From contig JBBIHC010000002.1 of NCBI GenBank assembly GCA_037447235.1, positions 5,951-69,950 on the forward strand: a stretch of 64,000 nt of DNA. The letters run 5' to 3'. The notes under the pieces were generated by a model. That model was not told the DNA's origin, made no database searches, and was given only the letters and a program-made list of their open reading frames with translations. Positions 1 through 64,000 of this stretch are shown here, one piece after another. This DNA is from Candidatus Micrarchaeota archaeon. Lineage in GTDB: Archaea; Micrarchaeota; Micrarchaeia; Anstonellales; Bilamarchaeaceae. How positions within the stretch are numbered: position 1 is the first letter of the stretch; every line of letters begins with the position of its first letter. The translations under genes and the position numbers were made by a program.

Positions 1-120
1 TGTCTTATCTGTTCCTGCCGGGGTTTGCTGCCGCGCCAGGCAGTTTCGATCTTCTTCGCCGAAAGTTCGCTTGAAGGCCAAAAAGCAAAACAATATAAAT
101 AAAGCGTGTTTTTCTAATTT

Positions 121-2379
121 ATGAAAATTGTGAAAACCGGAATTTTTTTATTCCTGATTTTTGCGTTTGTGCAGACTGGATCCGCCATCATTTATTTCGG
201 GCCCGGGACCGCATTGGACTGCAAGGCAGGCCCCATCGTAATCAACGCGCCGGAGTACTATCAGTGGGATCCGGCCGCGGCGGGCACGATGGTTGGCGGC
301 GGCCTGGCAAGCCCCTGCATCACGGTTGACGCCAACGATGTATTTATCAACTGCACAACCGCCGTCGGGCGCGGCAACATAGACGGCCAGGAGGCAAATG
401 TTGCCGGCATATACATCGCGCCCGGAAGGCACAACATAACGATATACAACTGCAGAATTCTTGATTTTTTCGGAAGCAACATTTACATAAACGGAACCGG
501 GAAGCTTGCTTACAACATAACAATAAATAAAACCGAACTAACTTACGACCATCCCATGGGCAAGCCTGCAGATGATATCGCGTGCGTTGGTTCAAGCGAC
601 ATAACGCTGGACGGCGTTAATGCGATAACAAAGGCAGCCCACACGGCCAGCCAGTCTGGTTTTGGGGACGGTGCTGGCGGCCCGGCGATATGCGATGCGG
701 TGACCGTGATAAATTCCAATCTCAAAGAAAACAATGATTTCGGCATTTATTTACAAGGGGACAAACACCATTTCCTTAATAACAACATATCCCTGAATGG
801 CGTGGATGGCGCCAGAATGCTGATGAGCTCAACTTTTTTTGCATACGGCAACAATTTTTCGGATAATGCCGCCGCCGGCCTGTACCTGGAGGATGTACGG
901 GATTCGACCGTTGAATCCAATCATATCCGAAACAACAGCAAATACGGCATTGTAATAATTCCGAATGTTCTTCCGTCCAACGAAAGAGTGGACATACTGT
1001 CAAATGACTTTTACTCCAATGATTATGGGCTTGTCGTTTTTAGCCTGATAAATTCGAAGATAGAAGGCAACGACATATACGCGAGCAAGCGGGACGGGGT
1101 GCAGCTTGCCGATTTCTATGACAGCAACTTCACGGGCAATTTAATTGACGGCAACGGGGAGTCGGGAATCCGCGGGCTGGCCGGCTATCTCATCGACAAT
1201 ATTACATTTTCAAATAATACTATCAGCAATAACACTGAAAATGGCATTATTATCGAGAGCGGCACAAAACGCTTGATATTCAATGGAGAGCGCTTTGTGG
1301 ACAACTCCGGCTATGGAATGCGGGTGGACGGGACATCCGGCATTGTTTTGAACAAAACAAGGATCTATGGTAAAATAAGCAAGTACTTTTACGTGGAGGG
1401 CAATTCTGTATTTGATACCCACGACCTCTGGCTTGGCTATAACGATACCGTGGGCATATTATGGCCCTCGATGAAATTTGATTCTGTTGAAACTGATGTC
1501 ACTGACAGCAATCTGCTTATTGGTGAAGACTTTGTTTCGCTTGATGCATCCGACCCCCTTGCGGCTGAGCTCAACGAAACTGCAAGAATAACAATCGCAG
1601 TGCCGGGATGCGCCGCGCTTAAATTTTACCGGCTTGACGGCTTCCCTGCGAGCAAAGACGAGATAATAACAAACGGTACGTTATTTGTGCCCACAATGCG
1701 GGAATGCACGAGAAACCTTGCAACATTCAGCGTCGCCGGCTTCTCCGGTTATACTGCAAACGGAACCACTGCGGTTCCGCCGTCACCGGGAGGGGGCGGA
1801 GAAAGAAAACCGCTTAGTCCTTCCGCTGAAACAATCTGTCCAGGCAATACCCTCGAGCTTACGGTGACAAGCAAAGACCATCCGGTGAGCGATGTGATGG
1901 TCCGGTTTATACAATATGAGCCGTATGTGGAACTCCTTTCCGTAAAATACACTGATGAGGAAGGAAAGGCCACATTCACGCCGCCACGGGCAGCAGTTTA
2001 CCATATAGAGCTAAAAAAAGACGGGTACTACTACGATAATCCTTATGTTCTGCAATACGAAATGTGCGAAGAAGAGGTTTTGGAAACAAGGCCGGGGGAA
2101 CAGCAGCAGCCTTCAGCAGAACAGCCGCCGGCAGAAGCCGCGGAAGAGAAACCAGTTGAGCCTGAAGTGCAACCGCCAGCGCTGCCAGAAGAGCATGAAG
2201 AAAAGCCCGCCGAGCAGCCGCAGCCCCAGCCTGCTCCCTCTGCTGATGAGGGGGTCCCTGCTGCTGAAGAAACCAAGGGGGACTTATGCCCTTTGCCAAC
2301 GCTCCTCTTGGCAACAGCAGCGGCTGCCGCACTCCTTTCAGCGATCTACTATTGGTTTGTCATGAGGCGCAGGAAGTAG
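121..2379 (+). CDS. Secreted right-handed beta-helix (NosD/pectate-lyase-like) surface glycoprotein. Has a Pro/Glu/Gln-rich spacer and a C-terminal TM anchor with a basic tail.
   Basis: The N-terminal signal peptide is MKIVKTGIFLFLIFAFVQTGSA. There are many parallel beta-helix repeat signatures (NITIYNC, SNIYINGT, NNISLNG, GIVII and similar). N-x-S/T sequons are numerous. Low-complexity EQQQPSAEQPPAEAAEEKPVEPEVQPP precedes the C-terminal LPTLLLATAAAAALLSAIYYWFVMRRRK, which looks like an archaeosortase-type sorting signal. Confidence 0.6.
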   Translation: MKIVKTGIFLFLIFAFVQTGSAIIYFGPGTALDCKAGPIVINAPEYYQWDPAAAGTMVGGGLASPCITVDANDVFINCTTAVGRGNIDGQEANVAGIYIAPGRHNITIYNCRILDFFGSNIYINGTGKLAYNITINKTELTYDHPMGKPADDIACVGSSDITLDGVNAITKAAHTASQSGFGDGAGGPAICDAVTVINSNLKENNDFGIYLQGDKHHFLNNNISLNGVDGARMLMSSTFFAYGNNFSDNAAAGLYLEDVRDSTVESNHIRNNSKYGIVIIPNVLPSNERVDILSNDFYSNDYGLVVFSLINSKIEGNDIYASKRDGVQLADFYDSNFTGNLIDGNGESGIRGLAGYLIDNITFSNNTISNNTENGIIIESGTKRLIFNGERFVDNSGYGMRVDGTSGIVLNKTRIYGKISKYFYVEGNSVFDTHDLWLGYNDTVGILWPSMKFDSVETDVTDSNLLIGEDFVSLDASDPLAAELNETARITIAVPGCAALKFYRLDGFPASKDEIITNGTLFVPTMRECTRNLATFSVAGFSGYTANGTTAVPPSPGGGGERKPLSPSAETICPGNTLELTVTSKDHPVSDVMVRFIQYEPYVELLSVKYTDEEGKATFTPPRAAVYHIELKKDGYYYDNPYVLQYEMCEEEVLETRPGEQQQPSAEQPPAEAAEEKPVEPEVQPPALPEEHEEKPAEQPQPQPAPSADEGVPAAEETKGDLCPLPTLLLATAAAAALLSAIYYWFVMRRRK

Positions 2380-2402
2380 GGTGCGGCAAGACCGCGCGCC
2401 GT

Positions 2403-2777
2403 CTACACGCGCTTCAACCCCTTTATCTTTTCGTAATCAGCGGCGCGCCGCGTGAAAAGAAAGGCGTCGTTGACTATGCAGACCGCGGCGTTCATCAAGG
2501 TTTCATGCGAAATCTCGTTGGCGTTCTCCGCCAGTTCATTCCTCAATTTTGACGACACTACCACGACTTTTCTGTCTATGGGCAGGATGGTGACGCTGTT
2601 CGCGAATGATATTATGACATCCTGCTTTTTTACAGTATAAAGCAAATAGGCGAGCGTAAGCGCGGAAATGCAAATTTCATCGTTGTTTATATAATAATTC
2701 AGCTTTTCCGCAACTGTTCTTTCCCCTTTGAGGAAGTCCAGCGCAGCAGAGTAATCCAGGCATATCTTTTCCACCAA
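2403..2777 (-). CDS. vapC: PIN-domain ribonuclease, VapC-like toxin.
   Basis: The 124-aa protein has an N-terminal ICLDYSA acidic motif and a conserved late Asp (IVNDAFLF). It sits immediately downstream of a small antitoxin-like gene. Confidence 0.55.
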   Translation of the reverse strand: MVEKICLDYSAALDFLKGERTVAEKLNYYINNDEICISALTLAYLLYTVKKQDVIISFANSVTILPIDRKVVVVSSKLRNELAENANEISHETLMNAAVCIVNDAFLFTRRAADYEKIKGLKRV

Positions 2778-2788
2778 AACACCCCTGG

Positions 2789-2989
2789 CTATTCAAGTAT
2801 TCTCATGGCCGCCTTTCTTTCCACATCCTTTTCCTTTATCGCTCCTGCAAAAACCTTCAGCTGCTTCTCGCTCTCCTGCTTTTCGCGGAGCAGGAAGCGG
2901 ATGGCGCCGCTGAAGCTCGTGCCCTTTGCCTTTTTCAGCCTGTTCAGTTCAACATAAACATCATCCATTATCGTTATCACGCGCACCAT
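2789..2989 (-). CDS. vapB: VapB-like antitoxin, a small DNA-binding protein.
   Basis: The 66-aa protein lies 11 nt upstream of the PIN gene on the same strand. The N-terminus MVRVITIMDDVYVELNRLKK is typical of an RHH/AbrB-like antitoxin. Confidence 0.5.
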   Translation of the reverse strand: MVRVITIMDDVYVELNRLKKAKGTSFSGAIRFLLREKQESEKQLKVFAGAIKEKDVERKAAMRILE

Positions 2990-3170
2990 AAAAATCGATA
3001 AATGTATTTATTAAATATATTTAAATTTATCGCCTGATTTTTTTAAATGTAATAAAAAATAGATTTTTATAGTTTTTTTTCTCAGACGGCAAAGCAAATG
3101 TTTTTAAATAATGGTTGGGCCGTTTTTCCTACCCGGCGAAACGCCGGGAAAATGCGACCAGGTGAAAAAT

Positions 3171-4250
3171 ATGGAAGATTTGGTAAAGTCCGTTATGGGA
3201 GAGTCCACCTCCCAGGTTAAGGAAGAAAGCGAAGCCATGAGTTCGGAAACGATAAAAATCGTTACCGTGGGTATCGGCGGCGCCGGCAACAACACGATAA
3301 ACCGGCTGATAAAGGCAGGCGTCAAGGGCACTGAGCTTGTTGCTGTCAACACCGACAAGCAGCATTTGGGCATAATACACGAAAGGGCAAAGAAGATTCT
3401 GATAGGCAAGAGCGTCACGAAAGGGCTTGGCGCCGGCGGCTATCCAGAGATAGGCGCAAAGTCTGCAGAGGTTGACAGGCCGCTCATAGAGAAAGAGCTT
3501 GAAAACGCCCATCTTGTTTTCATATGCGCAGGCATGGGCGGCGGGACAGGCGGCGGCGCTGCGCCGATTGTAGCGCAAATCGCAAAGGAGCAGGGCGCGA
3601 TAGTAGTCGCCATGGTAACCTACCCGTTTGCGCTTGAGCGCGCGAGAAAGAAGAAAGCAGACGAAGGCATAAAATTGCTCAAAAAGAGCTGCGACTCGGT
3701 CATCATACTGGACAACAACAGGCTGGTTCAGTTGGTCCCGAACCTGCCGATGACAGAGGCTTTTGCAGTTGCAGATGAAATTTTGGCAAGAGCAATCAGC
3801 GGGCTTGTCTGGACGATCACCCAGCCGTCTTTGATAAACATCGACTTTGCCGACGTCCGCGCAATCATGGAAGGCGGCGGAGTCGGTTTCATAGCTGTGG
3901 GCGAGGGAAAAGGAAACGACAAGGTAAGGGCGGCATCCGAAGGCGTGATAAAGAACAGGCTTCTTGATGTTGACTTTGAAGGCGCAAAGGGTGCATTGAT
4001 ACACATAAGCGGAGGAAGCGACCTTACGCTCGGCGACGCGATAAAAGCAGGCGAGCTGATTACCGAGACGATGGATGCTGAGGCGAATGTTAAGTGGGGC
4101 GCAAGGATAATGCAGAACTACGAGGGCAAGCTTGAGATAGTTGCCATAGTTACCGGCGTCAAGGGAGCATCGGTTGGCGGCTCTGCTTACTCAACAGAAG
4201 AGGAAACAGCCACGCCGTTGTACGGCGAGGAGCTTGAGGTCCTCGGCTAA
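3171..4250 (+). CDS. ftsZ: Cell division GTPase FtsZ.
   Basis: Carries the tubulin/FtsZ signature GIGGAGNNTINRL plus the GGGTGSG-type motif CAGMGGGTGGGAAPIVAQIAKE. The ORF opens at 3111, but a good SD (GGTGA) sits 6 nt before ATG 3171, so that start is preferred. An oligo-T terminator follows. Confidence 0.9.
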   Translation: MEDLVKSVMGESTSQVKEESEAMSSETIKIVTVGIGGAGNNTINRLIKAGVKGTELVAVNTDKQHLGIIHERAKKILIGKSVTKGLGAGGYPEIGAKSAEVDRPLIEKELENAHLVFICAGMGGGTGGGAAPIVAQIAKEQGAIVVAMVTYPFALERARKKKADEGIKLLKKSCDSVIILDNNRLVQLVPNLPMTEAFAVADEILARAISGLVWTITQPSLINIDFADVRAIMEGGGVGFIAVGEGKGNDKVRAASEGVIKNRLLDVDFEGAKGALIHISGGSDLTLGDAIKAGELITETMDAEANVKWGARIMQNYEGKLEIVAIVTGVKGASVGGSAYSTEEETATPLYGEELEVLG

Positions 4251-4253
4251 ATT

Positions 4254-4300
4254 TTTTATTTTTTTTACTTTTTTATTTTTTTTTGCTTTTGACGAATTCT
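4254..4300 (+). terminator. Oligo-T archaeal terminator downstream of ftsZ.
   Basis: The sequence is ttttttattttttttacttttttatttttttttgctttt, immediately after the ftsZ stop. Confidence 0.6.
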
Positions 4301-4411
4301 CTTCCAGCCGCGGCACCATTCACCTGTGTTCTACCACACTTAACCAAGTGGAAACATTTATAAACATTTCTCACAATAATATAACATAAAACACTATATA
4401 TTGGTGGAAAT

Positions 4412-5272
4412 ATGGCAGGAAAATTTAAGCATTCAGGCGGAAATCAGCAGGCTGGGGGTAAAGATGCTAGACACGATGAAAAGATGAGGCAATTGAAGGT
4501 TTCGGATCCTCTGATAGAACAGACAAGGCAGCCAGCGGGCGGCAGATTCCAGGACGGCAGAACAGTGCCAGTGGATTATCCGCAAAAAATGCTTGAATGG
4601 TCAAAAACAGTCGAGCCTAGCCCAGAGGCTGCGGAAGCTTCTTCAAAACCGCTTCCCCCGCCGCCGGCCAGAGTACAGGCTCCGGAAATACAGAAGGTGC
4701 CGCAAAAAGAAACGGCAATGGCCACGGTAAATCCGCAGGCTTTGCAAACAGCCCTTGATGGGCTCACCAAAGCTATAAATGACCTGGGCAGAAGGGTTGG
4801 CGTGGTGGAGCAGTATCACAAGACGACCCTTCGCGAATGGATGACTGCCAAGGACGCCAAGCTTCAGCAGACAGAAGCCGGGTTGGGTTCATTGAGGCAG
4901 GAGCTGGAAGGGCTGAAGCAAGATGCGGTGAATCAGGAAAAGCTGGATTCCACCATTGAGACAGTAGTTGATGGCGTTAGCGGTCTGGTTACCGAAGAGG
5001 TAAATAAAGCGACTGACAGGTTTGACGCGGATGCAAAGAAACTCGCGGATGAACTTGACAGGCTTAAGATGTCTGTCAGGGAAATTTCCAGCAAGCATAA
5101 CGAGCTTGTTGATAGTTGGGCTGAGTTGTCGCAGCTTCGCGAAAACTTTTCCGAGTTTGAGGGAGCGCTGAGCAACCTGCTCACCAACTTTGAGTCGTTC
5201 CTGGCAAGCATTGCTTACGCCAGCAATGACATAATTAAGAAAATAAGGAATAATGGTGGTAGCAATGAGTAA
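4412..5272 (+). CDS. Hypothetical protein with a disordered Gly/Gln/Pro-rich N-terminus and a long coiled-coil.
   Basis: The 286-aa ORF has a heptad-rich C-terminal 170 aa (LQQTEAGLGSLRQELEGLKQD and following). Its own AT-rich promoter lies directly downstream of ftsZ. Its 3' end overlaps the next ORF. Confidence 0.5.
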   Translation: MAGKFKHSGGNQQAGGKDARHDEKMRQLKVSDPLIEQTRQPAGGRFQDGRTVPVDYPQKMLEWSKTVEPSPEAAEASSKPLPPPPARVQAPEIQKVPQKETAMATVNPQALQTALDGLTKAINDLGRRVGVVEQYHKTTLREWMTAKDAKLQQTEAGLGSLRQELEGLKQDAVNQEKLDSTIETVVDGVSGLVTEEVNKATDRFDADAKKLADELDRLKMSVREISSKHNELVDSWAELSQLRENFSEFEGALSNLLTNFESFLASIAYASNDIIKKIRNNGGSNE

Positions 5273-7295
5273 AAAACTCAATGCCAGGGAAGTTAAGGCA
5301 GTTCTCAAGGAGAGATTGAAACAGATGGAGCAGAAAAGCCAGCCGCTCGTGGAGCAGCCGACAGCTCTTCCGGCAACCAAAAAAAATGGTCTGCAGAATG
5401 TTGAGGAAGAGGACGACTTGTTAAGAAGCACGCGAGAATTGATGAAAGAAATAGACGAGGTCCACTCGAGCGTGTTTAACGCGCCCCCGCCGAGCTTTAG
5501 CGACGGGCCGACCGACCCGAATATAAAACTGACCTCTAAAAAGCCAAAGAAAGAGGAACCATCGCCTCTCGAAGTTTTGGACAAGGAAATCAACTCGGCT
5601 ATAAGCGGCCTGGACAAACAGCTGAACAAAGAGGAAACCGCTTCTGTAGAAGAAGCAGAAAGCAGCCAGCCTGAGCAGCAGAGTACGGCTGATGCTGGCG
5701 CGGTTGGGCAGTCGGTTCCTGAAAGCGCAGAGGCGCAGCATTCAGTCCTGCCGGTTTTGCCTATTGAACTGCCCGACGTGTCTGAAGCACCGGGCAAAGA
5801 AGCAGCCCCTGTTGAAGCAGCAGCCGAAGCGGCATGCTACGAAAGCCAGGGGGACCTGGTCCTGCCGGTTTGCGTTGTTGAGCAGGGCGAATCCCCCCAG
5901 CCAGAAGCAAAACCGAGTTTCAGCCAGGGCGGCACAACCATGAGCCATAATGTTCAAGCGAACGGAGCAAAAGCGCCAAGCGAAAGCGCCCGGGCGGCTG
6001 AAAAACCCTTCGGCCAGACTGGCACAACAATAAGCAGCGTGCCTGAAGGCGAACGCAGCAGACGCTCGATTTTCGGCATAGGCGCCGAAGTTGAGAAGTT
6101 GCTTGAGAGGCGCGAGGCAGAACAGCTTGACTCTCTTGAGCAGATTCCTTCGTCCCGCTATGATGAGCAGACAACGCCCGGGGAACCGCAGATTAAAATT
6201 ACCCCGCCGCAGTCAGAATCCGCTCAGTTCCAACAGCTCAAACCTAATAAAAAGCCAAAAAGATGGAAAAAGTGGCTGGCAGGAGCGTTGATAGCGGCAG
6301 GTCTACTCGCTTCCGGCATCGGCATTTATCTAAGTTCAAGAGACCGTAAAGACGCGCCACCAGCAGTAATTTCGGCGTGCGCCGAAAGCCCGACCTTAGG
6401 TGGTAAAGAGTGTCCGTTCATAAGCCAGGCTTCAATCTGTCTTAGTGATACTTATATGATAAGCACAGAATTTTTTTGCGACCCAATAAAAGTTACTGTG
6501 GACGATGAGTTTTCAAACTGTGTGCCAGGGACGTGTACTGTTTCTTTCCCAAACTTCAAATGGGAAGCGATTAGCCTCAAAGAGCTTGATAAAAAGATTA
6601 TTGATAACCTTAACTACCTTCTTGTTCAAAACGAGTACTTGTCCATTATACCGCCGGAGTTGTTACTTAACTTGTCCATTATACCGCCGGAGTTGATACT
6701 TAAAATGCCGGAGTTGTTACTTAAAATGCCAAAGCTGTTTACTGAAGGGTTTTGCATATCCCTATCATTTGAAGAAGCGCAAAGATATCTGACATTGCCG
6801 TTAGATGAGCCAAAAAAAGGGATAAGACCGATGTACCTTCTACCCAGAACCAAAGTCATAATAAACACGTCCTCGCTATTGTTTACTGTCAATCTAAACG
6901 GAACAAGAGGTGATGCCTCATTCGCGAACGTTATGAAAGAAAAGCATTCTGGCGAGAGCATCATAGGCTTAAAAAACATCTCTGAAATAGAGCATATTTG
7001 CAACAAAACTGCCAATCCTGTTAGCTGCCTTGGCGGAGCTTTGGCAAACCTGACCGGCCAGATAAAAAGCGCCATAAACAATGTTGGCAGGCTGGCTTAC
7101 AAAGGGCTGCTCGGGAACGGCTCTTGCGACAAGAGAGACATTACCATCGTATCGCCAGACGGGGGGCACGCAACGGTTATAGGTTACAACGAGACTGAGA
7201 TGCCGGAAGCAAAAGAGAATGACTGCAAGCCTGCCCCGCCGAGGGGAGGCGGTTTTAACTTGCCTCTTGGAATGGGCGCGGCCACGGGCCAATAA
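5253..7295 (+). CDS. Bitopic membrane protein. Has an acidic/Pro-rich disordered cytoplasmic N-terminal half, a single TM, and a Cys-containing extracytoplasmic C-domain.
   Basis: The 680-aa ORF has a single TM at WLAGALIAAGLLASGIGIYL near residue 340. The C-domain carries multiple Cys, N-glycosylation sequons, and the internal tandem peptide repeat LSIIPPELLLN/LSIIPPELILK/MPELLLK. Confidence 0.5.
   Translation: MVVAMSKKLNAREVKAVLKERLKQMEQKSQPLVEQPTALPATKKNGLQNVEEEDDLLRSTRELMKEIDEVHSSVFNAPPPSFSDGPTDPNIKLTSKKPKKEEPSPLEVLDKEINSAISGLDKQLNKEETASVEEAESSQPEQQSTADAGAVGQSVPESAEAQHSVLPVLPIELPDVSEAPGKEAAPVEAAAEAACYESQGDLVLPVCVVEQGESPQPEAKPSFSQGGTTMSHNVQANGAKAPSESARAAEKPFGQTGTTISSVPEGERSRRSIFGIGAEVEKLLERREAEQLDSLEQIPSSRYDEQTTPGEPQIKITPPQSESAQFQQLKPNKKPKRWKKWLAGALIAAGLLASGIGIYLSSRDRKDAPPAVISACAESPTLGGKECPFISQASICLSDTYMISTEFFCDPIKVTVDDEFSNCVPGTCTVSFPNFKWEAISLKELDKKIIDNLNYLLVQNEYLSIIPPELLLNLSIIPPELILKMPELLLKMPKLFTEGFCISLSFEEAQRYLTLPLDEPKKGIRPMYLLPRTKVIINTSSLLFTVNLNGTRGDASFANVMKEKHSGESIIGLKNISEIEHICNKTANPVSCLGGALANLTGQIKSAINNVGRLAYKGLLGNGSCDKRDITIVSPDGGHATVIGYNETEMPEAKENDCKPAPPRGGGFNLPLGMGAATGQ
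6641..6730 (+). repeat. Intragenic tandem repeat: a roughly 33-nt unit twice, followed by partial copies.
   Basis: The DNA reads tccattataccgccggagttgttacttaacttg, then tccattataccgccggagttgatacttaaaatg, then ccggagttgttacttaaaatgcc. Confidence 0.7.
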
Positions 7296-7381
7296 TCTTT
7301 TCTTTTTTTTGTGTTTTTTTGAGCAATCGGCAGCAGGCGGTTTAGCATAATAATTTAAATTTACGATTCCTTATCTGCAGT

Positions 7382-8053
7382 ATGGCAAAGCCAAGAGCAT
7401 TTTTCTTTGACATTGACAACACACTCTATCCGTCCCGCGAGTTTGCTGAGCTTGCGCGGAAAAATGCGATAAGCGCGATGATAAGGGCAGGCCTGCCCGC
7501 GAGCATAAAAGAAGTTGAAAGGGAGCTAAACAAGGTAATAATGGAAAAAGGCTCAAATTATCCCTATCATTTTGACAAGGTTCTGGATGCGTTCGGGGTA
7601 AAAAACAAGGCGAAATATGTCGCTGCTGCGGTTGCAGCCTATCATGACACCAAGATAACGATATTGCCGTATCCTGAGGTGCCACGTGTTCTTCTTTGGC
7701 TCAGGGATAAGAGGATAAAACTTTATGTGGCATCAGAGGGCATTGAGGTAAAGCAGTGGGACAAACTTTTGCGGTTGCAGGTGGCGCAATATTTTGAAAA
7801 TGTTTTCGTAGCAAATCCTAGCAAAGGCGGTAAAGATGCGGAATTTTACCGAAAAATTGCCAAAAAAATAAACGTTGCTCCGAGTGAATGCCTTATGGTT
7901 GGCGACAAGGAAGACAAGGACATCATCCCAGCCAAAAAAGCCAGTTACAGAACGATAAGGATTTTCAGAGGCCCTTATGCCGGCAAAGGAAGGAAAACCG
8001 CTGCTGATATTTCAAGCAGAGATCTGAACATCTTGTTTAAAATTATTGATTAA
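7382..8053 (+). CDS. HAD-superfamily hydrolase.
   Basis: Motif I is FFFDIDNTLY. A C-terminal MVGDKEDKDI matches motif IV. Confidence 0.65.
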   Translation: MAKPRAFFFDIDNTLYPSREFAELARKNAISAMIRAGLPASIKEVERELNKVIMEKGSNYPYHFDKVLDAFGVKNKAKYVAAAVAAYHDTKITILPYPEVPRVLLWLRDKRIKLYVASEGIEVKQWDKLLRLQVAQYFENVFVANPSKGGKDAEFYRKIAKKINVAPSECLMVGDKEDKDIIPAKKASYRTIRIFRGPYAGKGRKTAADISSRDLNILFKIID

Positions 8054-8111
8054 GCCGCATTGTCGGCAGAGAAGTAAGGTTTTTTAAACAATTGTCAAAT
8101 AAGATAAAGCC

Positions 8112-8954
8112 ATGAAGAACATCGTTTTGTTAATCATAATTTTGGCAGCATCGCTGTTTTTGTTTGGCTGTTTTGAAAGCCAGACAAAATGCACGAAAAG
8201 TTCTGACTGCAAGGATTACGAGGTTTGCAACATTCAGACAGGCGTTTGTGAGCTTAAGCCCGGATACTGCAGCATTGATAGCGATTGCAATGATAGCCTG
8301 ACAACCTGCAACAGAACAACTCATCAGTGCGTTTTTCTTGAAGGCAGGTGCAGGATTGACAGCGACTGCCCTGTTTGGCAGGTGTGCACTGTTGGAAACA
8401 ACTGCGTAGCTGCAAGTGGCTTCTGCGATTCTGATGCACAGTGCGACCCGGCTTTTGAATACTGCGACCCTGAAAGGCACAAGTGCGAGCCAAAGGCAGG
8501 CTTATGCAGGAGCAACAGCGACTGCGACGGTTGGGAAGAATGCAATCTTACATCAAGAAAATGCGTTGTTCTGCCCGGAAGATGCAACATTGACGGTGAT
8601 TGCGAGAGCTGGCAGGTTTGCGATGTCAAGACGCATTACTGCAAGGCAAAGGCGGAATATTGCATAAACGATGCTGACTGCAAAGAATGGGCTAAATGCG
8701 ACCTTGAGCAGCATCGCTGCGTGGCAAGGCAGGGCTTCTGCGCCGCAGACAACGACTGCAACTGGTGGGAGTACTGCAGCCCGCAGACGCATAAGTGCGC
8801 AGTGAGAAAGGACCACTGCAATTCAGGGAGCGACTGCGGCAGCTGGCAGGTTTGCGTGGAGCACCGCTGCAAGGCAAAGGCAGGGTACTGCGATGTTGAC
8901 CAGGATTGCGTTGCCGGAGAGACCTGCAATCAGGCAACACACAGATGCCAGTGA
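8112..8954 (+). CDS. Secreted lipoprotein made of about ten tandem 27-residue four-Cys repeats.
   Basis: The signal peptide carries the lipobox LFGC. The repeats follow C-x2-DSDC-x2-W-x2-C-x3-TH-x-C-x4-G, for example CRIDSDCPVWQVC, CNIDGDCESWQVC and CINDADCKEWAKC. Their period is about 81 nt at the DNA level. Confidence 0.6.
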   Translation: MKNIVLLIIILAASLFLFGCFESQTKCTKSSDCKDYEVCNIQTGVCELKPGYCSIDSDCNDSLTTCNRTTHQCVFLEGRCRIDSDCPVWQVCTVGNNCVAASGFCDSDAQCDPAFEYCDPERHKCEPKAGLCRSNSDCDGWEECNLTSRKCVVLPGRCNIDGDCESWQVCDVKTHYCKAKAEYCINDADCKEWAKCDLEQHRCVARQGFCAADNDCNWWEYCSPQTHKCAVRKDHCNSGSDCGSWQVCVEHRCKAKAGYCDVDQDCVAGETCNQATHRCQ

Positions 8955-9023
8955 TTTTTTTCGTCAGGCTGCAAAACGAATACATTTTTAAATAAACACT
9001 TATAATTATCGCCAGGTGACAAT

Positions 9024-9422
9024 ATGTTTGGAATGGTTGGGATAAGGCTGCTTGATGGGAGCGTTAGCATAAAAGAGGATAAGCCGCCGAAAGGCCTTTC
9101 TATAGACCTGAAGATAACAAAAATCTCAAAGACCGACAGGGAAGATCTCGCGAATGTCAGGTTTTCCTATCTTGTGGGCTACACGCCGAATACTGCTGTC
9201 CTGAAGCTTGAAGGCGAGGCGCTGGTGACTGATGAACCTAAGGAATTGGATAAAATGGTTTCATCCTGGAAAGAGAAGCACAGGATAGACGAGAATATGG
9301 CCGCCAACATCCTGAATGCGATTAACCCGTATGTAACGCATAACGCTTTGCTCGTTCTCAGGGCGTTCAACCTGCCTCCGCACATCGCTCCTCCCCCAAT
9401 AATGCCGTCAAAAAAGAAGTAA
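9024..9422 (+). CDS. Hypothetical protein.
   Basis: A 132-aa ORF in the same orientation as the downstream membrane protein, with tight spacing to it. Confidence 0.35.
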   Translation: MFGMVGIRLLDGSVSIKEDKPPKGLSIDLKITKISKTDREDLANVRFSYLVGYTPNTAVLKLEGEALVTDEPKELDKMVSSWKEKHRIDENMAANILNAINPYVTHNALLVLRAFNLPPHIAPPPIMPSKKK

Positions 9423-9428
9423 GTTGGT

Positions 9429-10157
9429 TTGATGGAGCTCAAGACCGTCTTTTCCGCTTACGGCGAAAAGCCATTTCTTTTCATCTGGGGCTCAGTGCTT
9501 TATGTCTTCTTTTCACTGCTTGTGCTGTTTGCCACGACAGGCATACTCCTTTTTTCCTCACTCGCGCTTTTCTTTGCGGGTTTTCCGCTTTCTTTTGAAG
9601 ACTACACGACCATCACCCTCTACGCAATCCCCCTTCTCGCTGCTGTGTTTTTTTTGATATACATGAACGGCTGCATAACGGCAGCAACAATATACGCATA
9701 CAAAAAAGCGCTTACGGGCTCGCATGTTTCCCTTGTTGAGTTCTATCATTACGGCCTGTCGCGCGGCCCGATGATCTTTTCAATAGGCATAATGCGCGAT
9801 TTCTTCATGCTCATCATAATCGGCATCGGCGTAGCGCTCTATTACTATGCCCTGCAGGACTGGGAATACGGAATCCATCTTCTCGCTTTGTATTCTCTCT
9901 CGGTTTTCTTTGTCTTCCATCTAACCGCAAAACCCGGGATAATCGCGTGCGGGCTTGGCGCAGAGCCATTTGAGGCATTCAAGGAGCTTTATTTCGTGTT
10001 TGCAGAAAAGCACATATACTATGTGAGCTTTTTCTTCATCTACAGCATCATCTGGCTACTGAATTTCATCCCGCTTATCCAGTTTGTCTCCCTTCCTGTT
10101 CTCTATCCGCTTGTTTATAGCGCGCTTATCACGATGGTTGAGGAAGAAAGAAAGTGA
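9429..10157 (+). CDS. Polytopic integral membrane protein.
   Basis: The 242-aa protein has 6-7 hydrophobic helices. It ends in TGA 4 nt before the next ATG. Confidence 0.5.
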   Translation: MMELKTVFSAYGEKPFLFIWGSVLYVFFSLLVLFATTGILLFSSLALFFAGFPLSFEDYTTITLYAIPLLAAVFFLIYMNGCITAATIYAYKKALTGSHVSLVEFYHYGLSRGPMIFSIGIMRDFFMLIIIGIGVALYYYALQDWEYGIHLLALYSLSVFFVFHLTAKPGIIACGLGAEPFEAFKELYFVFAEKHIYYVSFFFIYSIIWLLNFIPLIQFVSLPVLYPLVYSALITMVEEERK

Positions 10158-10161
10158 TGCT

Positions 10162-10470
10162 ATGGAAAGGCTGTACGAAGTCGCATTGGAGAAGAAGCAA
10201 GCCTTGACGAAAGTGCTTGAAGCAGACCCTTATGCTACTGATAGTTTTGCCAGGGTTGGCTACAGAATTCGTGACGGCGCCTCGCTCGGCGAGGACAAAT
10301 CAAAGGTTTATCTTTATATTTCTTCCTCAGCGGATTTCATAAGAAAGGCAGATGCAGCGCTGAAGGATATTGCTGTTGTGGCTGAAGGGAAAAAAGCAGA
10401 AAGTATAATCAAAAAAATAAAAGAAGAGGAAGAGGCGGCAGAGCAGGGGCTTGGCTCCCTTTTTGGTTAG
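10162..10470 (+). CDS. Small acidic protein with a ribosomal P-stalk (aP1/L12e-like) C-terminal tail.
   Basis: The 102-aa protein starts with MERLYEVALE, which resembles the archaeal P1 MEYIYAALLL. It ends with ...KKIKEEEEAAEQGLGSLFG, a match to the conserved stalk C-terminal motif (EEE...GLxxLFG). The middle region is atypical for P1. Confidence 0.4.
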   Translation: MERLYEVALEKKQALTKVLEADPYATDSFARVGYRIRDGASLGEDKSKVYLYISSSADFIRKADAALKDIAVVAEGKKAESIIKKIKEEEEAAEQGLGSLFG

Positions 10471-10576
10471 CCGGTTGTTTGGCAGTGCTTTGTGCAGGTA
10501 CCCGATTTTTTACAAAACATCACATTTATAAATATTTAATGTGTTAATATATATCAGTTAGCGGTTATAAATCACG

Positions 10577-13500
10577 GTGAGCGGGATGAAGATAAAATAT
10601 TCAGGCAGAAAGGATGCGAAAGATTTAAATAGCGTTAGTGCGACTAGTTATAAGCCGAAATCTTTCTCGGCAAAGCATCCGTTGCTTGCTAAAATACTGG
10701 CAACATGTTTAATGTTTGAAGGTGTGTGTATGCCGTTTGGAAGTGTTAGGGCGGCCCCGAGGGAGGCGGCGGGAGCGGAAAAGAAAAACGAAGTGGCAGA
10801 GCAGGCAAAAATCCTAAAAGAATTCACTAATCTTATTCCTAAAATTAAGGCGGAGCAAAAAACTGCCCGCGTGTCTGAAAAGTTTCAGGGCTACATAACT
10901 GCAGACAGCGAATACGCTAAACAAATCTTTAAACTTTTGCAAAAGTTGGGTTTTGTAATAAAAATTAACGATAATGCGAGAAGAGACGGCATATACATCG
11001 GACAAGGCACTAATATATTGTCGGTTTATCTATTTGACCAAACGGTTGAGGGTGTTGTGAATCTCGGCAAACTGGATGATCTGTACAAGAAAGTAATTGA
11101 AGTATTTAACCAGAAGCAGGCTGAAAGTTTGGCTGAGGAAGCTTTGGTAGGGCTGGTGCAGGCAGTGCCGGCAAAAACCGCTGGCAAGGAAGAGGAGCCT
11201 ATCCCGGTCGGGCTGGCTGAGTCTGAAAAAACTAAAGAAACTAAGCCACCAGAAGCCCAAGCCGAAGAGCCCGCTCATGCTGAAGTTAAACAATCTGTGA
11301 AGGTAGATGTAGAAGAGGTAATAAAGGACTTTAATGGGTTTTTAGACAATTGGTCTTTGTTTGCTATAAAGTTAAATCTTTCTCTCGCGAGCATCGCCCC
11401 TCCCCAAAAAATCAACAAAAACGATAAACAAGCCATTCAAAAAATAGCACAGACATTGTTTAAGGATTCAGAAAATTTGCTAGGCCATTTCAATAAAATG
11501 CAAAACAATGATGATAAACTACTTTTTTTGTCCAATCATATTAAGGCACTGCTTCACCTGCAAGACAAAGCCCTCCTGGAGTACATAAAAGAATCTGAGA
11601 CCACGCGCGGGGAAAAAGAAGCGGTTAAAAAAATACTAAAAAGTAAAGGTGTCAAAGTTGACGGCTTTTCCATATACAGCGTTGTAGGCGCGAGAATGCT
11701 TTTATTGCGCATAAACGAGATGGCTCTGCGACACCACGAAAACAAAGCACAGAAGTTGTTCCAAAATAAAAACAAAGTCAAAAACGACATGGGAGAAAAC
11801 TATGAAACTTTCAAAAAAATCGTTGATTTGGAGCACGAGCGTTTACTGCATATGCACGATCCTGATCTTAATAGGGCCAACAAAAGACTATTTAACAGTC
11901 TTGTTTCTAACAAACTTTCTTCCGTTGGCAGCAGTGTCGTACAAAGCGCTTTCGGCGCCGATGATGGATTTTTCAAGTTGCTGGAAGATATACCCGAAAA
12001 TCTGGACCCCAATAAAAAAGAAATCGCATTATATACACTGTTGTCAATCGCAGAGCTTAAGCTTTTATTGGACCTAAAAGAAAAAGACGTTATTAAAAAA
12101 GGAGACAAAACTGGTGCAGAGGCTAGCCTTGGGCTTGCGAAAGACCAGTTTGTAAGGCTTTTCATTAACCGAGAAAAAGAAGAAGAGAATATGAGGCTGC
12201 AAGACCAAAACGTCGACCTTTCAAAAGCCATCAATGACAACGCCGCGTTGGTAATTGCGAATGCAGGCATTGCGAAGATTCTGCCTTACTGGCACGATTT
12301 TGCCGCTTACATAAACAGGAATTATTATCAAGTTGACAAACCGGATCTTAAAAAAAGATACGATGCTGTTTTTGACTTGTTGGCGTATAATTTGAACGTA
12401 ACAAACATCCAAAAAGGATACTACCCAATGAGATACGCGGCCATCGCACAATTGCGCCCCTCGCTGACGACTTCAGCGGATAGAGAATATGTTGGAACTT
12501 TATTTACTAATGTTGTAGGCCCGGAACAAATAGAAAAAATATATAAGAAAGGTGCAGGCTATCATCAGGCATTTACTCCTGCTTTGCTGGGCATAGGCGG
12601 AGGAAGCACCAATTACATTGTCGGCGACCTAATGGTTAAAGAAATCATTAGCGACAAATTTTGGAGTACTGCTGATAACATTAGGGTGGAATCCCAAAAT
12701 AGTAGTCTTGAAAAAAGAAAGGACTATCAAAAAAATTCAGCTCTTCAAGACATATTGCAGAAAGCAGGAGTATGGTATATCGAAAAACTGCTGGCTTTTG
12801 GCGCGCCAACCGCAGTTGAGATAAAGAAGGAGGAAAAGACAGAAGAAATGCAGGCAGAAACTACGCCGCCTGCCATACTGCAACTTCCGTCCCTCCTGCC
12901 AGAGCGGTTCCCGCAGCCTTTTATGCCTTCCCGCTACACTGCCAAGGCAGGCGAAACTAATTACATATTCGGCGAAAATATGTCAGCCGCGCTGACATCT
13001 ATGTTTGGCGAGGAAAAGACAAAGGGTTTATACGATGCATTTGCAGAAGGCTTAAATGCCAAAGACCCCGAACAGGTTAAAAATGCTGCATCTGCTCTTT
13101 ACGATATTATATTAACCGGTTGGAATCCGACGAGCGATGCGGACAGCGGCACAAAAGCAGCTATTTTAAAAGCGCTTGAGAAGGCAAAAGAAAGCGGCGA
13201 TACAGCGGATTTCAAGATGGCGCTTATGACATTCAGCGACCGCCTTGGGGTCAACCTTTTGGAAAATTTCTATACTTACCGTTTTGAAGGCGATACGCTG
13301 AGAGTCAGGATCCCCATCGGGATTGAGGTGGCGCTCCGCTTGGGCTTGTCTGAATCTGAAATAAGAAGCAAAGTAGAAGCGCGGGGAGTCGCGTTCCTGA
13401 CAGGGTTGGCTGTTCAGCTTGGCTATCTTTACCGCCCGGTCAATGGCAGATTATCAGAGTACCAATTAAAGGGCTTTGATGAGCAAGGAAAATTAATAGT

Positions 13501-14188
13501 TGAACCGACAGGGGAATCCATCTCGGCAACGCTTGAAACGCACGCCATTGACATTAACACAGCTCTTGACTTGTTGGCTTTCAAGGCGCCTGAAGCTTTG
13601 GGGGGTATTGGGGTTATAAGGGTGAATGCGGCTGTTGAAATAGACAAGGCATCCCTGAAAACAGCCATCCACGGCCAGCCGCTTGCCATAAGCGACTGGG
13701 TTGCTTCATTCAAAAGCATAGGAATAAGCGCTGACTTTCCTGGAGGCGAAGGCTTAAAGATAAGATCAGTCGGCCTCGGAGGATGGGGCATAGGCAGCAT
13801 AAGCGAAGAAGGGCTGAAGTGGGACCCAACGAGCAACTGGTATGGAAATGTTGTGCTGGGGTGGACTGAAAAGTTGGATGAATATCAACCACTTGCGTTG
13901 CAGCGGCTGACATTTTATTTAAGCCCGACAGTTCTTTTCGGCGGGCAGACAGGCTTTTCGTTGACAGGAGGCATTCAGTCAGTCCATAGAATTTCAGAAA
14001 ACTGGTATGCTCTGCCGGCGCTAAACGCAACATACCTTTACGACGGCAGGAATAATTATGGCCAAGGGTCCACCGAAGTCCTGTTCAATTTTGCGCCTTG
14101 GGGGCTTGCTGCCGGCCTTGGAGCTTCTTTGGACAGCAACCTTAATTATTCAGTTATGCTTTTGTTCAGGTTTAACCTGGAGAGATAA
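10577..14188 (+). CDS. Very large ORFan protein of 1203 aa. Has an N-terminal hydrophobic anchor, a long K/E-rich helical region, and a Gly/Ser-rich beta-like C-terminal 250 aa.
   Basis: A long uninterrupted ORF preceded by an AT-rich promoter. The N-terminus has the hydrophobic stretch LLAKILATCLMFEGVCMPFGSV. The C-terminal segment has alternating hydrophobic residues (...GFSLTGGIQSV...NYSVMLLFRFNLER). It is the first gene of a three-gene operon. Confidence 0.5.
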   Translation: MSGMKIKYSGRKDAKDLNSVSATSYKPKSFSAKHPLLAKILATCLMFEGVCMPFGSVRAAPREAAGAEKKNEVAEQAKILKEFTNLIPKIKAEQKTARVSEKFQGYITADSEYAKQIFKLLQKLGFVIKINDNARRDGIYIGQGTNILSVYLFDQTVEGVVNLGKLDDLYKKVIEVFNQKQAESLAEEALVGLVQAVPAKTAGKEEEPIPVGLAESEKTKETKPPEAQAEEPAHAEVKQSVKVDVEEVIKDFNGFLDNWSLFAIKLNLSLASIAPPQKINKNDKQAIQKIAQTLFKDSENLLGHFNKMQNNDDKLLFLSNHIKALLHLQDKALLEYIKESETTRGEKEAVKKILKSKGVKVDGFSIYSVVGARMLLLRINEMALRHHENKAQKLFQNKNKVKNDMGENYETFKKIVDLEHERLLHMHDPDLNRANKRLFNSLVSNKLSSVGSSVVQSAFGADDGFFKLLEDIPENLDPNKKEIALYTLLSIAELKLLLDLKEKDVIKKGDKTGAEASLGLAKDQFVRLFINREKEEENMRLQDQNVDLSKAINDNAALVIANAGIAKILPYWHDFAAYINRNYYQVDKPDLKKRYDAVFDLLAYNLNVTNIQKGYYPMRYAAIAQLRPSLTTSADREYVGTLFTNVVGPEQIEKIYKKGAGYHQAFTPALLGIGGGSTNYIVGDLMVKEIISDKFWSTADNIRVESQNSSLEKRKDYQKNSALQDILQKAGVWYIEKLLAFGAPTAVEIKKEEKTEEMQAETTPPAILQLPSLLPERFPQPFMPSRYTAKAGETNYIFGENMSAALTSMFGEEKTKGLYDAFAEGLNAKDPEQVKNAASALYDIILTGWNPTSDADSGTKAAILKALEKAKESGDTADFKMALMTFSDRLGVNLLENFYTYRFEGDTLRVRIPIGIEVALRLGLSESEIRSKVEARGVAFLTGLAVQLGYLYRPVNGRLSEYQLKGFDEQGKLIVEPTGESISATLETHAIDINTALDLLAFKAPEALGGIGVIRVNAAVEIDKASLKTAIHGQPLAISDWVASFKSIGISADFPGGEGLKIRSVGLGGWGIGSISEEGLKWDPTSNWYGNVVLGWTEKLDEYQPLALQRLTFYLSPTVLFGGQTGFSLTGGIQSVHRISENWYALPALNATYLYDGRNNYGQGSTEVLFNFAPWGLAAGLGASLDSNLNYSVMLLFRFNLER

Positions 14189-14202
14189 TTTCAGGTGGAT
14201 GT

Positions 14203-15672
14203 ATGTTTGATGAGAAGGTTGAAAAGGCGCTTTGGGTTATTGATGTCGCTGCAGGAAACAAGGCAGCGGCAAATCCAAACGACTGGGCATCAGTTGTGCT
14301 TTACTCCACAAGGGTTATGCAACTGTATGACCTCGCCGGCAAACTAAGCAACTGGTCAAAATATGTCTATGACAAGAGCAATGCGATTTTGGGAGCAGAT
14401 GCGGTTTACAAACTCAAAGCCGCGAGAAAGGACGCCCTTATGAAGCTTGCTTCCCTGAACCCGAAGCAGTTAAGTGAGATAAAGCCACTACTAAGGGAAG
14501 ACATTGTCGGGCTGAGAATATTCGACGTTGAGCCTGAAGTCCGGGAGGTGTACTATAAGCTGTTAACTACCATCGCCAGGGAAACCGAGATGAGGCGCTA
14601 CAAGATTGCGCTGACATCTCCAACACCACTTTCAATCTTGTCAAGCGAGCCGGGCTATATGGTTGTTATGATGGACAAGCCGCACCTTCCTGCCGAAACC
14701 GTGGCTGAATTTGAAAGCGCGAGCGATGCCGCCGCTTTCTTCTCAGCTTTTCTCACTCTTGCTCTTTATGCCAAGCAGAAAAGAATGTTTGATGCCGAGC
14801 AGATAGCCAAGGATAAGCTTGCCTCAAAATACGCGAGGGAGTCATACAAGATTTTCAGCAGAAGCATAAGGAAAGACAAGCACATCCCAATAGCAGAGGC
14901 AATACGCTCAGGAAATGTCTGGGAGGCAGTGGCTGACCTGCAGATGGAAGAAAGCTTTTACAATGCCTTTAAGCACATGTGGAAAGCCACCCTTGTATCT
15001 TTCGGCTTCGGCGAGATGAAGCTTACATCTTTTGTGTCAGAAACTACGCTGGCAATAGATAAGTACGGGCTTGAAAAAATGGCTGAAGCGTTTGAGAAAA
15101 ACAAAAACGCGACAAAAGAGTATCTTACGGCGATATGCCTTCTGAATACTGCCATTCAGGATTATTTCCTTGACAGGAGAATTTACCTTTCAAGGGAGCT
15201 TGAGCCGGTCCTGCCTTCTGATATGGGCTGGAAACTTCCTCTAACTGTTGTTATGGAATGCACTGCTGATTGCAAGCCCATAAAGCCCCTGGACAACCTG
15301 CCTGCCTCATTGTTCGGCATAAAAAACATCAGGATAGACACTGCTGACAGCAAGTTTGTCTATTTTGGGAAAGCCCCGGAGGATTTCAAGATTGACCCGA
15401 TTAACGGGACTGTGGCAAATGTTATCATTTATTCCGTGCCTGACAGCGAGTTTTACAGGGGAAACCTGTTTTTCATCCCTGAAGCATTGCACTGCCTTGC
15501 TTCCATCGCGATAAACAGGATATTGGACGGCAGGGTTGTCGCGGCCATAAATTCCAATCCGGGCTTGAGAAAGCTGAAGTTTATTTCAGAGGATGGTAAA
15601 AACGGCATTGCAGGATACTTTACCGATTACCTTAAAACTCAGCAAAAAATCGCAAAGAGGTCGAAAAAATGA
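14203..15672 (+). CDS. ORFan protein of 489 aa, probably cytoplasmic.
   Basis: Lies 15 nt downstream of the previous gene, and its stop overlaps the next start. It has no signal peptide. Confidence 0.45.
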   Translation: MFDEKVEKALWVIDVAAGNKAAANPNDWASVVLYSTRVMQLYDLAGKLSNWSKYVYDKSNAILGADAVYKLKAARKDALMKLASLNPKQLSEIKPLLREDIVGLRIFDVEPEVREVYYKLLTTIARETEMRRYKIALTSPTPLSILSSEPGYMVVMMDKPHLPAETVAEFESASDAAAFFSAFLTLALYAKQKRMFDAEQIAKDKLASKYARESYKIFSRSIRKDKHIPIAEAIRSGNVWEAVADLQMEESFYNAFKHMWKATLVSFGFGEMKLTSFVSETTLAIDKYGLEKMAEAFEKNKNATKEYLTAICLLNTAIQDYFLDRRIYLSRELEPVLPSDMGWKLPLTVVMECTADCKPIKPLDNLPASLFGIKNIRIDTADSKFVYFGKAPEDFKIDPINGTVANVIIYSVPDSEFYRGNLFFIPEALHCLASIAINRILDGRVVAAINSNPGLRKLKFISEDGKNGIAGYFTDYLKTQQKIAKRSKK

Positions 15673-17975
15673 AAAAGCTGTTTTATCTTATCTTGTTGCT
15701 GGGCTTGTCTTTTGCCCTTGAGAGCTGGGTTGGCACTGAGTACTATGGTTTTATTGATCCAAATAACTACCGGATGATAGCCCGCCACGGCGTTTATGTC
15801 GGAAAGGCGTCCTGTGCCGTGGATGGCGTTGTTTTGAGCGGCGACCCTTGCGAGCAGGGAGAATCAACAGTATGCGCAGGCACTGTTCTCAGGTACACTC
15901 CTGCCATAAATGCGAACTGGCGAACCTCTGATGTAAGGACCGCGACGCGCTATCTGTCCCTTGATAACCTGCCTTTTGAGGATTATTCCTCTACAAGCAC
16001 CTATCAGGTAAAATGGCTTGACAATGAAACTTATTACAGGTATGATGCCGAAGGAGAATGTTTTCCCGGCCTTGGCTTGGGGAACGGCTGCGTGAAACAG
16101 GATATATGGGATTCCTTCAATGAAGGCTTGGGAGAGCTTTATCCAGAACTTGGCGGCCCATCCACATTCAACTATCCGCAGGCGGTTACATACGGCGTGC
16201 TTTATCCGAATACTAGCTTTTTTTCAAACAAAAAAGGATATCCAATGGTCTTTTGCCACGGAAGATACAGGGTCAAGTACGGCCTGGACATTTATGTGGT
16301 GCTGGAAGAAGGAGATATGGCTGATTTGGCAGGCCCTGAACTCACCGAGAGGGTTTTCACATTTGACAACCCGGGCAGGTATGCGATTACCACCACATTG
16401 TCTGATCTTGACTGTTTCGGTGCAGTGGTCGGCCATCCGCGCAACGACAACAACAACCCCCCAAACAACATAAGCAATTTCGTTCTTCATTTTTTTGGCA
16501 ATGATGTCCACGGCTCGTTTGATCCGCACAGGAGTTTTTCAGACCAACACATAATAAATGTTGTTGATGGAGATATGGCGATTGATGTTAGAAGCGACAA
16601 CATAATAGCAAGAGACGGCTATGGCCACTATCTTCTGGCAACAGTGGTGCAGAATACCGGGGATTTTGCCGTCAACATAACCAACGTGTCTGCAGGCGCC
16701 CTTCAGGGAGCCTCTGCAACGCCTTCAACATCAAACTGGTGCCGGACATATTTTGGAAACCGGTTGGAATGCTTCCTGGGCAATGGTTATAATACGGCAA
16801 TACAGCCGGGGGCAAACACCACCCTTTACACCATCTTTTCATATGCCGGGCAGGAATATGAGCTTTGCGGCCAGCCTTCGATATTTAAGCTTGAATTCGT
16901 GCCTGCCGGCCCTGCCTGCGTTCCGGCAAATGAGAGTGGTTTTGCCGATGTTGGCGGCCCTTGCGGCTCCTATCCGTCCTGCGTGATAACTCCCCAGAAC
17001 AGCACCATCGGCCCGTTTGAGGTCCACCAGTGGAACGTTTCCTGCTTCACTGAACAGGGCGCACCAACATCCTGCACAGGAAACGACTGGCGGCTTGAAG
17101 GCATAGACGGAGACATCATTACCGGGACCAGCGAATACGCTCACGCGGTTTCCTATGAGGAAACAAGAACAACAGGGCAGATAGTTTATGTCCAGGGCAA
17201 TTCAAGATGCTCTGCCGGCATCACAGTTGACCCGTCATCAGTTGTCGCTGAATGCGACTTTGACCCTGCTTCAGCCTACCTTGATGTTGGCGAGTCGCAG
17301 GATTTTGATCTCCTTTGCTCTTTGAACAGTCAGCCAAGAACTCCTGACAGCGCTGATTACAACCTGACTGGAAATCTTGCCGGCACCATCCAGCCTTATC
17401 CCAACCCGGTTGAAGGAGCCATATTCGTTTCTTCAGATATGAGTGCCGGAAACCTGATGGGCATCGGCTGGTTCACCTCGCCCTCAGTTCCGACTTTGAG
17501 GGGCGCGGTTGCGTTTGCCTACATCCAGGTTGGCTGCGAGGAAGACGAGATATTGCAATGCCATCTTGAGTTCGTCGGCATCGGGCCCGGCGGAGAATAT
17601 GTGTATGAGCAGGTTTGCGAGTGCATACCTGCTGGCCAGAACCAGACCGGCGGCGGCGATGACAGGGAAAAGAAATTCTGCGTGATAGCGCCTCCTTTCC
17701 AGCAGATATCACCGCTTCAGCCAGGCAGAGCCAGCGTATCCTGTTTCATTGAGGACGAAAATGGCGTGCCCAGGGAGGTCGAATGCGGCCTGGTCAGCTG
17801 GAGGATAACAGAAAGCCTTGCAAGGCTGTCAAACCAGTACGGCGAAAATGTCGTTTTCACTGCTGTCGTTGGCGCTACCGGCGATGGTACGCTAACCGCT
17901 GAAATGGCTGACAACAACAAGGAATGCGAAGCAGCATTCAGGGTTACACCCTACACCTGCCAGGAAATAAGCTAA
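15669..17975 (+). CDS. Secreted Cys-rich ORFan glycoprotein of 768 aa.
   Basis: The signal peptide is MKKLFYLILLLGLSFALESW. It has more than 25 Cys, and many N-x-S/T sequons (NET, NTS, NIS, NIT, NVS, NTT, NES, NST, NQT). It is translationally coupled to the upstream gene by an ATGA overlap. Confidence 0.5.
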   Translation: MKKLFYLILLLGLSFALESWVGTEYYGFIDPNNYRMIARHGVYVGKASCAVDGVVLSGDPCEQGESTVCAGTVLRYTPAINANWRTSDVRTATRYLSLDNLPFEDYSSTSTYQVKWLDNETYYRYDAEGECFPGLGLGNGCVKQDIWDSFNEGLGELYPELGGPSTFNYPQAVTYGVLYPNTSFFSNKKGYPMVFCHGRYRVKYGLDIYVVLEEGDMADLAGPELTERVFTFDNPGRYAITTTLSDLDCFGAVVGHPRNDNNNPPNNISNFVLHFFGNDVHGSFDPHRSFSDQHIINVVDGDMAIDVRSDNIIARDGYGHYLLATVVQNTGDFAVNITNVSAGALQGASATPSTSNWCRTYFGNRLECFLGNGYNTAIQPGANTTLYTIFSYAGQEYELCGQPSIFKLEFVPAGPACVPANESGFADVGGPCGSYPSCVITPQNSTIGPFEVHQWNVSCFTEQGAPTSCTGNDWRLEGIDGDIITGTSEYAHAVSYEETRTTGQIVYVQGNSRCSAGITVDPSSVVAECDFDPASAYLDVGESQDFDLLCSLNSQPRTPDSADYNLTGNLAGTIQPYPNPVEGAIFVSSDMSAGNLMGIGWFTSPSVPTLRGAVAFAYIQVGCEEDEILQCHLEFVGIGPGGEYVYEQVCECIPAGQNQTGGGDDREKKFCVIAPPFQQISPLQPGRASVSCFIEDENGVPREVECGLVSWRITESLARLSNQYGENVVFTAVVGATGDGTLTAEMADNNKECEAAFRVTPYTCQEIS

Positions 17976-19264
17976 TTTTTGTTTTTTTCGAGTTCTTCGG
18001 CAAATGCCAGCAGGAAACAGTTTAGCTTGTCTTCAGGTATGGAAGCGCCTGCAGCCATCCTGTGGCCGCCCCCGACCCCGCCGCATAAATCCGCAGCCGC
18101 CCTTAGGGCAAGCCCAAGGTTTCCTCCTTTTCCCCTTGTTGAAATCTTAAGCTGCCTGCCATTGCTGTCTGCTATGCCGACAACAGGCTTTTTCCATAAT
18201 GGCTGCAGCACCATCCCGCATATTATCCCTATTATGTTCTCGCTTATCACTCCCCTGCCATCAATCAGGTAAAATGGCCCCAAATCCTGGATTGAGGCAG
18301 AGGCGTATGCAACGCCATCCTTAAGCATTTTCCTGTGCAGCTGAAGCAGTTTTCTCGCTTCCTCAAAATGCTCCTCTATGCCAAGCGCCACCCCAACGCC
18401 AACATCATCCCTCCCGTGCCTTCCGCAGGCATTTAGCATAGTTGAAAATTCGCCTGCTTCATAAGTTTCATTCATCCTGTTTTTTGGGAACACATAGCTT
18501 TCCTCGATTAGTTCATTCACATCCTTTATCCTTCCCCTGTCAATTAGCAGCTCTGCAAGTGCAGAGACAAGCTTCTTTTTCTCCTCTGCGCCCAAGTCCG
18601 CATATGTCCTGTACCTGTTTCCCTCCTTTATTGCTATGCCAAGCGACTGGATTAGCTGGATGCATCTGTCCTCTCTATACGAAAGCCCTGGAAGGTACGG
18701 TTCATCAGAATATTCAAGAAACTGGATAAGCGGCCTTGAATACCTGCCATAAAAACACAGGTCGTTTTCCACCTTTACCATTCCTTCTTTTTCGCCTTCA
18801 TTCACGAGTTCCCTGTTCTTTCCGATAAACGGAGCCTGCATATCCCCTACTGCTCCAGTTACTGCAAGCTCCACTCGCTTTCGGAAGACAAAATAAGCGG
18901 TTCCTGCGGCTGACAATTCGGTGCTGCCATCAATACCATACAGAAGCGGGTTTACCTGAGGCTTTTTTATTCCTTCAGTCTGATGGTGGTCAATTATCAG
19001 GACATCCTTGAGCTCGTTCACCTTCTTGTTCCCTCCGCCAAGGTCAACGAATATTATCTCCTTCTCCTTTGCAAGCGCATCAATAGCCGCATCATCAAGT
19101 TTTTTTATGCACATTCTCCTGTATCGCCTGTTCTCATCAATGAATGCGCCCGTTACTATCGCCCCAGAGGTTATTCCATCTGTGTCGTAGTGATGAACGA
19201 TTAGCGGATTGGAAAAGGAAAACGCGATTTTTCTTGCTTCTTCGCAAGCCTCTTCAAAGTTCAC
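17972..19264 (-). CDS. DHH/DHHA1 phosphoesterase, an archaeal RecJ/GAN-like nuclease.
   Basis: Motif I is HHYDTDGITSG, the DHH motif is VLIIDHHQ, and the DHHA1 motif is GGVGGGHRMAAGASI. The track ORF extends to 19495 through a poly-Phe translation of an A-rich spacer. A GTG start near 19264 is preferred, because TATA-like TTTAAAG/TTTATAT elements lie 15-30 nt upstream. The start is uncertain. Confidence 0.55.
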   Translation of the reverse strand: MNFEEACEEARKIAFSFSNPLIVHHYDTDGITSGAIVTGAFIDENRRYRRMCIKKLDDAAIDALAKEKEIIFVDLGGGNKKVNELKDVLIIDHHQTEGIKKPQVNPLLYGIDGSTELSAAGTAYFVFRKRVELAVTGAVGDMQAPFIGKNRELVNEGEKEGMVKVENDLCFYGRYSRPLIQFLEYSDEPYLPGLSYREDRCIQLIQSLGIAIKEGNRYRTYADLGAEEKKKLVSALAELLIDRGRIKDVNELIEESYVFPKNRMNETYEAGEFSTMLNACGRHGRDDVGVGVALGIEEHFEEARKLLQLHRKMLKDGVAYASASIQDLGPFYLIDGRGVISENIIGIICGMVLQPLWKKPVVGIADSNGRQLKISTRGKGGNLGLALRAAADLCGGVGGGHRMAAGASIPEDKLNCFLLAFAEELEKNKN

Positions 19265-19415
19265 ACTGGATTTTTGATATAAAACTTTAAATAAAGATTG
19301 CTTAATATCCTTGGTGATTAAAGTGGTATGCAAAAAACCAATGAAGAAAAAAGCAGCAAAGAAAAAAACAGCAAAAAAGAAAGCGAAGAAAAAATAGCGT
19401 CTTCGCTTTAGGCTG

Positions 19416-20861
19416 GTGTTCCCGTTGCAGGTTGACAAATCAGATTTTTCAGAATGGTATAATGCCGTGATAAAAGAGGCCGGGCTGTGCGACATCCGCT
19501 ACGGCGTCAAGGGCTTTGTAGTCTTTATGCCGTGGGCAGTCATGAGCATGAACCAGATGTATCTGATGTATGAAGAAGAGTTGCAGAAAAGGGGGCACCA
19601 GCCGGCTCTTTTTCCAGCCCTTATCCCGCAGTCTTATCTCACAAAGGAAAGCGAGCACGTGCAGGGTTTTGTGCCAGAAGTTTTTTGGGTAACTGCTGCA
19701 GGGAACAACCAGCTTGAGGAAAAACTGGCGATGAGGCCGACAAGCGAGACAGCGATGTATTCAATGTATTCTCTTTGGATACACGGAAAAAAGGACCTGC
19801 CGCTGAAAATCTACCAGCGCTGTCAGGTGTGGCGCTACGAGACCAAGGCAACAAAGCCTTTCATACGCTCGCGTGAGTTTTACTGGATAGAAGCGCACAA
19901 TTGCTTTGCAACGCGCGAGGATGCAGAGGCGCAGGTACGCGAGGATATGGAAATGGCGGAAAAGGTAATTCATCAGGAATTTGGCGTTCCATTCCTTTTT
20001 TTCAAGAGGCCGCAATGGGACAAGTTCGCTGGCGCGGTTGATACATATGCGGCAGACACCATTATGCCTGACAGAAGAGTGCTTCAGCTTCCAAGCACCC
20101 ATATGCTCGGCCAGAATTTCTCAAAATCGTTCAACATAAAATATATGGATGAGAACGAGAAAGAGCATTTTGTCTGGCAGACCTGCTACGGCCCGGCAAT
20201 ATCAAGGATATATGCTGCAGTCTTTGCAACGCATGGCGATGAAAAGGGCCTTGTCCTGCCGTTTGACCTTGCCCCGCTTCAGGTGATCATTGTTCCAATA
20301 ATAAAAGCAGAAACCGCGGACGAGGTAAAAAAGAAGTGCGAGGAGATGAGAAGGGCGCTTTCTGAAAAATATCGCGTTGATGTTGATTATGGCGAGGAAA
20401 CGCCCGGAGCTAAGTTTAACTATTGGGAGCTCAAGGGCGTGCCGGTGAGAGTGGAAATAGGGAAGAAGGACATTGAAAAAGGAGTAGTGACAGCGGCGCG
20501 AAGGGACACCCGGGAAAAAATCGCGGTTAAAGAGAAGGAGCTTGTTGCAACCATTGAGAGGCTGCGCGGCGAAATCAAAAAGAACCTTATTGCAAGAGCA
20601 AACGCCTGGTTTAAGAAACAGCTTGCCTCTGCGGACGATATGGGGCATCTTGCCGGCGCGCTTGACAAGGCGGGCTTTGTAAGGGTTCCTTTCTGCACTG
20701 ACCAGAAGGAAGGGGAAAAGTGCGCGGATATTGTCAAGGAAAAATGCCACGCCAACATAAGGGGCACGCTTTACGGAAGCGATGAGACGCCAAAAGGAAA
20801 AAAATGCATAGCCTGCGGAAAGCCTGCCGCCATCTATGTTTATGCCGCAAGGCAGTATTAG
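19416..20861 (+). CDS. proS: Prolyl-tRNA synthetase, archaeal/eukaryotic type.
   Basis: The N-terminus DFSEWYNAVIKEAGLCDIRYGVKGFVVFMPWA is characteristic of class II ProRS. The C-terminus carries a zinc-binding CIACGKPA...Y. Confidence 0.85.
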   Translation: MFPLQVDKSDFSEWYNAVIKEAGLCDIRYGVKGFVVFMPWAVMSMNQMYLMYEEELQKRGHQPALFPALIPQSYLTKESEHVQGFVPEVFWVTAAGNNQLEEKLAMRPTSETAMYSMYSLWIHGKKDLPLKIYQRCQVWRYETKATKPFIRSREFYWIEAHNCFATREDAEAQVREDMEMAEKVIHQEFGVPFLFFKRPQWDKFAGAVDTYAADTIMPDRRVLQLPSTHMLGQNFSKSFNIKYMDENEKEHFVWQTCYGPAISRIYAAVFATHGDEKGLVLPFDLAPLQVIIVPIIKAETADEVKKKCEEMRRALSEKYRVDVDYGEETPGAKFNYWELKGVPVRVEIGKKDIEKGVVTAARRDTREKIAVKEKELVATIERLRGEIKKNLIARANAWFKKQLASADDMGHLAGALDKAGFVRVPFCTDQKEGEKCADIVKEKCHANIRGTLYGSDETPKGKKCIACGKPAAIYVYAARQY

Positions 20862-20881
20862 GCCGATTTGCAATCCGCCGC

Positions 20882-23620
20882 ATGAAGAAAAAAGCGAGGC
20901 TTAAAAAAGTTCTCCACGAATTCAGGAATATGGCGCTGAAGCAGATGGAGGCGAGCCTTGAGGCAAACAAAATTAGGGCTTATGCTACGATGCTCAAGGA
21001 AAACCAGAAGTTTTGGGATTTTCTCATCGTGTTCCTCGCGGCATTGCTCATGCTCTCTGCGATAAATTTCTATCCTTTGCCTGTAATCGTTCTGCTTGCG
21101 CTGGTTGCCGGAATCGCGGCATATGCCAGGCCGCCGCTGGGTGTCATCCTTTCCTTTGTTTTTGCTATACCCGCGTTTGTATACCAGTCCATCTCTTTCG
21201 GCTGGTTTTTCCTTTTTGTTGCCGCGCTCATGCTTTTTGAGGTCTTTGAGCGCTGGCTGCTGATAGCAGTCCTCCAGATAATAATATTCGCCCCCTTCAG
21301 CTTCGGCGGCCTGCCCTTTGCAGGATTCTTTTCCATTCTTGGAATGGCAGTGTCTGCATATCATTTTGGCTCGCGAAAAAGCGTTATGGTGTCCGCGCCG
21401 GCAGTTTTTCTGATACTGCTTCTTTCATCGTTGTTTCTCGTCCAGAACAGCGCGTTCTTTCCAATCAATCTAAACCTTTACCGCTCCGCATACCACCTGA
21501 GATTTGACAAGCCTGCTGTCAGCCTGGCAGAATTAGGCAGCGTTTTCTCTTCCTCTCTGCGCGATTTCCTGAGCATTCAAAACATCGGGCTGGTTTTTGA
21601 GACTGTTGGGATAATCATAGGCCAGTCATCCACGCTTCTCTTCAGGGACTCGGCGCTTATTCAGATAATCGGCTGGTCGGCGGCGCTTTTCGCAATGCCC
21701 TATCTCTCCGGCAGGCTGAAAAAAAACCAGCAGGCGCTTTCTTCCCCTGTGCTTCTTCTTCTCCTTCCTTTCTATTATTTTGCAGGCATTGTTTCCGGCA
21801 CCGGTGGCTTGAGCGTTAATTTTGCCGCAATGGTGGTGTTGGCAGCGGCAGTCCTCGCAGTTGCGGAGTGCTTTGGCCTCAGGGTAAGCCGGGAGGTTGA
21901 GATTGAGCGCGGAGAAAAGCTGAAGGCATACGACAAGTTCGGCTTCAAGGATGTCGGTCTGGCGGCTGCGGAAACCCTGGACGATGTCGGCGGCTATGAT
22001 GATGTGAAGCAGGAGCTTCGCGACGCCATAGTGGTGCCGTTGGAGAAAAAGGACATAGCGATGGCTTACGGGATGAAGCCGCCTTCGGGCATATTGCTTT
22101 TCGGCCCGCCAGGCACAGGCAAAACGATGCTCATGAGGGCGCTGGCCCGCGAGCTGAAGTATCATTTCATAGAAGTCAAGTGCGCAAACATAATGAGCGA
22201 ATGGTACGGCGAAAGCGAAAAGAATGTTGTTGAGGTTTTTGCGAAGGCGCGGACAATGGCGCCGGCGATATTGTTTTTTGACGAGATAGATGTGATAGGG
22301 AAAAAGAGGGCAAAGGGCGGGCTGGATGAGGTCACGCCCAGAATCCTGAGCACAATGCTTCAGGAGATGGATGGCGCTGTGAAAAGCAAGGCAAGCGTTA
22401 TCGTCGTCGGAACAACAAACATACCTGACCAGCTGGACCGCGCTTTGCTGAGGCCAGGCAGGTTTGACAAAATAATCTATATGCATCTCCCGGACGCAAA
22501 GGCAAGAAAGGACATACTGGAAAAGATCGCGAGAAGGCTTCCGCTTGCGCCTGATGTTGATTTTGATGTCTTGGCGAAAAAGGCAGAGCGCTTTTCCGGC
22601 GCGGACCTTAAAAATCTTGTCACTGAAGCCAAGAGGCTTGCGGCAAAGGAAGCAGAAATCGCCGGCAGGGTCGTGCCGGTTTCAATGCAGCATTTTACGG
22701 CTATGCTCAAGAGGATAAAGCCGAGCACCACATTTGACCAGCTCGAGGAATACGAGAAATTCAGGATGGACTTTGAGAGAAGCATCGCAGGGAAGCCGGA
22801 GGAGGCTGAGGAGAAGAAGGAAGTGCGCTGGAGCGATGTTGCAGGGATGGAGGATGTAAAGCAGGCGCTTATGGAGGCGATACAGCTTCCTCTCTTGCGC
22901 GAGGACCTGATGAAAGAGTTCAAGGTAAAGCCGAGCAAGGGAATACTGCTTTTTGGTCCGCCCGGCACCGGCAAGACGCTTCTTGTCAGGGCTGCGGCGA
23001 ACGAGCTTAATGTTTCATTCCAGTCCTTGAGCGGAGCTGATTTGAGCAAAGAAGGCTATTTCAAGGCAGCAGCCATAGTCAAGGAAGCATTCAACCGCGC
23101 AAGGGAAAACGCGCCATCCATACTTTTCATAGACGAGATAGAAACATTCGCGCCGGCCAGGGGGGCAGGCGCAGCGTCCGAAGTGGTCGGCCAGTTTCTT
23201 GCAGAGATGGACGGCATAAGGGAACTGAAGGGGGTTGTCGTAATTGCAGCCACGAACATCCCTGAACTTGTTGACAAGGCTCTCCTAAGGCCCGGCAGGT
23301 TTGACAAGGTTTTCTACATTCCGCCGCCTGACGAGAAGACAAGGAAAGAAATATTCAGGATTCATCTTGGCAGCTTTGCTGAAGGAGTTGACCTTGGCAG
23401 GGTGGCAAAGGCAAGCGACGGATACAGCGGCGCAGACATATCTTCTGTTTGCCAGGCAGTAAAGATGCAGGCGCTAAGGAAGAAGCTTGCCGGCGTTGAA
23501 AAGCCTAAAATAAGCACCGAAGACCTTCTCGCAGTGATTTCAGCGCAGAAGCCATCAATAACCCCTGCAATGCTCCGCTCCTACGAGCTCTTCCTTGAAA
23601 AATACGGCGAGAGGAGATAG
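20882..23620 (+). CDS. Membrane-anchored tandem AAA+ ATPase. Cdc48/VAT-like D1+D2 domains are fused to a roughly 350-aa polytopic N-terminal membrane domain.
   Basis: There are two Walker A motifs, ILLFGPPGTGKTMLMRALA and ILLFGPPGTGKTLLVRAAA, and two Walker B motifs, ILFFDEID and ILFIDEIE. The N-terminal 350 aa consist of 8 or more hydrophobic helices in place of a Cdc48 N-domain. The ATG at 20882 is the first Met after the ProRS stop. Confidence 0.75.
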   Translation: MKKKARLKKVLHEFRNMALKQMEASLEANKIRAYATMLKENQKFWDFLIVFLAALLMLSAINFYPLPVIVLLALVAGIAAYARPPLGVILSFVFAIPAFVYQSISFGWFFLFVAALMLFEVFERWLLIAVLQIIIFAPFSFGGLPFAGFFSILGMAVSAYHFGSRKSVMVSAPAVFLILLLSSLFLVQNSAFFPINLNLYRSAYHLRFDKPAVSLAELGSVFSSSLRDFLSIQNIGLVFETVGIIIGQSSTLLFRDSALIQIIGWSAALFAMPYLSGRLKKNQQALSSPVLLLLLPFYYFAGIVSGTGGLSVNFAAMVVLAAAVLAVAECFGLRVSREVEIERGEKLKAYDKFGFKDVGLAAAETLDDVGGYDDVKQELRDAIVVPLEKKDIAMAYGMKPPSGILLFGPPGTGKTMLMRALARELKYHFIEVKCANIMSEWYGESEKNVVEVFAKARTMAPAILFFDEIDVIGKKRAKGGLDEVTPRILSTMLQEMDGAVKSKASVIVVGTTNIPDQLDRALLRPGRFDKIIYMHLPDAKARKDILEKIARRLPLAPDVDFDVLAKKAERFSGADLKNLVTEAKRLAAKEAEIAGRVVPVSMQHFTAMLKRIKPSTTFDQLEEYEKFRMDFERSIAGKPEEAEEKKEVRWSDVAGMEDVKQALMEAIQLPLLREDLMKEFKVKPSKGILLFGPPGTGKTLLVRAAANELNVSFQSLSGADLSKEGYFKAAAIVKEAFNRARENAPSILFIDEIETFAPARGAGAASEVVGQFLAEMDGIRELKGVVVIAATNIPELVDKALLRPGRFDKVFYIPPPDEKTRKEIFRIHLGSFAEGVDLGRVAKASDGYSGADISSVCQAVKMQALRKKLAGVEKPKISTEDLLAVISAQKPSITPAMLRSYELFLEKYGERR

Positions 23621-25369
23621 TCACGACCTTGCCTTTCCGCTTTTTTCTTTTTCGTGCTGGATGAAGTACATCTCTTTTATCTCGTCCGTTGTCGTGGCTT
23701 CAGTGGGGCTCTTGTCCTCGCGCAGCCGGAGCATCCTCGGGAACCTGAGCGCATACCCCTTGTCGCCGTGCAGCCCGCAGGTGTGCGTTGGCGACATCGT
23801 GATTTCGTCAAAAACCACTTCCACGACATATTTCGGCTCCACCCAGAAATCCGGCTCTATCCTGTAATCCAGGTCTGGCGGGGCGCCGGCTCTTTTTATC
23901 TTGTCAAGTTTTTCCTTCAACTGGAGCATTTCCTCCTCGCTGAAGCCCGAGCCTATCTTGGCGACTGTTTCAAAAATTCCGCGGTCAGGATTGTAAACTG
24001 CAACCAGCAGGCCCCCGAACTCAAACTGCGCTCTTGCCCCCTTGCCAAGATAATAGCCCACTATGACGCCATCAATCGTGTCAACCGCTTCCCCATAGGA
24101 CTTCTTGAGTTTTATCCAGGCGAATTTCCTCTTTCCTGCGGTATACGGCGCATTCAGGTCCTTTGCCATTATCCCCTCAAGCCCGCGGCTAAGCGCGTCC
24201 TTGAACTGCCTCTCAAGCTCATCAGGCGTTTTCACGACTTTTTGTTCGCTGAGTTTCAGGATGCCATCGCCGGCAATTATCTTTTCAAGTGCGGCGCGGC
24301 GCTTCCTGTACGGCTCGGTTGTATAGTCCTTGCCGTTTAGGTAAAGAAGGTCAAAGCAGAAAAGGTTAAGCGGCAGCTCTTTTTTCGCCTCCTCAATTCC
24401 GTATTTTCTCTTTCTCTGCATCGTCTGCTGGAAGGAGTAGTATCTGTTTTCCCTTTTGTTGTAGGCAAGCGCTTCCCCCTCCAGTATTATCTCATTTGCC
24501 TTCAATTGCTTTACAGCGTCAACAATCTCCGGAAACATGTGCGTCATTTTGTCCAGGCGTCTTGAATAAAGCTCAACCGCGTTCCCGCTTTTGTGTACCT
24601 GCAGCCGGAAGCCGTCATATTTTCCTTCGCTTGCGCACTCGCCTATTTTTTTTACTATTTCCTCCGCGCTGCCAAGCCTTTCGGCGAGCGCCGGCATAAG
24701 CGGCTTGAACGGCTGCACCCTGAATCTTTCTATTTTTTCCCTCTCCCCGTAAAAAAGCCTTGCGACATGCCCCATGTCGGCGCAAACGTTGTAAGCCCGC
24801 TCAAGCTTCTCCCTCCATGACTTGTCGCCTGTTTTTGCGACAGAAAGCGCATCCAGTATGGTCGGATCCCCAACGCCAAGCCTGAGCCGGCCAGTGACGA
24901 ACCTCACTATGTATCTTGCCTCAAGCGGCGTTGCATTGTTTAGCAGTTCAACAAGATATTTTTTCTTCAGCTCAGTGCTCCCCGGCCCGCTTGTTTTCGC
25001 TATCCGCAGCAGCGCATTGTAGAGGCGTATGACATCCAGCGGGTTTGAAATAAGCGACTGCTGTTTTTTCTTTTTCAGGAAATTTTCCGCAGTGATGCCA
25101 AGGTCGCCGGTTTTTTTATATTCCCCATCAACCGCCGAGGCAGAGTATCCGGTTGCGCTTCCTATGGCTTCCACGGCAAACCTCTCGCCCATTCCAAGTT
25201 CAATGTTTTCATAGGGTGGTGCCACTATGCCCTGCACAAAATATACGATGGCTTTTATTTCCTCCGGGTCTGCTTTGCCGAAGAGCTCGGCCAGCAGGTT
25301 GGTCATCTCTATGCGGCCGCTCTTGCCCTCGACCTTGCTGAAAACAGCAACGACATCATCAAAAAGCAT
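23621..25369 (-). CDS. lig: ATP-dependent DNA ligase.
   Basis: Motif I is KYDGFRLQVHK and motif V is EGIMAKD. The conserved YALRFPR lies in the OB domain. Confidence 0.85.
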   Translation of the reverse strand: MLFDDVVAVFSKVEGKSGRIEMTNLLAELFGKADPEEIKAIVYFVQGIVAPPYENIELGMGERFAVEAIGSATGYSASAVDGEYKKTGDLGITAENFLKKKKQQSLISNPLDVIRLYNALLRIAKTSGPGSTELKKKYLVELLNNATPLEARYIVRFVTGRLRLGVGDPTILDALSVAKTGDKSWREKLERAYNVCADMGHVARLFYGEREKIERFRVQPFKPLMPALAERLGSAEEIVKKIGECASEGKYDGFRLQVHKSGNAVELYSRRLDKMTHMFPEIVDAVKQLKANEIILEGEALAYNKRENRYYSFQQTMQRKRKYGIEEAKKELPLNLFCFDLLYLNGKDYTTEPYRKRRAALEKIIAGDGILKLSEQKVVKTPDELERQFKDALSRGLEGIMAKDLNAPYTAGKRKFAWIKLKKSYGEAVDTIDGVIVGYYLGKGARAQFEFGGLLVAVYNPDRGIFETVAKIGSGFSEEEMLQLKEKLDKIKRAGAPPDLDYRIEPDFWVEPKYVVEVVFDEITMSPTHTCGLHGDKGYALRFPRMLRLREDKSPTEATTTDEIKEMYFIQHEKEKSGKARS

Positions 25370-25390
25370 GATACCATTCCCTTTCGCTCT

Positions 25391-27025
25391 TTAAGGCTGT
25401 TGTGCCTTCTTGTTCATCATCAATATCTTCCTTATGTTCCTTATCCTTTCGTTTGCCTCGTCCAGTGCGACTATCAGCTCTATGAAAATTGAGCCGTAGT
25501 TTGTGGATTTTTCAAGCATTCTCTTCATATGCGCCTCGTATGTCTTCTCTATCCGCTTTCTCAGCGCATCGTCCTTTGCCCGCATTTTCTTGGCCGTATC
25601 CTTGTCCATCCCGTCAAAATTCTCCCGCAGGATGTCAAGGTTATCGCGAATGATAGCATAGTTCCCCAGCAACTCAGCCCGCGACGCGTCTGAAAGGTGG
25701 ATGCCCCGCTCATAAAGATTGGAATATGTTATGCTTATCATTTTTGCAATGTCTGCAAAATGCTCCACCTGGTTGGATATCCGCGTAAGAATAACCGTTT
25801 CCTCCAGTTCTTCTTTCGTTAATTTCCTCTTTGACAGCGAGACGAGGGCGATTGTTATTTTTTGGTCCAGAAAATCAGTATACGCCTCAAGTTTCTGCAC
25901 TCTGTTCCGCCTGTCCGTTTTTGTTTTTATTGCGTTTATCGTTTCTTCAAAAAGGTCGCGCGAGATTTCCAGCGCGTGCTTTATTTCGTTTTTTACGAGT
26001 TCCAGCGCTTTTTCGTTTTTCTTCGGCAGTTCATCGTTCAGGTATTTCGTTGCAAACACAATCTCCTTTTCGTCGCTCGGCACGATTTTCCTTATCAACA
26101 TCTCGAATTGCCTTATCACGATCAGGAATACGATTGTTGCAATCACATTGACCAGAAGATGGGCGTTTGCCAGCTGCTGCCCGACACCCCCTCCAAGCAT
26201 TTCAACAAAACGCGAGAAATCGCCCAATACCGGCAGTATGAGCAGAACACCAAAAAAATTGAACATAAAGTGCGCCACAGCGGCGCGCTTTGCGCTGTTT
26301 TCCATTCTTGCCGCAGCGAGCAGGGCAGTGGTCGTTGTGCCTATGTGGGCTCCCAGGATTATCAGGATGCCGTCATACAAACTCAGCAGGCCTGCCTGGG
26401 CAAAAATGACCGCAAGCCCTGCGGTGACCGCGCTTGACATAAATATGTTTGTGAGGATGAAACCGGCCAGTATGCCTATGGCTGGATTCGTGAAGTGCGA
26501 GAACAGCGAGATGACTTCCGGGTGCGCCTTTAGAGCCTCTGTTGCATCAGCAATCAGGGTAAGCGAGAAAAAAACAAGGCCAAAATAAAATAACGGCTTC
26601 CCCACGAACTTGTACCTTCCCCCTATCAGGTCGATTATGAAACCTATGACTATAAAAAGCGGAGCAAATTGGGTAAGCTTGAATGCTATCAACTGTGTCG
26701 TAATCGTGGTGCCTATGTTTGCGCCTGCTATTAACCCAAGGCTTTGGGAAAACGACAGCGTGCCTGCGTCAACCAGTCCGACGACTATGATCGTCATCGC
26801 GGTGCTTGACTGAAGTATTGCTGTCGCCACCATTCCGCTCACAACGCCTATTGGCTGGGTTTTGGCAAGCCGTTGAAGCTGGGTGCGGAAGGTCTCGCCG
26901 GCAACCCTAAGCAGCTCTTTGCTGAATTGTTCTATCCCGTAAAGGAACAGCACCACGGCCGGCAATACTGAAAGTATGAGCTTCATCTCAAAGTTGTTCA
27001 ACAGTTCCATCAAAAAATATTTCAA
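25391..27025 (-). CDS. Na+/phosphate cotransporter (NptA-type) with a C-terminal PhoU-like domain.
   Basis: Duplicated GANIGTT / GAHIGTT motifs sit in a polytopic N-terminal half. The C-terminal 200 aa are soluble and helical, as in a PhoU/PhoU-like regulator. Confidence 0.7.
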   Translation of the reverse strand: MKYFLMELLNNFEMKLILSVLPAVVLFLYGIEQFSKELLRVAGETFRTQLQRLAKTQPIGVVSGMVATAILQSSTAMTIIVVGLVDAGTLSFSQSLGLIAGANIGTTITTQLIAFKLTQFAPLFIVIGFIIDLIGGRYKFVGKPLFYFGLVFFSLTLIADATEALKAHPEVISLFSHFTNPAIGILAGFILTNIFMSSAVTAGLAVIFAQAGLLSLYDGILIILGAHIGTTTTALLAAARMENSAKRAAVAHFMFNFFGVLLILPVLGDFSRFVEMLGGGVGQQLANAHLLVNVIATIVFLIVIRQFEMLIRKIVPSDEKEIVFATKYLNDELPKKNEKALELVKNEIKHALEISRDLFEETINAIKTKTDRRNRVQKLEAYTDFLDQKITIALVSLSKRKLTKEELEETVILTRISNQVEHFADIAKMISITYSNLYERGIHLSDASRAELLGNYAIIRDNLDILRENFDGMDKDTAKKMRAKDDALRKRIEKTYEAHMKRMLEKSTNYGSIFIELIVALDEANERIRNIRKILMMNKKAQQP

Positions 27026-27075
27026 GCGAGAATTTAAAAAATGCGCTCACTTAATACTTTGAAGGAGGGAGACAC

Positions 27076-28671
27076 ATGGAGACTTTTACTGACAGCGAGA
27101 AAGCGGTACTTTCAAAGTTCGTCAGTAATGCCGAAAGGGATGTTTTCGTGCTCAAGAACCTTCCTGAAGTCGTGAAGGGCGCGCTTTTCTCAAGATACAG
27201 CAGAAGCACGAAGAGCCTGAGAAGGCTTCTGCTTGACGAATTTTTGGGCAACAGGGACCTTAACGTGGGATGCCGCCAGGGAACGGCAGAAGAGGATTTT
27301 GTGCTCACGAAAAAGGCAGAGGAATTTTACGACCGCGTCCTGGTCGGATTCGGCGATGATTCGGTTGCCGAGCTCGGCGGCGCCCATATAGCGCTTGAAA
27401 ACATTTCCATCCTCGCAACCAAGGCGATTGAAGACAGCCGCATCGGCATTTCGCCTCTGGAAAAATCCACGCGCTATGTTTATTTTGATAAGAAGGTTAA
27501 TGGAAAGTGGTTGTACTATGAAGAACCGCTCCTTATGAAAGAGATGCCTGAAAGCTACGCCGCAGCCTGCGAAAAATGTTTTGAGACATACGCCGCGCTC
27601 ATACCAAAAGTCGCAAAATACGTCTCTGAAAGGCTGGAGAGAAAAGAGCTGAGCGAGCGGGCTTATGAGGCGGTCGTCCGGGCGAAGACCTGCGACATAT
27701 TGCGCGGCATTCTGCCTGCCGCCACGCTCACCAACGTCGGCTTGTTCGGCAACGGCAGGGCCTTTGAGTACCTGATAACAAAACTGTACGCGAGCGGGCT
27801 TGCCGAGCTTGAGGGGCTCGGAAAAGCGATGGAAGCCGAATTGAGGACAACCATCCCTTCTTTCGTGAAGCGTGCCGGCGAGAAGCATGGCAAAGAGATG
27901 CAGGAGTATATAAAAAGCGCATCGCTGGCTGCCGCTTCCCTTGCGCCGCAGGATTCTTCAGCAACACAGAAAGCAGTCCAACTTGTTGATTTCGATCCAG
28001 ACGCATACGCCAAAGTGGTTGCGGCAATTCTTTATCCGCACAGCCGCATCCAGCTTTCTGAACTTGAGGAGCGCGTCCGGAAGATGAGCAAGGAAGAGAT
28101 TAAGCGGGTGATAAGCGAGCATCTTGGGCAAAGAATGAACCGCAGGCAAAGGCCCGGGAGGGGGTTTGAGCGCGTTTATTACACATTTGAGATATGCACC
28201 AATTTCGGCGCCTACCGGGACCTTCACAGGCACCGCATACTCAGCCAGCAGAGGCAGATGCTCTCAACCAGGCTTGGCTATGATATGCCGCCGGAAGTGG
28301 TTGAAGCAGGCTATCAATCTGATTTCGCGGACGCGATGGAAACCGCGAGGATCAGCCATGAGGAAATCGCGGCCCGTTATCCAAAGCAGGCGCAATATGT
28401 TGTGCCTCTTGCTTACCGCCTGCGATGGATGGTTACGATGAATGCGCGCGAGGCTTATCACCTCTGCGAGATAAGAAGCACCCAGCACGGGCATCGCGAT
28501 TACAGGCGCGTGGCCCAGGAGATATATTTTGAAATAAAGAGAGTCCATCCGCTTATCGCTGAGAAGATGATTGTTGACCTGAACGAGTATGACTTTGAAC
28601 GGCTGGAATCCGAGAAAAAAATAGACAGGAAAATAGAGGAGATAAAGAAAAAGTACGGCGAAAAGGGCTGA
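27076..28671 (+). CDS. thyX: Flavin-dependent thymidylate synthase ThyX-like, long form.
   Basis: The ThyX signature AYRDLHRHRILSQQRQMLSTRLGY sits in the C-terminal part. A strong SD (GGAGGGAG) lies upstream. The 531-aa length is comparable to the long chlamydial ThyX proteins. Confidence 0.5.
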   Translation: METFTDSEKAVLSKFVSNAERDVFVLKNLPEVVKGALFSRYSRSTKSLRRLLLDEFLGNRDLNVGCRQGTAEEDFVLTKKAEEFYDRVLVGFGDDSVAELGGAHIALENISILATKAIEDSRIGISPLEKSTRYVYFDKKVNGKWLYYEEPLLMKEMPESYAAACEKCFETYAALIPKVAKYVSERLERKELSERAYEAVVRAKTCDILRGILPAATLTNVGLFGNGRAFEYLITKLYASGLAELEGLGKAMEAELRTTIPSFVKRAGEKHGKEMQEYIKSASLAAASLAPQDSSATQKAVQLVDFDPDAYAKVVAAILYPHSRIQLSELEERVRKMSKEEIKRVISEHLGQRMNRRQRPGRGFERVYYTFEICTNFGAYRDLHRHRILSQQRQMLSTRLGYDMPPEVVEAGYQSDFADAMETARISHEEIAARYPKQAQYVVPLAYRLRWMVTMNAREAYHLCEIRSTQHGHRDYRRVAQEIYFEIKRVHPLIAEKMIVDLNEYDFERLESEKKIDRKIEEIKKKYGEKG

Positions 28672-28675
28672 TTAC

Positions 28676-29590
28676 TTGGCAAGCGGCCGAATTGTTTACA
28701 TAACCGGCGCGACCGGGCGTCTTGGCAGATATGTTTATAATTACCTCTCAGGAAAGATGGAAGTCGTTCCGCTGGTGCGCAGGCCTTCGGGCTTGAAAAA
28801 CGAGGTCGTTTCTGATTTTTCACCAGATTCGCTCACAAACATCCTCAGGAATGCAGGAGCCATAATACATCTTGCAGGCTCTGTGAAGACATATGACAGA
28901 AAGGATTTATGGGAAAAAAATGTCGAATTGACGCGAAAAATTGCGGATGCCGCGCCAAAAAATGCGAAGATTATACTGGCAAGCTCAATTTCGGTTTATG
29001 GGAAGGAATTGCTGAAAAAGCCGGCAGACGAAACCACCCCAATAAGGCCAGACAGCGATTATGCGCGCTCAAAATACGAGGCAGAAAAAATAGTTTCTTC
29101 GCACCCCAACAATGTCATTCTCAGGATAGGCACAGTATACGGTCCTTTTGAGGATTACAAGGCAGTGCTTCGGAAAATAAAAGAAGGAAAGATGTTCATA
29201 ATCGGAAGCGGCAACAATGCCATCCCGTTTGTTTATGCCGGTGATGTTGCAAAAGCCTTTCTGCCTGCGCTGAAGAAAAAAGGCGTTTATAACATCGTCG
29301 GACAACCAGTGACTCAAAAAGAGGTTTATGAAATTGCCGCGCGCGAACTGGGCGTAAGGCCGCCAGAGAAAAGAGTGCCTTTCTTCCTTGCTTATGCGCT
29401 GGCGGCGGCAAATGAAAAAATCGCTCTTTTGAAAGGAGAGAGGTGCGGCATAACGGCAGAGCATATCGCGGTCCTTTATTTTGACAGGCCTTTCGACTGC
29501 CGCAAAGCTGAAAAAGAGCTTGGCTTCTCGCCGCTCAAGGCCGCCGATGGAATAAAAAAGGTCGTAAGCCGGCTCAGGCAGGGCTTATAG
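28676..29590 (+). CDS. NAD-dependent epimerase/dehydratase, extended SDR family.
   Basis: Rossmann motif ITGATGRLGRYV and the catalytic YARSKYEAEK (YxxxK). Confidence 0.7.
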   Translation: MASGRIVYITGATGRLGRYVYNYLSGKMEVVPLVRRPSGLKNEVVSDFSPDSLTNILRNAGAIIHLAGSVKTYDRKDLWEKNVELTRKIADAAPKNAKIILASSISVYGKELLKKPADETTPIRPDSDYARSKYEAEKIVSSHPNNVILRIGTVYGPFEDYKAVLRKIKEGKMFIIGSGNNAIPFVYAGDVAKAFLPALKKKGVYNIVGQPVTQKEVYEIAARELGVRPPEKRVPFFLAYALAAANEKIALLKGERCGITAEHIAVLYFDRPFDCRKAEKELGFSPLKAADGIKKVVSRLRQGL

Positions 29591-29656
29591 CCTGTTTTGC
29601 CAGCGGATTTCTACAAAAATATTTGTAGATACAAATAAATATGTAATCTGCCATAT

Positions 29657-30313
29657 ATGCTTATGCATTCAGCCAATGTTGAGAAAGCGGCGGAGGCCCT
29701 CAAGAGAGGAAGTTTCCTGGTTATGTACGACGGCGACGAGCGGGAAGGCGAAGCAGATCTTCTCTTTCACGCGGCATTTGCCACCCACGACAAAATAGAA
29801 ATGATGAGAAAAGAGGCCGGGGGCCTGATGTGCGTCGCGCTTGGAAGCAAAGAGGCAGAAAGGCTGAAACTGCCGTTTTATACTGATTTGCTGCGAACGG
29901 CCGGCTTTGGCGATATTGCCTGCCGAAGGACTGCCTACGGCGATGAGCCAGCGTTTTCGCTTTCGGTGAATCACAGGCAGACATACACCGGCATAACCGA
30001 TCAGGACAGGGCATTCACCATCAGGGAGCTGTGCACCGTTCTCCAAAGCGGCGCGCCATACGAGAATTTTGTTAAGAATTTTTATTCTCCCGGCCATGTT
30101 TTCCTTCTCAGAAGCCGCACTCTTGAGAAAAGACACGGGCATACCGAGCTGGCTACAGCGCTTGCCGAAAAGGCGGGCATTACTGCCGCCGTTGTCCTGT
30201 GCGAAATGCTTGGCGAGAGAAAGGCCATGAAAAAGGAGGATGCGGCTTCCTATGCGAAAAGAAACAACCTGATTTTTATCGAAGGCAAAGAAATTTTGGG
30301 GGCGGTGCTGTGA
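29657..30313 (+). CDS. ribB: 3,4-dihydroxy-2-butanone-4-phosphate synthase.
   Basis: Conserved DGDEREGEADLLFHAA and the surrounding DHBP synthase signature. Confidence 0.75.
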   Translation: MLMHSANVEKAAEALKRGSFLVMYDGDEREGEADLLFHAAFATHDKIEMMRKEAGGLMCVALGSKEAERLKLPFYTDLLRTAGFGDIACRRTAYGDEPAFSLSVNHRQTYTGITDQDRAFTIRELCTVLQSGAPYENFVKNFYSPGHVFLLRSRTLEKRHGHTELATALAEKAGITAAVVLCEMLGERKAMKKEDAASYAKRNNLIFIEGKEILGAVL

Positions 30314-31197
30314 AAATTGCAGTTGTTGACACGATGTTTTCAAGGGTAAATATGGGGCAGATTGCCCTGGACGAGCTTAAGAAGAATTATCCTGATGTCG
30401 AGGTTATAAGGACGACTGTTCCCGGCATAAAGGACCTTCCGGTTGAATGCAAAAGGCTTCTTGACGCCGGCTGCGACATCGCGCTTGCGCTTGGGATGGT
30501 TGGCGGCGCGCCGGTTGATGCGGTTTGCGCGCACGAGGCATCGCTGGGAATACAACAGGCAAAGCTCATGACAGGCAAGCACATTATTGAGGTTTTTGTG
30601 CACGAAAACGAGGCTTGGAGCGAAGACGGGTTTTTTTCAATATGCGAAAACAGGACGAGAAAGCACGTTCATAACGCGATCTGGCTTGCTTCCTCGCCGG
30701 AGAAACTTGTTGAGAATGCGGGGAAAGGCGTTCGGCAGGGAAAGGAGGACGAGGGACCGATAATTCCGGGAAAAAGAAAAAAGATAAGGCTCGGCATCGT
30801 GGTCGCTTCTTTCAACAGCGAGATAACCGGGGAGATGCTTGAAGCGGCAAAGAAAAGCGCGGAAGAGTTTGATGCGGCAGTAGCCGCGGTGATTCCGGTC
30901 AGAGGGAGTTTTGAGATTCCACTCGCAGCAAAGAAACTGCTTATGGAAAAAGACATAGACTGCGTTGCGGTTCTGGGGGCGGTCGTGAAGGGGGAGACAG
31001 CACACGACGAAGTCATAGTGAAAACGATAGCCGCAAGGCTTAGCGCCCTTTCGCTTGAAATGAGAAAACCGATAGGATTTGGCGTGATAGGGCACGACGC
31101 CGGCTGGGAGGAGGCAGAGGAGCGCGCGGCGGAATACGCAAAGCGCGCAGTTGAGGCGGCGGTGGAGCTAACCGAGGTGCTTAAAGGCTATGGTTGA
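30310..31197 (+). CDS. ribC-ribH: Fused archaeal riboflavin synthase (RibC, N-terminal half) and 6,7-dimethyl-8-ribityllumazine synthase (RibH, C-terminal half).
   Basis: The GTG start overlaps the ribB stop as GTGA. The N-terminal half (KIAVVDTMFSRVNMG...CAHEASLG...HIIEVFVHE...AGKGVRQG) aligns with Methanocaldococcus-type RibC. The C-terminal half (RLGIVVASFNSEIT...GAVVKGETAHDEVI...GWEEAEERAAEYAKRAVEAA) aligns with RibH. There is no stop between the two halves. Confidence 0.7.
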   Translation: MKIAVVDTMFSRVNMGQIALDELKKNYPDVEVIRTTVPGIKDLPVECKRLLDAGCDIALALGMVGGAPVDAVCAHEASLGIQQAKLMTGKHIIEVFVHENEAWSEDGFFSICENRTRKHVHNAIWLASSPEKLVENAGKGVRQGKEDEGPIIPGKRKKIRLGIVVASFNSEITGEMLEAAKKSAEEFDAAVAAVIPVRGSFEIPLAAKKLLMEKDIDCVAVLGAVVKGETAHDEVIVKTIAARLSALSLEMRKPIGFGVIGHDAGWEEAEERAAEYAKRAVEAAVELTEVLKGYG

Positions 31198-31858
31198 ATT
31201 TTATTCAAAAGCGAAGCTGCCTACCCGTTATGGCGATTTTGACATTTATGTTTTCCGGGACAATTCCCTGGAGCACACGGTACTCTTCAAGGAATACCGC
31301 GATTTGCCAGTTTTGGTCCGCGTGCATTCAAAATGCCTGACCGGCGATTCGTTCAGTTCGCTCAGGTGCGACTGCGGCTTTCAGTTTGGGCAGGCAATGT
31401 CTGCCATCTCGCAGGTTGGCGGCTTGCTCATCTACCTGGACCAGGAGGGAAGGGGCATCGGGCTTGCGAACAAGATAAAGGCGTATGCTTTGCAGGACAA
31501 AGGGTACGACACCGCAGACGCCAATCTTATGCTGGGTTTTGGCATTGACGAAAGAAATTATGCGCCTGCCGCATCAATACTGGAATTCTTTAAGATAAGG
31601 ACACTTGCCCTCCTGACGAACAACCCGGCGAAGATAGAGGCGCTGAGAAAAGACGGATTTGAGGTCCATCGCATTCCAATCGCCAGCGGCATAAACAGCC
31701 ACAACGCCGACTATCTGAAGACAAAAAAGCAAAAAATGGGGCATGACCTTGTTTGCGGCGATTGCGAAATCCGGGCGCGCTATCGCGAGATTGTGAAAAA
31801 ATTCGCCCGCCGCGCCGCAAGCAAAAGGCTCAATCCACCGAAACCACAAATTCGTTGA
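31190..31858 (+). CDS. ribA: GTP cyclohydrolase II, bacterial RibA-type.
   Basis: The conserved VHSKCLTGDSFSSLRCDCGFQ zinc site and GRGIGLANKI are both present. It overlaps the upstream gene by 8 nt. Confidence 0.7.
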   Translation: MVEFYSKAKLPTRYGDFDIYVFRDNSLEHTVLFKEYRDLPVLVRVHSKCLTGDSFSSLRCDCGFQFGQAMSAISQVGGLLIYLDQEGRGIGLANKIKAYALQDKGYDTADANLMLGFGIDERNYAPAASILEFFKIRTLALLTNNPAKIEALRKDGFEVHRIPIASGINSHNADYLKTKKQKMGHDLVCGDCEIRARYREIVKKFARRAASKRLNPPKPQIR

Positions 31859-32228
31859 GAAGCCTGAACGCTTTTCTTGGTTTGTCAACGAGTATCGTGG
31901 CAAGACCGGCATTCTCTCCGCAGCCTATCAGCCGCAATTGCCTGAGTTTTATCCGCTCCTCATTGAGCCTGTTTTTTATGTAGTCTATTCTTTTTATGTA
32001 ATCAGGAATCTGGAGGACTATCGCTTCCCTGTCTATAACCTCAAACCCGTTTTTGGCAAGCACTTCCTTGGTTTTGTGCGCGTCCCGGACTGCCATGACT
32101 ATGGCAGTCTTGCCGCCTGCCGCCTCTATGGTTATGTTTTGCACCCTTATCCCTTCCTTGCTGAGAATGTAGGAAATGTCGGTTAACAACCCTGGTTTTT
32201 CATCTGCCAGTATCGCTACTGTTTGCAT
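31830..32228 (-). CDS. ACT-domain protein.
   Basis: MQTVAILADEKPGLLTDISYILSKEGIRVQNITI is the typical ACT strand-helix. The start is taken at the internal Met; the track ORF extends to 32312. Confidence 0.45.
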   Translation of the reverse strand: MQTVAILADEKPGLLTDISYILSKEGIRVQNITIEAAGGKTAIVMAVRDAHKTKEVLAKNGFEVIDREAIVLQIPDYIKRIDYIKNRLNEERIKLRQLRLIGCGENAGLATILVDKPRKAFRLLNEFVVSVD

Positions 32229-32238
32229 GCTATCCCTC

Positions 32239-32580
32239 TTACAGATATCTTCTGATGTCCTCCGAAATGGAGTCAAGGATCTGGTATGTCCTATAGCCCT
32301 CCGTCGTTCCAAGCATTGCGGATTTTATCTTGGCCTGGTTTATCAGCCGGACGACATCTATCTTCTCGTTAGGGCTCAATGAAACCCCGGAAAGGAGAAC
32401 ATCCCTCAGCTTTATTGCCACCTCAACTATGTTTTCCTGCCTTTGACCGAAGTCGTCGTTGCCCAAAAACGCCATGACCTCAAACCTGCTTCTCGCCTTA
32501 GCGAAGTCATCTTTTAACGCATCAATATTGAATTTTGCCTTGTTTGAAAATATGCCAAGCACACAAACCATCTTAACCAC
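32239..32580 (-). CDS. Hypothetical protein.
   Basis: A 113-aa ORF tightly linked (10-nt spacer) to the ACT-domain gene. Confidence 0.35.
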   Translation of the reverse strand: MVKMVCVLGIFSNKAKFNIDALKDDFAKARSRFEVMAFLGNDDFGQRQENIVEVAIKLRDVLLSGVSLSPNEKIDVVRLINQAKIKSAMLGTTEGYRTYQILDSISEDIRRYL

Positions 32581-32808
32581 CCCATTTATACTTATGTATG
32601 TGTGGTATTTATATATTTCGCCAAATAATATGTGAAATATTACATTTTTTTTGTATTTTTTTGTATTTTTTTTACCTTAATCAGCGACGGACATATATTT
32701 TATTATAAAACACAATATCCAACGACGATGAAGACGCGGCCGGGGCGGGTAATGCTCCGGCATAATGCTCCGGCAATAACACAGCCTTAAAAACCTTTTT
32801 GACAAAAG

Positions 32809-33933
32809 ATGTACAAGACAGCTTCTATAGGTCAGATTATGAACTTTCCTAACATATATTCCATAAAGGACTATCGGTTGTTGGCCATCGCCCCGCTGGT
32901 CCTTCTGACATTGGCAATTTTCTTTATACCGAATGTGAGGCTTGGCGTTGAATTCAGTGGCGGTACCCTGGTATCGCTTGAGCTGGACGAAAGGATAAGC
33001 GACATCGCGGGCTTGAAAGCGGCTCTTGAAGCAGACGGCCTAAAGGCCGAAGTAAGGGTCTATGAGGCTGCATCTGGTCAAAAAGCAGAAATCGAATTGC
33101 CCCAGAGCGAGGTGCTTATAGAGGCGGAAAAACTAAGGGGCGATTTTGACAAGATCCTGCCGCTTGCCAGCGAGCTGGAAGTGGCGGCAGAGCAGAACTC
33201 TTCAAGGAAAGACGAATACCTGCTGAAATACTCCGAGGCTGAAAAAATAGTCAAGGGCATGTATGCGCTGGCGAAAATGGACTACGCGCCTTCCAACAAG
33301 ACCAGCGTGAACGAGCTTGACAGAAAAATAGGCAGGGCGTATTCCGAGGTATACTCAAATTACGAGAAGTCGATAATCGGCCCGATAAACAAGAACATAG
33401 AATACCGGACCATCTCGGTCAGGACAGTAAGCCCGTTGCTAAGTTCGAGTTTCATAGACACCGCCCTGAAGGTTGCGCTTGTGTCGGCAGTCCTCTCTTC
33501 CCTGTTCGTTTTGCTGTTTTTCCGCTCCTTTGTCCCGAGCCTTGCGGTCATAATCGGCGCGCTGTGCGACATCGTGATGGCTCTTGGCGCGATGGGCTTC
33601 TTCGGAATACCGCTGACTCTCCCATCCTTCGCGGCACTGCTGATGCTTGTCGGCTTCTCTCTTGACACTGATGTACTTCTTACCATGAGAATGCTTAAAC
33701 AGAAAGGAGACCCCAGGGGAAAGGCGCACGATGCCATGAAAACCGGGCTGACGATGAGCACGATGGCGATCGTATCTTTCGGCGTTCTCTTCATCCTGGC
33801 CAGCATCACCCACATAAGCACTTATTATGAGATAGCATCGGTTGCGCTCGCCGGGCTGGTAGGCGACATGTTCGCGACATGGGGGATAAACGCAGTCATA
33901 CTTCTCTGGTATCTGGAGCACAAGAGGGAATGA
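32809..33933 (+). CDS. secF: Protein-export membrane protein SecF.
   Basis: The C-terminal TM bundle (LVSAVLSSLFVLLFFRSF...GFSLDTDVLLTMRM) is typical of SecF. It lies 1 nt upstream of secD. The start could instead be at 32839 (MNFPNIY). Confidence 0.7.
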   Translation: MYKTASIGQIMNFPNIYSIKDYRLLAIAPLVLLTLAIFFIPNVRLGVEFSGGTLVSLELDERISDIAGLKAALEADGLKAEVRVYEAASGQKAEIELPQSEVLIEAEKLRGDFDKILPLASELEVAAEQNSSRKDEYLLKYSEAEKIVKGMYALAKMDYAPSNKTSVNELDRKIGRAYSEVYSNYEKSIIGPINKNIEYRTISVRTVSPLLSSSFIDTALKVALVSAVLSSLFVLLFFRSFVPSLAVIIGALCDIVMALGAMGFFGIPLTLPSFAALLMLVGFSLDTDVLLTMRMLKQKGDPRGKAHDAMKTGLTMSTMAIVSFGVLFILASITHISTYYEIASVALAGLVGDMFATWGINAVILLWYLEHKRE

Positions 33934-33934
33934 G

Positions 33935-35656
33935 ATGGACATTTTCAAGGACCACAAGTTTTTGTTTTTGCTCGCCATTTTCGCGCTTTTTGCAGGCGCC
34001 ATTGCCTACTGGGCTTCATATTCTGGCATACTCCAGATATTCGGCATAATCGTCTTCGGCTCCTTTTCCCTCCTCTGGAAGGAAAAGCGCATCAAGATAG
34101 CAGGCCTTGTTTTTCTCCTGCTGCTCAGTTTAATAAATATCGGCCTGAACGGCCTGAAGTTCGGCATAGATTTTAACGGCGGCACGAGAATTCCGGTTCT
34201 TCTGGAAAGGGCAGTCGATGACGAAACCATGGCAAAAATGATTTCCATAATAAAAGAGAGAGCCAGCGCATTCAGCCTGTCAGAGGTCAAGGTAAGGGCG
34301 ATAGGAAACAACCAGATAAATGTTGAGATTCCAAGCAGCGACGAAGAGCGCATAAAAACCGTTGAGGATATCCTGTCGCACAAGGGCGTCTATTGGGGCG
34401 TAATTGACGGCAGGATAGCAATAAGCGGCGAGCACATATTCGCAAAATCAATAGGCCCGATGGATGCAAACTCGCTCTTGCGCAGCGGCGCTGACTGGGG
34501 CGTAAGCTTTATGGTTGACCGCGAAGGCGCGGAGATGTTCGCAAGGGCGGCAAAAGGAAAGGCAGACTATCCGGTGTACATGTTTCTTGACAGGCCCGCA
34601 GACGCGGATTTGTTTTATACCCGCAGCGAGCTTCGCTCGGCGATGCTTGAAGATTCCGGCGAAAGGGAAACGCTGGGCGCATTGCGAAACGCGCTTAAGC
34701 TTGACGAGGGGCGGGACATAGGAGTTTATGTTCTTGACGATGTTTTCAACGAAACCAACATCAGCATTGCGCCCAGGACAAACGCCACGCTCGCACTGAT
34801 AAGCAGGAATGCTTCAGCGGATTACAAACAACGGCTTGAGGGGCTCGGATATGTGGTCAAGGAATTTGACGACACTTCAATCAGGCCGTCTTTCATACGC
34901 ACCGCCACCGCCGTGCTGGTCGTGGATAAGCTTGAGGCGGTCGGGCTTCTTTCAGCACCGCTCTTGAACGTGGGCCTGGCAGGCGGGATTCCGGCGTATA
35001 ATTTTGCGATAACCGGCAGCGTGGGCAATCTGAGCGGGACTGCCAAGGCGGAGGCAGCAAAGGAAAAAATGCGCTATATGGAGTCAATATTGAAAGGGGG
35101 CTCTTTGCCTGTTGGCATATCCCTGGGCTCGCGGACAACAATTCCTGCCATGCTCGGCAAGGAATTCCTGAACCTCAGCCTTATCGGCATCATCGCGTCC
35201 CTTGTCGCGATTTCAATTCTTGTCGGGCTTCGTTACAGGAATGTGCGGGCAACCCTTCCCATAATCATAATAAGCCTTGCCGAATTTGTGATACTGCTGT
35301 CAATCCTTGGCTCATTTACCATTGATTTGGCAGCCATTGCAGGCATCCTTGCCGCGATAGGCGTCGGGATAGATGCGCAGATAGTCATCACTGATGAATT
35401 GCTGAAAAAGGACAATCGAGGCGTTGAAGAAAAAACCGAACACGCATTCGCGATAATAAAAACAAATGTCATCGTCGCCAGCCTTTCCATGCTTCCGCTT
35501 CTGTTCTCCAAGGTGATCTCAGGCGTCGTGGTGGTTGAGATTCTCGGTTTTGCGATTTCAACAATACTCGGCGCGCTTCTTGGCTATCTTCTCTCCAGGC
35601 CGGCTTATGCCGCAATCGTGGAATACATTCTTGGCACGGAAGAACACGAAATTTAG
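33935..35656 (+). CDS. secD: Protein-export membrane protein SecD.
   Basis: GIDFNGGTRIPV follows the first TM. A large periplasmic-type domain and a C-terminal 6-TM bundle follow. Confidence 0.7.
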   Translation: MDIFKDHKFLFLLAIFALFAGAIAYWASYSGILQIFGIIVFGSFSLLWKEKRIKIAGLVFLLLLSLINIGLNGLKFGIDFNGGTRIPVLLERAVDDETMAKMISIIKERASAFSLSEVKVRAIGNNQINVEIPSSDEERIKTVEDILSHKGVYWGVIDGRIAISGEHIFAKSIGPMDANSLLRSGADWGVSFMVDREGAEMFARAAKGKADYPVYMFLDRPADADLFYTRSELRSAMLEDSGERETLGALRNALKLDEGRDIGVYVLDDVFNETNISIAPRTNATLALISRNASADYKQRLEGLGYVVKEFDDTSIRPSFIRTATAVLVVDKLEAVGLLSAPLLNVGLAGGIPAYNFAITGSVGNLSGTAKAEAAKEKMRYMESILKGGSLPVGISLGSRTTIPAMLGKEFLNLSLIGIIASLVAISILVGLRYRNVRATLPIIIISLAEFVILLSILGSFTIDLAAIAGILAAIGVGIDAQIVITDELLKKDNRGVEEKTEHAFAIIKTNVIVASLSMLPLLFSKVISGVVVVEILGFAISTILGALLGYLLSRPAYAAIVEYILGTEEHEI

Positions 35657-35680
35657 TAGAAGATATAAAAAGTAGGTGTT

Positions 35681-36034
35681 GTGTTTATGGCTCAAAAGAA
35701 TGTTGAGAAAGCAAGTGAGCAACCAGCTCAACAAGTTTCCAAGAAGGACCCATCGATTGCGCTAATATTAGCGTTGGTAGGCGGGCTGATATTTGGAATA
35801 CTTCCCGGTATAGGGCACATATACATGGGCTTAGCAAGGAAGGGCATTATTTACTGCGGAATTTCAATATTGCTCTGGGGCTTGATTGCCGGCGGCTATA
35901 TAGTGTTGTCTTTTACTGTAGTCGGCATGTTATGCTTCCCAATACTCTTTATACCCTATCTGTTCAACTTGGCAGTAGTCTATGACCTATACAAAATAAC
36001 AAAGGGAGAACAAGAATTTCTCCCTAATTTCTAA
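35681..36034 (+). CDS. Small membrane protein.
   Basis: A 117-aa protein with 2-3 hydrophobic helices. Confidence 0.35.
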   Translation: MFMAQKNVEKASEQPAQQVSKKDPSIALILALVGGLIFGILPGIGHIYMGLARKGIIYCGISILLWGLIAGGYIVLSFTVVGMLCFPILFIPYLFNLAVVYDLYKITKGEQEFLPNF

Positions 36035-36054
36035 AAATGCTGTAAAAACAGATG

Positions 36055-36492
36055 CTACTTCTGGGTCAGTAAATATGCCGCCCCGCCTATGAAGCCGAGC
36101 ACGAGCACCATTACAAAATTAATCACAAGACCAATTATAATCCCTGCTATGCCAAACATCATGCCAACTCCGCTGCTTACCATGATGCTTTCCATACTGT
36201 TGTTCGATAATGCGGTGCTGGCTGTCGATATGCCTACCCCCATGAGCAGGGTGATGAGGCTTATGAAAAAGCTAACGACCGTGAAAGCAACAGAGAATGC
36301 CGCCATCTCTTTTGCAAGCGGAATCCACTCGCCCTTTGCCAGTTTTGCAGTGGAAGCAACGAAGTATCCTCCGACCAGCATGAGCAACGGGGAAAGGAAA
36401 CAGTTAATCAAATTCACAAAAGGAATGAACCCTATTAAGCCAAGCACGGCAGCGATTGCCGCGCCTATAAGAGCACTCTTCAACAATGCCAT
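36055..36492 (-). CDS. Small polytopic membrane protein.
   Basis: A 145-aa protein with four hydrophobic helices. Confidence 0.35.
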   Translation of the reverse strand: MALLKSALIGAAIAAVLGLIGFIPFVNLINCFLSPLLMLVGGYFVASTAKLAKGEWIPLAKEMAAFSVAFTVVSFFISLITLLMGVGISTASTALSNNSMESIMVSSGVGMMFGIAGIIIGLVINFVMVLVLGFIGGAAYLLTQK

Positions 36493-36554
36493 AAGACCAC
36501 TAATCCAAATTAAATAGAAACTCTTTTAAATATTAATGAAACCATCCGCCGGGG

Positions 36555-37289
36555 TCAGCCGTACATTCCTCTGCCGCCTGCAGTTTCATCAGCGGCCGGG
36601 CCGCGCCTTGATATCCTGGATTTTATTAGCGCCTCTTTTGTGCCCTTTGCTTCCTTGTCCAGCCGGGCGGTGTTTATCTCAACCCTGAGCAGTTTTGATA
36701 GCGCTCTCAGGACCCGCGAAGCGGCATCAGCGTCCAGATACTCTTCTGATGATTCGGCAAGCAGGGTAATGACCGGAAAGTTGTTCAGCACCCCTTTTGT
36801 CAGAAGCAGGCCGGTTACTCCTGTTGTCGCGCCCTCGCGAATCGGCTTTGCGACTTTTTTATCCGTTATATCCTTTGTCAGGCTTTTTTGGCTTGCGATT
36901 ACATAGACCTCGTTTTTCCCTTCTTTGAGCGATATCCCGCCAACGCTTATTATCCTCTGCGCCTTGGCTGATTTTGCAAATTCAAAGATTGCGTCTGCAA
37001 GCTGCGAAGCAAGCGATAGGGGCACCGACATTTCGGAGAGAATCAGTATTATGTTGTATTTTTCCGAATAGTGGAATCTGGCCGGCGGCATCGGCGTGTA
37101 ATCGTGAATTGCCGCCAACGGCGCGAATTCGTCGCTGGCTATGTAGCCGCCGAAATCAAGTTTCAGGGCATCAACCATATGCGCTGCCGCCACGCTTCCG
37201 ACCAGGCCGGTGCCTGGGAAACCGACTATGATGGTTGGCCTGTTCAGGTTCTCCATGCTTGCCGTCTTCTTGAATTCAACTGATGCCAT
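36555..37289 (-). CDS. PAC2-family proteasome assembly chaperone/activator, PbaB-like.
   Basis: The N-terminus carries the motif IIVGFPGTGLVGSVAAAHMV. The C-terminus ends ...GRGMYG, a HbYX-type (hydrophobic-Tyr-X) tail. Confidence 0.55.
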   Translation of the reverse strand: MASVEFKKTASMENLNRPTIIVGFPGTGLVGSVAAAHMVDALKLDFGGYIASDEFAPLAAIHDYTPMPPARFHYSEKYNIILILSEMSVPLSLASQLADAIFEFAKSAKAQRIISVGGISLKEGKNEVYVIASQKSLTKDITDKKVAKPIREGATTGVTGLLLTKGVLNNFPVITLLAESSEEYLDADAASRVLRALSKLLRVEINTARLDKEAKGTKEALIKSRISRRGPAADETAGGRGMYG

Positions 37290-37361
37290 GCTTTAATTCC
37301 ATAGTTTGCATTTAAAACTTTTTGCTTATTTTTAAATGCGCAAAATGAGAACAGGGTCAGC

Positions 37362-37871
37362 TCACTTTTTCTTCTTTGCGGCGGGCTGCGGGCCGGAAAA
37401 TTCCTCAGCCTCCAATTCCGGTTCTTCAGCCGGATTTTCGCCTTCTCCGGCAGGCGCGACAATTTTCTCCGTCTTCATTCTTTTTGCAATCTTTTGGGCC
37501 ATCTCGCGCTCCAGCTGTTCGCGCTTGTAGGAATCGTCCTCCAGCTTGCCGCGGCAATAATAGACGCCGGCAAAGAACATAAGCGCGGAGATCACCGCAA
37601 GAAGGGCCGGAAAGCCGATATACAGCGAGGGTAGAATGAGCGAGACAAATTCATCCTTGAGTTTGCCGAACTGGGGCGGGGGCGTGACTCCGCATTGCTG
37701 CAGTTTGGAATAGTCGTTTGTCGTGACAAAATTTACGATGGCGTTGATGATGTCGCTCGCGTATGATATGATCACATAGGCTGAACCGGCAATCACTATA
37801 ACCCCAAGCAATACGAAAAGATAGCTTATCAGCTTATATCTATTCATAAAAACCCCCATCATATCATTCAT
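37362..37871 (-). CDS. Membrane protein with an acidic C-terminal tail.
   Basis: Two TM helices, then EGENPAEEPELEAEEF...AAKKKK. Confidence 0.35.
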   Translation of the reverse strand: MNDMMGVFMNRYKLISYLFVLLGVIVIAGSAYVIISYASDIINAIVNFVTTNDYSKLQQCGVTPPPQFGKLKDEFVSLILPSLYIGFPALLAVISALMFFAGVYYCRGKLEDDSYKREQLEREMAQKIAKRMKTEKIVAPAGEGENPAEEPELEAEEFSGPQPAAKKKK

Positions 37872-37943
37872 TGTGAAGTAAAATAAACCTTTCTGTTGCT
37901 GCCGCCCAGTCTCAGGAGAGCGCTTATGGAAAATGCGCCGCGC

Positions 37944-38723
37944 CTATAAAAGCAAAGAAGGGAGGTCCTTTACCGAGGCGGCCACAATGTCCGGCTTCAG
38001 CCGGCTTTTTTTAATGTCTTTTTTCGTTGATATCCCGGTAAGCACGAGCACGGAAATCAAACCTGTCTTTTTTGCCAGCATTATGTCCGTGTCCATCGAA
38101 TCCCCCACGAGGGCTATCACGCTTTTTTTGAGCCCGTGGTCCTTTATCAGCCAGCTGATGAGCCTTGCTGCGGGTTTTCCTATCAATGTCGGCTTTTGCC
38201 CTGCCGCGGCTTCAACGGCACCGACGATTGCGCCTGCACCGGGCATGTTGCCTTTTTCCACCGGATAATCAGGGTCCTTGTTCGTTGCTATGAATTCAGC
38301 GCCTTTTTTGATGAGGATATACGCCTTTGCGATTTTTTCATATGTCACTCCCCTGTCAAGAGCCACGACCACCGCACGCGGCTTTTTGTCGTCAAAACGA
38401 AGGCCGATTTCCTCCATTTCCTTTATGACTTCCCTCTCGGCAACCGCGTAAAATCCGCTTCCTTTTCCGTATTTTTCAAGTATGTACCTTCCTGCCCCGT
38501 AGGCGCTGCTATAGATTTCTTCAGGCTTTGCGCCTATTCCCATCCTTTTAAGTTTTGCCGCCATCTGCCTTCTGCCGTTTGTGCTGGCATTTGACAGAAA
38601 AAATATCCCCGCTCCTTTCTTTCTAAGTGTTTTTATGCAATCTGGCGCGCCATCTATTGTTTTCTTTCCCCTGTAAAGCGTGCCGTCCAAATCAAAAATG
38701 ACCGCGCTGATGCGAGTGCCCAT
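37944..38723 (-). CDS. HAD-IIA family phosphatase (NagD/PNPPase-like).
   Basis: Motif I is VIFDLDGTLY, motif II is FLSNAST, and motif IV is LVGDSMDTDI. Confidence 0.7.
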   Translation of the reverse strand: MGTRISAVIFDLDGTLYRGKKTIDGAPDCIKTLRKKGAGIFFLSNASTNGRRQMAAKLKRMGIGAKPEEIYSSAYGAGRYILEKYGKGSGFYAVAEREVIKEMEEIGLRFDDKKPRAVVVALDRGVTYEKIAKAYILIKKGAEFIATNKDPDYPVEKGNMPGAGAIVGAVEAAAGQKPTLIGKPAARLISWLIKDHGLKKSVIALVGDSMDTDIMLAKKTGLISVLVLTGISTKKDIKKSRLKPDIVAASVKDLPSLLL

Positions 38724-38753
38724 ATTTTAATCTTTTCCCGTAAAAATAAAAAT

Positions 38754-39386
38754 ATGCGTGTTGTTTGCCTGTTTTCGGGCGGCAAGGACAGCACATACGC
38801 AGCGCAATGGGCGGTCCGGCAGGGCTACGAAACAGTTTTGCTGAACATAAGGCCAGAGCCGTACAGCATGATGTTCCACCACCAGAATGTCAAATGGACC
38901 GGAATGCAGGCAGAATCCATGGGGCTGGAATACCACTATGCTGAGGTCAATGAAAAAAACTGGGGGGCGGTGGTTGAAGACTGCCTGAAAAGCCTGGATG
39001 CCGGGGCTCTGGTGAGCGGCGCGGTTGCAAGCAATTACCAAAAAACAAGGCTGGATAAAATCGCAGGGCGGCTTGGCATAAAAAGCCACGCGCCCCTATG
39101 GCACGCCGGCAGGGAAGTGTTTGCCGAAATGGTAGGTACGATGGAGATATACATAACCGGGGTGTCCGCGGCAGGGATGACAAAAGATATGCTCGGCAGG
39201 CGGCTGGGGGCAGATTTTGTTCATCCAGAATATGTCCATCTTTTTTTTGAGGGTGGCGAGGCGGAAACTTTCGTTGCCGATGCGCCTTTGTTCAAGAAAA
39301 GGATACTCATAGAAAAATGGGATATCAGCTGGGACGGGGTGCGGGGAAGCGCTGAGATAAAATCCGCAAGGCTGGTTGGTAAATAA
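38754..39386 (+). CDS. PP-loop ATP pyrophosphatase, a diphthine-ammonia ligase (Dph6)/MJ0570-like protein.
   Basis: VVCLFSGGKDSTYAA is the PP-loop of the alpha_ANH_like_IV family. The 210-aa length fits. Confidence 0.55.
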   Translation: MRVVCLFSGGKDSTYAAQWAVRQGYETVLLNIRPEPYSMMFHHQNVKWTGMQAESMGLEYHYAEVNEKNWGAVVEDCLKSLDAGALVSGAVASNYQKTRLDKIAGRLGIKSHAPLWHAGREVFAEMVGTMEIYITGVSAAGMTKDMLGRRLGADFVHPEYVHLFFEGGEAETFVADAPLFKKRILIEKWDISWDGVRGSAEIKSARLVGK

Positions 39387-39404
39387 CGGATTTGACACGC
39401 GTTT

Positions 39405-40382
39405 TTATGCTATCTTCGCCTTTTTTTCTCCGCAACTCACCACAACGCCCTTTTCAGAAGTTATCTTGCCCATGATTTCGGCATTTGTATCGTATTTTTT
39501 TGCTATGTTGATGATGGTTCCTGCCCTGTCCTCCGGCAGTATCACCACCATTCCGACGCCCATGTTGAATGTTTTTGCCATATTCTCAAATTCAACATGT
39601 TTTGACAGTTCATTGAATATGCCTTCTGGCTTTGGCAATTCTATGTGATAACCGGCATTGGAGTTGAGTCGCATGAGTTTTGAAAATGCGCCGCCGGTTA
39701 TGTGCGCTATTCCGTGAATGTCGCACACATCTATCATCTCAAGCACGGCGTTTACATAAATCCTTGTCGGTTTCAGCATTTCCTCCTTCCATTCTTTCGA
39801 GGTCAGGACTTTTCTGGCCAGCGTGTATCCATTGCTGTGAAGGCCGCTGCTCTCAAGCCCTATTATCACATCATTGGCTGTTATGTCGTTTCCGTATATC
39901 TGCTTCTTTATCCTGCCAACAACGGTAAAAGCAAGGTCGAAAGGTTTCGCCCCGCCTTTTATTATGTCCGGCATTATGGCGGTTTCTCCGCCGACAATTG
40001 CGCAGTTGCTTTCCTCTGCGCCTTTCACAAGGCCCTTCGTTATCTCTTCCACAAGCACGGCATCCTCGTTTGCCAGCGCCAGATAATCTACGCCGACCAG
40101 CGGCTCCCCGCCAACGCAGACGATGTCATTCACTGACATTGCCACGGCGTCTATGCCTATGGTGTCATATCTTTCAAGCTCCTGTGCGACAAGCACTTTC
40201 GTGCCGACGCCATCCGTGTGTATGACAAGCACATCGTTTCCGCAGCGAAACACGCCTCCGTAATGGCCGAAGACAGGCAGCGGCTCGCCGAACCCTTTTC
40301 TGAAAGAAAAAGTTTTCTTTATGCCCTCCCAGATGCTGCCGTGCATTTTTTTCACTTTGGAGAGGTCTATTTGATACTCCAT
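39405..40382 (-). CDS. purM: Phosphoribosylformylglycinamidine cyclo-ligase (AIR synthetase).
   Basis: GHYGGVFRCGNDVLVIHTDGVGTKVLVA is the PurM N-domain signature. The length is 325 aa. Confidence 0.75.
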   Translation of the reverse strand: MEYQIDLSKVKKMHGSIWEGIKKTFSFRKGFGEPLPVFGHYGGVFRCGNDVLVIHTDGVGTKVLVAQELERYDTIGIDAVAMSVNDIVCVGGEPLVGVDYLALANEDAVLVEEITKGLVKGAEESNCAIVGGETAIMPDIIKGGAKPFDLAFTVVGRIKKQIYGNDITANDVIIGLESSGLHSNGYTLARKVLTSKEWKEEMLKPTRIYVNAVLEMIDVCDIHGIAHITGGAFSKLMRLNSNAGYHIELPKPEGIFNELSKHVEFENMAKTFNMGVGMVVILPEDRAGTIINIAKKYDTNAEIMGKITSEKGVVVSCGEKKAKIA

Positions 40383-40434
40383 GTTTTTTAGTGCATACTA
40401 AAAATATTTAATAATGTTGTTTGTTTAAGTACCT

Positions 40435-40887
40435 TTGGTGCTTATGAGGGTTTATTCATTTGCCGAGTTTGCCGGGAGGGTGCTGGCTGCCGCAAAAAAT
40501 GGAGGGCTTGGCCAGAAAGACCTGAAAAAACTCGAGAGGCTTCTGGTGAAAGACGGAAAAAGGAACAAGGTGCTGGCGAGCGGTCTTGTTTCGGCAATGA
40601 GGGTCGGCGGCACCAAAGAGGTAAAGAAACTCGGGCAGATATTCGAGCGGGCAAGCGAGCGGATAGCCGCCGGAAAGCCGCCGTTTACCGAAACAGAAGC
40701 CGCATTTCTCCGTTCCACGCTGAAAAATGCCGGCATTTCGGAGAAGACCGCACGATGGGTGCGAAGGAATGTTGATGAGCTGCTGGCAGACGAAATAAAG
40801 GAATTTGCAGAAGAGGGGGTTGTCGGCACAAGCGTCGTGCCGACCAAAAAAACCTGGGAAGGAAAGAAAAAACTCGCCTTAAGGTGA
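40435..40887 (+). CDS. Hypothetical basic protein.
   Basis: A 150-aa, Lys/Arg-rich helical protein. Its stop lies 4 nt before the next gene. Confidence 0.35.
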   Translation: MVLMRVYSFAEFAGRVLAAAKNGGLGQKDLKKLERLLVKDGKRNKVLASGLVSAMRVGGTKEVKKLGQIFERASERIAAGKPPFTETEAAFLRSTLKNAGISEKTARWVRRNVDELLADEIKEFAEEGVVGTSVVPTKKTWEGKKKLALR

Positions 40888-40891
40888 GGGC

Positions 40892-41398
40892 TTGAAGATA
40901 AAACTGACGCCGGAGCTTGCCTATGTCATCGGGCTCTGGAGAAAAAGGCGCTCTTTTGAGGGGCTTGGCATACACGCTGAGCAGAAGCTTTTGGAAATTT
41001 TCTCGCAACAGGTGCTTGCCCAGAAACTCACGGCGCCGGAAAAACTCCTTGCGGACGGCAAGAGGGTGTATTTTTACCATACCGCATACAAGAAATTTTT
41101 TGGCGAGGTTGAAAAGGAGCAGCTTGAGAGGTTCAAGTACCTAAACGAGTATGCCGCCAATTATCTGGCCGGCCTTTTTGACGCAGTGGGCGAAATTGAC
41201 GAAAAGGGCGTTGTTTCCCTTTCCAAGCTTAACAGCGAAGACGAACTCATGCTGCTGCGCCTTGGATTCAAGACAAAAAGAAAAAAGGAAAAGTGCATAA
41301 TAGAGAAGCCGCTGGTATTTCTGGCATTCATAAAAAACTATGTAAGGGCCTCAAAGGACCAGAAGGCATTTGATTTGATTGAAAAATTAAGAAAATAG
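40892..41398 (+). CDS. Free-standing LAGLIDADG-type homing-endonuclease-like protein.
   Basis: It has two LAGLIDADG-like helices, LAYVIGLWRKRRSFEG and NYLAGLFDAVGEIDEKG. The start is TTG. It is not embedded in an intron or intein. Confidence 0.5.
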   Translation: MKIKLTPELAYVIGLWRKRRSFEGLGIHAEQKLLEIFSQQVLAQKLTAPEKLLADGKRVYFYHTAYKKFFGEVEKEQLERFKYLNEYAANYLAGLFDAVGEIDEKGVVSLSKLNSEDELMLLRLGFKTKRKKEKCIIEKPLVFLAFIKNYVRASKDQKAFDLIEKLRK

Positions 41399-41409
41399 GG
41401 AGGGCAGGG

Positions 41410-41523
41410 CTAGAGCTCGCCCACTCTTCGTTTTATCTTTCTCTTCAATCTTCTTCTCTTTTTCTTTACCCACTTCCAGCGCATCTTGTTCTTCTTTTTC
41501 CATTTTCGCGGCTTTGAACCCAT
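41410..41523 (-). CDS. rpl41e: Ribosomal protein eL41 (L41e). This small ORF is absent from the ORF track.
   Basis: The minus-strand translation is MGSKPRKWKKKNKMRWKWVKKKRRRLKRKIKRRVGEL. The core MRWKWVKKKRRRLKRKIKRR closely matches the eukaryotic eL41 [25 protein letters not shown]. An SD-like GGGGGAT lies upstream of ATG 41523. The internal Met at 41484 is an alternative start. Confidence 0.6.
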   Translation of the reverse strand: MGSKPRKWKKKNKMRWKWVKKKRRRLKRKIKRRVGEL

Positions 41524-41597
41524 CTTATCCCCCGCAATAAACGCAATATGGTAGTGACACTATTGTTTGGCACATTTTTAAAAGTATGCTGGCTTGT

Positions 41598-41837
41598 TCA
41601 TTTTTTTCTTTCGGTGATAAGCAGGCCGTCTATTATGCCGTAGGCATAATTGGCAGCCCCGAAGCCGCTGAAATAGTCGCCGGTTGCCAGAAAGTGCTCG
41701 GCATCGCTTAGATAGTTTTTTGCCCACTCATAAGCTTCCTTGTATTTCCTTTCCAGGCCGGCTTCCCTGAATTCCCCCAATATGCGTTTTAGTTTTTCCA
41801 CATCCTTTTCAGCCCGTTCTTTTTGGTCCATGGCAGG
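41598..41837 (-). CDS. Hypothetical small protein.
   Basis: Taking the start at the internal Met (MPAMDQKER...) avoids overlap with the Lhr 3' end. The conserved-looking GDYFSGFGAANYAYGIIDG motif is present. Confidence 0.35.
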   Translation of the reverse strand, partial: PAMDQKERAEKDVEKLKRILGEFREAGLERKYKEAYEWAKNYLSDAEHFLATGDYFSGFGAANYAYGIIDGLLITERKK

Positions 41838-41844
41838 CATCACC

Positions 41845-44415
41845 TCATATCTTCCAGTATTTTTTTGTCTTAACAAAATTTTTCTGCGCTTCAATCAGGT
41901 CAAGGTAAAACGCCTCCTCGCTTTTGTGCAGGCGGCGAAGGATCCTTTTTGCCGTTTTCACGCCTATTCCGTAAACCGCGAGCGCAACAAGCGCCTTTTT
42001 CCCGTAATTTCTTATCAGCTCTGCGCTTGTTTCGGTTTCCTCAGCCGATTTGCTTTTCAGCCCGAGCGATTTTTTCCCGCAGCGCGGGCATCTGAATTCC
42101 TCCTCCGCGCCGCCCAGATAGACGAACCTTGTTGCGCTGCATTCAAGGCAGACGAGCTCCATTGTTTTTGAAAGCGCCCTCTCTTTCATCGCGGCGATTA
42201 TTCTTTCCCTGGGCTCAAAGATTCCTATCGCCTCTCTCGCGGATACCCTGTTAATGCCGATTAGTGCAAAGAAGCTCGGTTCTTTCCGCTCGTCAAGCAG
42301 AAACGCGACCTCCTTTTTTCTGATCCTGTCAAGCAATTTTTGCGCGCCGTCGGCATCAAAATACCTGAAGAATACCGAGCGGAGCGTTTCCTCGTAGATA
42401 ACAGAATACCTGAGCGCATCTATCAGCCTGTGGCTTGCCGCCGCATCTTCCTCTATCAGCCCGAACATCCTGGCGACATGGCTGAACTTGAACTTAAGCA
42501 GGTTGGACTTGACAAGGCTCTCTTCAAGCTTTCTTCTTGCATTCCCGCAACCCAGGAGGATCTCATTCAGTTTTTTTGGGTCAAGCGGGTACGGCAGTTT
42601 TATCATTATGCGGTACGGGTCAGCCACTGCGCGCACGCTTTCCCCGATTCTTTCAGATATCGCGTATGCGAATATCCGCCCGAGCGTTTCGTTTATCCTG
42701 CTCCCGAAGCACGAATGTACGACCACTATCTCCCCTATGGCTTCGGTGATTATCGTTTTGTCGTCCGGGATTGGCCGCTCTTTTCTTCTTAACCTCCTCA
42801 ACGCCCCTGCCTGTTGGGCAACTTCTTCGTCAACAGGTATGTCTTCCCCGACCCAGGATGGTATCACTATGTCAATTGCGGTTCCGGGCGTTGCTTTTAC
42901 CTCCTCATCGTTTATGTCAAGAACTTCCCAGACCTGGCCCTTGGAGAGGAAGTTGTCCCCGACCGCCAGATTGCCCACGAATTCCTCGTCAAGTGACGCT
43001 ATTCTCCTGTTTGAGGCGGAGTCAACAAGCAAAAATTTCTTGGTTTTGGGGATGGTGCTGAGGTATTTGTAATAATAATCCCTTGCCCTGTTCCTTATTT
43101 TCAATGTTCCGTCCTGGTTGAAAAACAGCAGGTCTTCGGCGTGAAGCTGCAGCAATACCGCTTTGAGCTTGTCAATGCCTATTCCGTAAGCAGCTGACTT
43201 GCCCAATATTTCGTCAATTTTCTCAAAGTGCATCCTGTAGTTTTCGAGAAGAAGCCCTATCGCCTGATGCGCGATGACATCCAGCGCCCCCCTCTCAATG
43301 CTCTTTTTTTCCATCCAGCCGTTTCCGGCAAGCGAGACTATCGCTTCCGCTTCAAGGTAATCGTCAAAATCCGTTGGGAAAAGCACGCCGCGCGGCACTG
43401 CCTTTACTGAGTGGCCGGAACGGCCTACGCGCTGTATCAGCCTGAAAACCTGCCGCGGCGAGCCGTACTGCACTACAAGTTCAACATCGCCTATGTCTAT
43501 GCCGAGTTCAAGCGAGGAAGTGCAGACCAGCGATTTTATGCTGCCGCTCTTGAAGCCGTCTTCCGCTGCTATCCTGACCTCTTTTGACAGCGAGCCGTGA
43601 TGGACCTCAACCGGCGCGCCGCTGCTCTTGAGCCAGTTTCCGACTTCCTCGGCAGTGCTGCGCGTGTTTACGAAGAGCAGCGCGCGTTTGCTTTCCACGA
43701 GCTTCTTTATTTTCTGCAGCCTTTTCTCGCGGTCGGTTTCATAGACTATATCGAACTCGAATTTCTTTTTTGCGTCCGTCTCGGCGACTACATAATCCCT
43801 CTTCCCGAAAAGAAGCTCCGCGCCCTCGTGCGGGTTGGGCAGCGTGGCGCTTATCCCTATCCTGCTGAACGAGGCGGCCATCGCAAGGCGCTCCAGGGAG
43901 AGCGAAAGCTGCGCCCCTCTTTTGTTGTCCAGGATGTCGTGCAGTTCGTCAACTATCACGTATTTAACATTTCTAAGATGCCTTCTCATTACAGGGGCGA
44001 CGAGCAGCGCCTGGAGCGATTCTATGGTGGTCAGGACTATCTGCGGCGGATTTTTCCTCTGCCTTGCCCTTTCCGAAATCGTGGTGTCGCCGTGCCTGAT
44101 GTCGCTGCTGATGCCGTAAATCGAGCACCATTCCTTGAAGCGCTTCAGGAGGTCCCTGTTCAGGCTTCTCAGCGGGGTTATGTACAGGGCCGCGATGCCA
44201 TTCTGTTTCCTGATGCCTGACAGCACCGGCAGGAGGGCGGCTTCTGTCTTGCCGTAACCGGTCGGCGCTATGATTAGTATGTTTTTGCCGGCGGCTATCT
44301 CCGGAATCGCCTTTTCCTGTATGTCGGTCAAGGAGCCGAATCGCTGGGAGAGCAGCTCTGCTGGGCTTTTGTCCATAATCATTTTTTGGAAAATCGCCTT
44401 ATTATTTCTTCCCAT
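41845..44415 (-). CDS. lhr: Lhr-family large ATP-dependent helicase (DExH) with a C-terminal zinc ribbon.
   Basis: Motif I is IIAPTGYGKTEAAL, motif II is VIVDELHDIL and motif III is GISATLPN. The C-terminus carries CLECSATRF...CPRCGKK. The true start may be an internal Met near 44376-44382. Confidence 0.75.
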   Translation of the reverse strand: MGRNNKAIFQKMIMDKSPAELLSQRFGSLTDIQEKAIPEIAAGKNILIIAPTGYGKTEAALLPVLSGIRKQNGIAALYITPLRSLNRDLLKRFKEWCSIYGISSDIRHGDTTISERARQRKNPPQIVLTTIESLQALLVAPVMRRHLRNVKYVIVDELHDILDNKRGAQLSLSLERLAMAASFSRIGISATLPNPHEGAELLFGKRDYVVAETDAKKKFEFDIVYETDREKRLQKIKKLVESKRALLFVNTRSTAEEVGNWLKSSGAPVEVHHGSLSKEVRIAAEDGFKSGSIKSLVCTSSLELGIDIGDVELVVQYGSPRQVFRLIQRVGRSGHSVKAVPRGVLFPTDFDDYLEAEAIVSLAGNGWMEKKSIERGALDVIAHQAIGLLLENYRMHFEKIDEILGKSAAYGIGIDKLKAVLLQLHAEDLLFFNQDGTLKIRNRARDYYYKYLSTIPKTKKFLLVDSASNRRIASLDEEFVGNLAVGDNFLSKGQVWEVLDINDEEVKATPGTAIDIVIPSWVGEDIPVDEEVAQQAGALRRLRRKERPIPDDKTIITEAIGEIVVVHSCFGSRINETLGRIFAYAISERIGESVRAVADPYRIMIKLPYPLDPKKLNEILLGCGNARRKLEESLVKSNLLKFKFSHVARMFGLIEEDAAASHRLIDALRYSVIYEETLRSVFFRYFDADGAQKLLDRIRKKEVAFLLDERKEPSFFALIGINRVSAREAIGIFEPRERIIAAMKERALSKTMELVCLECSATRFVYLGGAEEEFRCPRCGKKSLGLKSKSAEETETSAELIRNYGKKALVALAVYGIGVKTAKRILRRLHKSEEAFYLDLIEAQKNFVKTKKYWKI

Positions 44416-44633
44416 TCTTCCTTTTCTATATCAATATCCAATGTCTTGCGCCTTGATTTGAATCCTGACACTATGCGGACGCTGGCTCTCGTCAGCCTTT
44501 CCAGGCTTTTTATGAGCTCCGCGTTCGCCCTGTTCTTCTCTGCTTCTTCAGTCAGCCATATCCTTATCCTGCCGTCCTGCCGCGTTATGGCGAATCTGGG
44601 CGAGCGCGGCATTACCATGACATCAATCAGCAT
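44379..44633 (-). CDS. DUF167/YggU-family protein (UPF0235).
   Basis: The 84-aa protein has KNRANAELIKSLERLTRASVRIVSGFKSRRKTLDI, typical of DUF167. Confidence 0.55.
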   Translation of the reverse strand: MLIDVMVMPRSPRFAITRQDGRIRIWLTEEAEKNRANAELIKSLERLTRASVRIVSGFKSRRKTLDIDIEKEEWEEIIRRFSKK

Positions 44634-45276
44634 TGCCCATCGCTTCCATCAAAGTCTTTTCGTTGACGGGGCCCGCATAGGTTGTACCGCCTATTATCGT
44701 CGTCGGGTGGGTCTTCACGCCGTGCTTTTCCTCCAACGCCTCGACTATCGAACTGCCTATCCCGCCATCAAACGCATATATCCTTATCCTGTCTTTGTTT
44801 GGAAGGCCGTCCCTTGCCCTGAGTATGGCGTCCCCGGCTTGTTTGCAGTCCGTGCAGTTTTTGTTGTCATAAAAAAACATCACAATTGCATATTTGTCCC
44901 CGCACTTTTCATTTATCTTCTTTGCCAGCAAGTAAGACTGCGCCTGCAGTACCATGTAATCTTTTTTTACCTCGCCAGAGGAAAATCCGCGCTCTTCCTC
45001 CATCAGGTTTATCCTGTATCCGACTTCCTCCCGCTCAGCATCAAGATGCTGCAGCTCGGAGCGGTAAACCGGACAAAATGAGGTATCGTTTTCTTCAAGA
45101 AGCAGGAGCAGTTCAACCCCGAAAATGCGCTGGTTCAGCGAGGCGATGTTCCTGTCGATGGCGTTCATCGCGTCCTGGTTTATTATCGTTCCTACATAAA
45201 CCCCTGCTGAAAAAAGGGCCGCGGCAATGATAAACGCAAGCATATAAAGTTCAACCGATATCTTTCTTTCCATCAA
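44623..45276 (-). CDS. Membrane-anchored thioredoxin-fold protein.
   Basis: An N-terminal TM is followed by the CxxC motif NCTDC inside a Trx-like beta-alpha-beta segment (AIVMFFYDNKNCTDCKQA). Confidence 0.45.
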   Translation of the reverse strand: MMERKISVELYMLAFIIAAALFSAGVYVGTIINQDAMNAIDRNIASLNQRIFGVELLLLLEENDTSFCPVYRSELQHLDAEREEVGYRINLMEEERGFSSGEVKKDYMVLQAQSYLLAKKINEKCGDKYAIVMFFYDNKNCTDCKQAGDAILRARDGLPNKDRIRIYAFDGGIGSSIVEALEEKHGVKTHPTTIIGGTTYAGPVNEKTLMEAMGNAD

Positions 45277-45283
45277 GCCACCT

Positions 45284-46474
45284 TCACCACGAGTATTTTT
45301 CCATTTTTAATTCCTGCAATACCATAAGGAGGTTGTACCCCATCATAAGGTACCAGTAGAAGAAGTAATAAAGGATTATCGGTATGATGCTGACTTTCTC
45401 TTTTTCAAAGCTTTTCAGCACGAGCGCCAGCCAGATGACCGAGGCAGCTCCGGCGAAGAACAGCGGGACGGTTATCGGGCTGACCCCAAGCGCCACGCTC
45501 TCAAGCAGGACATACTGGCTGTAATATGGCTTGTTTAACAGCGCATTGACCATAAGTCCGAATACGGTAAAAAAAGCAGCAAGCGTTATGAAATTCAGCG
45601 GGATGAAGAATAAGCCGAAATCACCATACTTTGGATTTATCAGGTGCCGGTAATTCCAGTAATTTCTCACCCCGCCCCTTTGCCACCTAACCCTCTGCCT
45701 GAGCAGGTCTTTGATATTGTCAGGGGGTTCTGTAAATACCTCTGCCTTTACCGAGCTTCTTATCCTGAAATTGTGCTTTTGAAGGCGCAGCGCTATTTCC
45801 TGGTCCTCCACAAGATTGTTTTCGTCAAAACCCCCCACTTCCCTGAAAACGGATGCCCGAAACATTGAAAACGGGCCTGGCGCTACTGGCACTGAATCTA
45901 TGAAACTCAGGAGTTTTCTGGAAAAAATTATCATTAGGTACTCTATCCTCTGCAACTCAACAAGCAGGTTTTTTGATGGTTTTATTTTTATGGCTGGCGT
46001 GACTGCCGCCACCTCGCCATCTTTCCTAAAAAAGGCAAGCAGCTGTTTCAGCGTCTTTGGCATCACCTCGGAATCCGCATCCATTGTCACTATGAATTCG
46101 CCCTTTGCGAGCCCTATGCCGCGGTTCAGCGCAGCCCCCTTTCCGGAATTTTTTTGCGTGAATACCCTTACCCCACGTTCTTCAAATTTTTTTGCTTCGC
46201 TTTGCGTTCGGTCGGTTGAGCCGTCGTCTATGATTATGATTTCAAGTTTTTCCCTTGGGTAATCGAGCTGCAGGAGGGAGCGCAGGCATTTTCCTATGCA
46301 TTTCTCTTCGTTATAGGCAGGGATTATTATGCTGACCAATGGAGCATAATTTTCGTCTATTTCCGGTTCCTCATCATAATTCTTTCTGTATGTAAAAAGG
46401 AGAAGAAAATAGAAAACCACAGTGAATACGGCGAAAAACGCGATGCTGTAGTTGACTATTGTAATGATGTCCAT
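45284..46474 (-). CDS. Family-2 processive beta-glycosyltransferase (cellulose/chitin-synthase-like).
   Basis: IIIPAYNEEK, IIDDGSTD, the DxD motif TMDADS, and QRVRWQRG (Q-x-x-R-W) are all present. TM helices flank the catalytic domain. Confidence 0.7.
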   Translation of the reverse strand: MDIITIVNYSIAFFAVFTVVFYFLLLFTYRKNYDEEPEIDENYAPLVSIIIPAYNEEKCIGKCLRSLLQLDYPREKLEIIIIDDGSTDRTQSEAKKFEERGVRVFTQKNSGKGAALNRGIGLAKGEFIVTMDADSEVMPKTLKQLLAFFRKDGEVAAVTPAIKIKPSKNLLVELQRIEYLMIIFSRKLLSFIDSVPVAPGPFSMFRASVFREVGGFDENNLVEDQEIALRLQKHNFRIRSSVKAEVFTEPPDNIKDLLRQRVRWQRGGVRNYWNYRHLINPKYGDFGLFFIPLNFITLAAFFTVFGLMVNALLNKPYYSQYVLLESVALGVSPITVPLFFAGAASVIWLALVLKSFEKEKVSIIPIILYYFFYWYLMMGYNLLMVLQELKMEKYSW

Positions 46475-46488
46475 CCGCTATCATCTGC

Positions 46489-47364
46489 TCATATTCCGAA
46501 AAGCAGGTTTTTTGAGAAGAATATGGCAAGCAGCATGCCGCTGAGAAGGAAGGGCACGAAAGGAGGCAGATTGGCGTATATCCATAGCGTTTCCAGGCCG
46601 CTTTCCTTCAGTCTTGCGAGCTCCTCTGTAGTTACCAGCCTTTTTATGCCGTAGTCGCGCACTACCTTTGGGTCAATGAGCTCTATCGCGACAACATCCT
46701 CCGCCTCTATCCTATCCAGCGGAAGCTCCTCTGCCAGCATGAGCGTGATGTCCTGTTTGTACACCATGAAAAATATCGTCGCAAGGAGCAGGATGGAAAC
46801 AATCCCAAGATAAACAGGCGAGAAGACCGGGGAATTCACATAAACGTATATGAAAAATATGAAAGGAATTATCAAAAGAAGGTAAAGCAGGTTTGGGGAG
46901 CCGCCCTGCGACATTATTTTTGTTGCGAATTTTATCGTTGCATAGATGGTGAAGAGCAGGCCCGCGTATATCATTGCCGGTATTATGAAAGGCAGATTGA
47001 ATGAAAGGCCTGCAAATGAAGGCACGAACGGCACAAGAAGCATCATGGCCGCCATCGTGATTACATCAGCGCCGCCTATCTGGCCCATCCTGTAAAAGAC
47101 ATAACCAATTGCAGCTATGAAGAGTGCCGCGCCAAATGTGAATATGAGCACGTCAAAGTCCGGCTGGAAAAGGTAGGAAGCGATGTTTGTTACTATCGCC
47201 AGCCCCAAAAAGCCGTATAATACCCTATCCGGCACGTTTTTCCTGTTGAACAGGTCGTAATACGCGACAACCAGCACTCCGGCAAAAGCAAGAATCAGGC
47301 GTATCGTCTCGCCTGCGACTGGAACATTGCTGAATAAGATTCGCTCTATCAGCCCTTCAAACAT
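46489..47364 (-). CDS. Prepilin/preflagellin peptidase (A24 family, PibD/FlaK-like).
   Basis: A polytopic membrane protein with the first catalytic Asp in AYYDLFNRKN and the second in the GxGD-type motif GQIGGADVITMAAMM. Confidence 0.55.
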   Translation of the reverse strand: MFEGLIERILFSNVPVAGETIRLILAFAGVLVVAYYDLFNRKNVPDRVLYGFLGLAIVTNIASYLFQPDFDVLIFTFGAALFIAAIGYVFYRMGQIGGADVITMAAMMLLVPFVPSFAGLSFNLPFIIPAMIYAGLLFTIYATIKFATKIMSQGGSPNLLYLLLIIPFIFFIYVYVNSPVFSPVYLGIVSILLLATIFFMVYKQDITLMLAEELPLDRIEAEDVVAIELIDPKVVRDYGIKRLVTTEELARLKESGLETLWIYANLPPFVPFLLSGMLLAIFFSKNLLFGI

Positions 47365-47426
47365 AATATCCCCGATGTATTCTTATGTCGGAATTAATAA
47401 AAATGTGCTGGATGCGGGGGGCATTG

Positions 47427-47771
47427 CTATTCCATAAGGTTCTTCAGCGTCTCGCTTGTAAAGTCGTTTGAAAGCGCCTGGTCAAGGCCGGGTATGCCTG
47501 TTTCCAGGTTCGCCCCAAGTTGCTGGGTTGCGGACTGCCCCTGCTCGCCTGCCGCGGCCGCCTTCTCCACCACAGCAAAATCTATCTGCAGCATATTGCC
47601 GCATAGCGGGCATTTTCCAACCGCCGTCATCTGCTGGAGCTCTATATTGCCGTTGAAAACAAAATTCATCTCAGTACCGCATTTGAGGCATTTCACATTT
47701 CTTTTAAGGTCCATACGATCGCCTTGTATCGCCATCTCGCAAACAGAATAAAAACATTTCTGTTTTATCAA
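47427..47771 (-). CDS. Zinc-ribbon protein.
   Basis: A 114-aa protein with CLKCGTEMNF...CPLCGNM (CxxC...CxxC). Confidence 0.4.
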   Translation of the reverse strand: MIKQKCFYSVCEMAIQGDRMDLKRNVKCLKCGTEMNFVFNGNIELQQMTAVGKCPLCGNMLQIDFAVVEKAAAAGEQGQSATQQLGANLETGIPGLDQALSNDFTSETLKNLME

Positions 47772-47839
47772 ATTTAGCCGGCCGTTTAAGCCATTGATAT
47801 TTAATAAAATTTAAATATTTAATGATTTATTAAATAGCC

Positions 47840-48928
47840 ATGGCAGGCAGGAAAATCAGATGCGCGGTTGTGGGGGTCGGCAATTGCTTTGCCGGTCTGG
47901 TGCAGGGGATAGAGTATTACAGGCAGCATCCAGAGATGGAAATCATCGGAGTGATGCATCCCGAAATAGGCGGGTATTCAATACACGACCTGGAGTTCGT
48001 CGCCGCCTTTGATGTTGACAGCAAAAAGGTCGGGCGGCCGCTCAGCGAGGCGGTTTATGCAGAGCCGAACAAGGTCAGATGGGTGCCAGAACTCAGCCGG
48101 ATGCATGATGTGATAGTAAAGCAGGCGCCGCGCCTTGACGGCATCGGGCATTATGTTGAAAAGGTGGTGGTGCCGGTTAAGGACCGCCCGATTGAAGAGC
48201 TCAGAAAGGAGATTCTGGAAGAATTGAAAAACAAGAATGTCGGGATACTCGTTTCCTATCTTCCCGTTGGCTCGGATAATGCGACTAAATTCTGGGCGCA
48301 GGTTTGCCTTGATGCAAGAATAGCTTTTGTGAACTGTATGCCGAGCTTCATTGCTTCCGACCCGGAATGGGCAGAAAGGTTCAGGAAGGCAAACATCCCT
48401 GTCATCGGAGATGATATAAAGGGCCAGGTCGGTGCCACTATAGTCCACCGCGCGCTTGCCAGATTGTGCGACGACCGCGGCACCCGCATAGAAAGGACAT
48501 ACCAGATAAATGTCGGCGGGAACACAGACTTTCTTTCTATGAAAGAGCAGGAAAGGCTGCATTCCAAGAGGATATCAAAAACAGAAAGCGTGCAGTCGCA
48601 ACTGCGGCAACGCTTACCGGATGATGCGATTTATGTTGGCCCATCTGACTTCATTCCGTTCCTGGGCAACACCAAGCTCATGTTCATGCGCATAGAGGGC
48701 AGGATGTGGGCGAATATCCCGTACAATATGGAGGTCCGGCTTGAGGTTGACGACAAGGCAAATTCAGCAGGCATAGTGATTGATGCGATAAGGCTGGCAA
48801 AGCTCGCCCTAAACAAGAATATTGGCGGCCCGGTCATTGCCGCATCGGCTTATCTTATGAAGCATCCTCCGGTGCAGATGAGCGATTCCGAGGCAAGAAA
48901 GGCCCTGGATGATTTCATAAGGGGCTAG
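47840..48928 (+). CDS. ino1: Myo-inositol-1-phosphate synthase, archaeal-type.
   Basis: Rossmann motif AVVGVGNCFAGLVQG. The conserved SAGIVIDAIRLAKLAL and the signature ASAYLMKHPP (SAY-F/L-MK-x-PP) are present. Confidence 0.75.
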   Translation: MAGRKIRCAVVGVGNCFAGLVQGIEYYRQHPEMEIIGVMHPEIGGYSIHDLEFVAAFDVDSKKVGRPLSEAVYAEPNKVRWVPELSRMHDVIVKQAPRLDGIGHYVEKVVVPVKDRPIEELRKEILEELKNKNVGILVSYLPVGSDNATKFWAQVCLDARIAFVNCMPSFIASDPEWAERFRKANIPVIGDDIKGQVGATIVHRALARLCDDRGTRIERTYQINVGGNTDFLSMKEQERLHSKRISKTESVQSQLRQRLPDDAIYVGPSDFIPFLGNTKLMFMRIEGRMWANIPYNMEVRLEVDDKANSAGIVIDAIRLAKLALNKNIGGPVIAASAYLMKHPPVQMSDSEARKALDDFIRG

Positions 48929-48953
48929 GCTAAAAACAACCGCCGGGCAGCCG

Positions 48954-49232
48954 TTAGAATTTTGGCATTATGTCCGGTTTCTCGTCAGTCAAATTGTTGA
49001 AGTACGGCTGCCAGCTTATAACATATCCCACATAAGCCGCGATTATCCTGTTTAATATCTCAATCCTCTTCCCCAGCACGAGTACCGCCAGGAACTGGAG
49101 GGAGTAGCAGGCTTGCGCTATCATCCCGAACAGAATCATGATCAGGCCTATCACTATGTAGTATATAAACCGGACGAATAACTCTATCCTGCTGGCGCTC
49201 TCCTCAAAAGGAAGCTCAACCTCAACTTTCAT
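48954..49232 (-). CDS. Small membrane protein.
   Basis: A 92-aa protein with two hydrophobic helices. Confidence 0.3.
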   Translation of the reverse strand: MKVEVELPFEESASRIELFVRFIYYIVIGLIMILFGMIAQACYSLQFLAVLVLGKRIEILNRIIAAYVGYVISWQPYFNNLTDEKPDIMPKF

Positions 49233-49243
49233 ACTTCATAACC

Positions 49244-50659
49244 TCATTTTTTCCTTTTAATCAAATCAACAAATAACTGCAACAGCAATCTTGCGCCGGT
49301 CCCGCTCGCGCCCTTTTCCAGATACGGGTGTTGCGCGTTTATCAGGTCAACGCCTGCAATGTCAAGATGCGCCCATCTGCTCTCGCCCACGAATTCTTTC
49401 AAAAAGGCCGCGCCTGTTATCGAGCCTGCTTCGCCGGTATCGCTTATGTTCTTTATGTCGGCTATCTCGGACTTCATCATCTCGCCGTATTCCTTCCAAA
49501 TCGGGAAAGGCCACACCCTCTCAAAAGTTTCGTTGCCAGCTTTTTGCAGCATTTCTGAAAGCCCGCTGTCATTGCTGAAGAGCCCTGCAGCGTGCCTGCC
49601 CAATGCGACTATTATTGCCCCGGTCAGAGTTGCCACATCTATGATGTAATCAGGCTTTTGTTCAGCGGCGTAAGCGAGCGCATCGGCAAGTATCAGCCTG
49701 CCTTCCGCATCAGTGTTAAGCACTTCTATGGTCTTGCCGTTGTATGCTTTCCAGATGTCGCCCGGCTTCTGCGCGCTGCCTGAAGGCATGTTCTCTGCAA
49801 GCGGCAGGACTGCGATGAGCCGCATCGGGAGCTTCAGCTCCGCCGCCCCCCGTATGGCCGCCAGAGCCGCAAGCGCGCCAGACTTGTCATACTTCATCTC
49901 GTGCATTTTTGCCGATGGTTTTATTGATATGCCTCCGCTGTCAAAAGTGATGCCTTTTCCTACCACCGCGCAAAACGGCTTCGCCGCTCCTTTGTACTCA
50001 AGCACCACAAGCCTTGGCGGGTTTGCGCTGCCGGAGCCTACTGCCAGCAGGGCATTCATCTTCATCTTCCTCAGCTCCTTATCGTTGAAAATCCTTGCCT
50101 TTAATCCGTATTTCTTTGCCAGCGCTGAAGCCTCTTTGGCGATGAAGTCCGGAGTTGCTATGTTCGCCGGCAGCTCATTCAGTTCTCTGAGGTAATTCTG
50201 CGAGACGGCAAATATCCTTCCAGCCCTTGCTTCTTCGCTTACATCCTCCGCAGTCACGAGCGTTATGCTGTCCAGCATTTTTTCTTCGGGTTTTGACTTG
50301 AACCGCAGGCACTTGTAATCCGCCAGCACTGCCCCTTCAACGAGCAGCCTCGCCGCTTTGTTCATCTTTGGCACTACAATCCCGACAGCGTTGTATTTCA
50401 GCGATTTGGCAAGCCTGACTGCAGCACCGCCTGCCCTTCTAAGAAAGTCCTGCTCAAATTCATCTTTTTTGCCCAATGAGAAAAAGGCTATCCTCTTGTA
50501 TGGTCTGCCGGTTACCGCCGATGAGTAGAGCGTGCAGGCCTTCCCCTCAAATGTCCTGGTATCGTTTTTCAGTGCATTGAATTCCGGCGGAAAATCTTTT
50601 TCAAAGCCGACAAAAACCAGCAGGTCGCCTTCAAAATGCCTTTTTGCTATAACATCCAT
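49244..50659 (-). CDS. pepA: Leucyl aminopeptidase (M17).
   Basis: The M17 signature NTDAEGRLILADAL is present. The 471-aa length fits. Confidence 0.8.
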   Translation of the reverse strand: MDVIAKRHFEGDLLVFVGFEKDFPPEFNALKNDTRTFEGKACTLYSSAVTGRPYKRIAFFSLGKKDEFEQDFLRRAGGAAVRLAKSLKYNAVGIVVPKMNKAARLLVEGAVLADYKCLRFKSKPEEKMLDSITLVTAEDVSEEARAGRIFAVSQNYLRELNELPANIATPDFIAKEASALAKKYGLKARIFNDKELRKMKMNALLAVGSGSANPPRLVVLEYKGAAKPFCAVVGKGITFDSGGISIKPSAKMHEMKYDKSGALAALAAIRGAAELKLPMRLIAVLPLAENMPSGSAQKPGDIWKAYNGKTIEVLNTDAEGRLILADALAYAAEQKPDYIIDVATLTGAIIVALGRHAAGLFSNDSGLSEMLQKAGNETFERVWPFPIWKEYGEMMKSEIADIKNISDTGEAGSITGAAFLKEFVGESRWAHLDIAGVDLINAQHPYLEKGASGTGARLLLQLFVDLIKRKK

Positions 50660-50716
50660 GAAACCACGGATTCCTATATGCTTTTAATTTTAAAAGTTTA
50701 GCTGTGAAGCTAGATT

Positions 50717-51592
50717 ATGGAAAAAAAGCCAGACATTCGCTTTGGGCCTGCCGGCATACCCATACAATGCGATGGAAGAAGCACGCTTGAAGGGGTAAAA
50801 TGCTGCGCACAGCTCGGCCTTCGCGCGATGGAGATGGAGTTTGTTCAGGGCGTGAGGCTGAAAGAAAAGGATGCCGAAATAATAGGGAAAGCAGCAGAAG
50901 AGGCTGATGTCTCCCTTTCATCGCACGCGCCTTATTTCATAAATTTCTGCTCAAAGGAAAAAATCAAGGTGGCAAACAGCATAAGGAATCTATTTCAATC
51001 GGCAGTAATAACCGCGGCAGCAAGGGGCAGGATAACGGTTTTCCATCCCGGTTTCTACCAAAAACAAAGCCCTGAAGAGGCATATGCGGCCGCCAAAAAA
51101 AACCTGCTTGAAGCTTATGAAAAGATACGGTCTGCAAAAGCAGGCAAGGTAATCCTTGGCGCTGAGACAGTGGGCAAGAAAAGCGCGTTCGGCGGCTTCC
51201 ACGAAGTTGTCAGGCTTGCGGCAGAGCTTGATTTCGTGCAGCCCGTCCTTGATTTTGCCCATATGCACGCCAGAAGGGATTTCCTGATAAGGAATGAAGA
51301 GGACTACAGGAGAATTTTCGGCATTCTTGAAAATGAGCTTGGGGGCTATGTGAATCATTTTCACTCGCATTTCTCGGAGATAAAATACAGCGACAAGGGC
51401 GAGCTTTCCCACCTGCCGCTCGGCACCAATAACGAGCCGCCGATAGAACCGCTGCTCCGCGTTGTCGCGGAGAATGGCTACAGCGGGGCCATCATATGCG
51501 AGACGCCCAAACTGGACATAGACGCGCAAAAAATGCAGAAGATCTATGAGAAGCTGCACGGTGAAGAAGATGGCAAAAAGAAAAAAGGATGA
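50717..51592 (+). CDS. nfo: Endonuclease IV-type AP endonuclease (xylose-isomerase-like TIM barrel).
   Basis: SSHAPYFINFCS, VFHPGFY and HFHSHFSEI match the Nfo metal-binding His/Glu blocks. Confidence 0.6.
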   Translation: MEKKPDIRFGPAGIPIQCDGRSTLEGVKCCAQLGLRAMEMEFVQGVRLKEKDAEIIGKAAEEADVSLSSHAPYFINFCSKEKIKVANSIRNLFQSAVITAAARGRITVFHPGFYQKQSPEEAYAAAKKNLLEAYEKIRSAKAGKVILGAETVGKKSAFGGFHEVVRLAAELDFVQPVLDFAHMHARRDFLIRNEEDYRRIFGILENELGGYVNHFHSHFSEIKYSDKGELSHLPLGTNNEPPIEPLLRVVAENGYSGAIICETPKLDIDAQKMQKIYEKLHGEEDGKKKKG

Positions 51593-52511
51593 AAGCACGG
51601 CAAACCGGAATGAGAAAAAAGAAGAGCTTCTGGTTGATTACTTTGAGAATGCTTCGGCCTTTTTTGGTGAGAGGAAAAGCAGGTTGCACGAGCTTGAAAA
51701 GCACTATAACGAATCATACTCCCGGGACATCAAGGACGAGATGAACATAATCAAAGAAGAGATAAAAAAGAAACGCGCCGAGTTTGTTGATAAAATATAC
51801 GAAAACTCAGAAGAACTCCGATATCTGAAAAAATATTTTCCGGATTTTTTCGCCATTCTGCTTGAAGAGCCTGAGATTGGCAAGATAATTAAAAAGCACG
51901 ATCTGCTTTTTGACAACCTGGAATTCCCGCAGCCAGCGCGGCGTTTGATGGAAATAAGAAGAGCCAGAATGCAGCTAAAAGATGCAATAAAGTTTCTTGA
52001 AAAATGGCCAAGCATCATAAAAAAGAAGCAGTTAACAGCTACTTATCCGCTGCTTGAAGGGGAAATAACCAGGGATATGGAAAGCTCGGAAGCAGTTGAA
52101 AAACTGAAGGAAATGGACCGGGCATTGAAAAGGGAGGGGTGGAAGGCCATAATCAGCGATTTGGCATTGTTGAGGCAGGTCGCAGAGCGTTATGTCCAAA
52201 AACGGAAGAAACTCGACATTGAGATCCTACAACTATCCAATATTTACGAAGATGCCAAAGGCAAGGGCACTGTTGCTGAGTACAATGCCCTCAAAAGGCT
52301 TGAGAACGCCAAAAAGAAAAGAGAGAAGCTGGATAGATTCATAAGAAGGCTTATGCTCGCAAACACGGCATTTCTGGATAGCCTGAAGAAAAGCAGAAAC
52401 TGGTTAAGCCGCTCTAAGAAAAGCGAATTGGAAAAAATCGCAGAGAGCGTGGCGTCAAAAAAAATAAGGGAAAAAATCTGGCTTGAATGGATGCGCAGAA
52501 AACTTGCCTGA
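51546..52511 (+). CDS. Hypothetical K/E-rich coiled-coil protein.
   Basis: A 321-aa, highly charged helical protein. The true start is probably MAKRKKDE near 51568. Confidence 0.35.
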   Translation: MRSCTVKKMAKRKKDESTANRNEKKEELLVDYFENASAFFGERKSRLHELEKHYNESYSRDIKDEMNIIKEEIKKKRAEFVDKIYENSEELRYLKKYFPDFFAILLEEPEIGKIIKKHDLLFDNLEFPQPARRLMEIRRARMQLKDAIKFLEKWPSIIKKKQLTATYPLLEGEITRDMESSEAVEKLKEMDRALKREGWKAIISDLALLRQVAERYVQKRKKLDIEILQLSNIYEDAKGKGTVAEYNALKRLENAKKKREKLDRFIRRLMLANTAFLDSLKKSRNWLSRSKKSELEKIAESVASKKIREKIWLEWMRRKLA

Positions 52512-53021
52512 TTATTTTTTCTGAAGGGCCTTTCTTATGCTCTGCTTGTCGTTTTCCCCATATGCGGGGTTTTTTTCTATTACCTCGTGAAAGAAATCCC
52601 TCAGCATGCTTATCGTTTTTTGCTTGTTTGCGGCATACGCTTTTTTTATGTATGCCGCGCTTATCTGGTTTCCTTCAAGCAGATAACATACCGCCAGGTA
52701 AAAATTGGCTTCCTGGTCGTTCGGTTCCATTTCCAGGCAGGAAAGGAATCTCGCCTTTGCATTTTCGGTGTCAAGCATCTCAAGGTATGCCAGACCGTCA
52801 AGAAGCATGGAATCGCAGTTTTTTCTTATTGAAAGCGACCTCTCAAAATGCTCGTGGGCCAGCTCGTAATTTCTCATCCGCATTGCTATGATTCCGAGTA
52901 GGTACCAGGCCATGCCGTCTTTGCTGTCTTTCAGTATGCAATCGTCAAGCTTTTTTTTGGCTTCCCCATATTTTCTCTTGGCAAGAAGCGCCTTTATCCG
53001 TGCCTCTTCGGTTTTTTCCAT
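52512..53021 (-). CDS. TPR-repeat protein.
   Basis: Tandem TPR-like helices, for example AWYLLGIIAMRMRNYELAHEHFERSL and ANFYLAVCYLLEGNQISAAYIKKA. Confidence 0.6.
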   Translation of the reverse strand: MEKTEEARIKALLAKRKYGEAKKKLDDCILKDSKDGMAWYLLGIIAMRMRNYELAHEHFERSLSIRKNCDSMLLDGLAYLEMLDTENAKARFLSCLEMEPNDQEANFYLAVCYLLEGNQISAAYIKKAYAANKQKTISMLRDFFHEVIEKNPAYGENDKQSIRKALQKK

Positions 53022-53465
53022 GCAATTGTTATTTCCAGCATTCTTTAAAAATTATTCTTAATATGATAACATCCGGATATTGCCCGGATATGCGGCCGAA
53101 GCAGGAGACGGCGCCGGCGCAAGCCAAGGTTTATAAAGTGTTTCATTTATATATTTGTATGTAAGTGGAAAAATGTGGTAGTATGTTCATTCAAAGGAAG
53201 AAAGAGAGGCAGCAGTCGCAGTTGCCTGGCGTGCTGTTAGTAGACTATATGAATGAGCGGGAAACTGCAAGGCAAACCGGCATAAGCGTCAGGTGTGCGC
53301 TGGGGCTTCCGGAAGCCGCTAGAAACGCCGGAAGCGCAAGCCTGTTTTTGGCTGCCGCAAAGAACGCCGAGAAGCGCAACCTCCACGAACTTCCGCGTAA
53401 TCTTCTCCGTTTGATTAAGGAGCTTGCCTAAGGCAGAAGTTTTAAACTTATTTCTTTTCAATTAG

Positions 53466-53906
53466 TTGATTATGGCAGAGCGCTTCGGCATAGTTAGAAC
53501 TAAGCCCGAGCCATACCGGGCACTTGAATCGTTAGAGATCTCCAGGGAGCTCCTGAAAAATGCCGAAAGATATTTTGAGGAAGGAAGATATCCGGATGCC
53601 TATAACGAAGCGCTTGGGGCAATCAGGATGTCGGCCGCGGCTTTGATGTTCATTGACGGCAGGATCGCGCCAACGCTGGAAAGCGCGACCGAATATGTCC
53701 GGGAGTTTTATCCCCAGCTGAATGCCGAGGAATGGAGGCGGCTTGAGCTGAACAGCCCTCAGAATAGGGGGGCGTTTGTCAGGATTATGGACGCATTGGG
53801 CGTAAAAAAAACGGACGAGAGCACCGAGGCTGGCAATGCCGTGACGCTTGCCAGATATTTTGTCGCATATGCAGACAAAGCGGTTGGCGGCGGCTTTTTA
53901 GAGTGA
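53466..53906 (+). CDS. HEPN-like helical protein.
   Basis: A 146-aa all-alpha protein (EEGRYPDAYNEALGAIRMSAAALM...). The assignment is weak. Confidence 0.3.
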   Translation: MIMAERFGIVRTKPEPYRALESLEISRELLKNAERYFEEGRYPDAYNEALGAIRMSAAALMFIDGRIAPTLESATEYVREFYPQLNAEEWRRLELNSPQNRGAFVRIMDALGVKKTDESTEAGNAVTLARYFVAYADKAVGGGFLE

Positions 53907-53910
53907 GCTT

Positions 53911-56640
53911 ATGGATGTAAATAAAAACGAACTCAGGGCGAAGTTTGCTGCAGAATGGAAAAAACATTATGAACTCAACTCGCTGATTTCAAGGGGCTTT
54001 GAAAGGCGGAAGTGCAGGAAATGCGGCAGGAACTTCTGGAGCATCGGGGAGCGCGAATTATGCGCTGACGCCGGCTGCATAGGGTTTCAGTTTATCGGCA
54101 ACAGCCCTGTAAGCGACAGGCTGGATTACACCGGAACCTGGAAGAAGATAGAGCGGTATTTTACCGAGCATGCCCATACCTATGTCAAGCCCTATCCGAC
54201 AGTCGCCAGGTGGCGTGATGACCTTTATTTTACGATAGCCAGCATAAATGATTTTCAACCTTATGTTGTCAGCGGAGAACTGGATCCGCCTGCCAATCCG
54301 CTTATCATCCCCCAGCCTTGCATACGTTTTCCTGACGTGCAAAACGTCGGTGTTACCGGCTCCCATTATACCAATTTCGTTATGATAGGGCAACACGCGT
54401 TCAACAACGACCGCACAGGCATGTTTTATTGGAAGGACGAGGCCATAGGGCACGACATAGAATACCTCAAACGGCTTGGAATCCCGCTGAACGAGATTGT
54501 TTTTCAGGAGGATGTCTGGGCAGGCGGCGGAAATTTCGGCCCGAGCATGGAATACTTCGTGCAGGGGCTGGAACTTGGAAACTGCGTATTTATGCAGTAT
54601 GAGATAACTCCTTCAGGCGCCCGCGAGCTTCGCACAAAAGTGATCGACATGGGCGCAGGCCTGAGCAGGCTGGCGTGGATAACCTCCGGGGATCCGACCA
54701 GCTACGAAGTCGTCTTCGGCAAGGTCATAGAGGAAATGAAAAAAGCGGCCGGTATAAAGAGCGACAGAAAACTGTTGGCCGGTTTCACGAGGCTCGCCGG
54801 CAGTCTGAATATAGACGAAGTTGACGACATTGAAAAGGCGAAAGAGCGGGTTGCTGCAGGGCTTGGCATGGAAAAGAGGGAGCTGTTTGCGAAGCTTGAG
54901 CCTCTGCAGGCGCTTTATGCCAGCGCTGACCACCTGCTTACTTTGTTGTTTGCGGTCACTGATGGCATGCTTCCCAGCAACGCCGGCGGCGGGTATAATC
55001 TAAGAATGATACTGCGCAGGACTTTCGGTTTTGACGACCGTTTCGGCCTGAACCTTGACTATGGAAGGATAATAAGCGGGCACGCAGCGCACCTGGCATA
55101 TCTGTTTCCGCATCTCAAGGATGGCGTGGAAACTACGATAGACGTAATCTCCGAGGAAAAAAAGAAGTACGCGGCTGCAAAGGAGAAAGCCCGGCTCATA
55201 GTCGCAGGACTCATAAAGAAAAGAAAAGAAGAAGGCGGGGCTAAAAAGGAAAGGGTGGAACCGCGCGGGGCGGGAGCGATAACCGCAGAAGAACTGGGCG
55301 TGCTTTACCGGAGCCATGGCATCCCGGTTGATTATGTTGTTGAGGTTGCGCGTCAGAATGATATTGAAGTAAAAATACCCGGTAATTTCTACGAGATGAT
55401 AAGGGAGGGAGAGGGAGAAAAGCCTGCAGAAGAAGAAAGAAAAAAAGTGCTTGATGTGGACGTATTGGAGTATCCAAAAACCGAAATTCTGTATTATGAT
55501 GAAGCCGGAGAATTTGACGCTCAGGTGTTGGGTGTACTGCCTTTAGGCTATGTGATATTGGATAAGAGCGCGTTTTATCCTGAGGGGGGAGGCCAGGTCG
55601 CGGATACCGGGCAGATAGGCGATGCGGAAGTTATTGATGTGATAAAAAAGCACGGTGTGATGCTGCACAAGGTTAAAAACTACCAAAAAATAAAAAAAGG
55701 GAAAGTCAGGTGTGTCGTTAATCTGGAGAGGAGGAAGATGATTACCATCCACCACACCTGCGCCCATCTTCTTAATGCGGCAGCGAGAGCGGTTCTCGGC
55801 CCGCACGTTTGGCAGGCAGGCTCTTACAAGGACGAAGAGAAGGGCCATCTTGACATCACTCATTACAAAAAAATAACTCCGGAAGAGCTGGATGCGATAG
55901 AAGATAAGGTGAATGGATACATCCGGCAGGACCTTCCCATCCGTGTTGAGGTCCTACCAAGAAACGTGGCCGAGCAAAAGTACGGATTCAGGCTTTACCA
56001 GGGCGGGGCGGTGCCGGGCAAGGAGCTGAGGGTGGTGGCGATAGGCGACATAGATTACGAAGCCTGCGGCGGAACCCACCATATGCTGAAGACAACCGGG
56101 GAGATGGGGTATTTCAAGGCAGTAAGGCGCGAGAGCGTCCAGGACGGCGTTGAAAGAATAACCTACAAGGCCGGAAAAGCAGCAGTTGCTTATGTGCAGG
56201 AAAGGGAAAAAATCATAAAGAGGACAGCCGCAGTTGTGAGCGTTGGCGACAACGAGCTTGAAGCGACTATGAGAAGATTTTTTGAGGAATGGAAGCGCCA
56301 GCGCCACGCAATAGAGCAGATGGGCAGGCGGCTCGCCGACAGCGAGAAAGAGGGCATACTGGAAGAATTCAGGAAGAAAAACCGGCCGGTTCTCAGGATA
56401 ACCGACCTTGAGGGGGATGCGTTGAAAAAGCTCGCTGCCGCGGTTTCGGAAGAAGACGAAAAAATCGCATTTTGCATAATGAACCGGGCGGGGGACGTTG
56501 TCTGTGCTGCCGGCCGGGATTCAGCCCACGATGCCGCGGCCCTGATGCAAAAGGTGTTTGGGCAGCTGGGCGGCAAGGGCGGCGGCGGAAAAAGAATAGC
56601 GTTTGGGAAGGTCTCAAAAGTCGGCGCGGCCGAGCTTTAA
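53911..56640 (+). CDS. alaS: Alanyl-tRNA synthetase, archaeal type.
   Basis: A 909-aa protein with the class II catalytic domain and the editing-domain HxxxH (ITIHHTCAHLL) plus CGGTHH. The C-terminal DHHA1-like GGKGGGGKRIAFGK is present. Confidence 0.85.
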   Translation: MDVNKNELRAKFAAEWKKHYELNSLISRGFERRKCRKCGRNFWSIGERELCADAGCIGFQFIGNSPVSDRLDYTGTWKKIERYFTEHAHTYVKPYPTVARWRDDLYFTIASINDFQPYVVSGELDPPANPLIIPQPCIRFPDVQNVGVTGSHYTNFVMIGQHAFNNDRTGMFYWKDEAIGHDIEYLKRLGIPLNEIVFQEDVWAGGGNFGPSMEYFVQGLELGNCVFMQYEITPSGARELRTKVIDMGAGLSRLAWITSGDPTSYEVVFGKVIEEMKKAAGIKSDRKLLAGFTRLAGSLNIDEVDDIEKAKERVAAGLGMEKRELFAKLEPLQALYASADHLLTLLFAVTDGMLPSNAGGGYNLRMILRRTFGFDDRFGLNLDYGRIISGHAAHLAYLFPHLKDGVETTIDVISEEKKKYAAAKEKARLIVAGLIKKRKEEGGAKKERVEPRGAGAITAEELGVLYRSHGIPVDYVVEVARQNDIEVKIPGNFYEMIREGEGEKPAEEERKKVLDVDVLEYPKTEILYYDEAGEFDAQVLGVLPLGYVILDKSAFYPEGGGQVADTGQIGDAEVIDVIKKHGVMLHKVKNYQKIKKGKVRCVVNLERRKMITIHHTCAHLLNAAARAVLGPHVWQAGSYKDEEKGHLDITHYKKITPEELDAIEDKVNGYIRQDLPIRVEVLPRNVAEQKYGFRLYQGGAVPGKELRVVAIGDIDYEACGGTHHMLKTTGEMGYFKAVRRESVQDGVERITYKAGKAAVAYVQEREKIIKRTAAVVSVGDNELEATMRRFFEEWKRQRHAIEQMGRRLADSEKEGILEEFRKKNRPVLRITDLEGDALKKLAAAVSEEDEKIAFCIMNRAGDVVCAAGRDSAHDAAALMQKVFGQLGGKGGGGKRIAFGKVSKVGAAEL

Positions 56641-57333
56641 AAGCGACGGCTTTTTCAGGAATTCAAATAATCCGGGATTGCTGCTGAACTCAGTCAGGAG
56701 GTCCTTGCTTTCAAAAGAGTATCTTTTGTTTATCTCGCCCGCTTTTACTCTCTCGTTTCCGGAGATTATGTAATTTGGATTCTGCACGATGGTTTTGTTA
56801 CCCAGGACATAGTATGCCGCGCCGTGGTTGCGTTTGAACATCGAATAGTTTGGCGTAAAAACATCCGCCACGATATTTGCCAGCAATAGGTCCTTTTTGG
56901 CCGCGTTTATGCTTGCATGGCAAAAATTCGGAGGTATCAGCAGGACATCCCCTTTTTCCGCCTCAACAATGGAAACGAAAAAAGCGCCATTCATCAGCTC
57001 TTTCTGCAGTATGAAAAAAGCATCTCCATCAAGAACCTGATAAACCTCAGGGTAAGTGAGTTTTTTTTCCGCCACCGGATGGCAATGCCCGTAAGTTTTA
57101 GCGCATTCGTCCTCATTCTTCCATTGAGGTATAACGGTTATATCGTATCGCAAGTCATTGCTTTTCATTACTTCCCTGTACATGTAATAAGCATCGCCTG
57201 CGCCCTGCGGCTGGTCTTTCAGGACATCTGCGAGTTCGGAAAATGTTCTTATGCTTGGTCGTATTGCTCTTTCGTCCGCGATTATGGTTCTTTGCGCCAG
57301 CTCTATCCTTATGGGCTGCTCATACAGGATCAT
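56614..57333 (-). CDS. pgiA: Cupin-type glucose-6-phosphate isomerase (archaeal cPGI).
   Basis: YGHCHPV...PEVYQVLDGDAFFILQ...GDVLLIPPNFCHASIN matches the Pyrococcus cPGI metal-binding His/Glu pattern. Confidence 0.55.
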   Translation of the reverse strand: MILYEQPIRIELAQRTIIADERAIRPSIRTFSELADVLKDQPQGAGDAYYMYREVMKSNDLRYDITVIPQWKNEDECAKTYGHCHPVAEKKLTYPEVYQVLDGDAFFILQKELMNGAFFVSIVEAEKGDVLLIPPNFCHASINAAKKDLLLANIVADVFTPNYSMFKRNHGAAYYVLGNKTIVQNPNYIISGNERVKAGEINKRYSFESKDLLTEFSSNPGLFEFLKKPSLLKLGRADF

Positions 57334-57713
57334 GACTCAATTACTCCTTTCATCTTTTTAAATTCCAGCTTTCTTTCCAATGCTTTATTGACCGCCAGCT
57401 TCTGGTTTTCAAATTTTTTTGCAACCGTTTTTGCCAATATCAGGAATTCGTGACCGGTTCGCCCAAATTCTTTTTCCATCCGCATAATCATTTTCAGCAT
57501 GCCTACCAGCAAAGCAGCGTTTATCGTACCGCTTCCGTTCATGCTTTGCAGGTGTGCGCTGAGCACGCCCTTTGCAAAAATAATTTTGTACCTTATTTTC
57601 TTGTCTTTTATGTTCATCAGGTTGATTCTGCCCATCAGGGTCGCAAGAGCCGTCCAGTCCTCGGTTATAAGGCTTGCTGTCAGTGGGTCTGTCAGTGTTT
57701 TTTCTGGGTGCAT
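57330..57713 (-). CDS. Hypothetical protein.
   Basis: A 127-aa ORF overlapping the pgiA start by 4 nt. Confidence 0.35.
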   Translation of the reverse strand: MHPEKTLTDPLTASLITEDWTALATLMGRINLMNIKDKKIRYKIIFAKGVLSAHLQSMNGSGTINAALLVGMLKMIMRMEKEFGRTGHEFLILAKTVAKKFENQKLAVNKALERKLEFKKMKGVIES

Positions 57714-57825
57714 GCTTTGTTTATTTTAGTGCAAATTTAAAAATATTCTGCATTCAAAAGCAACATAAATTATTAATAATCCCTTCTGCATAAAATCTAT
57801 GCTTGCTGTCACTGCCCTCAGCTCA

Positions 57826-58013
57826 CATTCGTTCGCCGAGGTTTGTTTGACCGACGATTCGGTCAAAGCCCTCAGCTTGCGCCGAGGTCGCATAAAGGTT
57901 GGCGTGAAATCCGGTAGTGCGTCGGTCTTGAAAACCGATCCCTCTGGGATTGCAGGTTCAAAAACCCTTGCTGAAAGCAATTGTTTGGCAGGGCTGAAAA
58001 TCCTGCCCTCGGC
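57826..58013. ncRNA. Candidate structured non-coding RNA. Family and strand are unknown.
   Basis: A 300-nt gap with no protein-like ORF. It holds three near-perfect hairpins: TTGACCGAcgatTCGGTCAA, GTCGGTcttgaaaACCGAT and GGCAGGgctgaaaatCCTGCC. CGCCGAGG occurs twice near the 5' end, and its complement CCTCGGCG occurs near the 3' end, which would enclose the element in a terminal stem. Confidence 0.35.
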
Positions 58014-58021
58014 GTTTTCCG

Positions 58022-59125
58022 CTAAATCAGCCTAACAAGGTCCAAAAAATCGTCTTTTATGCCAACTACGCGGAGGCTTGCGCATCTCACCCTTGCATTC
58101 GCAAGGGACGAAAAACTCGGGCTCGTCCGGCCTTCATCGCCATTAATGAGTTCTTTTATGTAGGTTCCGGCTTCCGCGGTTATCAGGAATTCTGCTTTTT
58201 TGCCGGCTTTTGACAGAAGTTTCACATCCAGAATCCTTCTTTTTCTTTCAAGAAAAGCGCGCCGGTGCTCCACGCGCTGCGGCGTCTTCTGCCTTATTTC
58301 AGTGCCGCTGAGTGCCAGCACTTTTTGCAAACTCTTTTCGTCGCATTCTTTATCAAATTCCACAATTGCGGCATAGGTTTTGTCAAAATGCGACGCTGCA
58401 ATAATCTCTACTGCACGGCGCGCCGCAGCCCTCATTTTGAAAACTTCAACATTTCCCTTTGCATTTATTTTTTTTTCGGCAAGGCTGAAATCGATCTTTC
58501 TGTTTTGCGCTTCCTTCAATTGCATTATGAACGGCCTGCCGGCTTCATTCTGTACATCTATGTCTTCCCGACCGCTTGCATGCATCGTGTAATCCTTGGA
58601 GTTCGCCATTTCTTTCAGGTCTTCCCCTATTTCCTCTTCTACGGAGTGGTAAAGCTTTCCGCTTCCACCGCATTTTTCGCAGCCTTTGCCCCCGCATTTT
58701 CCGCACAGCCATTTTGTCTGTGATAAGCCGGTTGCCAGTTTTTTGTATTTTCCGAAAACAAACAGGTCGTTCCACTGGAATTCAACGCTGGCTGCGGGCA
58801 AGCCGACTTTGATTGTTACATCGCCATCGCTTTTTGGTTTTTTTCCGGTTGCTTTTTTTATTTCGTTGTTGAGAAAAATGTTTATCGCGGTTTTTATGCA
58901 GACGGTTCCGTCCAATTTTTTGTCCCATGCCATCTCTTCTCTTGCGAGCCATCCGTTCGGAAGCGAGGTTGAGACAAAAAAGGATTCTGCTGGTGCCGGC
59001 AGCGTGTCAGCAGCCTTTTTTGCTATTTCCGGCAGCTGAAGCAGGGCGCCGTTGCAGATAAAGCAGGGGGAGCCCTCCTCGAAAGAATTATTCTTGGAAG
59101 AATTGCAAAACCTGCAGAGTTTCAT
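58022..59125 (-). CDS. pus10: tRNA pseudouridine synthase Pus10.
   Basis: N-terminal zinc motifs CRFCNSS...CFIC and CGKCGGKGCEKCGGSG. The catalytic block is HASGREDIDVQNEAGRPF. Confidence 0.65.
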   Translation of the reverse strand: MKLCRFCNSSKNNSFEEGSPCFICNGALLQLPEIAKKAADTLPAPAESFFVSTSLPNGWLAREEMAWDKKLDGTVCIKTAINIFLNNEIKKATGKKPKSDGDVTIKVGLPAASVEFQWNDLFVFGKYKKLATGLSQTKWLCGKCGGKGCEKCGGSGKLYHSVEEEIGEDLKEMANSKDYTMHASGREDIDVQNEAGRPFIMQLKEAQNRKIDFSLAEKKINAKGNVEVFKMRAAARRAVEIIAASHFDKTYAAIVEFDKECDEKSLQKVLALSGTEIRQKTPQRVEHRRAFLERKRRILDVKLLSKAGKKAEFLITAEAGTYIKELINGDEGRTSPSFSSLANARVRCASLRVVGIKDDFLDLVRLI

Positions 59126-59148
59126 AGATTATTTTTGACGGCCTAAGT

Positions 59149-59490
59149 TTATATTGTTATATCCCTGTGCGGGATTGACGGTAGACCCTCCTTTATTCTG
59201 TAGCCCTCAAGAATCAGCGAAGTGCGTTTTATTTTCGCTTTTTTTGTTTCCGGTATCTTGCTTTCCAGCAAATTATCCACATAAAGCCCAAAATCTGCAA
59301 GCGTGGTGCTTCCGTTGTTCAGGAGCATTTTGATGACCTCGATTACGAGTTTTTTGCCGCTTTCATCATCGCCCCACACACTCAGCGATATTGCAACCTG
59401 GTTGATGAAGTGCATCTTGTCTGTTTCGCTCATTGCTTTCCAGTGTCTTAGTAATTTCTCTTTCGTTTCATCTTCAACATCGTCAAACAT
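59149..59490 (-). CDS. Hypothetical protein.
   Basis: A 113-aa helical protein. Confidence 0.3.
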   Translation of the reverse strand: MFDDVEDETKEKLLRHWKAMSETDKMHFINQVAISLSVWGDDESGKKLVIEVIKMLLNNGSTTLADFGLYVDNLLESKIPETKKAKIKRTSLILEGYRIKEGLPSIPHRDITI

Positions 59491-59494
59491 TCCC

Positions 59495-59875
59495 TCACCC
59501 CGCAGCCCATTTCTTCAATCTCTTTGGCAGTTCGTCTGGCTTTGCGCTTTCAAGTAACGCATACAGCTCCATCGCGCTGTTTATTGCCCGTTCTTTAGGC
59601 ACAAAATCCTTTTTCAGTGAATCGAGCGTATACCGAACCCATTCTTTTATCTGGTCCGGTCTTTTTGTTCCGGCTTTTTGTTCGCCGGCTTTCCGCGCGG
59701 GTTCTTCCATCCCGGTCTGCCTTCTTTCATATGCCATCTTTTCCAATTCGCCCAGATTGAGCCGCGCCTGCCTTCCGCTTTTGTATATTTCCTCCGCTTT
59801 TCTGAATATGTTGTCCAGCAACTCGTTGAACTCTTTCCTGACATCCTTTTCCTTCCTGATGGGCCCTCTTGCCAT
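59495..59875 (-). CDS. Hypothetical basic coiled-coil protein.
   Basis: A 126-aa protein, 4 nt upstream of the previous gene. Confidence 0.3.
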   Translation of the reverse strand: MARGPIRKEKDVRKEFNELLDNIFRKAEEIYKSGRQARLNLGELEKMAYERRQTGMEEPARKAGEQKAGTKRPDQIKEWVRYTLDSLKKDFVPKERAINSAMELYALLESAKPDELPKRLKKWAAG

Positions 59876-59931
59876 AAACGCACCATATGTATAGATTCAA
59901 AAATGTTTTATAACTTATCTGAGATATTCCA

Positions 59932-60954
59932 ATGATGAAGGTACTGGCAATAATAGAGTCCATAGGGCTGGGGCACGCCGTCAGGAGCCTTGAAGCGCTG
60001 AAAGAATTCAAAAAAAATGGATGCGAAGTCAAGGCGATAGCAAGCAACTCTGCAGCCTCATTTCTGGTTAGGAAAGGAGTGCCAACCTTTGACATACCTC
60101 TTTCCATAAACCTGACGAAAAAAGAAGGCAGGTTTGACATGGGTAGAACCATACTTGAAAACATCAGGTTAAGCAATATTGCTGCCCTGGCAAGGATAAG
60201 AGAGGTACTAAAAAAGGAAAAGCCAGACGGCATAATTATAGACACGAGCCTTATCGGCCTCATAGCCGCCAACACTGCAAGAAGGAAGAATACACCGCTT
60301 TTGTTTATCAGCAACGATAACACTTACCAGAGCGGCATAAAAGAGAGCGGCAAGGGGCAGCAGCATAATCCAGGCATAATTGATAATTTTGTGCAGACAG
60401 TGGTTGACAGTTACATCGTGCCGGATTTTCCGCCTCCCTATACCATATCTGAATATAATCTTTTTTTGCGGCCGAAAATGAATTTTGCGGGCCCGCTTTC
60501 ATGGGCTTTGCACCAGAAGCCGGATAAAAGAGCGGGGGGAATATTTTTAACACAGGGCAAGTCAGGCGTCTGCTCAGAAAAAATAGCACGGCTGTTGGGC
60601 AGGAAAGCGCCGGCGGCGCGCGAAAGCGGTTATACCGAACGTTTCTTAAAGTCAGAAATAATCATTCATCACGGCGGCCACACCACTGCCATGGACAGCA
60701 TCCTTCTTGGAAAGCCGCAGGTGGTCATCCCGGTGGACGGCTATGCGGAGCGGGAAAACAACGGAAGAAAGATAGAGCAGCTGCGGCTTGGCAGGATGGT
60801 TTACGAGGCACATTTGGACAAGAATACCATTGAATATGCCATTGAAGAAGCAAGGCAGTACAAGAGGCGCATAGCCTTTTTCTCAAGGTACGCCCGCTCA
60901 TATGATGCGCCAAAGCGGATATGCTCCATTTTTGAGTCGTTGTGCAGGAAATAA
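59932..60954 (+). CDS. GT-B fold glycosyltransferase (MurG/GT28- or GT1-like).
   Basis: The N-terminus has IIESIGLGHAVRS, a GxGxGH-like motif. The C-terminal donor-binding block is IIHHGGHTTAMDSILLGKPQVVIP. Confidence 0.55.
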   Translation: MMKVLAIIESIGLGHAVRSLEALKEFKKNGCEVKAIASNSAASFLVRKGVPTFDIPLSINLTKKEGRFDMGRTILENIRLSNIAALARIREVLKKEKPDGIIIDTSLIGLIAANTARRKNTPLLFISNDNTYQSGIKESGKGQQHNPGIIDNFVQTVVDSYIVPDFPPPYTISEYNLFLRPKMNFAGPLSWALHQKPDKRAGGIFLTQGKSGVCSEKIARLLGRKAPAARESGYTERFLKSEIIIHHGGHTTAMDSILLGKPQVVIPVDGYAERENNGRKIEQLRLGRMVYEAHLDKNTIEYAIEEARQYKRRIAFFSRYARSYDAPKRICSIFESLCRK

Positions 60955-60955
60955 C

Positions 60956-61078
60956 TGCCAAGGGGGGAATTCGAATCCCCGACCTCTCGATTTCCCAGCT
61001 ATCATCGGCTTTCGCCTCAACACTCATAGGGTTTTTTGCCTATGAGTCGAGCACTCTAACCAACTGAGCTACCTTGGC
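60956..61078 (-). tRNA. tRNA-Met (anticodon CAT; elongator Met or Ile2) with a roughly 49-nt intron at the canonical 37/38 position.
   Basis: The minus strand reads GCCAAGG-TA-GCTC-AGTTGGTTA-GAGT-G-CTCGA-CTCATA[49 nt]A-TCGAG-AGGTC-GGGGA-TTCGAAT-TCCCC-CCTTGGC-A. Acceptor, D, anticodon and T stems all pair. No CCA is encoded. A TATA-like TTTTTAATC sits about 26-34 nt upstream. Confidence 0.8.
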
Positions 61079-61127
61079 AATGCAGCAGGCAAACCCGCCA
61101 GATAGAATAATCTGATTAAAAAATTTT

Positions 61128-61541
61128 TTAAGATGATGGGATGCAGGCCGTGAACTGGACGACATCGGGCCGGCCGGCTTTCAGCCAGACTTTCTCCATC
61201 GTTATGCGGTGGCCGCTGCATGATGTCCCGCGGCCGGATGCGGTTATTATGCCCTCTATGTGCATTTGAATGCCGGTCTTGGCTGATATCTCCCCCATTT
61301 TCGCCTCAAGGATGTTGCGGTTTAGCGGGTAGTACGCCAATGCGCCGTTAAGGTAAAGGACCCGCCAGGCGTCGTTGGCCAACTGGTACTGGTAGATCGC
61401 GTAATTCGGTTTTGTATAATCAATCTGCAGCAGCGCATAGGTTGCGAAAAGGAAAAAGAAGAGAAATGAAAATACTGCCTCAAGGGTTTGCATAGTCACC
61501 ACATACGTAAAGCTTTTTTGTTTCCAGCGAGTTTTTTTCAA
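61128..61541 (-). CDS. Pilin-like protein with an N-terminal hydrophobic helix.
   Basis: A hydrophobic N-terminal segment TLEAVFSFLFFFLFATYALL. It is the last gene of a four-gene overlapping cluster. Confidence 0.3.
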   Translation of the reverse strand: MKKTRWKQKSFTYVVTMQTLEAVFSFLFFFLFATYALLQIDYTKPNYAIYQYQLANDAWRVLYLNGALAYYPLNRNILEAKMGEISAKTGIQMHIEGIITASGRGTSCSGHRITMEKVWLKAGRPDVVQFTACIPSS

Positions 61542-61899
61542 CTACCAGCCGGTAAATGCACATCTCCATTTGCCCGGGGCTGTCATCGCCCAGCGAGATT
61601 GCGATCCTGTGCCTGCTGTTCGCGTTTACCATCGTTTCTATTGCGTTGATTTTTGCCGGGTCTATCAGATTTGGCTGCAGGTTGTTTTGCCCATCTGCGA
61701 CTGCCGCACCTTTTTTTACCGCATAGTCGGCTGTGACTACGAGAAAATTGAACAGCTCTTTCTGGCGCAGGGTTGCCGTGGCGTCATCGTGTATCAGCAC
61801 CATAATCTGAAAAACAAAGGCAAGAAGGAACATAATCGGCATTATGCTGAGCAGGGCGTCATATGAGACAAATGCTTTGCACTTATGTAAACGTCGCAT
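61480..61899 (-). CDS. Pilin-like protein (probable class III signal peptide).
   Basis: Taking the internal start, the N-terminus is MRRLHKCKA-FVSYDALLSIMPIMFLLAFVFQIMVLI. It overlaps its neighbours. Confidence 0.3.
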   Translation of the reverse strand: MRRLHKCKAFVSYDALLSIMPIMFLLAFVFQIMVLIHDDATATLRQKELFNFLVVTADYAVKKGAAVADGQNNLQPNLIDPAKINAIETMVNANSRHRIAISLGDDSPGQMEMCIYRLVVEKNSLETKKLYVCGDYANP

Positions 61900-62218
61900 C
61901 TTCGTAGCACCCCGCAAAAATCCCTGAGAACTCCTGCTCCATGCCGGCCTCGGCAGCAACCAGCTTTATCACCCATTTCTCAATCCTTATCCTTGCCGTT
62001 GAAGTTTGTTGCCGGACTTGTTTCGGAGGGACGACATCGCTGTTGCACAAAAGTTCGTTCATAAAAATGTCGTTTTCCACAAGCGCCCTGTGACGCGCCG
62101 CGACGCTTTGTTTTTGCGCGAGTTCGTAAGAATGCAAAAGCGCCTGTGCCATAAGCGAGATTGCGATGAGCGTTGTTGCAAAAAGCATTAGCATCTCAAT
62201 CGTGACCTGCGCTTTCAT
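61883..62218 (-). CDS. Type IV pilin-like protein.
   Basis: The N-terminus MKA-QVTIEMLMLFATTLIAISL has Glu at +5 after the putative cleavage site, like bacterial type IV pilins. Confidence 0.4.
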   Translation of the reverse strand: MKAQVTIEMLMLFATTLIAISLMAQALLHSYELAQKQSVAARHRALVENDIFMNELLCNSDVVPPKQVRQQTSTARIRIEKWVIKLVAAEAGMEQEFSGIFAGCYEDATFT

Positions 62219-62886
62219 GGCCCAACATCACCTATGCTCACTGGCGGCATGTCAAATACCACATCGTCAAATCCGGGATTCTTTATCGTGATGGTAATCG
62301 GCGTTTTTTGCGTGTGGCTGTCTTTTTTTATTTGAAGTACTGCCCCGCTGAGCGCTTTTCGGCCATCATCCGGGCGGACCGGGACCGACATTGCCGGCAG
62401 ATTGCTTAAATCAACATTGAAAACGCTCACGACTCTTTTTTCATCCGATGGCTGGGTAATCCCGCAGGGTTGGGTTTCACAAATCGAATAACTCAAAGAA
62501 TACAGTGGGTCGACCGATATGAAGAAAGCCATCCCGTCGGTTTCAAGGCCGTTCAGCGAATTGATCTTTTCCACCGCCTTTTTATTCACATAGTATTCAA
62601 TGCAATCTATGTTCGGGACCGCGCTCACGTCGCCATCCGCCAGCCGCTTGCTGCAGTCTGAAGCGGCATAGCTTTCACAATACGAAACCACCCCTTCCAC
62701 TGCGCCTTCCCGCGCCGCCTCTATTACCGCTTCTTTTATGTTCATCTCGGCTTGGTAGTACCGCTCTGTCCACAATGCGCCTGCTGAATTTGAGTATTTT
62801 GCGTTTATGTCAAATTGGATGAGCGAGATTGTGAGGAGGCAGGCGGCAAAAACAATCAAAAAAGTAAGATAGCCCCGCATAGCCAT
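62215..62886 (-). CDS. Pilin-like, pseudopilin-like secreted protein.
   Basis: MAMRG-YLTFLIVFAACLLTISLI is a class-III-like signal (basic residue, Gly, then hydrophobic). It overlaps the next gene as ATGA. Confidence 0.35.
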   Translation of the reverse strand: MAMRGYLTFLIVFAACLLTISLIQFDINAKYSNSAGALWTERYYQAEMNIKEAVIEAAREGAVEGVVSYCESYAASDCSKRLADGDVSAVPNIDCIEYYVNKKAVEKINSLNGLETDGMAFFISVDPLYSLSYSICETQPCGITQPSDEKRVVSVFNVDLSNLPAMSVPVRPDDGRKALSGAVLQIKKDSHTQKTPITITIKNPGFDDVVFDMPPVSIGDVGP

Positions 62887-62894
62887 TGCCGCGT

Positions 62895-63077
62895 CTACTT
62901 GACTTTTACCGCGTAAGAGCCTATTGTGTTTATTGATGCTATTTTCGCTATTTCGGAGTGCTCCGGGTCAAGCACTATCACCAGGCCGGCAAAGCGTTTT
63001 GACAGCTCCCCGCCGCATTTTGGGCATGCTTTGTCTTCACCGTATACTACCATCCTGCAATCTTTGCAAGCTCTCAT
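62895..63077 (-). CDS. spt4: Transcription elongation factor Spt4 / RNAP subunit E''.
   Basis: A 60-aa protein: ACKDCRMVVYGEDKACPKCGG (a four-Cys zinc ribbon) and GLVIVLDPEHSEIAKI. Confidence 0.85.
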   Translation of the reverse strand: MRACKDCRMVVYGEDKACPKCGGELSKRFAGLVIVLDPEHSEIAKIASINTIGSYAVKVK

Positions 63078-63658
63078 TTTTTCTCCTCCTTCTTCGGTTT
63101 CTCGGCCTTTTTGCCCTCATCCTGTTTTTTCTCAACCCAAGAAAGCAGGCCCAGACCGTCAGGCCGCATCGTTAGGCCTATCTTCGTGTCGGCGCTTGTT
63201 GTCTTGAGGCTTATTGTTGAAACTTTCACCAGCGCCAGATCGCCTTTCTTTATGCTTTTCCTTGCTGCCTTTGACGACAGGGTCTTGCTCTTTTTGTCAT
63301 AGAAGAATTTATCCTTCCCGACCTGTGAGATGTGGATGAGGCCTTGGAACGGGCCGATTGACGCGAAGGCGCCGAATTCAACCATATCCTTTATCTCAGC
63401 CAGGAATACCTCGTTTACATAAGGCATAAAGGAGAGCGATTTGAACTTTACCGAGTAATAGGCGCCGGCGTCGCCCGGTATCACAACCCCCTCCTTGCTA
63501 ACTTCCGGGTCAAAGACGACAAGAACCATCCCGACTTCCCTGAATATCCTTCCTTCATATCTTTCCCGAAGGATGTGCAAGGTGGCGTCCTCTATTGTGC
63601 TGCCGAACATTGTTGGCGGTATTCTAACCTTATCCTCAATCAGGTTTAGATAATACAT
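63074..63658 (-). CDS. rpoE: DNA-directed RNA polymerase subunit E' (Rpo7).
   Basis: It has an N-terminal RNP-like domain and a C-terminal S1 fold (GLIHISQV...). The gene order rpoE then spt4 is the conserved archaeal arrangement. Confidence 0.8.
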   Translation of the reverse strand: MYYLNLIEDKVRIPPTMFGSTIEDATLHILRERYEGRIFREVGMVLVVFDPEVSKEGVVIPGDAGAYYSVKFKSLSFMPYVNEVFLAEIKDMVEFGAFASIGPFQGLIHISQVGKDKFFYDKKSKTLSSKAARKSIKKGDLALVKVSTISLKTTSADTKIGLTMRPDGLGLLSWVEKKQDEGKKAEKPKKEEKK

Positions 63659-63716
63659 AAAAAATCCCTGCTGTCAGCAATAGCACATTTATTCTCTCAA
63701 TCTTATTTTTAAATCT

Positions 63717-64000
63717 TTACCTGCTCTTCATAACTTGCGCTATCCGGTCAAATGCCTCGTTTATCTGCTCTGGCGGCGGCAGGAAGACCACGCGGAAATA
63801 AAGCCCTTCCACCGGGCCGCAGGCGCTTCCGGGCACCACGACTACGCCGTTCCTGAGCAACTCGCGGGCGAATGCCCAGTCGTTCTTCCATTTGGCGCTT
63901 TCAACTTTCACAAACGCGTAAAACGCCCCCCCGGGGCGGGCGGCCCGCAATCCGTCAATTTCCTCAATCCTTTTCATAAGAGCATCCAAATGCGCGGCTA
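63717..64000 (-). CDS. Class I/II aminotransferase, C-terminal fragment. The gene continues beyond the window.
   Basis: PGGAFYAFVKV...VVVVPGSACG is typical of the aspartate/aromatic aminotransferase C-terminal domain. The ORF is open to the window edge. Confidence 0.5.
   Translation of the reverse strand, partial: AAHLDALMKRIEEIDGLRAARPGGAFYAFVKVESAKWKNDWAFARELLRNGVVVVPGSACGPVEGLYFRVVFLPPPEQINEAFDRIAQVMKSR

Follow-up and report, generated by a model that had tools for sequence, protein, structure and literature searches.

The 64,000-nt stretch of Micrarchaeota DNA analyzed herein (the window) encodes a 280-amino-acid cysteine-rich protein in which ten tandem four-cysteine modules follow a predicted signal peptide with a lipobox. 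Its coding sequence occupies positions 8112–8954 of the forward strand, stop codon included, and is supported by the list of open reading frames (ORFs), by orthologs in 37 genomes and by a match to Pfam family DUF5885. We propose that this is a cell-surface lipoprotein that serves as a strut, spacer or anchor of fixed length between the membrane and the S-layer, or as a conserved docking rod, and we assign this reading a probability of roughly 55%. The structural picture on which it builds is well supported.

Ten modules of four cysteines

The window protein contains 41 cysteines, of which C20 belongs to the lipobox and the other 40 are arranged as ten modules of four. The modules follow the spacing C-x5-C-x5-C-x6-C-x6 and have lengths of 24–27 residues. 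An earlier note on this DNA had described ten four-cysteine modules of 27 residues; the numbers of modules and cysteines hold, whereas the modal length is 26 residues. The motif given there, C-x2-D-S-D-C-x2-W-x2-C-x3-T-H-x-C-x4-G, agrees with the consensus over 100 modules, xxGxCxxDxDCxxWxxCxxxxHxCxxxxGx. Within the mature protein, all 39 of the 39 gaps between successive cysteines span 4–6 residues. When the sequence was shuffled 20,000 times, gaps of this size numbered 8.0 on average (SD 2.5) and never more than 18. Chance does not account for the cysteine regularity.

All of the modules are encoded on the forward strand. Module 1 (CTKSSDCKDYEVCNIQTGVCELKPGY; residues 27–52, positions 8190–8267) has four cysteines that are all invariant among the orthologs. 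It is followed by module 2 (CSIDSDCNDSLTTCNRTTHQCVFLEGR; residues 53–79, positions 8268–8348), module 3 (CRIDSDCPVWQVCTVGNNCVAASGF; residues 80–104, positions 8349–8423) and module 4 (CDSDAQCDPAFEYCDPERHKCEPKAGL; residues 105–131, positions 8424–8504), the last of which is the best conserved module among orthologs. Next are module 5 (CRSNSDCDGWEECNLTSRKCVVLPGR; residues 132–157, positions 8505–8582) and module 6 (CNIDGDCESWQVCDVKTHYCKAKAEY; residues 158–183, positions 8583–8660), which was the one modeled singly. The array continues with module 7 (CINDADCKEWAKCDLEQHRCVARQGF; residues 184–209, positions 8661–8738), module 8 (CAADNDCNWWEYCSPQTHKCAVRKDH; residues 210–235, positions 8739–8816) and module 9 (CNSGSDCGSWQVCVEHRCKAKAGY; residues 236–259, positions 8817–8888). 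Modules 2, 3, 5 and 7–9 were assigned from their sequences and from conservation in orthologs, and module 10 (CDVDQDCVAGETCNQATHRCQ; residues 260–280, positions 8889–8951) from its sequence.

Almost all modules have Trp, His and Asp at the same positions, and orthologs conserve these residues. In module 10, Gly replaces the Trp and the chain stops one residue past the last cysteine. This Gly (G269) is present in 36 of 37 orthologs, and E270, N273 and H277 are found in 37 of 37.

At the DNA level, Tandem Repeats Finder reported no tandem repeat between positions 7500 and 9500; seed-based repeat finding detected a 78-nt periodicity at 60%–77% identity. A divergent repeat of about 81 nt had been described in the earlier note. 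Its divergence is borne out by nucleotide identities of 46%–69% (mean 54%) between pairs of modules, whereas the period is mostly 78 nt and only sometimes 81 nt. The many spurious antisense ORFs noted there are present: the ORF list includes antisense and alternative-frame ORFs of 79–116 amino acids across the gene. Some of these shadow ORFs recur at orthologous loci, for the sole reason that they overlie a conserved gene. A paralog search found the module in no other ORF of the 64,000-nt window. Cysteine makes up 14.5% of the lipoprotein, compared with mostly ∼2% or less in the remaining long ORFs of the forward frames that were treated as genes.

Predicted signal peptide and lipobox

The sequence of positions 8112–8171 (forward strand) indicates a signal peptide with a lipobox, composed of MKN, a hydrophobic core and L-F-G-C20. 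The mature protein is predicted to start at C20, with the lipid attached to this residue. The assignment of the lipobox to LFGC, as made previously (L17-F18-G19-C20), is strengthened by the orthologs, because G19 and C20 are invariant in 37 of 37. In every one of them, the N-terminus is basic and a hydrophobic core is present. Most orthologs carry [LIV]-A-G-C, in contrast to the L-F-G-C of the window protein. We take PROSITE rule PS51257 to permit the Phe at position −2. This residue falls outside the strict consensus for archaeal, AliA-dependent lipoboxes, [L/V/I]-3 [A/S/T/V/I]-2 [G/A/S]-1 C+1 (PMC12462473). The same study reports the prevalence of lipobox proteins, and of the enzyme AliA, in DPANN archaea.

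Conservation in Micrarchaeota

Orthologs of 278–293 amino acids, with 45%–65% identity, were found by a pattern-based scan in at least 37 Micrarchaeota genomes. Exactly ten modules and all 41 cysteines are invariant in 37 of 37. The expectation that repeat copy number would differ among strains is therefore contradicted, as the number is ten in all 37 species. Across the 37 orthologs, 90 residue columns show conservation of 90% or more, and conservation is fairly even from module to module along the chain. Mean pairwise identity among the orthologs is 59%. Identity to the window counterpart averages 50% for the lipoprotein, which equals the value for the adjacent cytoplasmic HAD enzyme.

Predicted fold of the module

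An AlphaFold model of module 6 alone (pLDDT 89.7) predicts a short helical turn, formed by D-S-D-C, and a β-hairpin. The same two elements are predicted in each module of the whole-protein model (pLDDT 88.2). The pTM of that model is 0.48, such that the geometry between modules, and hence rigidity, is not fixed by it.

The module model superposes at 0.4–1.1 Å on the cores of the draxin cysteine-rich domain, of squash knottins such as the trypsin inhibitor EETI-II, and of the Ascaris suum carboxypeptidase inhibitor (ACI). Foldseek E-values against the PDB were 0.24–2 for this 30-residue query and are not significant, and support comes from TM-score and rmsd. The best single-module match was draxin (5z5k_B; TMq 0.77, 0.4 Å over 24 columns, probability 1.00). 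TMq values were 0.73 for ACI (3fju_B) and 0.68 for EETI-II (1h9i_I and 1w7z_A; 1.0–1.1 Å), and numerous spider ICK toxins were among the matches. Against PDB sequences, a module HMM matched ACI (E = 0.002) and knottins of the EETI type (E = 0.03–1.7). A whole-protein profile searched in the same database gave matches at chance level only.

The four cysteines of the module (C1–C4) align with EETI-II residues C9, C15, C21 and C27, in knottin numbering Cys II, III, V and VI. These are exactly the cysteines that define the cystine-stabilized β-sheet (CSB) motif (PMC2238874). Alignment to the knottin and ACI cores thus points to a CSB motif with putative C1–C3 and C2–C4 disulfides. Such a unit can be self-sufficient, since Min-23, which is EETI-II truncated to two disulfides, folds autonomously (PMC6259850). 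The modules share with EETI-II a C-x5-C-x5-C-x(5-6)-C register, a C-x-x-D-S-D-C helical turn and a hairpin that bears the last two cysteines, and the superposition covers 23–25 residues at 0.8–1.1 Å. A knottin rmsd criterion of <2.5 Å (PMC2238874) was applied to the predicted structure and Foldseek alignments in place of KNOTER3D. The module model lies within this limit, at 0.8 Å over 23 columns from 2btc_I (the CPTI-II reference) and at 1.0 Å over 24 columns from 1h9i_I. However, the three-disulfide I–IV, II–V and III–VI pattern of an inhibitor cystine knot takes six cysteines per domain, whereas a module has four and lacks equivalents of Cys I and IV. The modules accordingly lack the Cys I–IV disulfide, and with it the knot, as well as the inhibitory loop; a Trp lies beside the position of Cys IV. 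Furthermore, knottins are single secreted eukaryotic peptides, whereas the lipoprotein joins ten such units in a head-to-tail array.

ACI resembles the array in having two C-x5-C-x5-C-x6-C stretches and an S-D-T-D-C turn. Its structure paper reportedly describes two tandem domains with two disulfides each. ACI differs in being a soluble nematode protein of two units rather than ten. Draxin and the Dkk proteins are animal signaling proteins, and Dkk-type domains hold ten cysteines in about 50 residues with additional cross-links. Their likeness consists of the top structural match of the single module to draxin and a weak match to Dickkopf_N (PF04706) over two modules (residues 210–253), which at 16.3 bits against a threshold of 25 (E = 0.013) is below the cut-off. 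The fold itself is not new, because the knottin CSB core, ACI and the draxin/Dkk cysteine-rich domain are close structural analogs.

Family searches

The only curated model passed by the window protein is Pfam DUF5885 (PF19232), and the pass is marginal (34.7 bits against a gathering threshold of 33.2, E = 1.7e-8). The best stretch, residues 96–184, is a partial match to profile positions 25–109 of 265, a profile length that corresponds to about ten modules. All ten of the first-found orthologs match DUF5885 at E ≤ 0.01, the best of them at E = 1.2e-11. No function has been described for the family, and the literature searched contains no mention of it. We found that no known repeat family with a defined function claims the protein, an assignment that the earlier note had named as grounds for abandoning its reading. 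Likewise, its statement that the cysteine spacing is not that of EGF, TNFR or Kazal domains is upheld, since none of these Pfam models matches at E ≤ 10. Structures containing TNFR and EGF domains turned up solely in the Foldseek search with the whole model, as matches that lacked significance and had rmsd values of 10–25 Å.

Among prokaryotic systems, TIGR04201 and TraA resemble the array in being secreted tandem repeats of the C-x-x-D-x-D-C-x-x-G-x-x-C type. The window protein does not match TIGR04201 at E ≤ 10 (cut-off 25 bits), and it reaches 12.4 bits (E = 0.043) with the repeat region of the TraA model, for which the cut-off is 750. A Micrarchaeota paralog type, P0017, does reach the TIGR04201 cut-off with 25.3 bits. 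This match excepted, NCBIfam yielded nothing usable for the window protein or for eight distant relatives. The remotely similar cysteine-rich repeats of TraA have been proposed to form a rigid stalk at the cell surface (PMC3325183). TraA, the outer-membrane-exchange receptor of Myxococcales, has both a PA14 head and a tag of the MYXO-CTERM type, whereas the window protein has an N-terminal lipobox and no head.

Distant relatives and a proposed role

Approximately 330 distant protein clusters match the module at E ≤ 1e-3, and all relatives whose database names were looked up are called "hypothetical protein." A PROSITE-like lipobox is present in 80 of 133 distant relatives. The array adjoins the anchor in 60 of these 80, and 60 of the 80 likewise continue at the C-terminus with 150 or more amino acids outside the modules. 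The non-module regions of relatives include RCC1 and TSP3 domains. Judging from this arrangement of sequences, the array in most distant relatives is a stalk that joins a lipid anchor to a globular domain at the far end. A 2026 preprint on "cysteine-rich repeats" and HGT (10.64898/2026.06.07.730663) proved to be irrelevant, as its subject is another repeat, from fungi, and Micrarchaeota match only the parts outside that repeat.

The proposed lipoprotein would be exported by Sec and lipidated on Cys20, and its mature chain of 261 amino acids would fold as ten consecutive mini-domains of ∼26 residues. Each would form a one-turn helix (x-D-S-D-C) followed by a β-hairpin, with the residue that precedes C1 acting as a third mini-strand, and C1–C3 and C2–C4 disulfides would staple the module. 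The conserved Trp, one residue before the knottin Cys IV position, may stand in for the missing third disulfide. Since only about four residues separate consecutive modules, a thin, stiff, protease- and heat-resistant rod that projects from the membrane is expected. Given that the array is a stalk in relatives, that the window protein has no head domain, that the lineage keeps the number of modules and the length fixed and that a consensus TATA box of its own precedes the gene, we propose a constitutive envelope component, which might be a spacer, an S-layer anchor or a binding platform.

Binding of metals, carbohydrates or host-surface ligands by the modules, as the earlier note suggested, is speculative. 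If the rod binds ligands, its regularly spaced His, Asp and Trp residues could form a binding face, beyond a purely structural use. One alternative holds that this repeated face binds host glycans or proteins multivalently and helps an episymbiont to attach. PMC8975820 describes DPANN archaea of this group as thought to be host-attached, the three residues are kept at fixed module positions in orthologs, and small disulfide-rich lectins (scytovirin, 2qsk) and the Entamoeba Gal/GalNAc lectin are among the weak whole-model Foldseek matches. However, the fixed module number, the 59% pairwise identity and a divergence that equals that of the HAD enzyme show no sign of diversifying evolution. The D-S-D turn is also found in EETI-II, where it is structural, which argues for a structural role of the conserved Asp; Trp and His may serve structure as well. 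No lectin family in Pfam was matched, and in relatives the array is a stalk beneath other domains. We consider an adhesive or glycan-binding rod possible, though on balance doubtful.

A more specific form of the envelope role is that the Micrarchaeota S-layer has this protein as its membrane anchor or stalk. The protein would take the part of SlaB in Sulfolobales, but with a lipid anchor and ten two-disulfide modules of the knottin-core type, and its constant length would determine how wide the pseudo-periplasm is. For the S-layer protein of Ca. Micrarchaeum harzensis, anchoring was left open, with a second stalk protein among the options (bioRxiv 10.1101/2021.04.28.441871). So exact an assignment seems rather unlikely.

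The cysteines had been thought to form either two disulfides or a metal site in each module, and the evidence favors the former. If each set of four, perhaps with His or Asp, instead held an ion or cluster, the protein might function in metal sequestration, detoxification or electron transfer. The 40 evenly spaced cysteines and the conserved His of most modules are compatible with this idea, and many source habitats are probably anoxic, which would disfavor disulfides. In contrast, the signal peptide and lipobox indicate export, the 5/5/6/6 spacing leaves no CxxC knuckles, and the aromatic residues and confidently predicted β-hairpin are unlike metallothioneins. Because the modules also superpose at ∼1 Å on the disulfide-bonded cores of solved proteins, with their cysteines in the II, III, V and VI register, disulfides are favored and metal or redox modules appear very unlikely.

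Least probable is a multi-headed, membrane-anchored protease inhibitor that shields the cell surface: ACI is the top PDB sequence match of the module profile and EETI-II and MCoTI are among its best structural matches, but only the scaffold core is held in common, and toxins and Dkk/draxin proteins use the same core for unrelated functions. The inhibitory loop of EETI-II sits between Cys I and Cys II, and the modules have neither Cys I nor this loop. ACI acts through its C-terminal tail (PMC5511257), which is missing here.

If the proposed role is correct, prokaryotes use the smallest autonomous disulfide fold known from eukaryotic toxins and inhibitors to build rigid surface stalks, and Micrarchaeota conserve an envelope protein composed of such modules alone. 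For a lineage about whose cell biology hardly anything is known, the protein would offer a concrete, testable candidate in envelope architecture or in contact with hosts. Twenty extracytoplasmic disulfides in one archaeal protein would raise the question of the oxidative folding machinery. The analysis would also provide a structural annotation for DUF5885 and for the uncharacterized distant clusters, and a natural, putatively thermostable scaffold of ten Min-23-like units could interest protein engineers.

Putative flanking signals and gene neighborhood

A TATA-box-like element, TTTTTTAAAC, lies at positions 8080–8089 of the forward strand, 23–32 nt upstream of the ATG. From what is known of archaeal promoters, it presumably acts as the promoter, and its position implies an mRNA that would be leaderless or nearly so. 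Nearly all of the 37 orthologous loci have a counterpart, cTTATAAAAcc, equally far from the ATG; there the element overlaps the end of the upstream HAD gene. A run of seven T residues immediately follows the stop codon (positions 8955–8961, forward strand), and T-rich tracts follow it in most orthologous loci. This run is likely an archaeal oligo-T termination signal.

The upstream neighbor, at positions 7382–8053 of the forward strand, encodes a TIGR02253-like HAD-type hydrolase identified by Pfam and NCBIfam. In 35 of 37 loci, a homolog precedes the lipoprotein gene on the same strand, and in 33 it lies within 120 nt or overlaps. In most loci, the HAD stop codon is at the TATA box or a few nucleotides from it (a gap of about 23–24 nt), and this proximity sufficiently explains the linkage. 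Downstream genes in other loci encode housekeeping functions (a xylose-isomerase-like TIM barrel, a 300-amino-acid protein, a TPR protein and GMP synthase), and these genes are absent from that position in the window. A functional operon was rejected on both counts, and the neighbors, being housekeeping genes, are uninformative on function.

The window also contains an apparently intron-containing tRNA. Together with the TATA-box promoter and the fact that the closest loci are in Micrarchaeota/Bilamarchaeaceae MAGs, this supports an archaeal origin of the DNA.

A conserved array of ten four-cysteine modules

The ORF at 8112..8954 (+) encodes a 280-aa protein whose N-terminus, MKNIVLLIIILAASLFLFGC, combines a basic start with a hydrophobic core and the lipobox L-F-G-C20. 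Besides C20, the protein contains 40 Cys arranged in ten consecutive modules (residues 27–280) with the spacing C-x5-C-x5-C-x6-C-x6. The earlier note had delimited this ORF exactly, with its LFGC lipobox followed by a regular four-Cys array, and the Cys motif it proposed is the same as the consensus of 100 modules (ten from each of ten orthologues), xxGxCxxDxDCxxWxxCxxxxHxCxxxxGx. The module length of 27 residues was slightly off, since most modules have 26 (range 24–27). In the mature protein, each of the 39 gaps from one Cys to the next measures 4–6 residues, compared with a mean of 8.0 and a maximum of 18 in 20,000 same-composition shuffles. The Cys content is 14.5% versus mostly ∼2% or less in the remaining long forward-frame ORFs that were treated as genes, and no other ORF of the window carries the module.

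At the DNA level, the modules share 46%–69% identity (mean 54%). Tandem Repeats Finder reported no repeat over the gene region, and seed-based repeat finding recovered ∼30-nt segments of 60%–77% identity that recur every 78 nt, sometimes 81 nt. The divergent periodic repeat of the earlier note is present, with its ∼81-nt spacing corrected to 78 nt in most places. Several antisense and alternative-frame ORFs of 79–116 aa overlap the gene; that note had also pointed out the antisense ones.

A word-indexed protein search returned nine homologues (271–293 aa, 40%–52% identity). One of these shares its 90% cluster with a close relative that was deposited, as a MAG protein, under ‘Candidatus ainarchaeum sp.’ Scanning GTDB at one genome per species yielded 38 loci, and 37 come from MAGs that carry the label Micrarchaeota, Micrarchaeia, Bilamarchaeaceae or Iainarchaeum; the most similar one, from a Bilamarchaeaceae MAG, is 65% identical, and the 38th is a bacterial relative. 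We aligned 36 re-derived archaeal orthologues with the window protein (37 sequences; the fragmentary L039 locus was omitted). Orthologue lengths are 278–293 aa, mean pairwise identity is 59%, and conservation reaches at least 90% in 90 residue columns. All 41 Cys columns and the lipobox residues G19-C20 are invariant. Every orthologue has ten modules, so the copy-number variation anticipated from the repeat structure is absent. Conservation is roughly even along the chain, with module 4 highest, and some modules have signatures of their own (e.g., ARQG-C-xx-DN-x-CN-x-WE in modules 7–8). Together, these characteristics show that the array is old and that each module is individually constrained, rather than being a recently expanding repeat.

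In 32 of 37 orthologues, the hairpin turn of module 1 (residue 40, window 8229–8231) has an N-x-S/T sequon. The window protein has N-I-Q there, and the total number of sequons per orthologue is only 1–4.

Each module is predicted to adopt a two-disulfide knottin core

An AlphaFold2 model of the whole protein (ten-sequence alignment) has a mean pLDDT of 88.2 and a pTM of 0.48, the latter being what a rod would be expected to give. In the model, a strict pattern repeats in each module: a single bridge residue directly before C1, a one-turn helix over the D-S-D residues ahead of C2, and a β-hairpin with C3 and C4 on opposite strands. A single module modelled with the 100-module alignment reached a pLDDT of 89.7. 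Compared with the PDB, this module matched the draxin Cys-rich domain (5z5k_B; TMq 0.77, 0.4 Å over 24 columns, probability 1.00), the Ascaris carboxypeptidase inhibitor (3fju_B; TMq 0.73, 1.8 Å, 26 columns), EETI-II (1h9i_I and 1w7z_A; TMq 0.68, 1.0–1.1 Å, 24–25 columns), CPTI-II (2btc_I; TMq 0.66, 0.8 Å, 23 columns) and many spider ICK toxins (TMq about 0.4–0.75); E-values of these matches are not significant because the query has only 30 residues.

When PDB sequences were searched with the module HMM, the Ascaris inhibitor (ACI) was matched in two stretches (E = 0.002), and EETI-type knottins were matched at E = 0.03–1.7. The alignments place C1, C2, C3 and C4 on C9, C15, C21 and C27 of EETI-II, and the module x-D-S-D-C on its K-Q-D-S-D-C turn. 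The module cysteines correspond to knottin Cys II, III, V and VI, exactly those that define the cystine-stabilised β-sheet (CSB) core (PMC2238874). Min-23, a version of EETI-II cut down to this core and its two disulfides, folds autonomously (PMC6259850). From this register and the folding of Min-23, we infer that C1–C3 and C2–C4 disulfides form within every module. The conserved Trp is placed just one residue ahead of the knottin Cys IV position and, given this location, may substitute for the absent third disulfide.

Most distant relatives carry the array as a stalk

The sole above-threshold Pfam family is DUF5885 (34.7 bits, cut-off 33.2, with about one third of the profile covered), which is matched by all ten first-found orthologues. 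Dickkopf_N is sub-threshold (E = 0.013), and Pfam gives no match to EGF, TNFR or Kazal models, in agreement with the original impression that the Cys spacing is unlike theirs. NCBIfam yields a single match, which is at chance level and falls in the Myxococcus TraA repeat region. We found no mention of DUF5885 or PF19232 in the literature searched.

Searching 1.84 billion representatives exhaustively with the profile gave 330 clusters at E ≤ 1e-3, of which 113 reach E ≤ 1e-10, and every relative looked up is named ‘hypothetical protein’. They include giant proteins of 1,800–2,000 aa with ∼17–24 detected modules plus thrombospondin type-3 repeats (borne by P0012, the one scanned of this set), high-GC bacterial proteins of ∼600–860 aa with 9–16 modules and then either a 300-aa domain or an RCC1 propeller, and Micrarchaeota paralogues with an inserted globular domain. 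One paralogue type (P0017, from a Micrarchaeota MAG) reaches the cut-off of TIGR04201 (Myxo_Cys_RPT), a Myxococcales Cys-rich repeat defined in TraA and suggested to be ‘a rigid stalk’ presenting a PA14 domain (PMC3325183). P0017 and another Micrarchaeota MAG protein, P0026, have about seven modules and then a ∼230-aa non-Cys domain; further modules follow in P0017, and P0026 is deposited as a partial sequence. The bacterial locus of the genome scan (L041, 3133–9318 (+), ‘bacterium isolate 4559-240’) is a 2061-aa ORF with an N-terminal lipobox-like signal. It is 34% identical to the module array and resembles the giant proteins P0012, P0014 and P0019.

A PROSITE-like lipobox is present in 80 of 133 distant relatives. 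Among these 80, the array adjoins the anchor in 60, and 60 carry, at the C-terminus, 150 aa or more of non-module sequence. In most distant relatives the array is a stalk between anchor and functional head; the present Micrarchaeota family is head-less.

The protein is not categorically new, since its family already has a DUF entry and the fold of its modules is an elementary motif that was known before. We found no prior description of DUF5885-type proteins as tandem arrays of two-disulfide knottin cores, of the stalk architecture across ∼330 clusters, or of a head-less, fixed ten-module lipoprotein conserved in Micrarchaeota.

Transcription signals and neighbouring genes

In nearly all of the orthologous loci (L004–L040), a strongly conserved cTTATAAAAcc element precedes the ATG by 23–31 nt; in the window, the TATA-like box TTTTTTAAAC occupies 8080–8089. 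Archaeal promoters have a TATA element centred near −26, and this geometry suggests that the gene has its own promoter and a leaderless mRNA. A T-run follows the stop codon (8955–8961), as in most orthologous loci. A ccaatag motif often occurs after the TATA-like box in these loci, at about −14 to −8.

Of 37 loci, 35 have a gene for a TIGR02253-like HAD hydrolase upstream and in the same orientation. The gap is 23–24 nt in most, with the HAD stop codon at or within a few nucleotides of the TATA box, an overlap that suffices to explain why the adjacency persists. Downstream genes in ∼30 other loci encode a xylose-isomerase-like TIM barrel, an unknown ∼300-aa protein and a TPR protein, none of which is at the downstream position in this window. 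The neighbourhood consists of housekeeping genes and gives no clue to the function of the Cys-rich protein.

Possible roles of the ten-module lipoprotein

In the best-supported picture, the protein would be exported by Sec and lipid-anchored; both lipoproteins and the lipidation enzyme AliA are reportedly prevalent in DPANN (PMC12462473). Its mature part would consist of ten CSB mini-domains, tightly coupled in a row and containing 20 disulfides. Because only about four residues join one module to the next, we expect a rod that is thin, stiff and chemically robust. We consider the structural part of this picture probable (roughly 0.8).

The family evolves about as slowly as the adjacent cytoplasmic enzyme, and has a fixed length and a consensus promoter. 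Combined with the lack of a head, these features tentatively point to a constitutive envelope element serving as a spacer, strut or anchor. The protein does not look like a variable adhesin, and we think it unlikely that it is a multivalent adhesin or glycan-binding rod acting through a repeated W/H/D face. Anchoring of the Micrarchaeota S-layer was left open in previous work (bioRxiv 10.1101/2021.04.28.441871), and it is rather doubtful that this protein is the anchor. The 40 Cys could instead form metal or redox modules, but predicted export, a Cys spacing without CxxC and the confident hairpin fold of the model make this very unlikely. A multi-headed protease inhibitor is most improbable, since the scaffold core alone is in common with such inhibitors, and neither the inhibitory loop nor the tail.

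Other features of the window

The 752-aa secreted protein encoded at 121–2379 (+) has a right-handed β-helix/NosD-like domain and is probably another surface protein; it also has a linker that is acidic and rich in Pro, and a C-terminal hydrophobic segment whose last residues are RRRK. An FtsZ homologue with Tubulin and FtsZ_C domains is encoded at 3111–4250 (+). Two other large ORFs are a 1203-aa ORF (10577–14188, +) with no Pfam match at all and a 680-aa ORF (5253–7295, +) with a sub-threshold Pfam match to GCIP_C and no NCBIfam match. The latter has a hydrophobic segment mid-chain and a homologue in just one of 37 orthologous loci.

ARAGORN called a permuted ‘tmRNA*’ of 670 nt at 41133–41802 (+). 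This call is probably a false positive, given the archaeal contig and the lack of an Rfam tmRNA match at this place. At 60956–61078 (−), where ARAGORN called no tRNA, an Rfam tRNA match (58.8 bits) to a model of 71 positions extends over 123 nt, suggestive of an archaeal intron. This match and the TATA-box promoters also back the archaeal origin of the window.

Follow-up and report, generated by a model that had tools for sequence, protein, structure and literature searches.

In archaea and eukaryotes, the ribosome draws in translational GTPases and ABCE1 by means of a universal handle, the C-terminal tail of the P-stalk. To our knowledge, this tail has so far been found only on the stalk proteins P0, P1, P2 and P3. 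The locus described here raises the question of what such a tail does on a small protein encoded away from the ribosomal genes. [quoted passage not shown] A previous reading of the sequence alone (hereafter, the sequence-only reading) had offered two alternatives, namely a divergent P1 relocated from the ribosomal operon, or a protein outside the ribosome that uses a borrowed stalk tail for binding translational GTPases.

We find that the tail is of the stalk type and that the body, in its predicted structure, is not that of P1. The first alternative is not supported by these results and the second one stands, as a proposal drawn from the motif: the protein is probably a stalk-tail borrower and not a P1. 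The sequence-only reading overlooked that the gene belongs to a large conserved family and that it forms an operon with a membrane protein gene instead of with the giant ORFs on its other side. A known stalk peptide is here carried by a new, non-stalk scaffold, and it is carried by a sizeable uncharacterized family of archaeal proteins. In the following, we describe this family, its tail, its body and its genomic neighborhood, weigh the explanations that these suggest, and compare the family with known systems.

The gene and its product

The ORF opens with an ATG at 10162 and closes with a TAG stop codon (10468-10470); translation of 10162..10470 yields the 102-aa product MERLYEVALEKKQALTKVLEADPYATDSFARVGYRIRDGASLGEDKSKVYLYISSSADFIRKADAALKDIAVVAEGKKAESIIKKIKEEEEAAEQGLGSLFG.

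10162..10470, + strand: gene of the stalk-tail protein, 102 aa, stop included (ORF and translation)
10423..10467, + strand: codons of the C-terminal stalk-type motif, the last 15 residues (EEEEAAEQGLGSLFG)

The longest mechanical ORF begins further upstream, at a TTG at 10084, and the stretch thus added overlaps the 3' end of the preceding gene. The methionine of MERLY is the alignment start for all 14 close homologs, which are 57-100% identical to the window protein, and it is the first residue in eight of them, each 102 aa long. The nearest genomes belong to Micrarchaeota; among them, a Candidatus Bilamarchaeaceae MAG has a copy that is 72% identical to the window protein.

A large family of archaeal proteins

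An exhaustive profile search over 1.84 billion representatives retrieved 242 clusters at E <= 1e-3, and most of the family matches listed are full-length proteins of 93-112 aa. Named members come from Micrarchaeota, Aenigmarchaeota, Woesearchaeota, Hydrothermarchaeota, Methanosarcinales and Methanocellaceae, and are annotated as 'hypothetical' save for a few automatic misnomers; three JGI entries are auto-named 'nitrogen regulatory protein PII'. Family members carry no precomputed Pfam domains. Likewise, sequence searches of Pfam, NCBIfam and the PDB gave no meaningful match, either for the window protein or for 40 diverse members (27-59% identical to it); a PDB match to a designed TIM-barrel (7mcd) was dismissed as a repeat artefact. 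Full-text searches of the literature outside subscription journals yielded nothing describing the family. We also considered the hibernation factors Sri/Dri and Hib, but these are CBS or HPF-type proteins and unrelated to the family, and we discarded a viral origin, as a search of IMG/VR found no relative.

Some members deviate from the common architecture. P0053 (194 aa), P0113 (175 aa) and P0151 (195 aa) consist of two tandem α/β domains with a tail on the second one only, and one of these three has a Cys4 zinc-ribbon-like insertion. Long-form members of 124-153 aa carry an insertion of ~20-50 aa after a DPY motif (loci L032, L035 and L036).

The C-terminus is a stalk-type tail

A six-frame scan of the 64-kb window finds a single stalk-like tail, EEEEAAEQGLGSLFG, and neither the window nor 40 related loci yielded a second one. 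We searched 2384 mechanical ORFs, taken from the window and 37 related loci, for the tail pattern; it matched members of the family only, and we therefore do not regard it as a chance occurrence.

Across the family, the tail follows the pattern A-x-x-G-Phi-G-x-Phi-F-G-COOH and is the best-conserved part of the protein. Of 151 representative homologs, 138 show G-Phi-G-x-Phi-F followed by 0-4 residues to the end, a single G being the commonest ending, and the tail consensus of the 151 reads I-[EK]-x-E-E-[ED]-x-A-x-x-G-F-G-x-I-F-G. When the 40 diverse members are aligned, G98 and F101 are the only invariant columns, with A93 and G96 nearly so. In the AlphaFold2 (AF2) model of the window protein, confidence is low over the last 12 residues, with pLDDT values falling to 62 and 48, as would be expected of a flexible tail. 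A membrane-targeting amphipathic helix of the MinD/FtsA type was considered for this region and rejected, since an invariant acidic run precedes the tail and the consensus has no basic residue in its last 12 positions.

For comparison, we assembled the best 120 matches to Pyrococcus horikoshii aP1, a biased sample made up mostly of Thermococcales. The P. horikoshii query sequence agrees exactly with 3A1Y over residues 1-58 and with 3WY9 over residues 77-108 of the PDB chains. The logo built from 119 true P1 tails reads E-E-E-A-[LA]-A-G-L-[GS]-A-L-F-G and coincides with that of the family at A(-8), G(-5), Phi(-4), G/S(-3), Phi(-1), F(0) and G(+1), with an acidic run preceding both. When the family profile is compared with P. 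horikoshii aP1 in hhalign, the last 13 residues align, with 62% identity. The sequence-only reading was hence right to identify the last 15 residues of the window protein with the C-terminal peptide of P1/L12e.

The correspondence extends to the residues that matter for binding. G96, L97, L100, F101 and G102 of the window protein correspond to G102, L103, L106, F107 and G108 of P. horikoshii aP1, so that all five positions are kept. In aP1, the mutants L103S, L106S and F107S lose binding to aEF1A, binding to aEF2 depends on the same three residues and is abolished by G102S, and a salt bridge links the G108 carboxylate to K324 of aEF1A (PMC4267659, PMC5887453). L100 of aP1 has a moderate share in aEF1A binding; its counterpart in the window protein is E94. 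Furthermore, the family consensus GFGxIFG differs systematically from the GLGALFG of the P1 set at two hydrophobic positions, and factor specificity could therefore differ as well; the GLGSLFG of the window protein is the most P1-like version. According to a crystal structure, an 11-residue peptide of the aP1 tail suffices for binding to aEF2 (PMC5887453), and the motif can therefore function when detached from the remainder of P1. Stalk tails also function between different archaeal species.

The predicted body is not that of P1

The following structural statements rest on predictions, which for the window protein derive from an AF2 model built from a 14-sequence alignment (mean pLDDT 86.8 for the 102-aa protein). 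Strands are predicted at residues 2-8, 34-38, 48-54 and 71-74 and helices at residues 9-20, 57-67 and 77-100, which together would form a ferredoxin/PII-like β-α-β-β-α-β domain followed by one long helix. This last helix is joined directly to the α/β domain in the model; a flexible hinge is absent.

This architecture bears on the first of the two alternatives, according to which the protein would be an aP1 that has diverged strongly, left the L11-L1-P0-P1 cluster and continues to dimerize on P0. Such a protein could be expected to share with aP1 what the window protein does share, namely the tail, an acidic character and a comparable length (102 aa, with about 105 aa for aP1). Nevertheless, PF00428, which is carried by 120 of 120 true P1 proteins among the matches listed, was found neither in the window protein (E <= 10) nor in any of the 40 diverse members (E <= 1). 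BLASTP of the window protein against P. horikoshii aP1 found nothing, and the profile comparison with aP1, far from covering the full length, is confined to the 13 tail residues mentioned above. The helical N-terminal domain of P1, which mediates dimerization and P0 binding, is absent from the predicted structure, where a β-α-β-β-α-β fold takes the place of a helical bundle. The Ala/Pro-rich hinge is missing too: the aP1 hinge contains 24% Ala and 8% Pro, whereas the window protein has one Pro in total and none within residues 75-92. It had been suggested that the N-terminus, MERLYEVALE, resembles the MEYVYAALLL of P1, but this likeness is superficial, because residues 2-8 are predicted to form a strand; the accompanying remark that the central part does not look like canonical P1 agrees with our results. 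Four of five testable defining features of P1 are lacking, and the tail alone is kept.

Evidence at the level of phyla points the same way. Aenigmarchaeota hold both a canonical P1 (P0385) and members of the family, and in the cultured Micrarchaeote Mia14 only L37e, S17e and S27e have been reported missing (PMC5498576). Altogether, we consider it extremely improbable that the protein is a relocated aP1. Because its predicted structure lacks both the dimerization/P0-binding domain and the flexible hinge of P1, it is probably not part of the stalk.

As to what the body resembles instead, the best Foldseek matches are PII and PII-like proteins (SbtB, GlnK and PstA), with E = 0.015-0.1 and TM scores of 0.4-0.5, none reaching E <= 0.001. 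No PII HMM matches the window protein or the 40 diverse members. Neither sequence nor fold similarity to aEF1B (the EF-1beta exchange domain) was found for the window protein. The family is acidic, with a median pI of 4.9, and protein-protein contacts are therefore favored over rRNA binding.

The window: an operon with a membrane protein

The sequence-only reading had correctly placed the gene outside the ribosomal operon, between a membrane protein and giant ORFs; the membrane protein gene ends 4 nt before it, and a 1203-aa ORF follows after 106 nt. The surroundings of the gene are as follows.

9024..9422, + strand: p132, gene of a 132-aa protein, 6 nt upstream of M1, no Pfam/NCBIfam match
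9429..10157, + strand: M1, gene of a 242-aa multi-pass membrane protein, ~7 hydrophobic segments, no Pfam/NCBIfam match
10471..10576, + strand: AT-rich spacer of 106 nt, T6 run at 10506-10511, TATA-like boxes at 10525-10534 and 10565-10572
10577-17975, + strand: three consecutive large ORFs of 1203, 489 and 768 aa, no credible Pfam match

With the stop codon of M1 just 4 nt from the ATG of the tail gene, the two genes are probably co-transcribed and translationally coupled. p132 is kept at the same position in L003, L010, L012 and L013 only, and is possibly the first gene of the M1 operon in the clade of the window. A single-sequence AF2 model of M1 (pLDDT 59) was too poor for a fold search.

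On the other side, if oligo-T is taken as an archaeal termination signal and TTTATAAATA as a TATA box, the spacer likely marks the end of the operon and a separate promoter for the giant ORF downstream. The promoter/terminator scan that we ran is of the bacterial type and uninformative for an archaeon; it is from the spacing and from archaeal signal conventions that we infer a grouping of the tail gene with M1 and not with the giant ORFs.

The giant ORFs have counterparts in two related loci, of 1195 and 1261 aa in L003 and of 1154 aa in L010. They fill the position that a winged-helix-like (wHTH-like) gene, encoding a protein of 160-180 aa, occupies in most other Micrarchaeota.

No ribosomal-protein or translation-factor genes were found among the window ORFs scanned. 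By its content the window is archaeal: it carries an intron-containing tRNA and encodes FtsZ, ProRS, a Cdc48-like AAA ATPase, ATP-dependent DNA ligase and ThyX, and also SecD/F, an Lhr helicase, AlaRS and Pus10. Several of its other features are listed here for completeness.

8112-8954, + strand: Cys-rich 280-aa protein with a signal-like N-terminus and many C-x-x-x-x-C…C repeats, weak DUF5885 match
27076-28671, + strand: ThyX of double length, 531 aa, with two Thy1 stretches
30199-31197, + strand: lumazine synthase ORF, 332 aa, with two DMRL_synthase stretches
60956-61078, - strand: tRNA of 123 nt, Rfam 58.8 bits, presumably intron-containing, absent from the ARAGORN output

The double-length ThyX is also found in the syntenic loci L001 and L007, and the lumazine synthase ORF may be a duplication or a fusion. 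A 'tmRNA' of 670 nt called by ARAGORN at 41133-41802 (+) is almost certainly a false positive, the host being archaeal.

Gene context in relatives

In most Micrarchaeota loci, a homolog of M1 lies directly upstream of the tail gene. The gap between the two measures -4 to +8 nt in 24 of 26 listed places, the window included, and 19 nt in L005 and L006; the M1 of the window is 42% identical to the copy in L001. In three loci the position is taken by a different membrane protein, M2, and in 24 Micrarchaeota loci a strongly conserved protein of 160-180 aa, containing …SKATFYNRVLPRLRRVGMIKVERE…, is encoded directly 3' of the tail gene.

L025 5272-6000, L026 5150-6004 and L030 5285-5977: M2, a multi-TM protein whose gene abuts the tail gene upstream, as M1 does
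L001 10317-10802, L005 4241-4756, L007 2229-2732 and 21 further loci: wHTH-like protein of 160-180 aa
L032 5398-6270, L035 2068-2842 and L036 4642-5420: long-form tail gene with rps8e

M2 belongs to a Micrarchaeia sublineage, with L026 on the 1.03-Mb contig JBAZFC010000001.1. It is unrelated to M1 by sequence (hhalign probability 0.2%), and as it occupies the position of M1, the small protein is coupled to one or the other of two distinct membrane proteins. The 160-180 aa protein is winged-helix-like by eye; the window and its closest relatives lack it. M1, M2, the wHTH-like protein and p132 belong to no Pfam or NCBIfam family. In Aenigmarchaeota, two 96-aa genes upstream of the tail gene in L041 were considered as tandem paralogs and found to be unrelated.

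The coupling to membrane proteins invites a further explanation, in which the protein is PII-like and regulates the membrane protein encoded next to it, its tail serves for contact with that protein or the membrane, and the likeness to the stalk is a matter of convergence. The best Foldseek matches fit this idea, as do the automatic PII names of the three JGI entries. The same holds for the gene order: in most Micrarchaeota loci a multi-TM gene directly adjoins the tail gene or overlaps with it, with M2 standing in for M1 where noted, and pairing with a multi-TM gene is typical of glnK-amtB and sbtB-sbtA. However, the similarity in fold is weak (E >= 0.015, TM about 0.45) and no PII HMM match accompanies it. 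Most members outside the Micrarchaeota have no membrane-protein neighbor, yet their tail is invariant, and an acidic tail makes a poor membrane-targeting helix. Moreover, convergence is improbable for seven positions in the same register together with an acidic run and a C-terminal Gly. We therefore regard a PII-like regulator with a fortuitous stalk likeness as unlikely.

Other loci point to the ribosome. The long-form tail gene lies 7-9 nt downstream of rps8e, the gene of ribosomal protein S8e, in the three Micrarchaeota loci listed above, which form one sublineage, and in L034 an L15e gene is found within about 1 kb of the tail gene. These neighbors would suit an additional, lineage-specific ribosome-bound protein, whose domain docks away from the P0 helices and whose tail provides an added factor-recruiting arm. 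The tail is the same in kind as those of P0 and P1, and ribosome structures can easily fail to show flexible proteins of the stalk type. Against such an arm speak the acidic character of the family, which does not imply a basic surface, its location outside ribosomal operons in most lineages, and the predicted lack of a hinge that would give it reach. Besides, the archaeal stalk already carries seven tails. It is built of P0 and dimers of aP1 (PMC5887453). We judge a role as an extra arm to be quite unlikely.

In Methanocellaceae, Methanosarcinales and Aenigmarchaeota the tail gene is solitary, and no neighbor is common between phyla. A direct link to a gene for a translational GTPase was not found in any of the contexts examined. 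There are some contextual ties, to translation through the neighboring rps8e and to the membrane through the coupling with multi-TM genes.

A possible function away from the stalk

A conserved family that displays the handle on an unrelated, hinge-less body implies use of the motif away from the stalk, where it could serve to sequester, store, deliver or regulate factors. In our best reading, the protein carries a free stalk tail and would act as an adaptor or decoy, catching translational GTPases away from the ribosome. The G-Phi-x-x-Phi-F face of the tail and its terminal carboxylate would enter the same hydrophobic grooves of aEF1A, aEF2 and aIF5B that aP1 uses, and factors held in this way would be captured off the ribosome; ABCE1 is possibly bound as well. 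Since the short aP1 peptide suffices for aEF2 and the critical residues are present, the tail likely engages aEF1A, aEF2, aIF5B or ABCE1. Having no anchor on P0, the protein would compete with the stalk and act as a decoy or throttle. Alternatively, it may be an adaptor that bridges a factor to a partner of its α/β domain. In the Micrarchaeote of the window, this second partner would most likely be the co-translated 7-TM protein M1, and such a partnership would place the tail and the bound factor at the membrane.

Factor binding is deduced from a short motif, some 10 residues in length, and further points weigh against it. A predicted helix leads into the tail without a long flexible linker, which may restrict the access of the tail to the factor grooves, and the genomic context differs between phyla. 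For the proposal that the protein is a non-stalk carrier of the stalk tail and that its function lies in factor binding through this tail, we put the chances at about even. The more far-reaching idea that archaea encode a conserved stalk mimic, a free factor-binding peptide, tethered to the membrane in Micrarchaeota, that throttles or relocates translation, is tentative and somewhat doubtful.

If this last idea is true, the family would represent a previously unrecognized class of translation regulators and the first natural carrier of the P-stalk motif outside the stalk. The finding also provides an initial clue to the function of an unnamed family outside Pfam and NCBIfam. Members from Methanocellaceae and Methanosarcinales may bring experiments nearer to tractable organisms; the named members found all come from MAGs.

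Comparison with known systems

A close parallel is archaeal aP1 (L12e; PF00428; PDB 3A1Y and 3WY9), with which the window protein shares an acidic run followed by A-x-x-G-L-x-x-L-F-G-COOH, an acidic character and a similar length. It differs in having neither the helical N-domain, nor the hinge, the PF00428 match or the location in the stalk operon.

PII and PII-like proteins (GlnK, SbtB and PstA) are of similar size, have a ferredoxin-like β-α-β-β-α-β core and give a weak fold match; their genes often stand next to one for a membrane protein, as does the family gene in Micrarchaeota. They differ in that they show no significant sequence or fold match to the family and do not carry a stalk-type tail.

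The C-terminal extension of P0 (uL10) and the eukaryotic proteins P1, P2 and P3 present the same tail on different bodies, and the peptide can therefore be viewed as a portable module; however, all of these are integral to the ribosomal stalk. In the eukaryotic tail, GFGLFD, there is one residue fewer between the hydrophobic positions, and the spacing in the family is archaeal. Three family members weakly match the archaeal L10 model of NCBIfam (E = 0.015), presumably through the tail.

Lastly, the proposed mode of action has a synthetic counterpart. Artificial peptide mimics of the P-stalk tail serve as competitors, aimed at the ricin A chain (PMC6162817). Like the family in our best reading, they are free stalk tails competing for stalk-binding proteins; unlike these artificial peptides, the family is a natural and conserved gene product with a folded domain.

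Follow-up and report, generated by a model that had tools for sequence, protein, structure and literature searches.

One gene of the archaeon studied here (20882..23620, 912 aa plus the stop codon TAG; this and all features below lie on the + strand) encodes, as a single polypeptide, a Cdc48-like double-ring motor together with a membrane domain of about ten helices that belongs to an undescribed family. The one open reading frame specifies in succession a basic N-terminal helix, about ten membrane-length helices, a conserved linker and two classic-AAA modules. The fusion is lineage-specific to the Micrarchaeota and has no characterised relative, and a literature search found no published description of such a combination of membrane domain and double AAA motor.

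Gene structure and distribution

The organisation proposed in the preliminary description, a double AAA+ ATPase fused to a polytopic membrane domain, was confirmed, being carried by one uninterrupted frame and found in the same form in 94 genomes. The open frame spans 20804..23620. Counting from the stop codon (20861) of the ProRS gene upstream, the nearest ATG lies at 20882 and yields the product of 912 aa, which is identical to a protein of the NCBI-derived collection (P0001). The nearest orthologues (73-83% identical) lack the first 16 residues of this product and begin with MALKQ, which corresponds to the alternative ATG at 20930 and a product of 896 aa. The exact start is ambiguous between the two positions, and the architecture is the same either way.

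The fusion occurs as a single ORF in more than 100 protein clusters from 94 species-level genomes, all of them labelled as Micrarchaeota or Micrarchaeia save for a few unresolved labels, with the Candidatus Bilamarchaeaceae as the nearest named relatives; the survey of its phylogenetic distribution thus shows conservation across the phylum. The full-length clusters (more than 100) span 97-98% of the query. No hidden frameshift or stop divides the gene into two, since essentially all of the 80 related loci with enough sequence carry it as one ORF, 890-945 aa long or, where an intein is present, about 1380-1440 aa. Nor does the protein belong to a commonly annotated family of known function, as the database labels are confined to 'AAA family ATPase' or 'VCP-like ATPase'.

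The membrane domain

The protein begins with a basic amphipathic helix, predicted to be cytoplasmic (aa 2-40, 20885..21001), which is helical in the AlphaFold2 (AF2) model and carries a family mean of 3.7 K/R vs 1.3 D/E. The polytopic domain follows (aa 42-330, 21005..21871). Ten helices of membrane length are present in the AF2 model (pLDDT 91.1, pTM 0.84), namely aa 42-60, 66-82, 84-102, 104-142, 147-162, 164-185, 237-255, 258-278, 283-305 and 312-330, and 8-9 hydrophobic segments were identified by the Kyte-Doolittle method within the N-terminal ~330 aa. The earlier estimate, in which the Cdc48 N-domain is replaced by about 350 residues with at least 8 TM helices, agrees with the ~330 aa and ~10 helices of the model and with the lack of any N-domain match.

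The fourth helix is unusually long at 39 residues (aa 104-142, 21191..21307) and carries the conserved acidic positions E120, E123 and E/Q132, W125 and an invariant P138-F139-x-F141. Further along, an invariant turn, G163-S164-[KR]-K-S167 (21368..21382), joins two membrane helices, and a less hydrophobic stretch of short and amphipathic helices (aa 186-257, 21437..21652) ends in an invariant D256-S257, shortly after which come Q261 and W265. Column identity over the membrane domain is 44%; some 20 positions are invariant, and polar residues occupy many of these. Because invariant polar residues (Q102, S164, D256, Q261 and W265, together with the E120/E123/E132 ladder) are predicted to lie inside the bilayer, the domain is probably more than an anchor. 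Secondary structure and charge leave two alternative topologies: the simplest positive-inside arrangement conflicts with the continuous helix 104-142, and under one of the two candidates the conserved polar residues gather at one membrane face.

The membrane domain lies outside the families described so far. No meaningful match was obtained in a Pfam search at E <= 10 or with a profile of the domain against PDB sequences, none at all with per-member Pfam searches of the membrane domains of 32 orthologues, and Foldseek against PDB found nothing (best E 0.58, TM <= 0.17); an internal repeat was also not detected with hhalign (probability below 5%). A word-indexed search with the membrane domain alone did not recover even the protein itself, which was taken as a limit of the method with hydrophobic queries, and is superseded by an exhaustive HMMER search, in which nearly every occurrence of the domain was N-terminal in an AAA protein of this kind; detached from the AAA part, it was found only as short, probably truncated fragments. 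This near-constant association suggests that the two parts work together.

The linker and the AAA modules

A juxtamembrane linker (aa 331-365, 21872..21976) connects the two parts. It comprises a charged helix (338-352), an invariant K352-F353-G354-x-x-D357 and then a flexible stretch, where the pLDDT of the AF2 model falls to about 50-60 (aa 350-365).

Two PF00004 AAA modules (E 1.5e-80, two stretches) and two AAA_lid_3 domains were identified by Pfam. The membrane-proximal module D1 (aa 366-640, 21977..22801) contains a Walker A motif GPPGTGKT (aa 408-415, 22103..22126), a Walker B motif ILFFDE (aa 463-468, 22268..22285) and sensor-1 with the second region of homology (SRH) and the Arg fingers R524 and R527 (22406..22471). 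The membrane-distal module D2 (aa 641-912, 22802..23617) has the corresponding GPPGTGKT (aa 692-699, 22955..22978), ILFIDE (aa 747-752, 23120..23137) and sensor-1 with SRH, including R803 and R806 (23243..23311). The SRH reads TTN...LLRPGRFD in D1 and ATN...LLRPGRFD in D2, with the sensor-1 Asn and two Arg in each. These Walker, sensor-1 and SRH residues, including N513, R524, R527, N792, R803 and R806, are invariant in a family alignment of 40 sequences, which bears out the preliminary statement that Walker A/B and SRH are intact in D1 and D2. Judged from their sequences, both modules are classic AAA ATPases by their Walker A/B and SRH motifs, which appear catalytically intact.

The modules differ in pore loop 1. 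In D1 it is canonical (SEWYGESE, 22196..22219), with the aromatic-hydrophobic-Gly motif at W441-Y442-G443, and is conserved as QWYGESEK in 68 of the 108 family members. D2 lacks the motif: its loop is degenerate (LSKEGYFKA, 23042..23068; family consensus MKKGYTQAV, with KKGYTQAV/KEGYFKAA as the counterparts of the D1 loop) and shrinks in the AF2 model to 2 non-helical residues with no protruding loop. The D1 loop is also the insertion point of an intein in about 10% of the orthologues. Inteins typically persist at highly conserved, functionally important sites, and the insertion is therefore consistent with a functional importance of the D1 loop.

Relationship to known AAA systems

The closest solved relatives of both modules are Cdc48/p97/VAT (E about 1e-113; p97 and Thermoplasma acidophilum VAT), with which the protein shares tandem classic-AAA modules, intact Walker A/B, sensor-1 and Arg fingers in both rings, and a D2-type C-terminal helix. 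The double-psi-barrel/beta-clam N-domain of Cdc48, however, is replaced here by the ~330-aa polytopic domain: neither CDC48_N nor CDC48_2 was matched in the Pfam and NCBIfam scans, the N-terminal 365 aa being the helical membrane domain. D1 also bears the 'KPS..YE.F' tail otherwise typical of D2, in a C-terminal helix of the Cdc48-D2 type (KPSTTFDQLEEYEKF..., 22718..22786), and the pore-loop asymmetry of p97 is reversed, with D1 canonical and D2 degenerate. The whole protein scores 511.9 bits against the CDC48 family model TIGR01243, below its cut-off of 802.65. The ATPase part thus lies, as far as sequence comparison can place it, within the Cdc48/p97/VAT clade, yet it is not a strict member of the CDC48 family. 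The 'Cdc48/VAT-like' designation given earlier stands as to clade membership and falls short as to the score, the missing N-domain and the D2-type tail of both modules.

A description as a tandem of two D2 modules was upheld only in part. For each module alone, CDC48 is the top NCBIfam model and is matched at about model positions 450-731, the D2 half, and the C-terminal helix agrees with this placement; the core identities of the modules to p97 D1 and D2, on the other hand, are all 40-44% and indistinguishable. HMMER paired the query D1 with p97 D2 (218 bits) and the query D2 with p97 D1 (167 bits).

FtsH resembles the protein in being a membrane-anchored classic AAA with a linker of comparable size joining the last TM helix to the AAA module, in having its entry face towards the membrane (here by inference) and in the proposed extraction or turnover of membrane proteins. 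FtsH, however, combines 2 TM helices and a periplasmic domain with one AAA ring, to which an M41 zinc protease is fused, whereas the present protein has ~10 TM helices, two AAA modules and no protease domain, the polypeptide stopping 24 residues past the D2 lid with no M41 (HEXXH) domain. Its score against FtsH_fam is 397.5 bits vs a cut-off of 600, and the AAA part alone aligns. Msp1/ATAD1 and Bcs1, which remove or move membrane proteins, resemble it in that a membrane anchor at the N-terminus precedes a classic-AAA motor lacking an attached protease, but their anchor is a single TM helix and their motor one ring, in place of a large polytopic domain and two modules. A Lon protease domain was absent from the Pfam and NCBIfam matches shown, and the architecture is unlike that of archaeal LonB, an AAA+ with a TM insertion and a Ser-Lys protease.

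In the MBA proteins of Sulfolobus, a small membrane anchor accompanies a single AAA module. In the mention of Serek-Heuberger et al. 2009 made in PMC3493965, they form a lineage-restricted cluster of membrane-bound classic AAA proteins of undescribed function. Compared by description only, they share with the present family that they are archaeal and membrane-bound and are set apart from it, the latter being confined to Micrarchaeota. Mm0854 of Methanosarcina mazei, also considered, is a soluble protein outside this family. A conceptual likeness exists to ERAD (Hrd1/Derlin + Cdc48), in which a polytopic component that thins or opens the bilayer is combined with a Cdc48-type pulling motor; there, separate proteins are recruited via ubiquitin and adaptors, whereas here both are parts of one polypeptide, and neither Hrd1 nor Derlin showed detectable homology to it.

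The C-terminal tail and the proteasome

Many, but not all, archaeal Cdc48 proteins carry a C-terminal HbYX motif. In the present copy the motif is absent: the tail (QKPSITPAMLRSYELFLEKYGERR, 23546..23617) follows the family signature [LM]ExYGER[RK] and ends in ...EKYGERR. HbYX-like ends (GMYR or HYR) were found in 8 of the 108 orthologues (~8%), plus P0121, and these minority tails are flexible, acidic and Pro-rich. In M. mazei, no stimulation of the 20S proteasome was obtained with AAA proteins lacking HbYX (Forouzan 2012, PMC3493965). Direct docking to 20S is therefore unlikely for this protein, and plausible for the ~8% of orthologues with GMYR/HYR tails. A proteasome system is likely to exist in the organism, since a PAC2/Pba proteasome-assembly-chaperone homologue is encoded in the same 64-kb stretch of DNA analysed here (the window).

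Gene neighbourhood

The neighbours are housekeeping genes that differ among lineages, and across the loci compared nothing in the genomic context points to any substrate. An operon logic based on the aromatic amino-acid operon (upstream), ProRS, DNA ligase, methyltransferase or H+-PPase genes was considered and rejected, these associations being lineage-specific synteny.

Probable function and alternative explanations

The interpretation that we favour, to which we give about an even chance, is that of a Micrarchaeota-specific membrane-integral type-II classic-AAA unfoldase acting as a membrane-protein dislocase. By analogy with related machines, a hexameric double ring would hang beneath the membrane from six membrane domains, with the N-terminal substrate-entry face of D1 turned to the membrane as in FtsH and Msp1. 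The Trp-Tyr-Gly pore loops of D1 would take hold of a tail or loop that a membrane protein, or one associated with the membrane, exposes to the cytoplasm. Cdc48 threads its substrates from D1 to D2, and ATP hydrolysis may similarly thread the substrate here from D1 to D2 and from the bilayer to the cytoplasm. As the ATPase motifs of D2 are intact and its pore loop is collapsed, D2 probably provides assembly stability or auxiliary power in place of grip. The membrane domain may recognise clients or let them leave the lipid sideways along a hydrophilic path, and the released substrate would pass to cytosolic proteases or, indirectly, to the 20S proteasome, the protein having neither a protease domain nor HbYX. 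Such a dislocase would serve in the quality control or turnover of membrane proteins; to our knowledge, archaea lack FtsH.

The preliminary idea of a membrane extractor or quality-control machine analogous to FtsH or Msp1 fits the geometry, because the canonical pore loop of D1 is on the membrane-facing side, and agrees with the HbYX-like tails of a minority of orthologues; it stands as an interpretation of these features. Several considerations weigh against the dislocase. The neighbouring genes point to no substrate, this copy lacks HbYX, and the long helix 104-142 conflicts with the simplest topology. LonB, if present in these genomes, would already cover membrane-protein quality control, and an S-component-like sub-fold in the model of the membrane domain could indicate ligand binding instead of dislocation. 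More tentatively, the protein may be a one-polypeptide archaeal 'retrotranslocon', in which the polytopic domain would be a lateral gate or conduit in the role of Hrd1/Derlin, fused to a Cdc48-type motor, with some members docking 20S via a flexible HbYX tail. Built around a new membrane fold, such a pathway for dislocating and degrading membrane proteins would have arisen in Micrarchaeota, where it may stand in for canonical Cdc48, LonB or both.

It is possible, although doubtful, that the protein is a Cdc48-like segregase that is merely tethered to the membrane, for example at the host-cell contact site of episymbiotic DPANN, and works on complexes that are soluble or peripheral; conceivably it even stands in for canonical Cdc48 in this lineage. 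The ATPase part is nearest to Cdc48/VAT/p97, the flexible linkers would give reach, and no second AAA gene is present in the 64-kb window. In the survey of PMC3493965, CDC48 alone among the AAA groups was present in every archaeon, which makes a derived CDC48 in a reduced genome conceivable. The extent of the membrane domain argues against a mere tether: ~300 residues, 10 helices and ~20 invariant positions, many of them polar and intramembrane, exceed the needs of an anchor, which Msp1, FtsH and Bcs1 provide with 1-2 helices, and the domain without the AAA part is found only as short, probably truncated fragments.

A motor for surface assembly or secretion, whose rings would work outward, passing on or remodelling S-layer, pilus or other envelope proteins through or at the membrane domain, is unlikely. 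This suggestion of the preliminary description gains a little from 12-13 deeper-branching loci, in which a same-strand gene for an S-layer-like protein (~860-940 aa, PF05124 with E 1e-8, signal peptide) lies downstream, and from the SecD/SecF, prepilin peptidase and glycosyltransferase genes in the window, none of which adjoins the AAA gene. The S-layer-like neighbour, however, is limited to one sub-clade with syntenic flanks, is missing from the window and from most loci, and probably has its own promoter, as it is separated by a gap of 250-650 nt (once 1.6 kb). The polypeptide enters classic AAA motors at the N-face and leaves at the C-face, a direction that here would lead away from the membrane, and the ATPases of archaeal secretion systems and pili are members of other families.

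Very unlikely is a ligand-binding or transport module akin to ECF S-components, with the AAA rings energising or regulating small-molecule uptake or sensing for auxotrophic symbionts. The polar residues gathered at one membrane face in one of the two topologies are pocket-like, as this reading would have it, but identity of the membrane domain to S-components (RibU, ThiT, BioY, FolT) is just 6-15%, and the profile, per-member Pfam/PDB and Foldseek searches described above lend it no support. The S-component-like sub-fold covers ~140 of the ~290 membrane residues and may be a generic 6-helix bundle, since MreD and Lnt score similarly. The membrane domain has ~4 extra helices and is fused to an AAA motor, where S-components dock on an ABC module; EcfT/EcfA were not found among the annotated recurrent neighbours, and the protein-gripping pore loop of D1 is conserved. 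We know of no AAA-driven small-molecule transporter. A BMC Biol 2022 paper in which structures of ECF S-components and of VAT are both cited concerns unrelated Thermococci families.

An artefact, whether adjacent membrane-protein and AAA genes joined through faulty sequencing or assembly or an ORF arisen by chance, can practically be dismissed: although the gene is split into two overlapping ORFs in 2 of the 80 loci (L039 and L058), it is one ORF in the other 78, from independent MAGs and wherever the sequence suffices, the full-length clusters cover nearly the whole query, and the linker itself has invariant residues.

Significance

The known membrane-bound classic-AAA machines (FtsH, Yme1, Msp1 and Bcs1) have one or two anchor helices and a single ring, and Cdc48-type double rings otherwise reach membranes only through separate adaptor proteins. 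The permanent fusion of a double-ring motor with a large, conserved membrane domain represents a different route for extraction from the bilayer, and it is found throughout a phylum of archaea that have reduced genomes, depend on hosts and possess cell envelopes whose biology has hardly been explored. Provided that the dislocase interpretation holds, the protein would offer a minimal, reconstitutable system for AAA-driven membrane-protein extraction and a handle on DPANN proteostasis, and its membrane domain would add a new fold family in need of a name and of characterisation. If it is wrong, the conserved polar intramembrane site and the S-component-like sub-fold would be signs of some other AAA-coupled function in the membrane, likewise undescribed.

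Gene structure and integrity of the fusion

The fusion gene occupies an open reading frame (ORF) at 20804..23620 on the + strand of the window, in which the stop codon of the upstream prolyl-tRNA synthetase (ProRS) gene lies at 20861 and the next ATG, at 20882, opens a protein of 912 residues combining an N-terminal polytopic membrane domain with two AAA ATPase modules, as had been described preliminarily. An identical 912-residue protein (P0001; P and L numbers denote database homologues of the fusion protein and genome loci carrying its gene, respectively) is present in an NCBI-derived collection, and the database record begins at 20882. This ATG is only 20 nt past the ProRS stop and has no obvious ribosome-binding site. 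Since the three nearest orthologues (73-83% identical) begin with MALKQ, equivalent to the ATG at 20930, the real start may be 20930, which would give a protein of 896 residues. The 16 extra N-terminal residues are without conservation and no other result depends on them.

A hidden frameshift or stop codon splitting two genes had been regarded as the main threat to the fusion; the ORF proved to be single across protein clusters and loci. A full-length search recovered over 100 protein clusters (889-921 residues) at 97-98% query coverage and 53-83% identity, together with intein-bearing versions of 1355-1403 residues. When GTDB genomes, one for each species, were scanned by pattern, 94 loci were confirmed and 80 of them kept, and wherever the contig was long enough these encode a single ORF of about 890-945 residues (about 1380-1440 with the intein), the only exceptions among the 80 being L039 and L058, in which the gene is split. 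When the membrane domain by itself was searched exhaustively with HMMER against 1.84 billion representatives, just 40 clusters were recovered, nearly all of them N-termini of proteins of 800-930 residues and the others short fragments, one of these labelled 'partial'. Because the membrane domain is found nearly exclusively in this position, it forms one evolutionary unit with the AAA tandem and the fusion is obligatory. A word-indexed protein search with the 353-residue hydrophobic N-terminal query gave no match, the identical database protein included; with queries of this hydrophobic kind the list of candidates appears to become saturated, so that negatives from such a search on membrane domains are to be distrusted. 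One homologue, P0129 (1912 residues), carries the membrane domain at its N-terminus and the same YGERK tail and is about 1000 residues above the family norm, perhaps owing to two inteins or additional domains.

ATPase modules and pore loops

In the Pfam scan, PF00004 matched as two AAA modules (E 1.5e-80) and AAA_lid_3 was likewise found twice; the membrane-proximal module (D1) spans residues 366-640 and the membrane-distal module (D2) residues 641-912. Checked by coordinate, both modules carry the Walker A motif GPPGTGKT (408-415 in D1, 692-699 in D2), a Walker B motif (ILFFDE at 463-468, ILFIDE at 747-752), a sensor-1 Asn and the second region of homology (SRH) 'LLRPGRFD' with its two arginines. 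Across a family alignment of 40 sequences none of these residues varies, in agreement with the earlier view that both modules are intact.

The best solved relatives of each module are p97, T. acidophilum VAT and Cdc48 (E about 1e-113), and CDC48 (TIGR01243) is the top NCBIfam model for each, above PAN, FtsH and CdvC; the whole protein scores 512 bits against TIGR01243, below the family cut-off of 803. Each module alone aligns to the D2 half of the CDC48 model (positions about 450-731). HMMER pairs D1 of the fusion protein with p97 D2 (218 bits, the p97 post-lid helix '...YEMF...' included) and its D2 with p97 D1 (167 bits). The two fusion modules share the ending 'KPS.T...L..YE.F' and a mutual identity of 42%. 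Because the core identities to p97 D1 and p97 D2 are all 40-44%, a designation as two D2-type modules would have its basis in the tail and the HMM placement.

Pore loop 1 of D1 is canonical (S-E-W-Y-G-E-S-E; QWYGESEK in 68 of 108 family members), and the D2 equivalent reads L-S-K-E-G-Y-F-K-A (family MKKGYTQAV). AlphaFold modelling of the full-length protein gives D1 a six-residue loop between helices at this point, and D2 a counterpart of two residues. The degenerate ring of p97 is D1, whereas the fusion protein shows the reverse arrangement, with D1 canonical and D2 degenerate.

In about 10% of the orthologues an intein of about 480 residues (Intein_splicing and LAGLIDADG endonuclease) sits exactly within D1 pore loop 1 (...QWYGE / SLPY...FAHN / SEKN...). 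The equivalent position in the window, about 22211-22213, falls between E444 and S445, and the window copy is intein-free. Inteins were observed in the orthologues P0005, P0034, P0054, P0062, P0065, P0077, P0078, P0098, P0102, P0108, P0110 and P0111 and at the loci L002, L006, L007, L009, L031, L043 and L072; a mini-intein may be present in L015 (1072 residues) and P0122 (1080 residues).

Membrane domain

The preliminary description held that the N-domain of Cdc48 is replaced by at least eight transmembrane helices, and both parts of this proposal are upheld. Pfam and NCBIfam scans reported no domain in the N-terminal third, the Cdc48 N-domain included, and Kyte-Doolittle analysis gives 8-9 hydrophobic segments there. 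The AlphaFold2 model, built from a 32-sequence alignment (pLDDT 91.1, pTM 0.84), contains a long N-terminal helix (residues 2-40), ten membrane-length helices (42-60, 66-82, 84-102, 104-142, 147-162, 164-185, 237-255, 258-278, 283-305 and 312-330), a less hydrophobic region of short helices (186-236) and a charged juxtamembrane helix (338-352).

Lys and Arg residues are enriched in the N-terminal helix, the 163-167 turn, the 276-284 loop and residues 331-345, which by the positive-inside rule should be cytoplasmic, like the AAA part. This rule is satisfied if residues 186-257 lie outside and helix 104-142 crosses the membrane twice, although the model renders 104-142 as a single continuous 39-residue helix, at odds with a double crossing. 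If each helix crosses once, the invariant G-S-[KR]-K-S turn would face outward and residues 186-236 would be cytoplasmic.

Column conservation over 108 orthologues is 44% in the membrane domain against 65% in the AAA modules. Invariant or nearly invariant positions are P65, Q102-S103, E120, E123, W125 and E/Q132 on the long helix, P138-F139-x-F141, G163-S164-x-K-S167, S182-S183, N189, P194, Y200, D256-S257, Q261, W265, Q284, E329, E338 and K352-F353-G354-x-x-D357. No internal repeat was found in the membrane domain, which is read as a larger, otherwise undescribed domain that contains a putative S-component-like six-helix sub-bundle.

C-terminus and the proteasome

The fusion protein ends in ...LEKYGERR, conforming to a family signature [LM]-E-x-Y-G-E-R-[RK] found in 93 of 108 orthologues. 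The proteasome-docking motif HbYX, put forward earlier as a feature to look for, is thus not borne by the window copy, whose YGERR ending differs from Hb-Y-X; in M. mazei, AAA proteins devoid of HbYX did not bind or stimulate the 20S proteasome (PMC3493965). In eight of the 108 orthologues and in P0121, the YGER core is followed by 15-25 further residues, acidic and rich in Pro, that terminate in G-M-Y-R (P0052, P0074, P0075, P0094, P0095, P0121) or H-Y-R (P0084, P0112, P0114). Because M-Y-R fits HbYX, these tails suggest docking on the 20S proteasome by the members of certain lineages only. The source organism very probably has a 20S proteasome, since the window encodes a homologue of the PAC2/Pba family of proteasome-assembly chaperones at 36555-37289 (- strand; E 1e-34).

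Distribution and genomic neighbourhood

All named sources of the fusion belong to Candidatus Micrarchaeota/Micrarchaeia (phylum Microcaldota, kingdom Nanobdellati (DPANN) in the current NCBI taxonomy), including Bilamarchaeum dharawalense, Anstonellales and Bilamarchaeaceae, the closest named relatives of the window, apart from three metagenome-assembled genomes labelled 'Candidatus ainarchaeum sp.' (L003, L030 and L055; JAQTOF01, JAQTME01 and JAQTSF01). That name is absent from the NCBI taxonomy and, if equivalent to Iainarchaeum, would denote a different DPANN phylum. Because both the fusion proteins and the gene neighbourhoods of these genomes fall within the Micrarchaeota loci, the label is regarded as uncertain: either it is wrong or the fusion is more widely distributed.

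In the window, the fusion gene is preceded by the ProRS gene (+) and a RecJ-like DHH gene (-) and followed by genes for a DNA ligase (-) and a Na/Pi transporter (-), and no second AAA gene occurs within the 64 kb. Across the 80 loci the neighbours vary with lineage, an aromatic amino-acid operon lying upstream in about 14-21 and a methyltransferase and H+-pyrophosphatase downstream in about 20, and no family-wide conserved partner gene was found among them. In 12-13 deeper-branching loci (L057, at 9339-11924; also L063-L068, L070-L072, L077 and L078), the fusion gene is followed at a distance of 250-650 nt by a same-strand gene for an S-layer-like protein (PF05124, signal peptide, about 860-940 residues), a linkage that looks like sub-clade synteny; a conserved gene of cluster 10 comes after the S-layer-like gene.

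Other genes were noted in the course of the survey. Four large ORFs on the + strand (5253-7295, 10577-14188, 14203-15672 and 15669-17975; 680, 1203, 489 and 768 residues) have no Pfam match at E <= 1e-5, three of them forming a consecutive co-oriented block that directly precedes the RecJ/ProRS/AAA region; they could encode lineage-specific surface or host-interaction proteins. A 752-residue protein with right-handed beta-helix/NosD-like repeats (121-2379, +) may bind carbohydrates as a secreted or surface protein. The ThyX ORF (27076-28671, +; 531 residues) has two Thy1 stretches, the best at residues 303-492, and the lumazine synthase ORF (30199-31197, +; 332 residues) has two matched stretches; both may be duplicated or fused, or their starts called too far upstream. 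At locus L005, from a single Micrarchaeota metagenome-assembled genome, a 515-residue protein (3826-5373, -) with two degenerate P-loop modules (GIAGTGKS and GPSGCGKT) is encoded two genes upstream of the fusion gene and appears to represent a different, divergent double-AAA family.

Proposed function and relation to known AAA proteins

The geometry of the fusion protein is most like that of FtsH or Msp1 and its motor like that of Cdc48/VAT, and in membership tests the full set of defining features was found for none of these. Sulfolobus MBA, compared by description only, is the sole archaeal 'membrane-bound AAA' group in the literature searched, in which no description of a Micrarchaeota AAA ATPase or of the fusion was found. 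Nor is it an annotated family of known function, as had been considered possible, the database labels being only the generic 'AAA family ATPase', 'VCP-like ATPase' and 'SpoVK/Ycf46/Vps4 family'.

Classic AAA proteins form hexamers in which the N-terminus emerges on the substrate-entry face, and Cdc48-type motors thread the substrate from D1 to D2. Because of this position of the N-terminus, the entry face of D1 would be membrane-facing, a geometry shared with FtsH and Msp1, and polypeptides would be drawn into the cytoplasm from the side of the membrane, D2 acting as an active ATPase devoid of a gripping loop. The machine would then be a dislocase whose substrates are proteins of the membrane or associated with it, a reading by analogy to which we give an even chance. 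Beyond mere anchoring, the membrane domain may recognise clients or ease their exit, as its invariant polar residues within the bilayer suggest. These residues fit less readily with a general segregase merely tethered to the membrane, which would suit the Cdc48/VAT-like motor and is considered unlikely. A motor for surface assembly or secretion, to which the S-layer-like gene of one sub-clade might point, is improbable, and an S-component-like ligand or transport module is quite improbable. An artefact is practically excluded by the single ORF. The remaining probability belongs to explanations outside those listed.

Thus, the fusion protein is rated as a putative membrane-anchored AAA unfoldase, new in its membrane domain and in a polytopic double-ring architecture without precedent, and is of relevance to specialists of AAA+ proteins and of the DPANN archaea.
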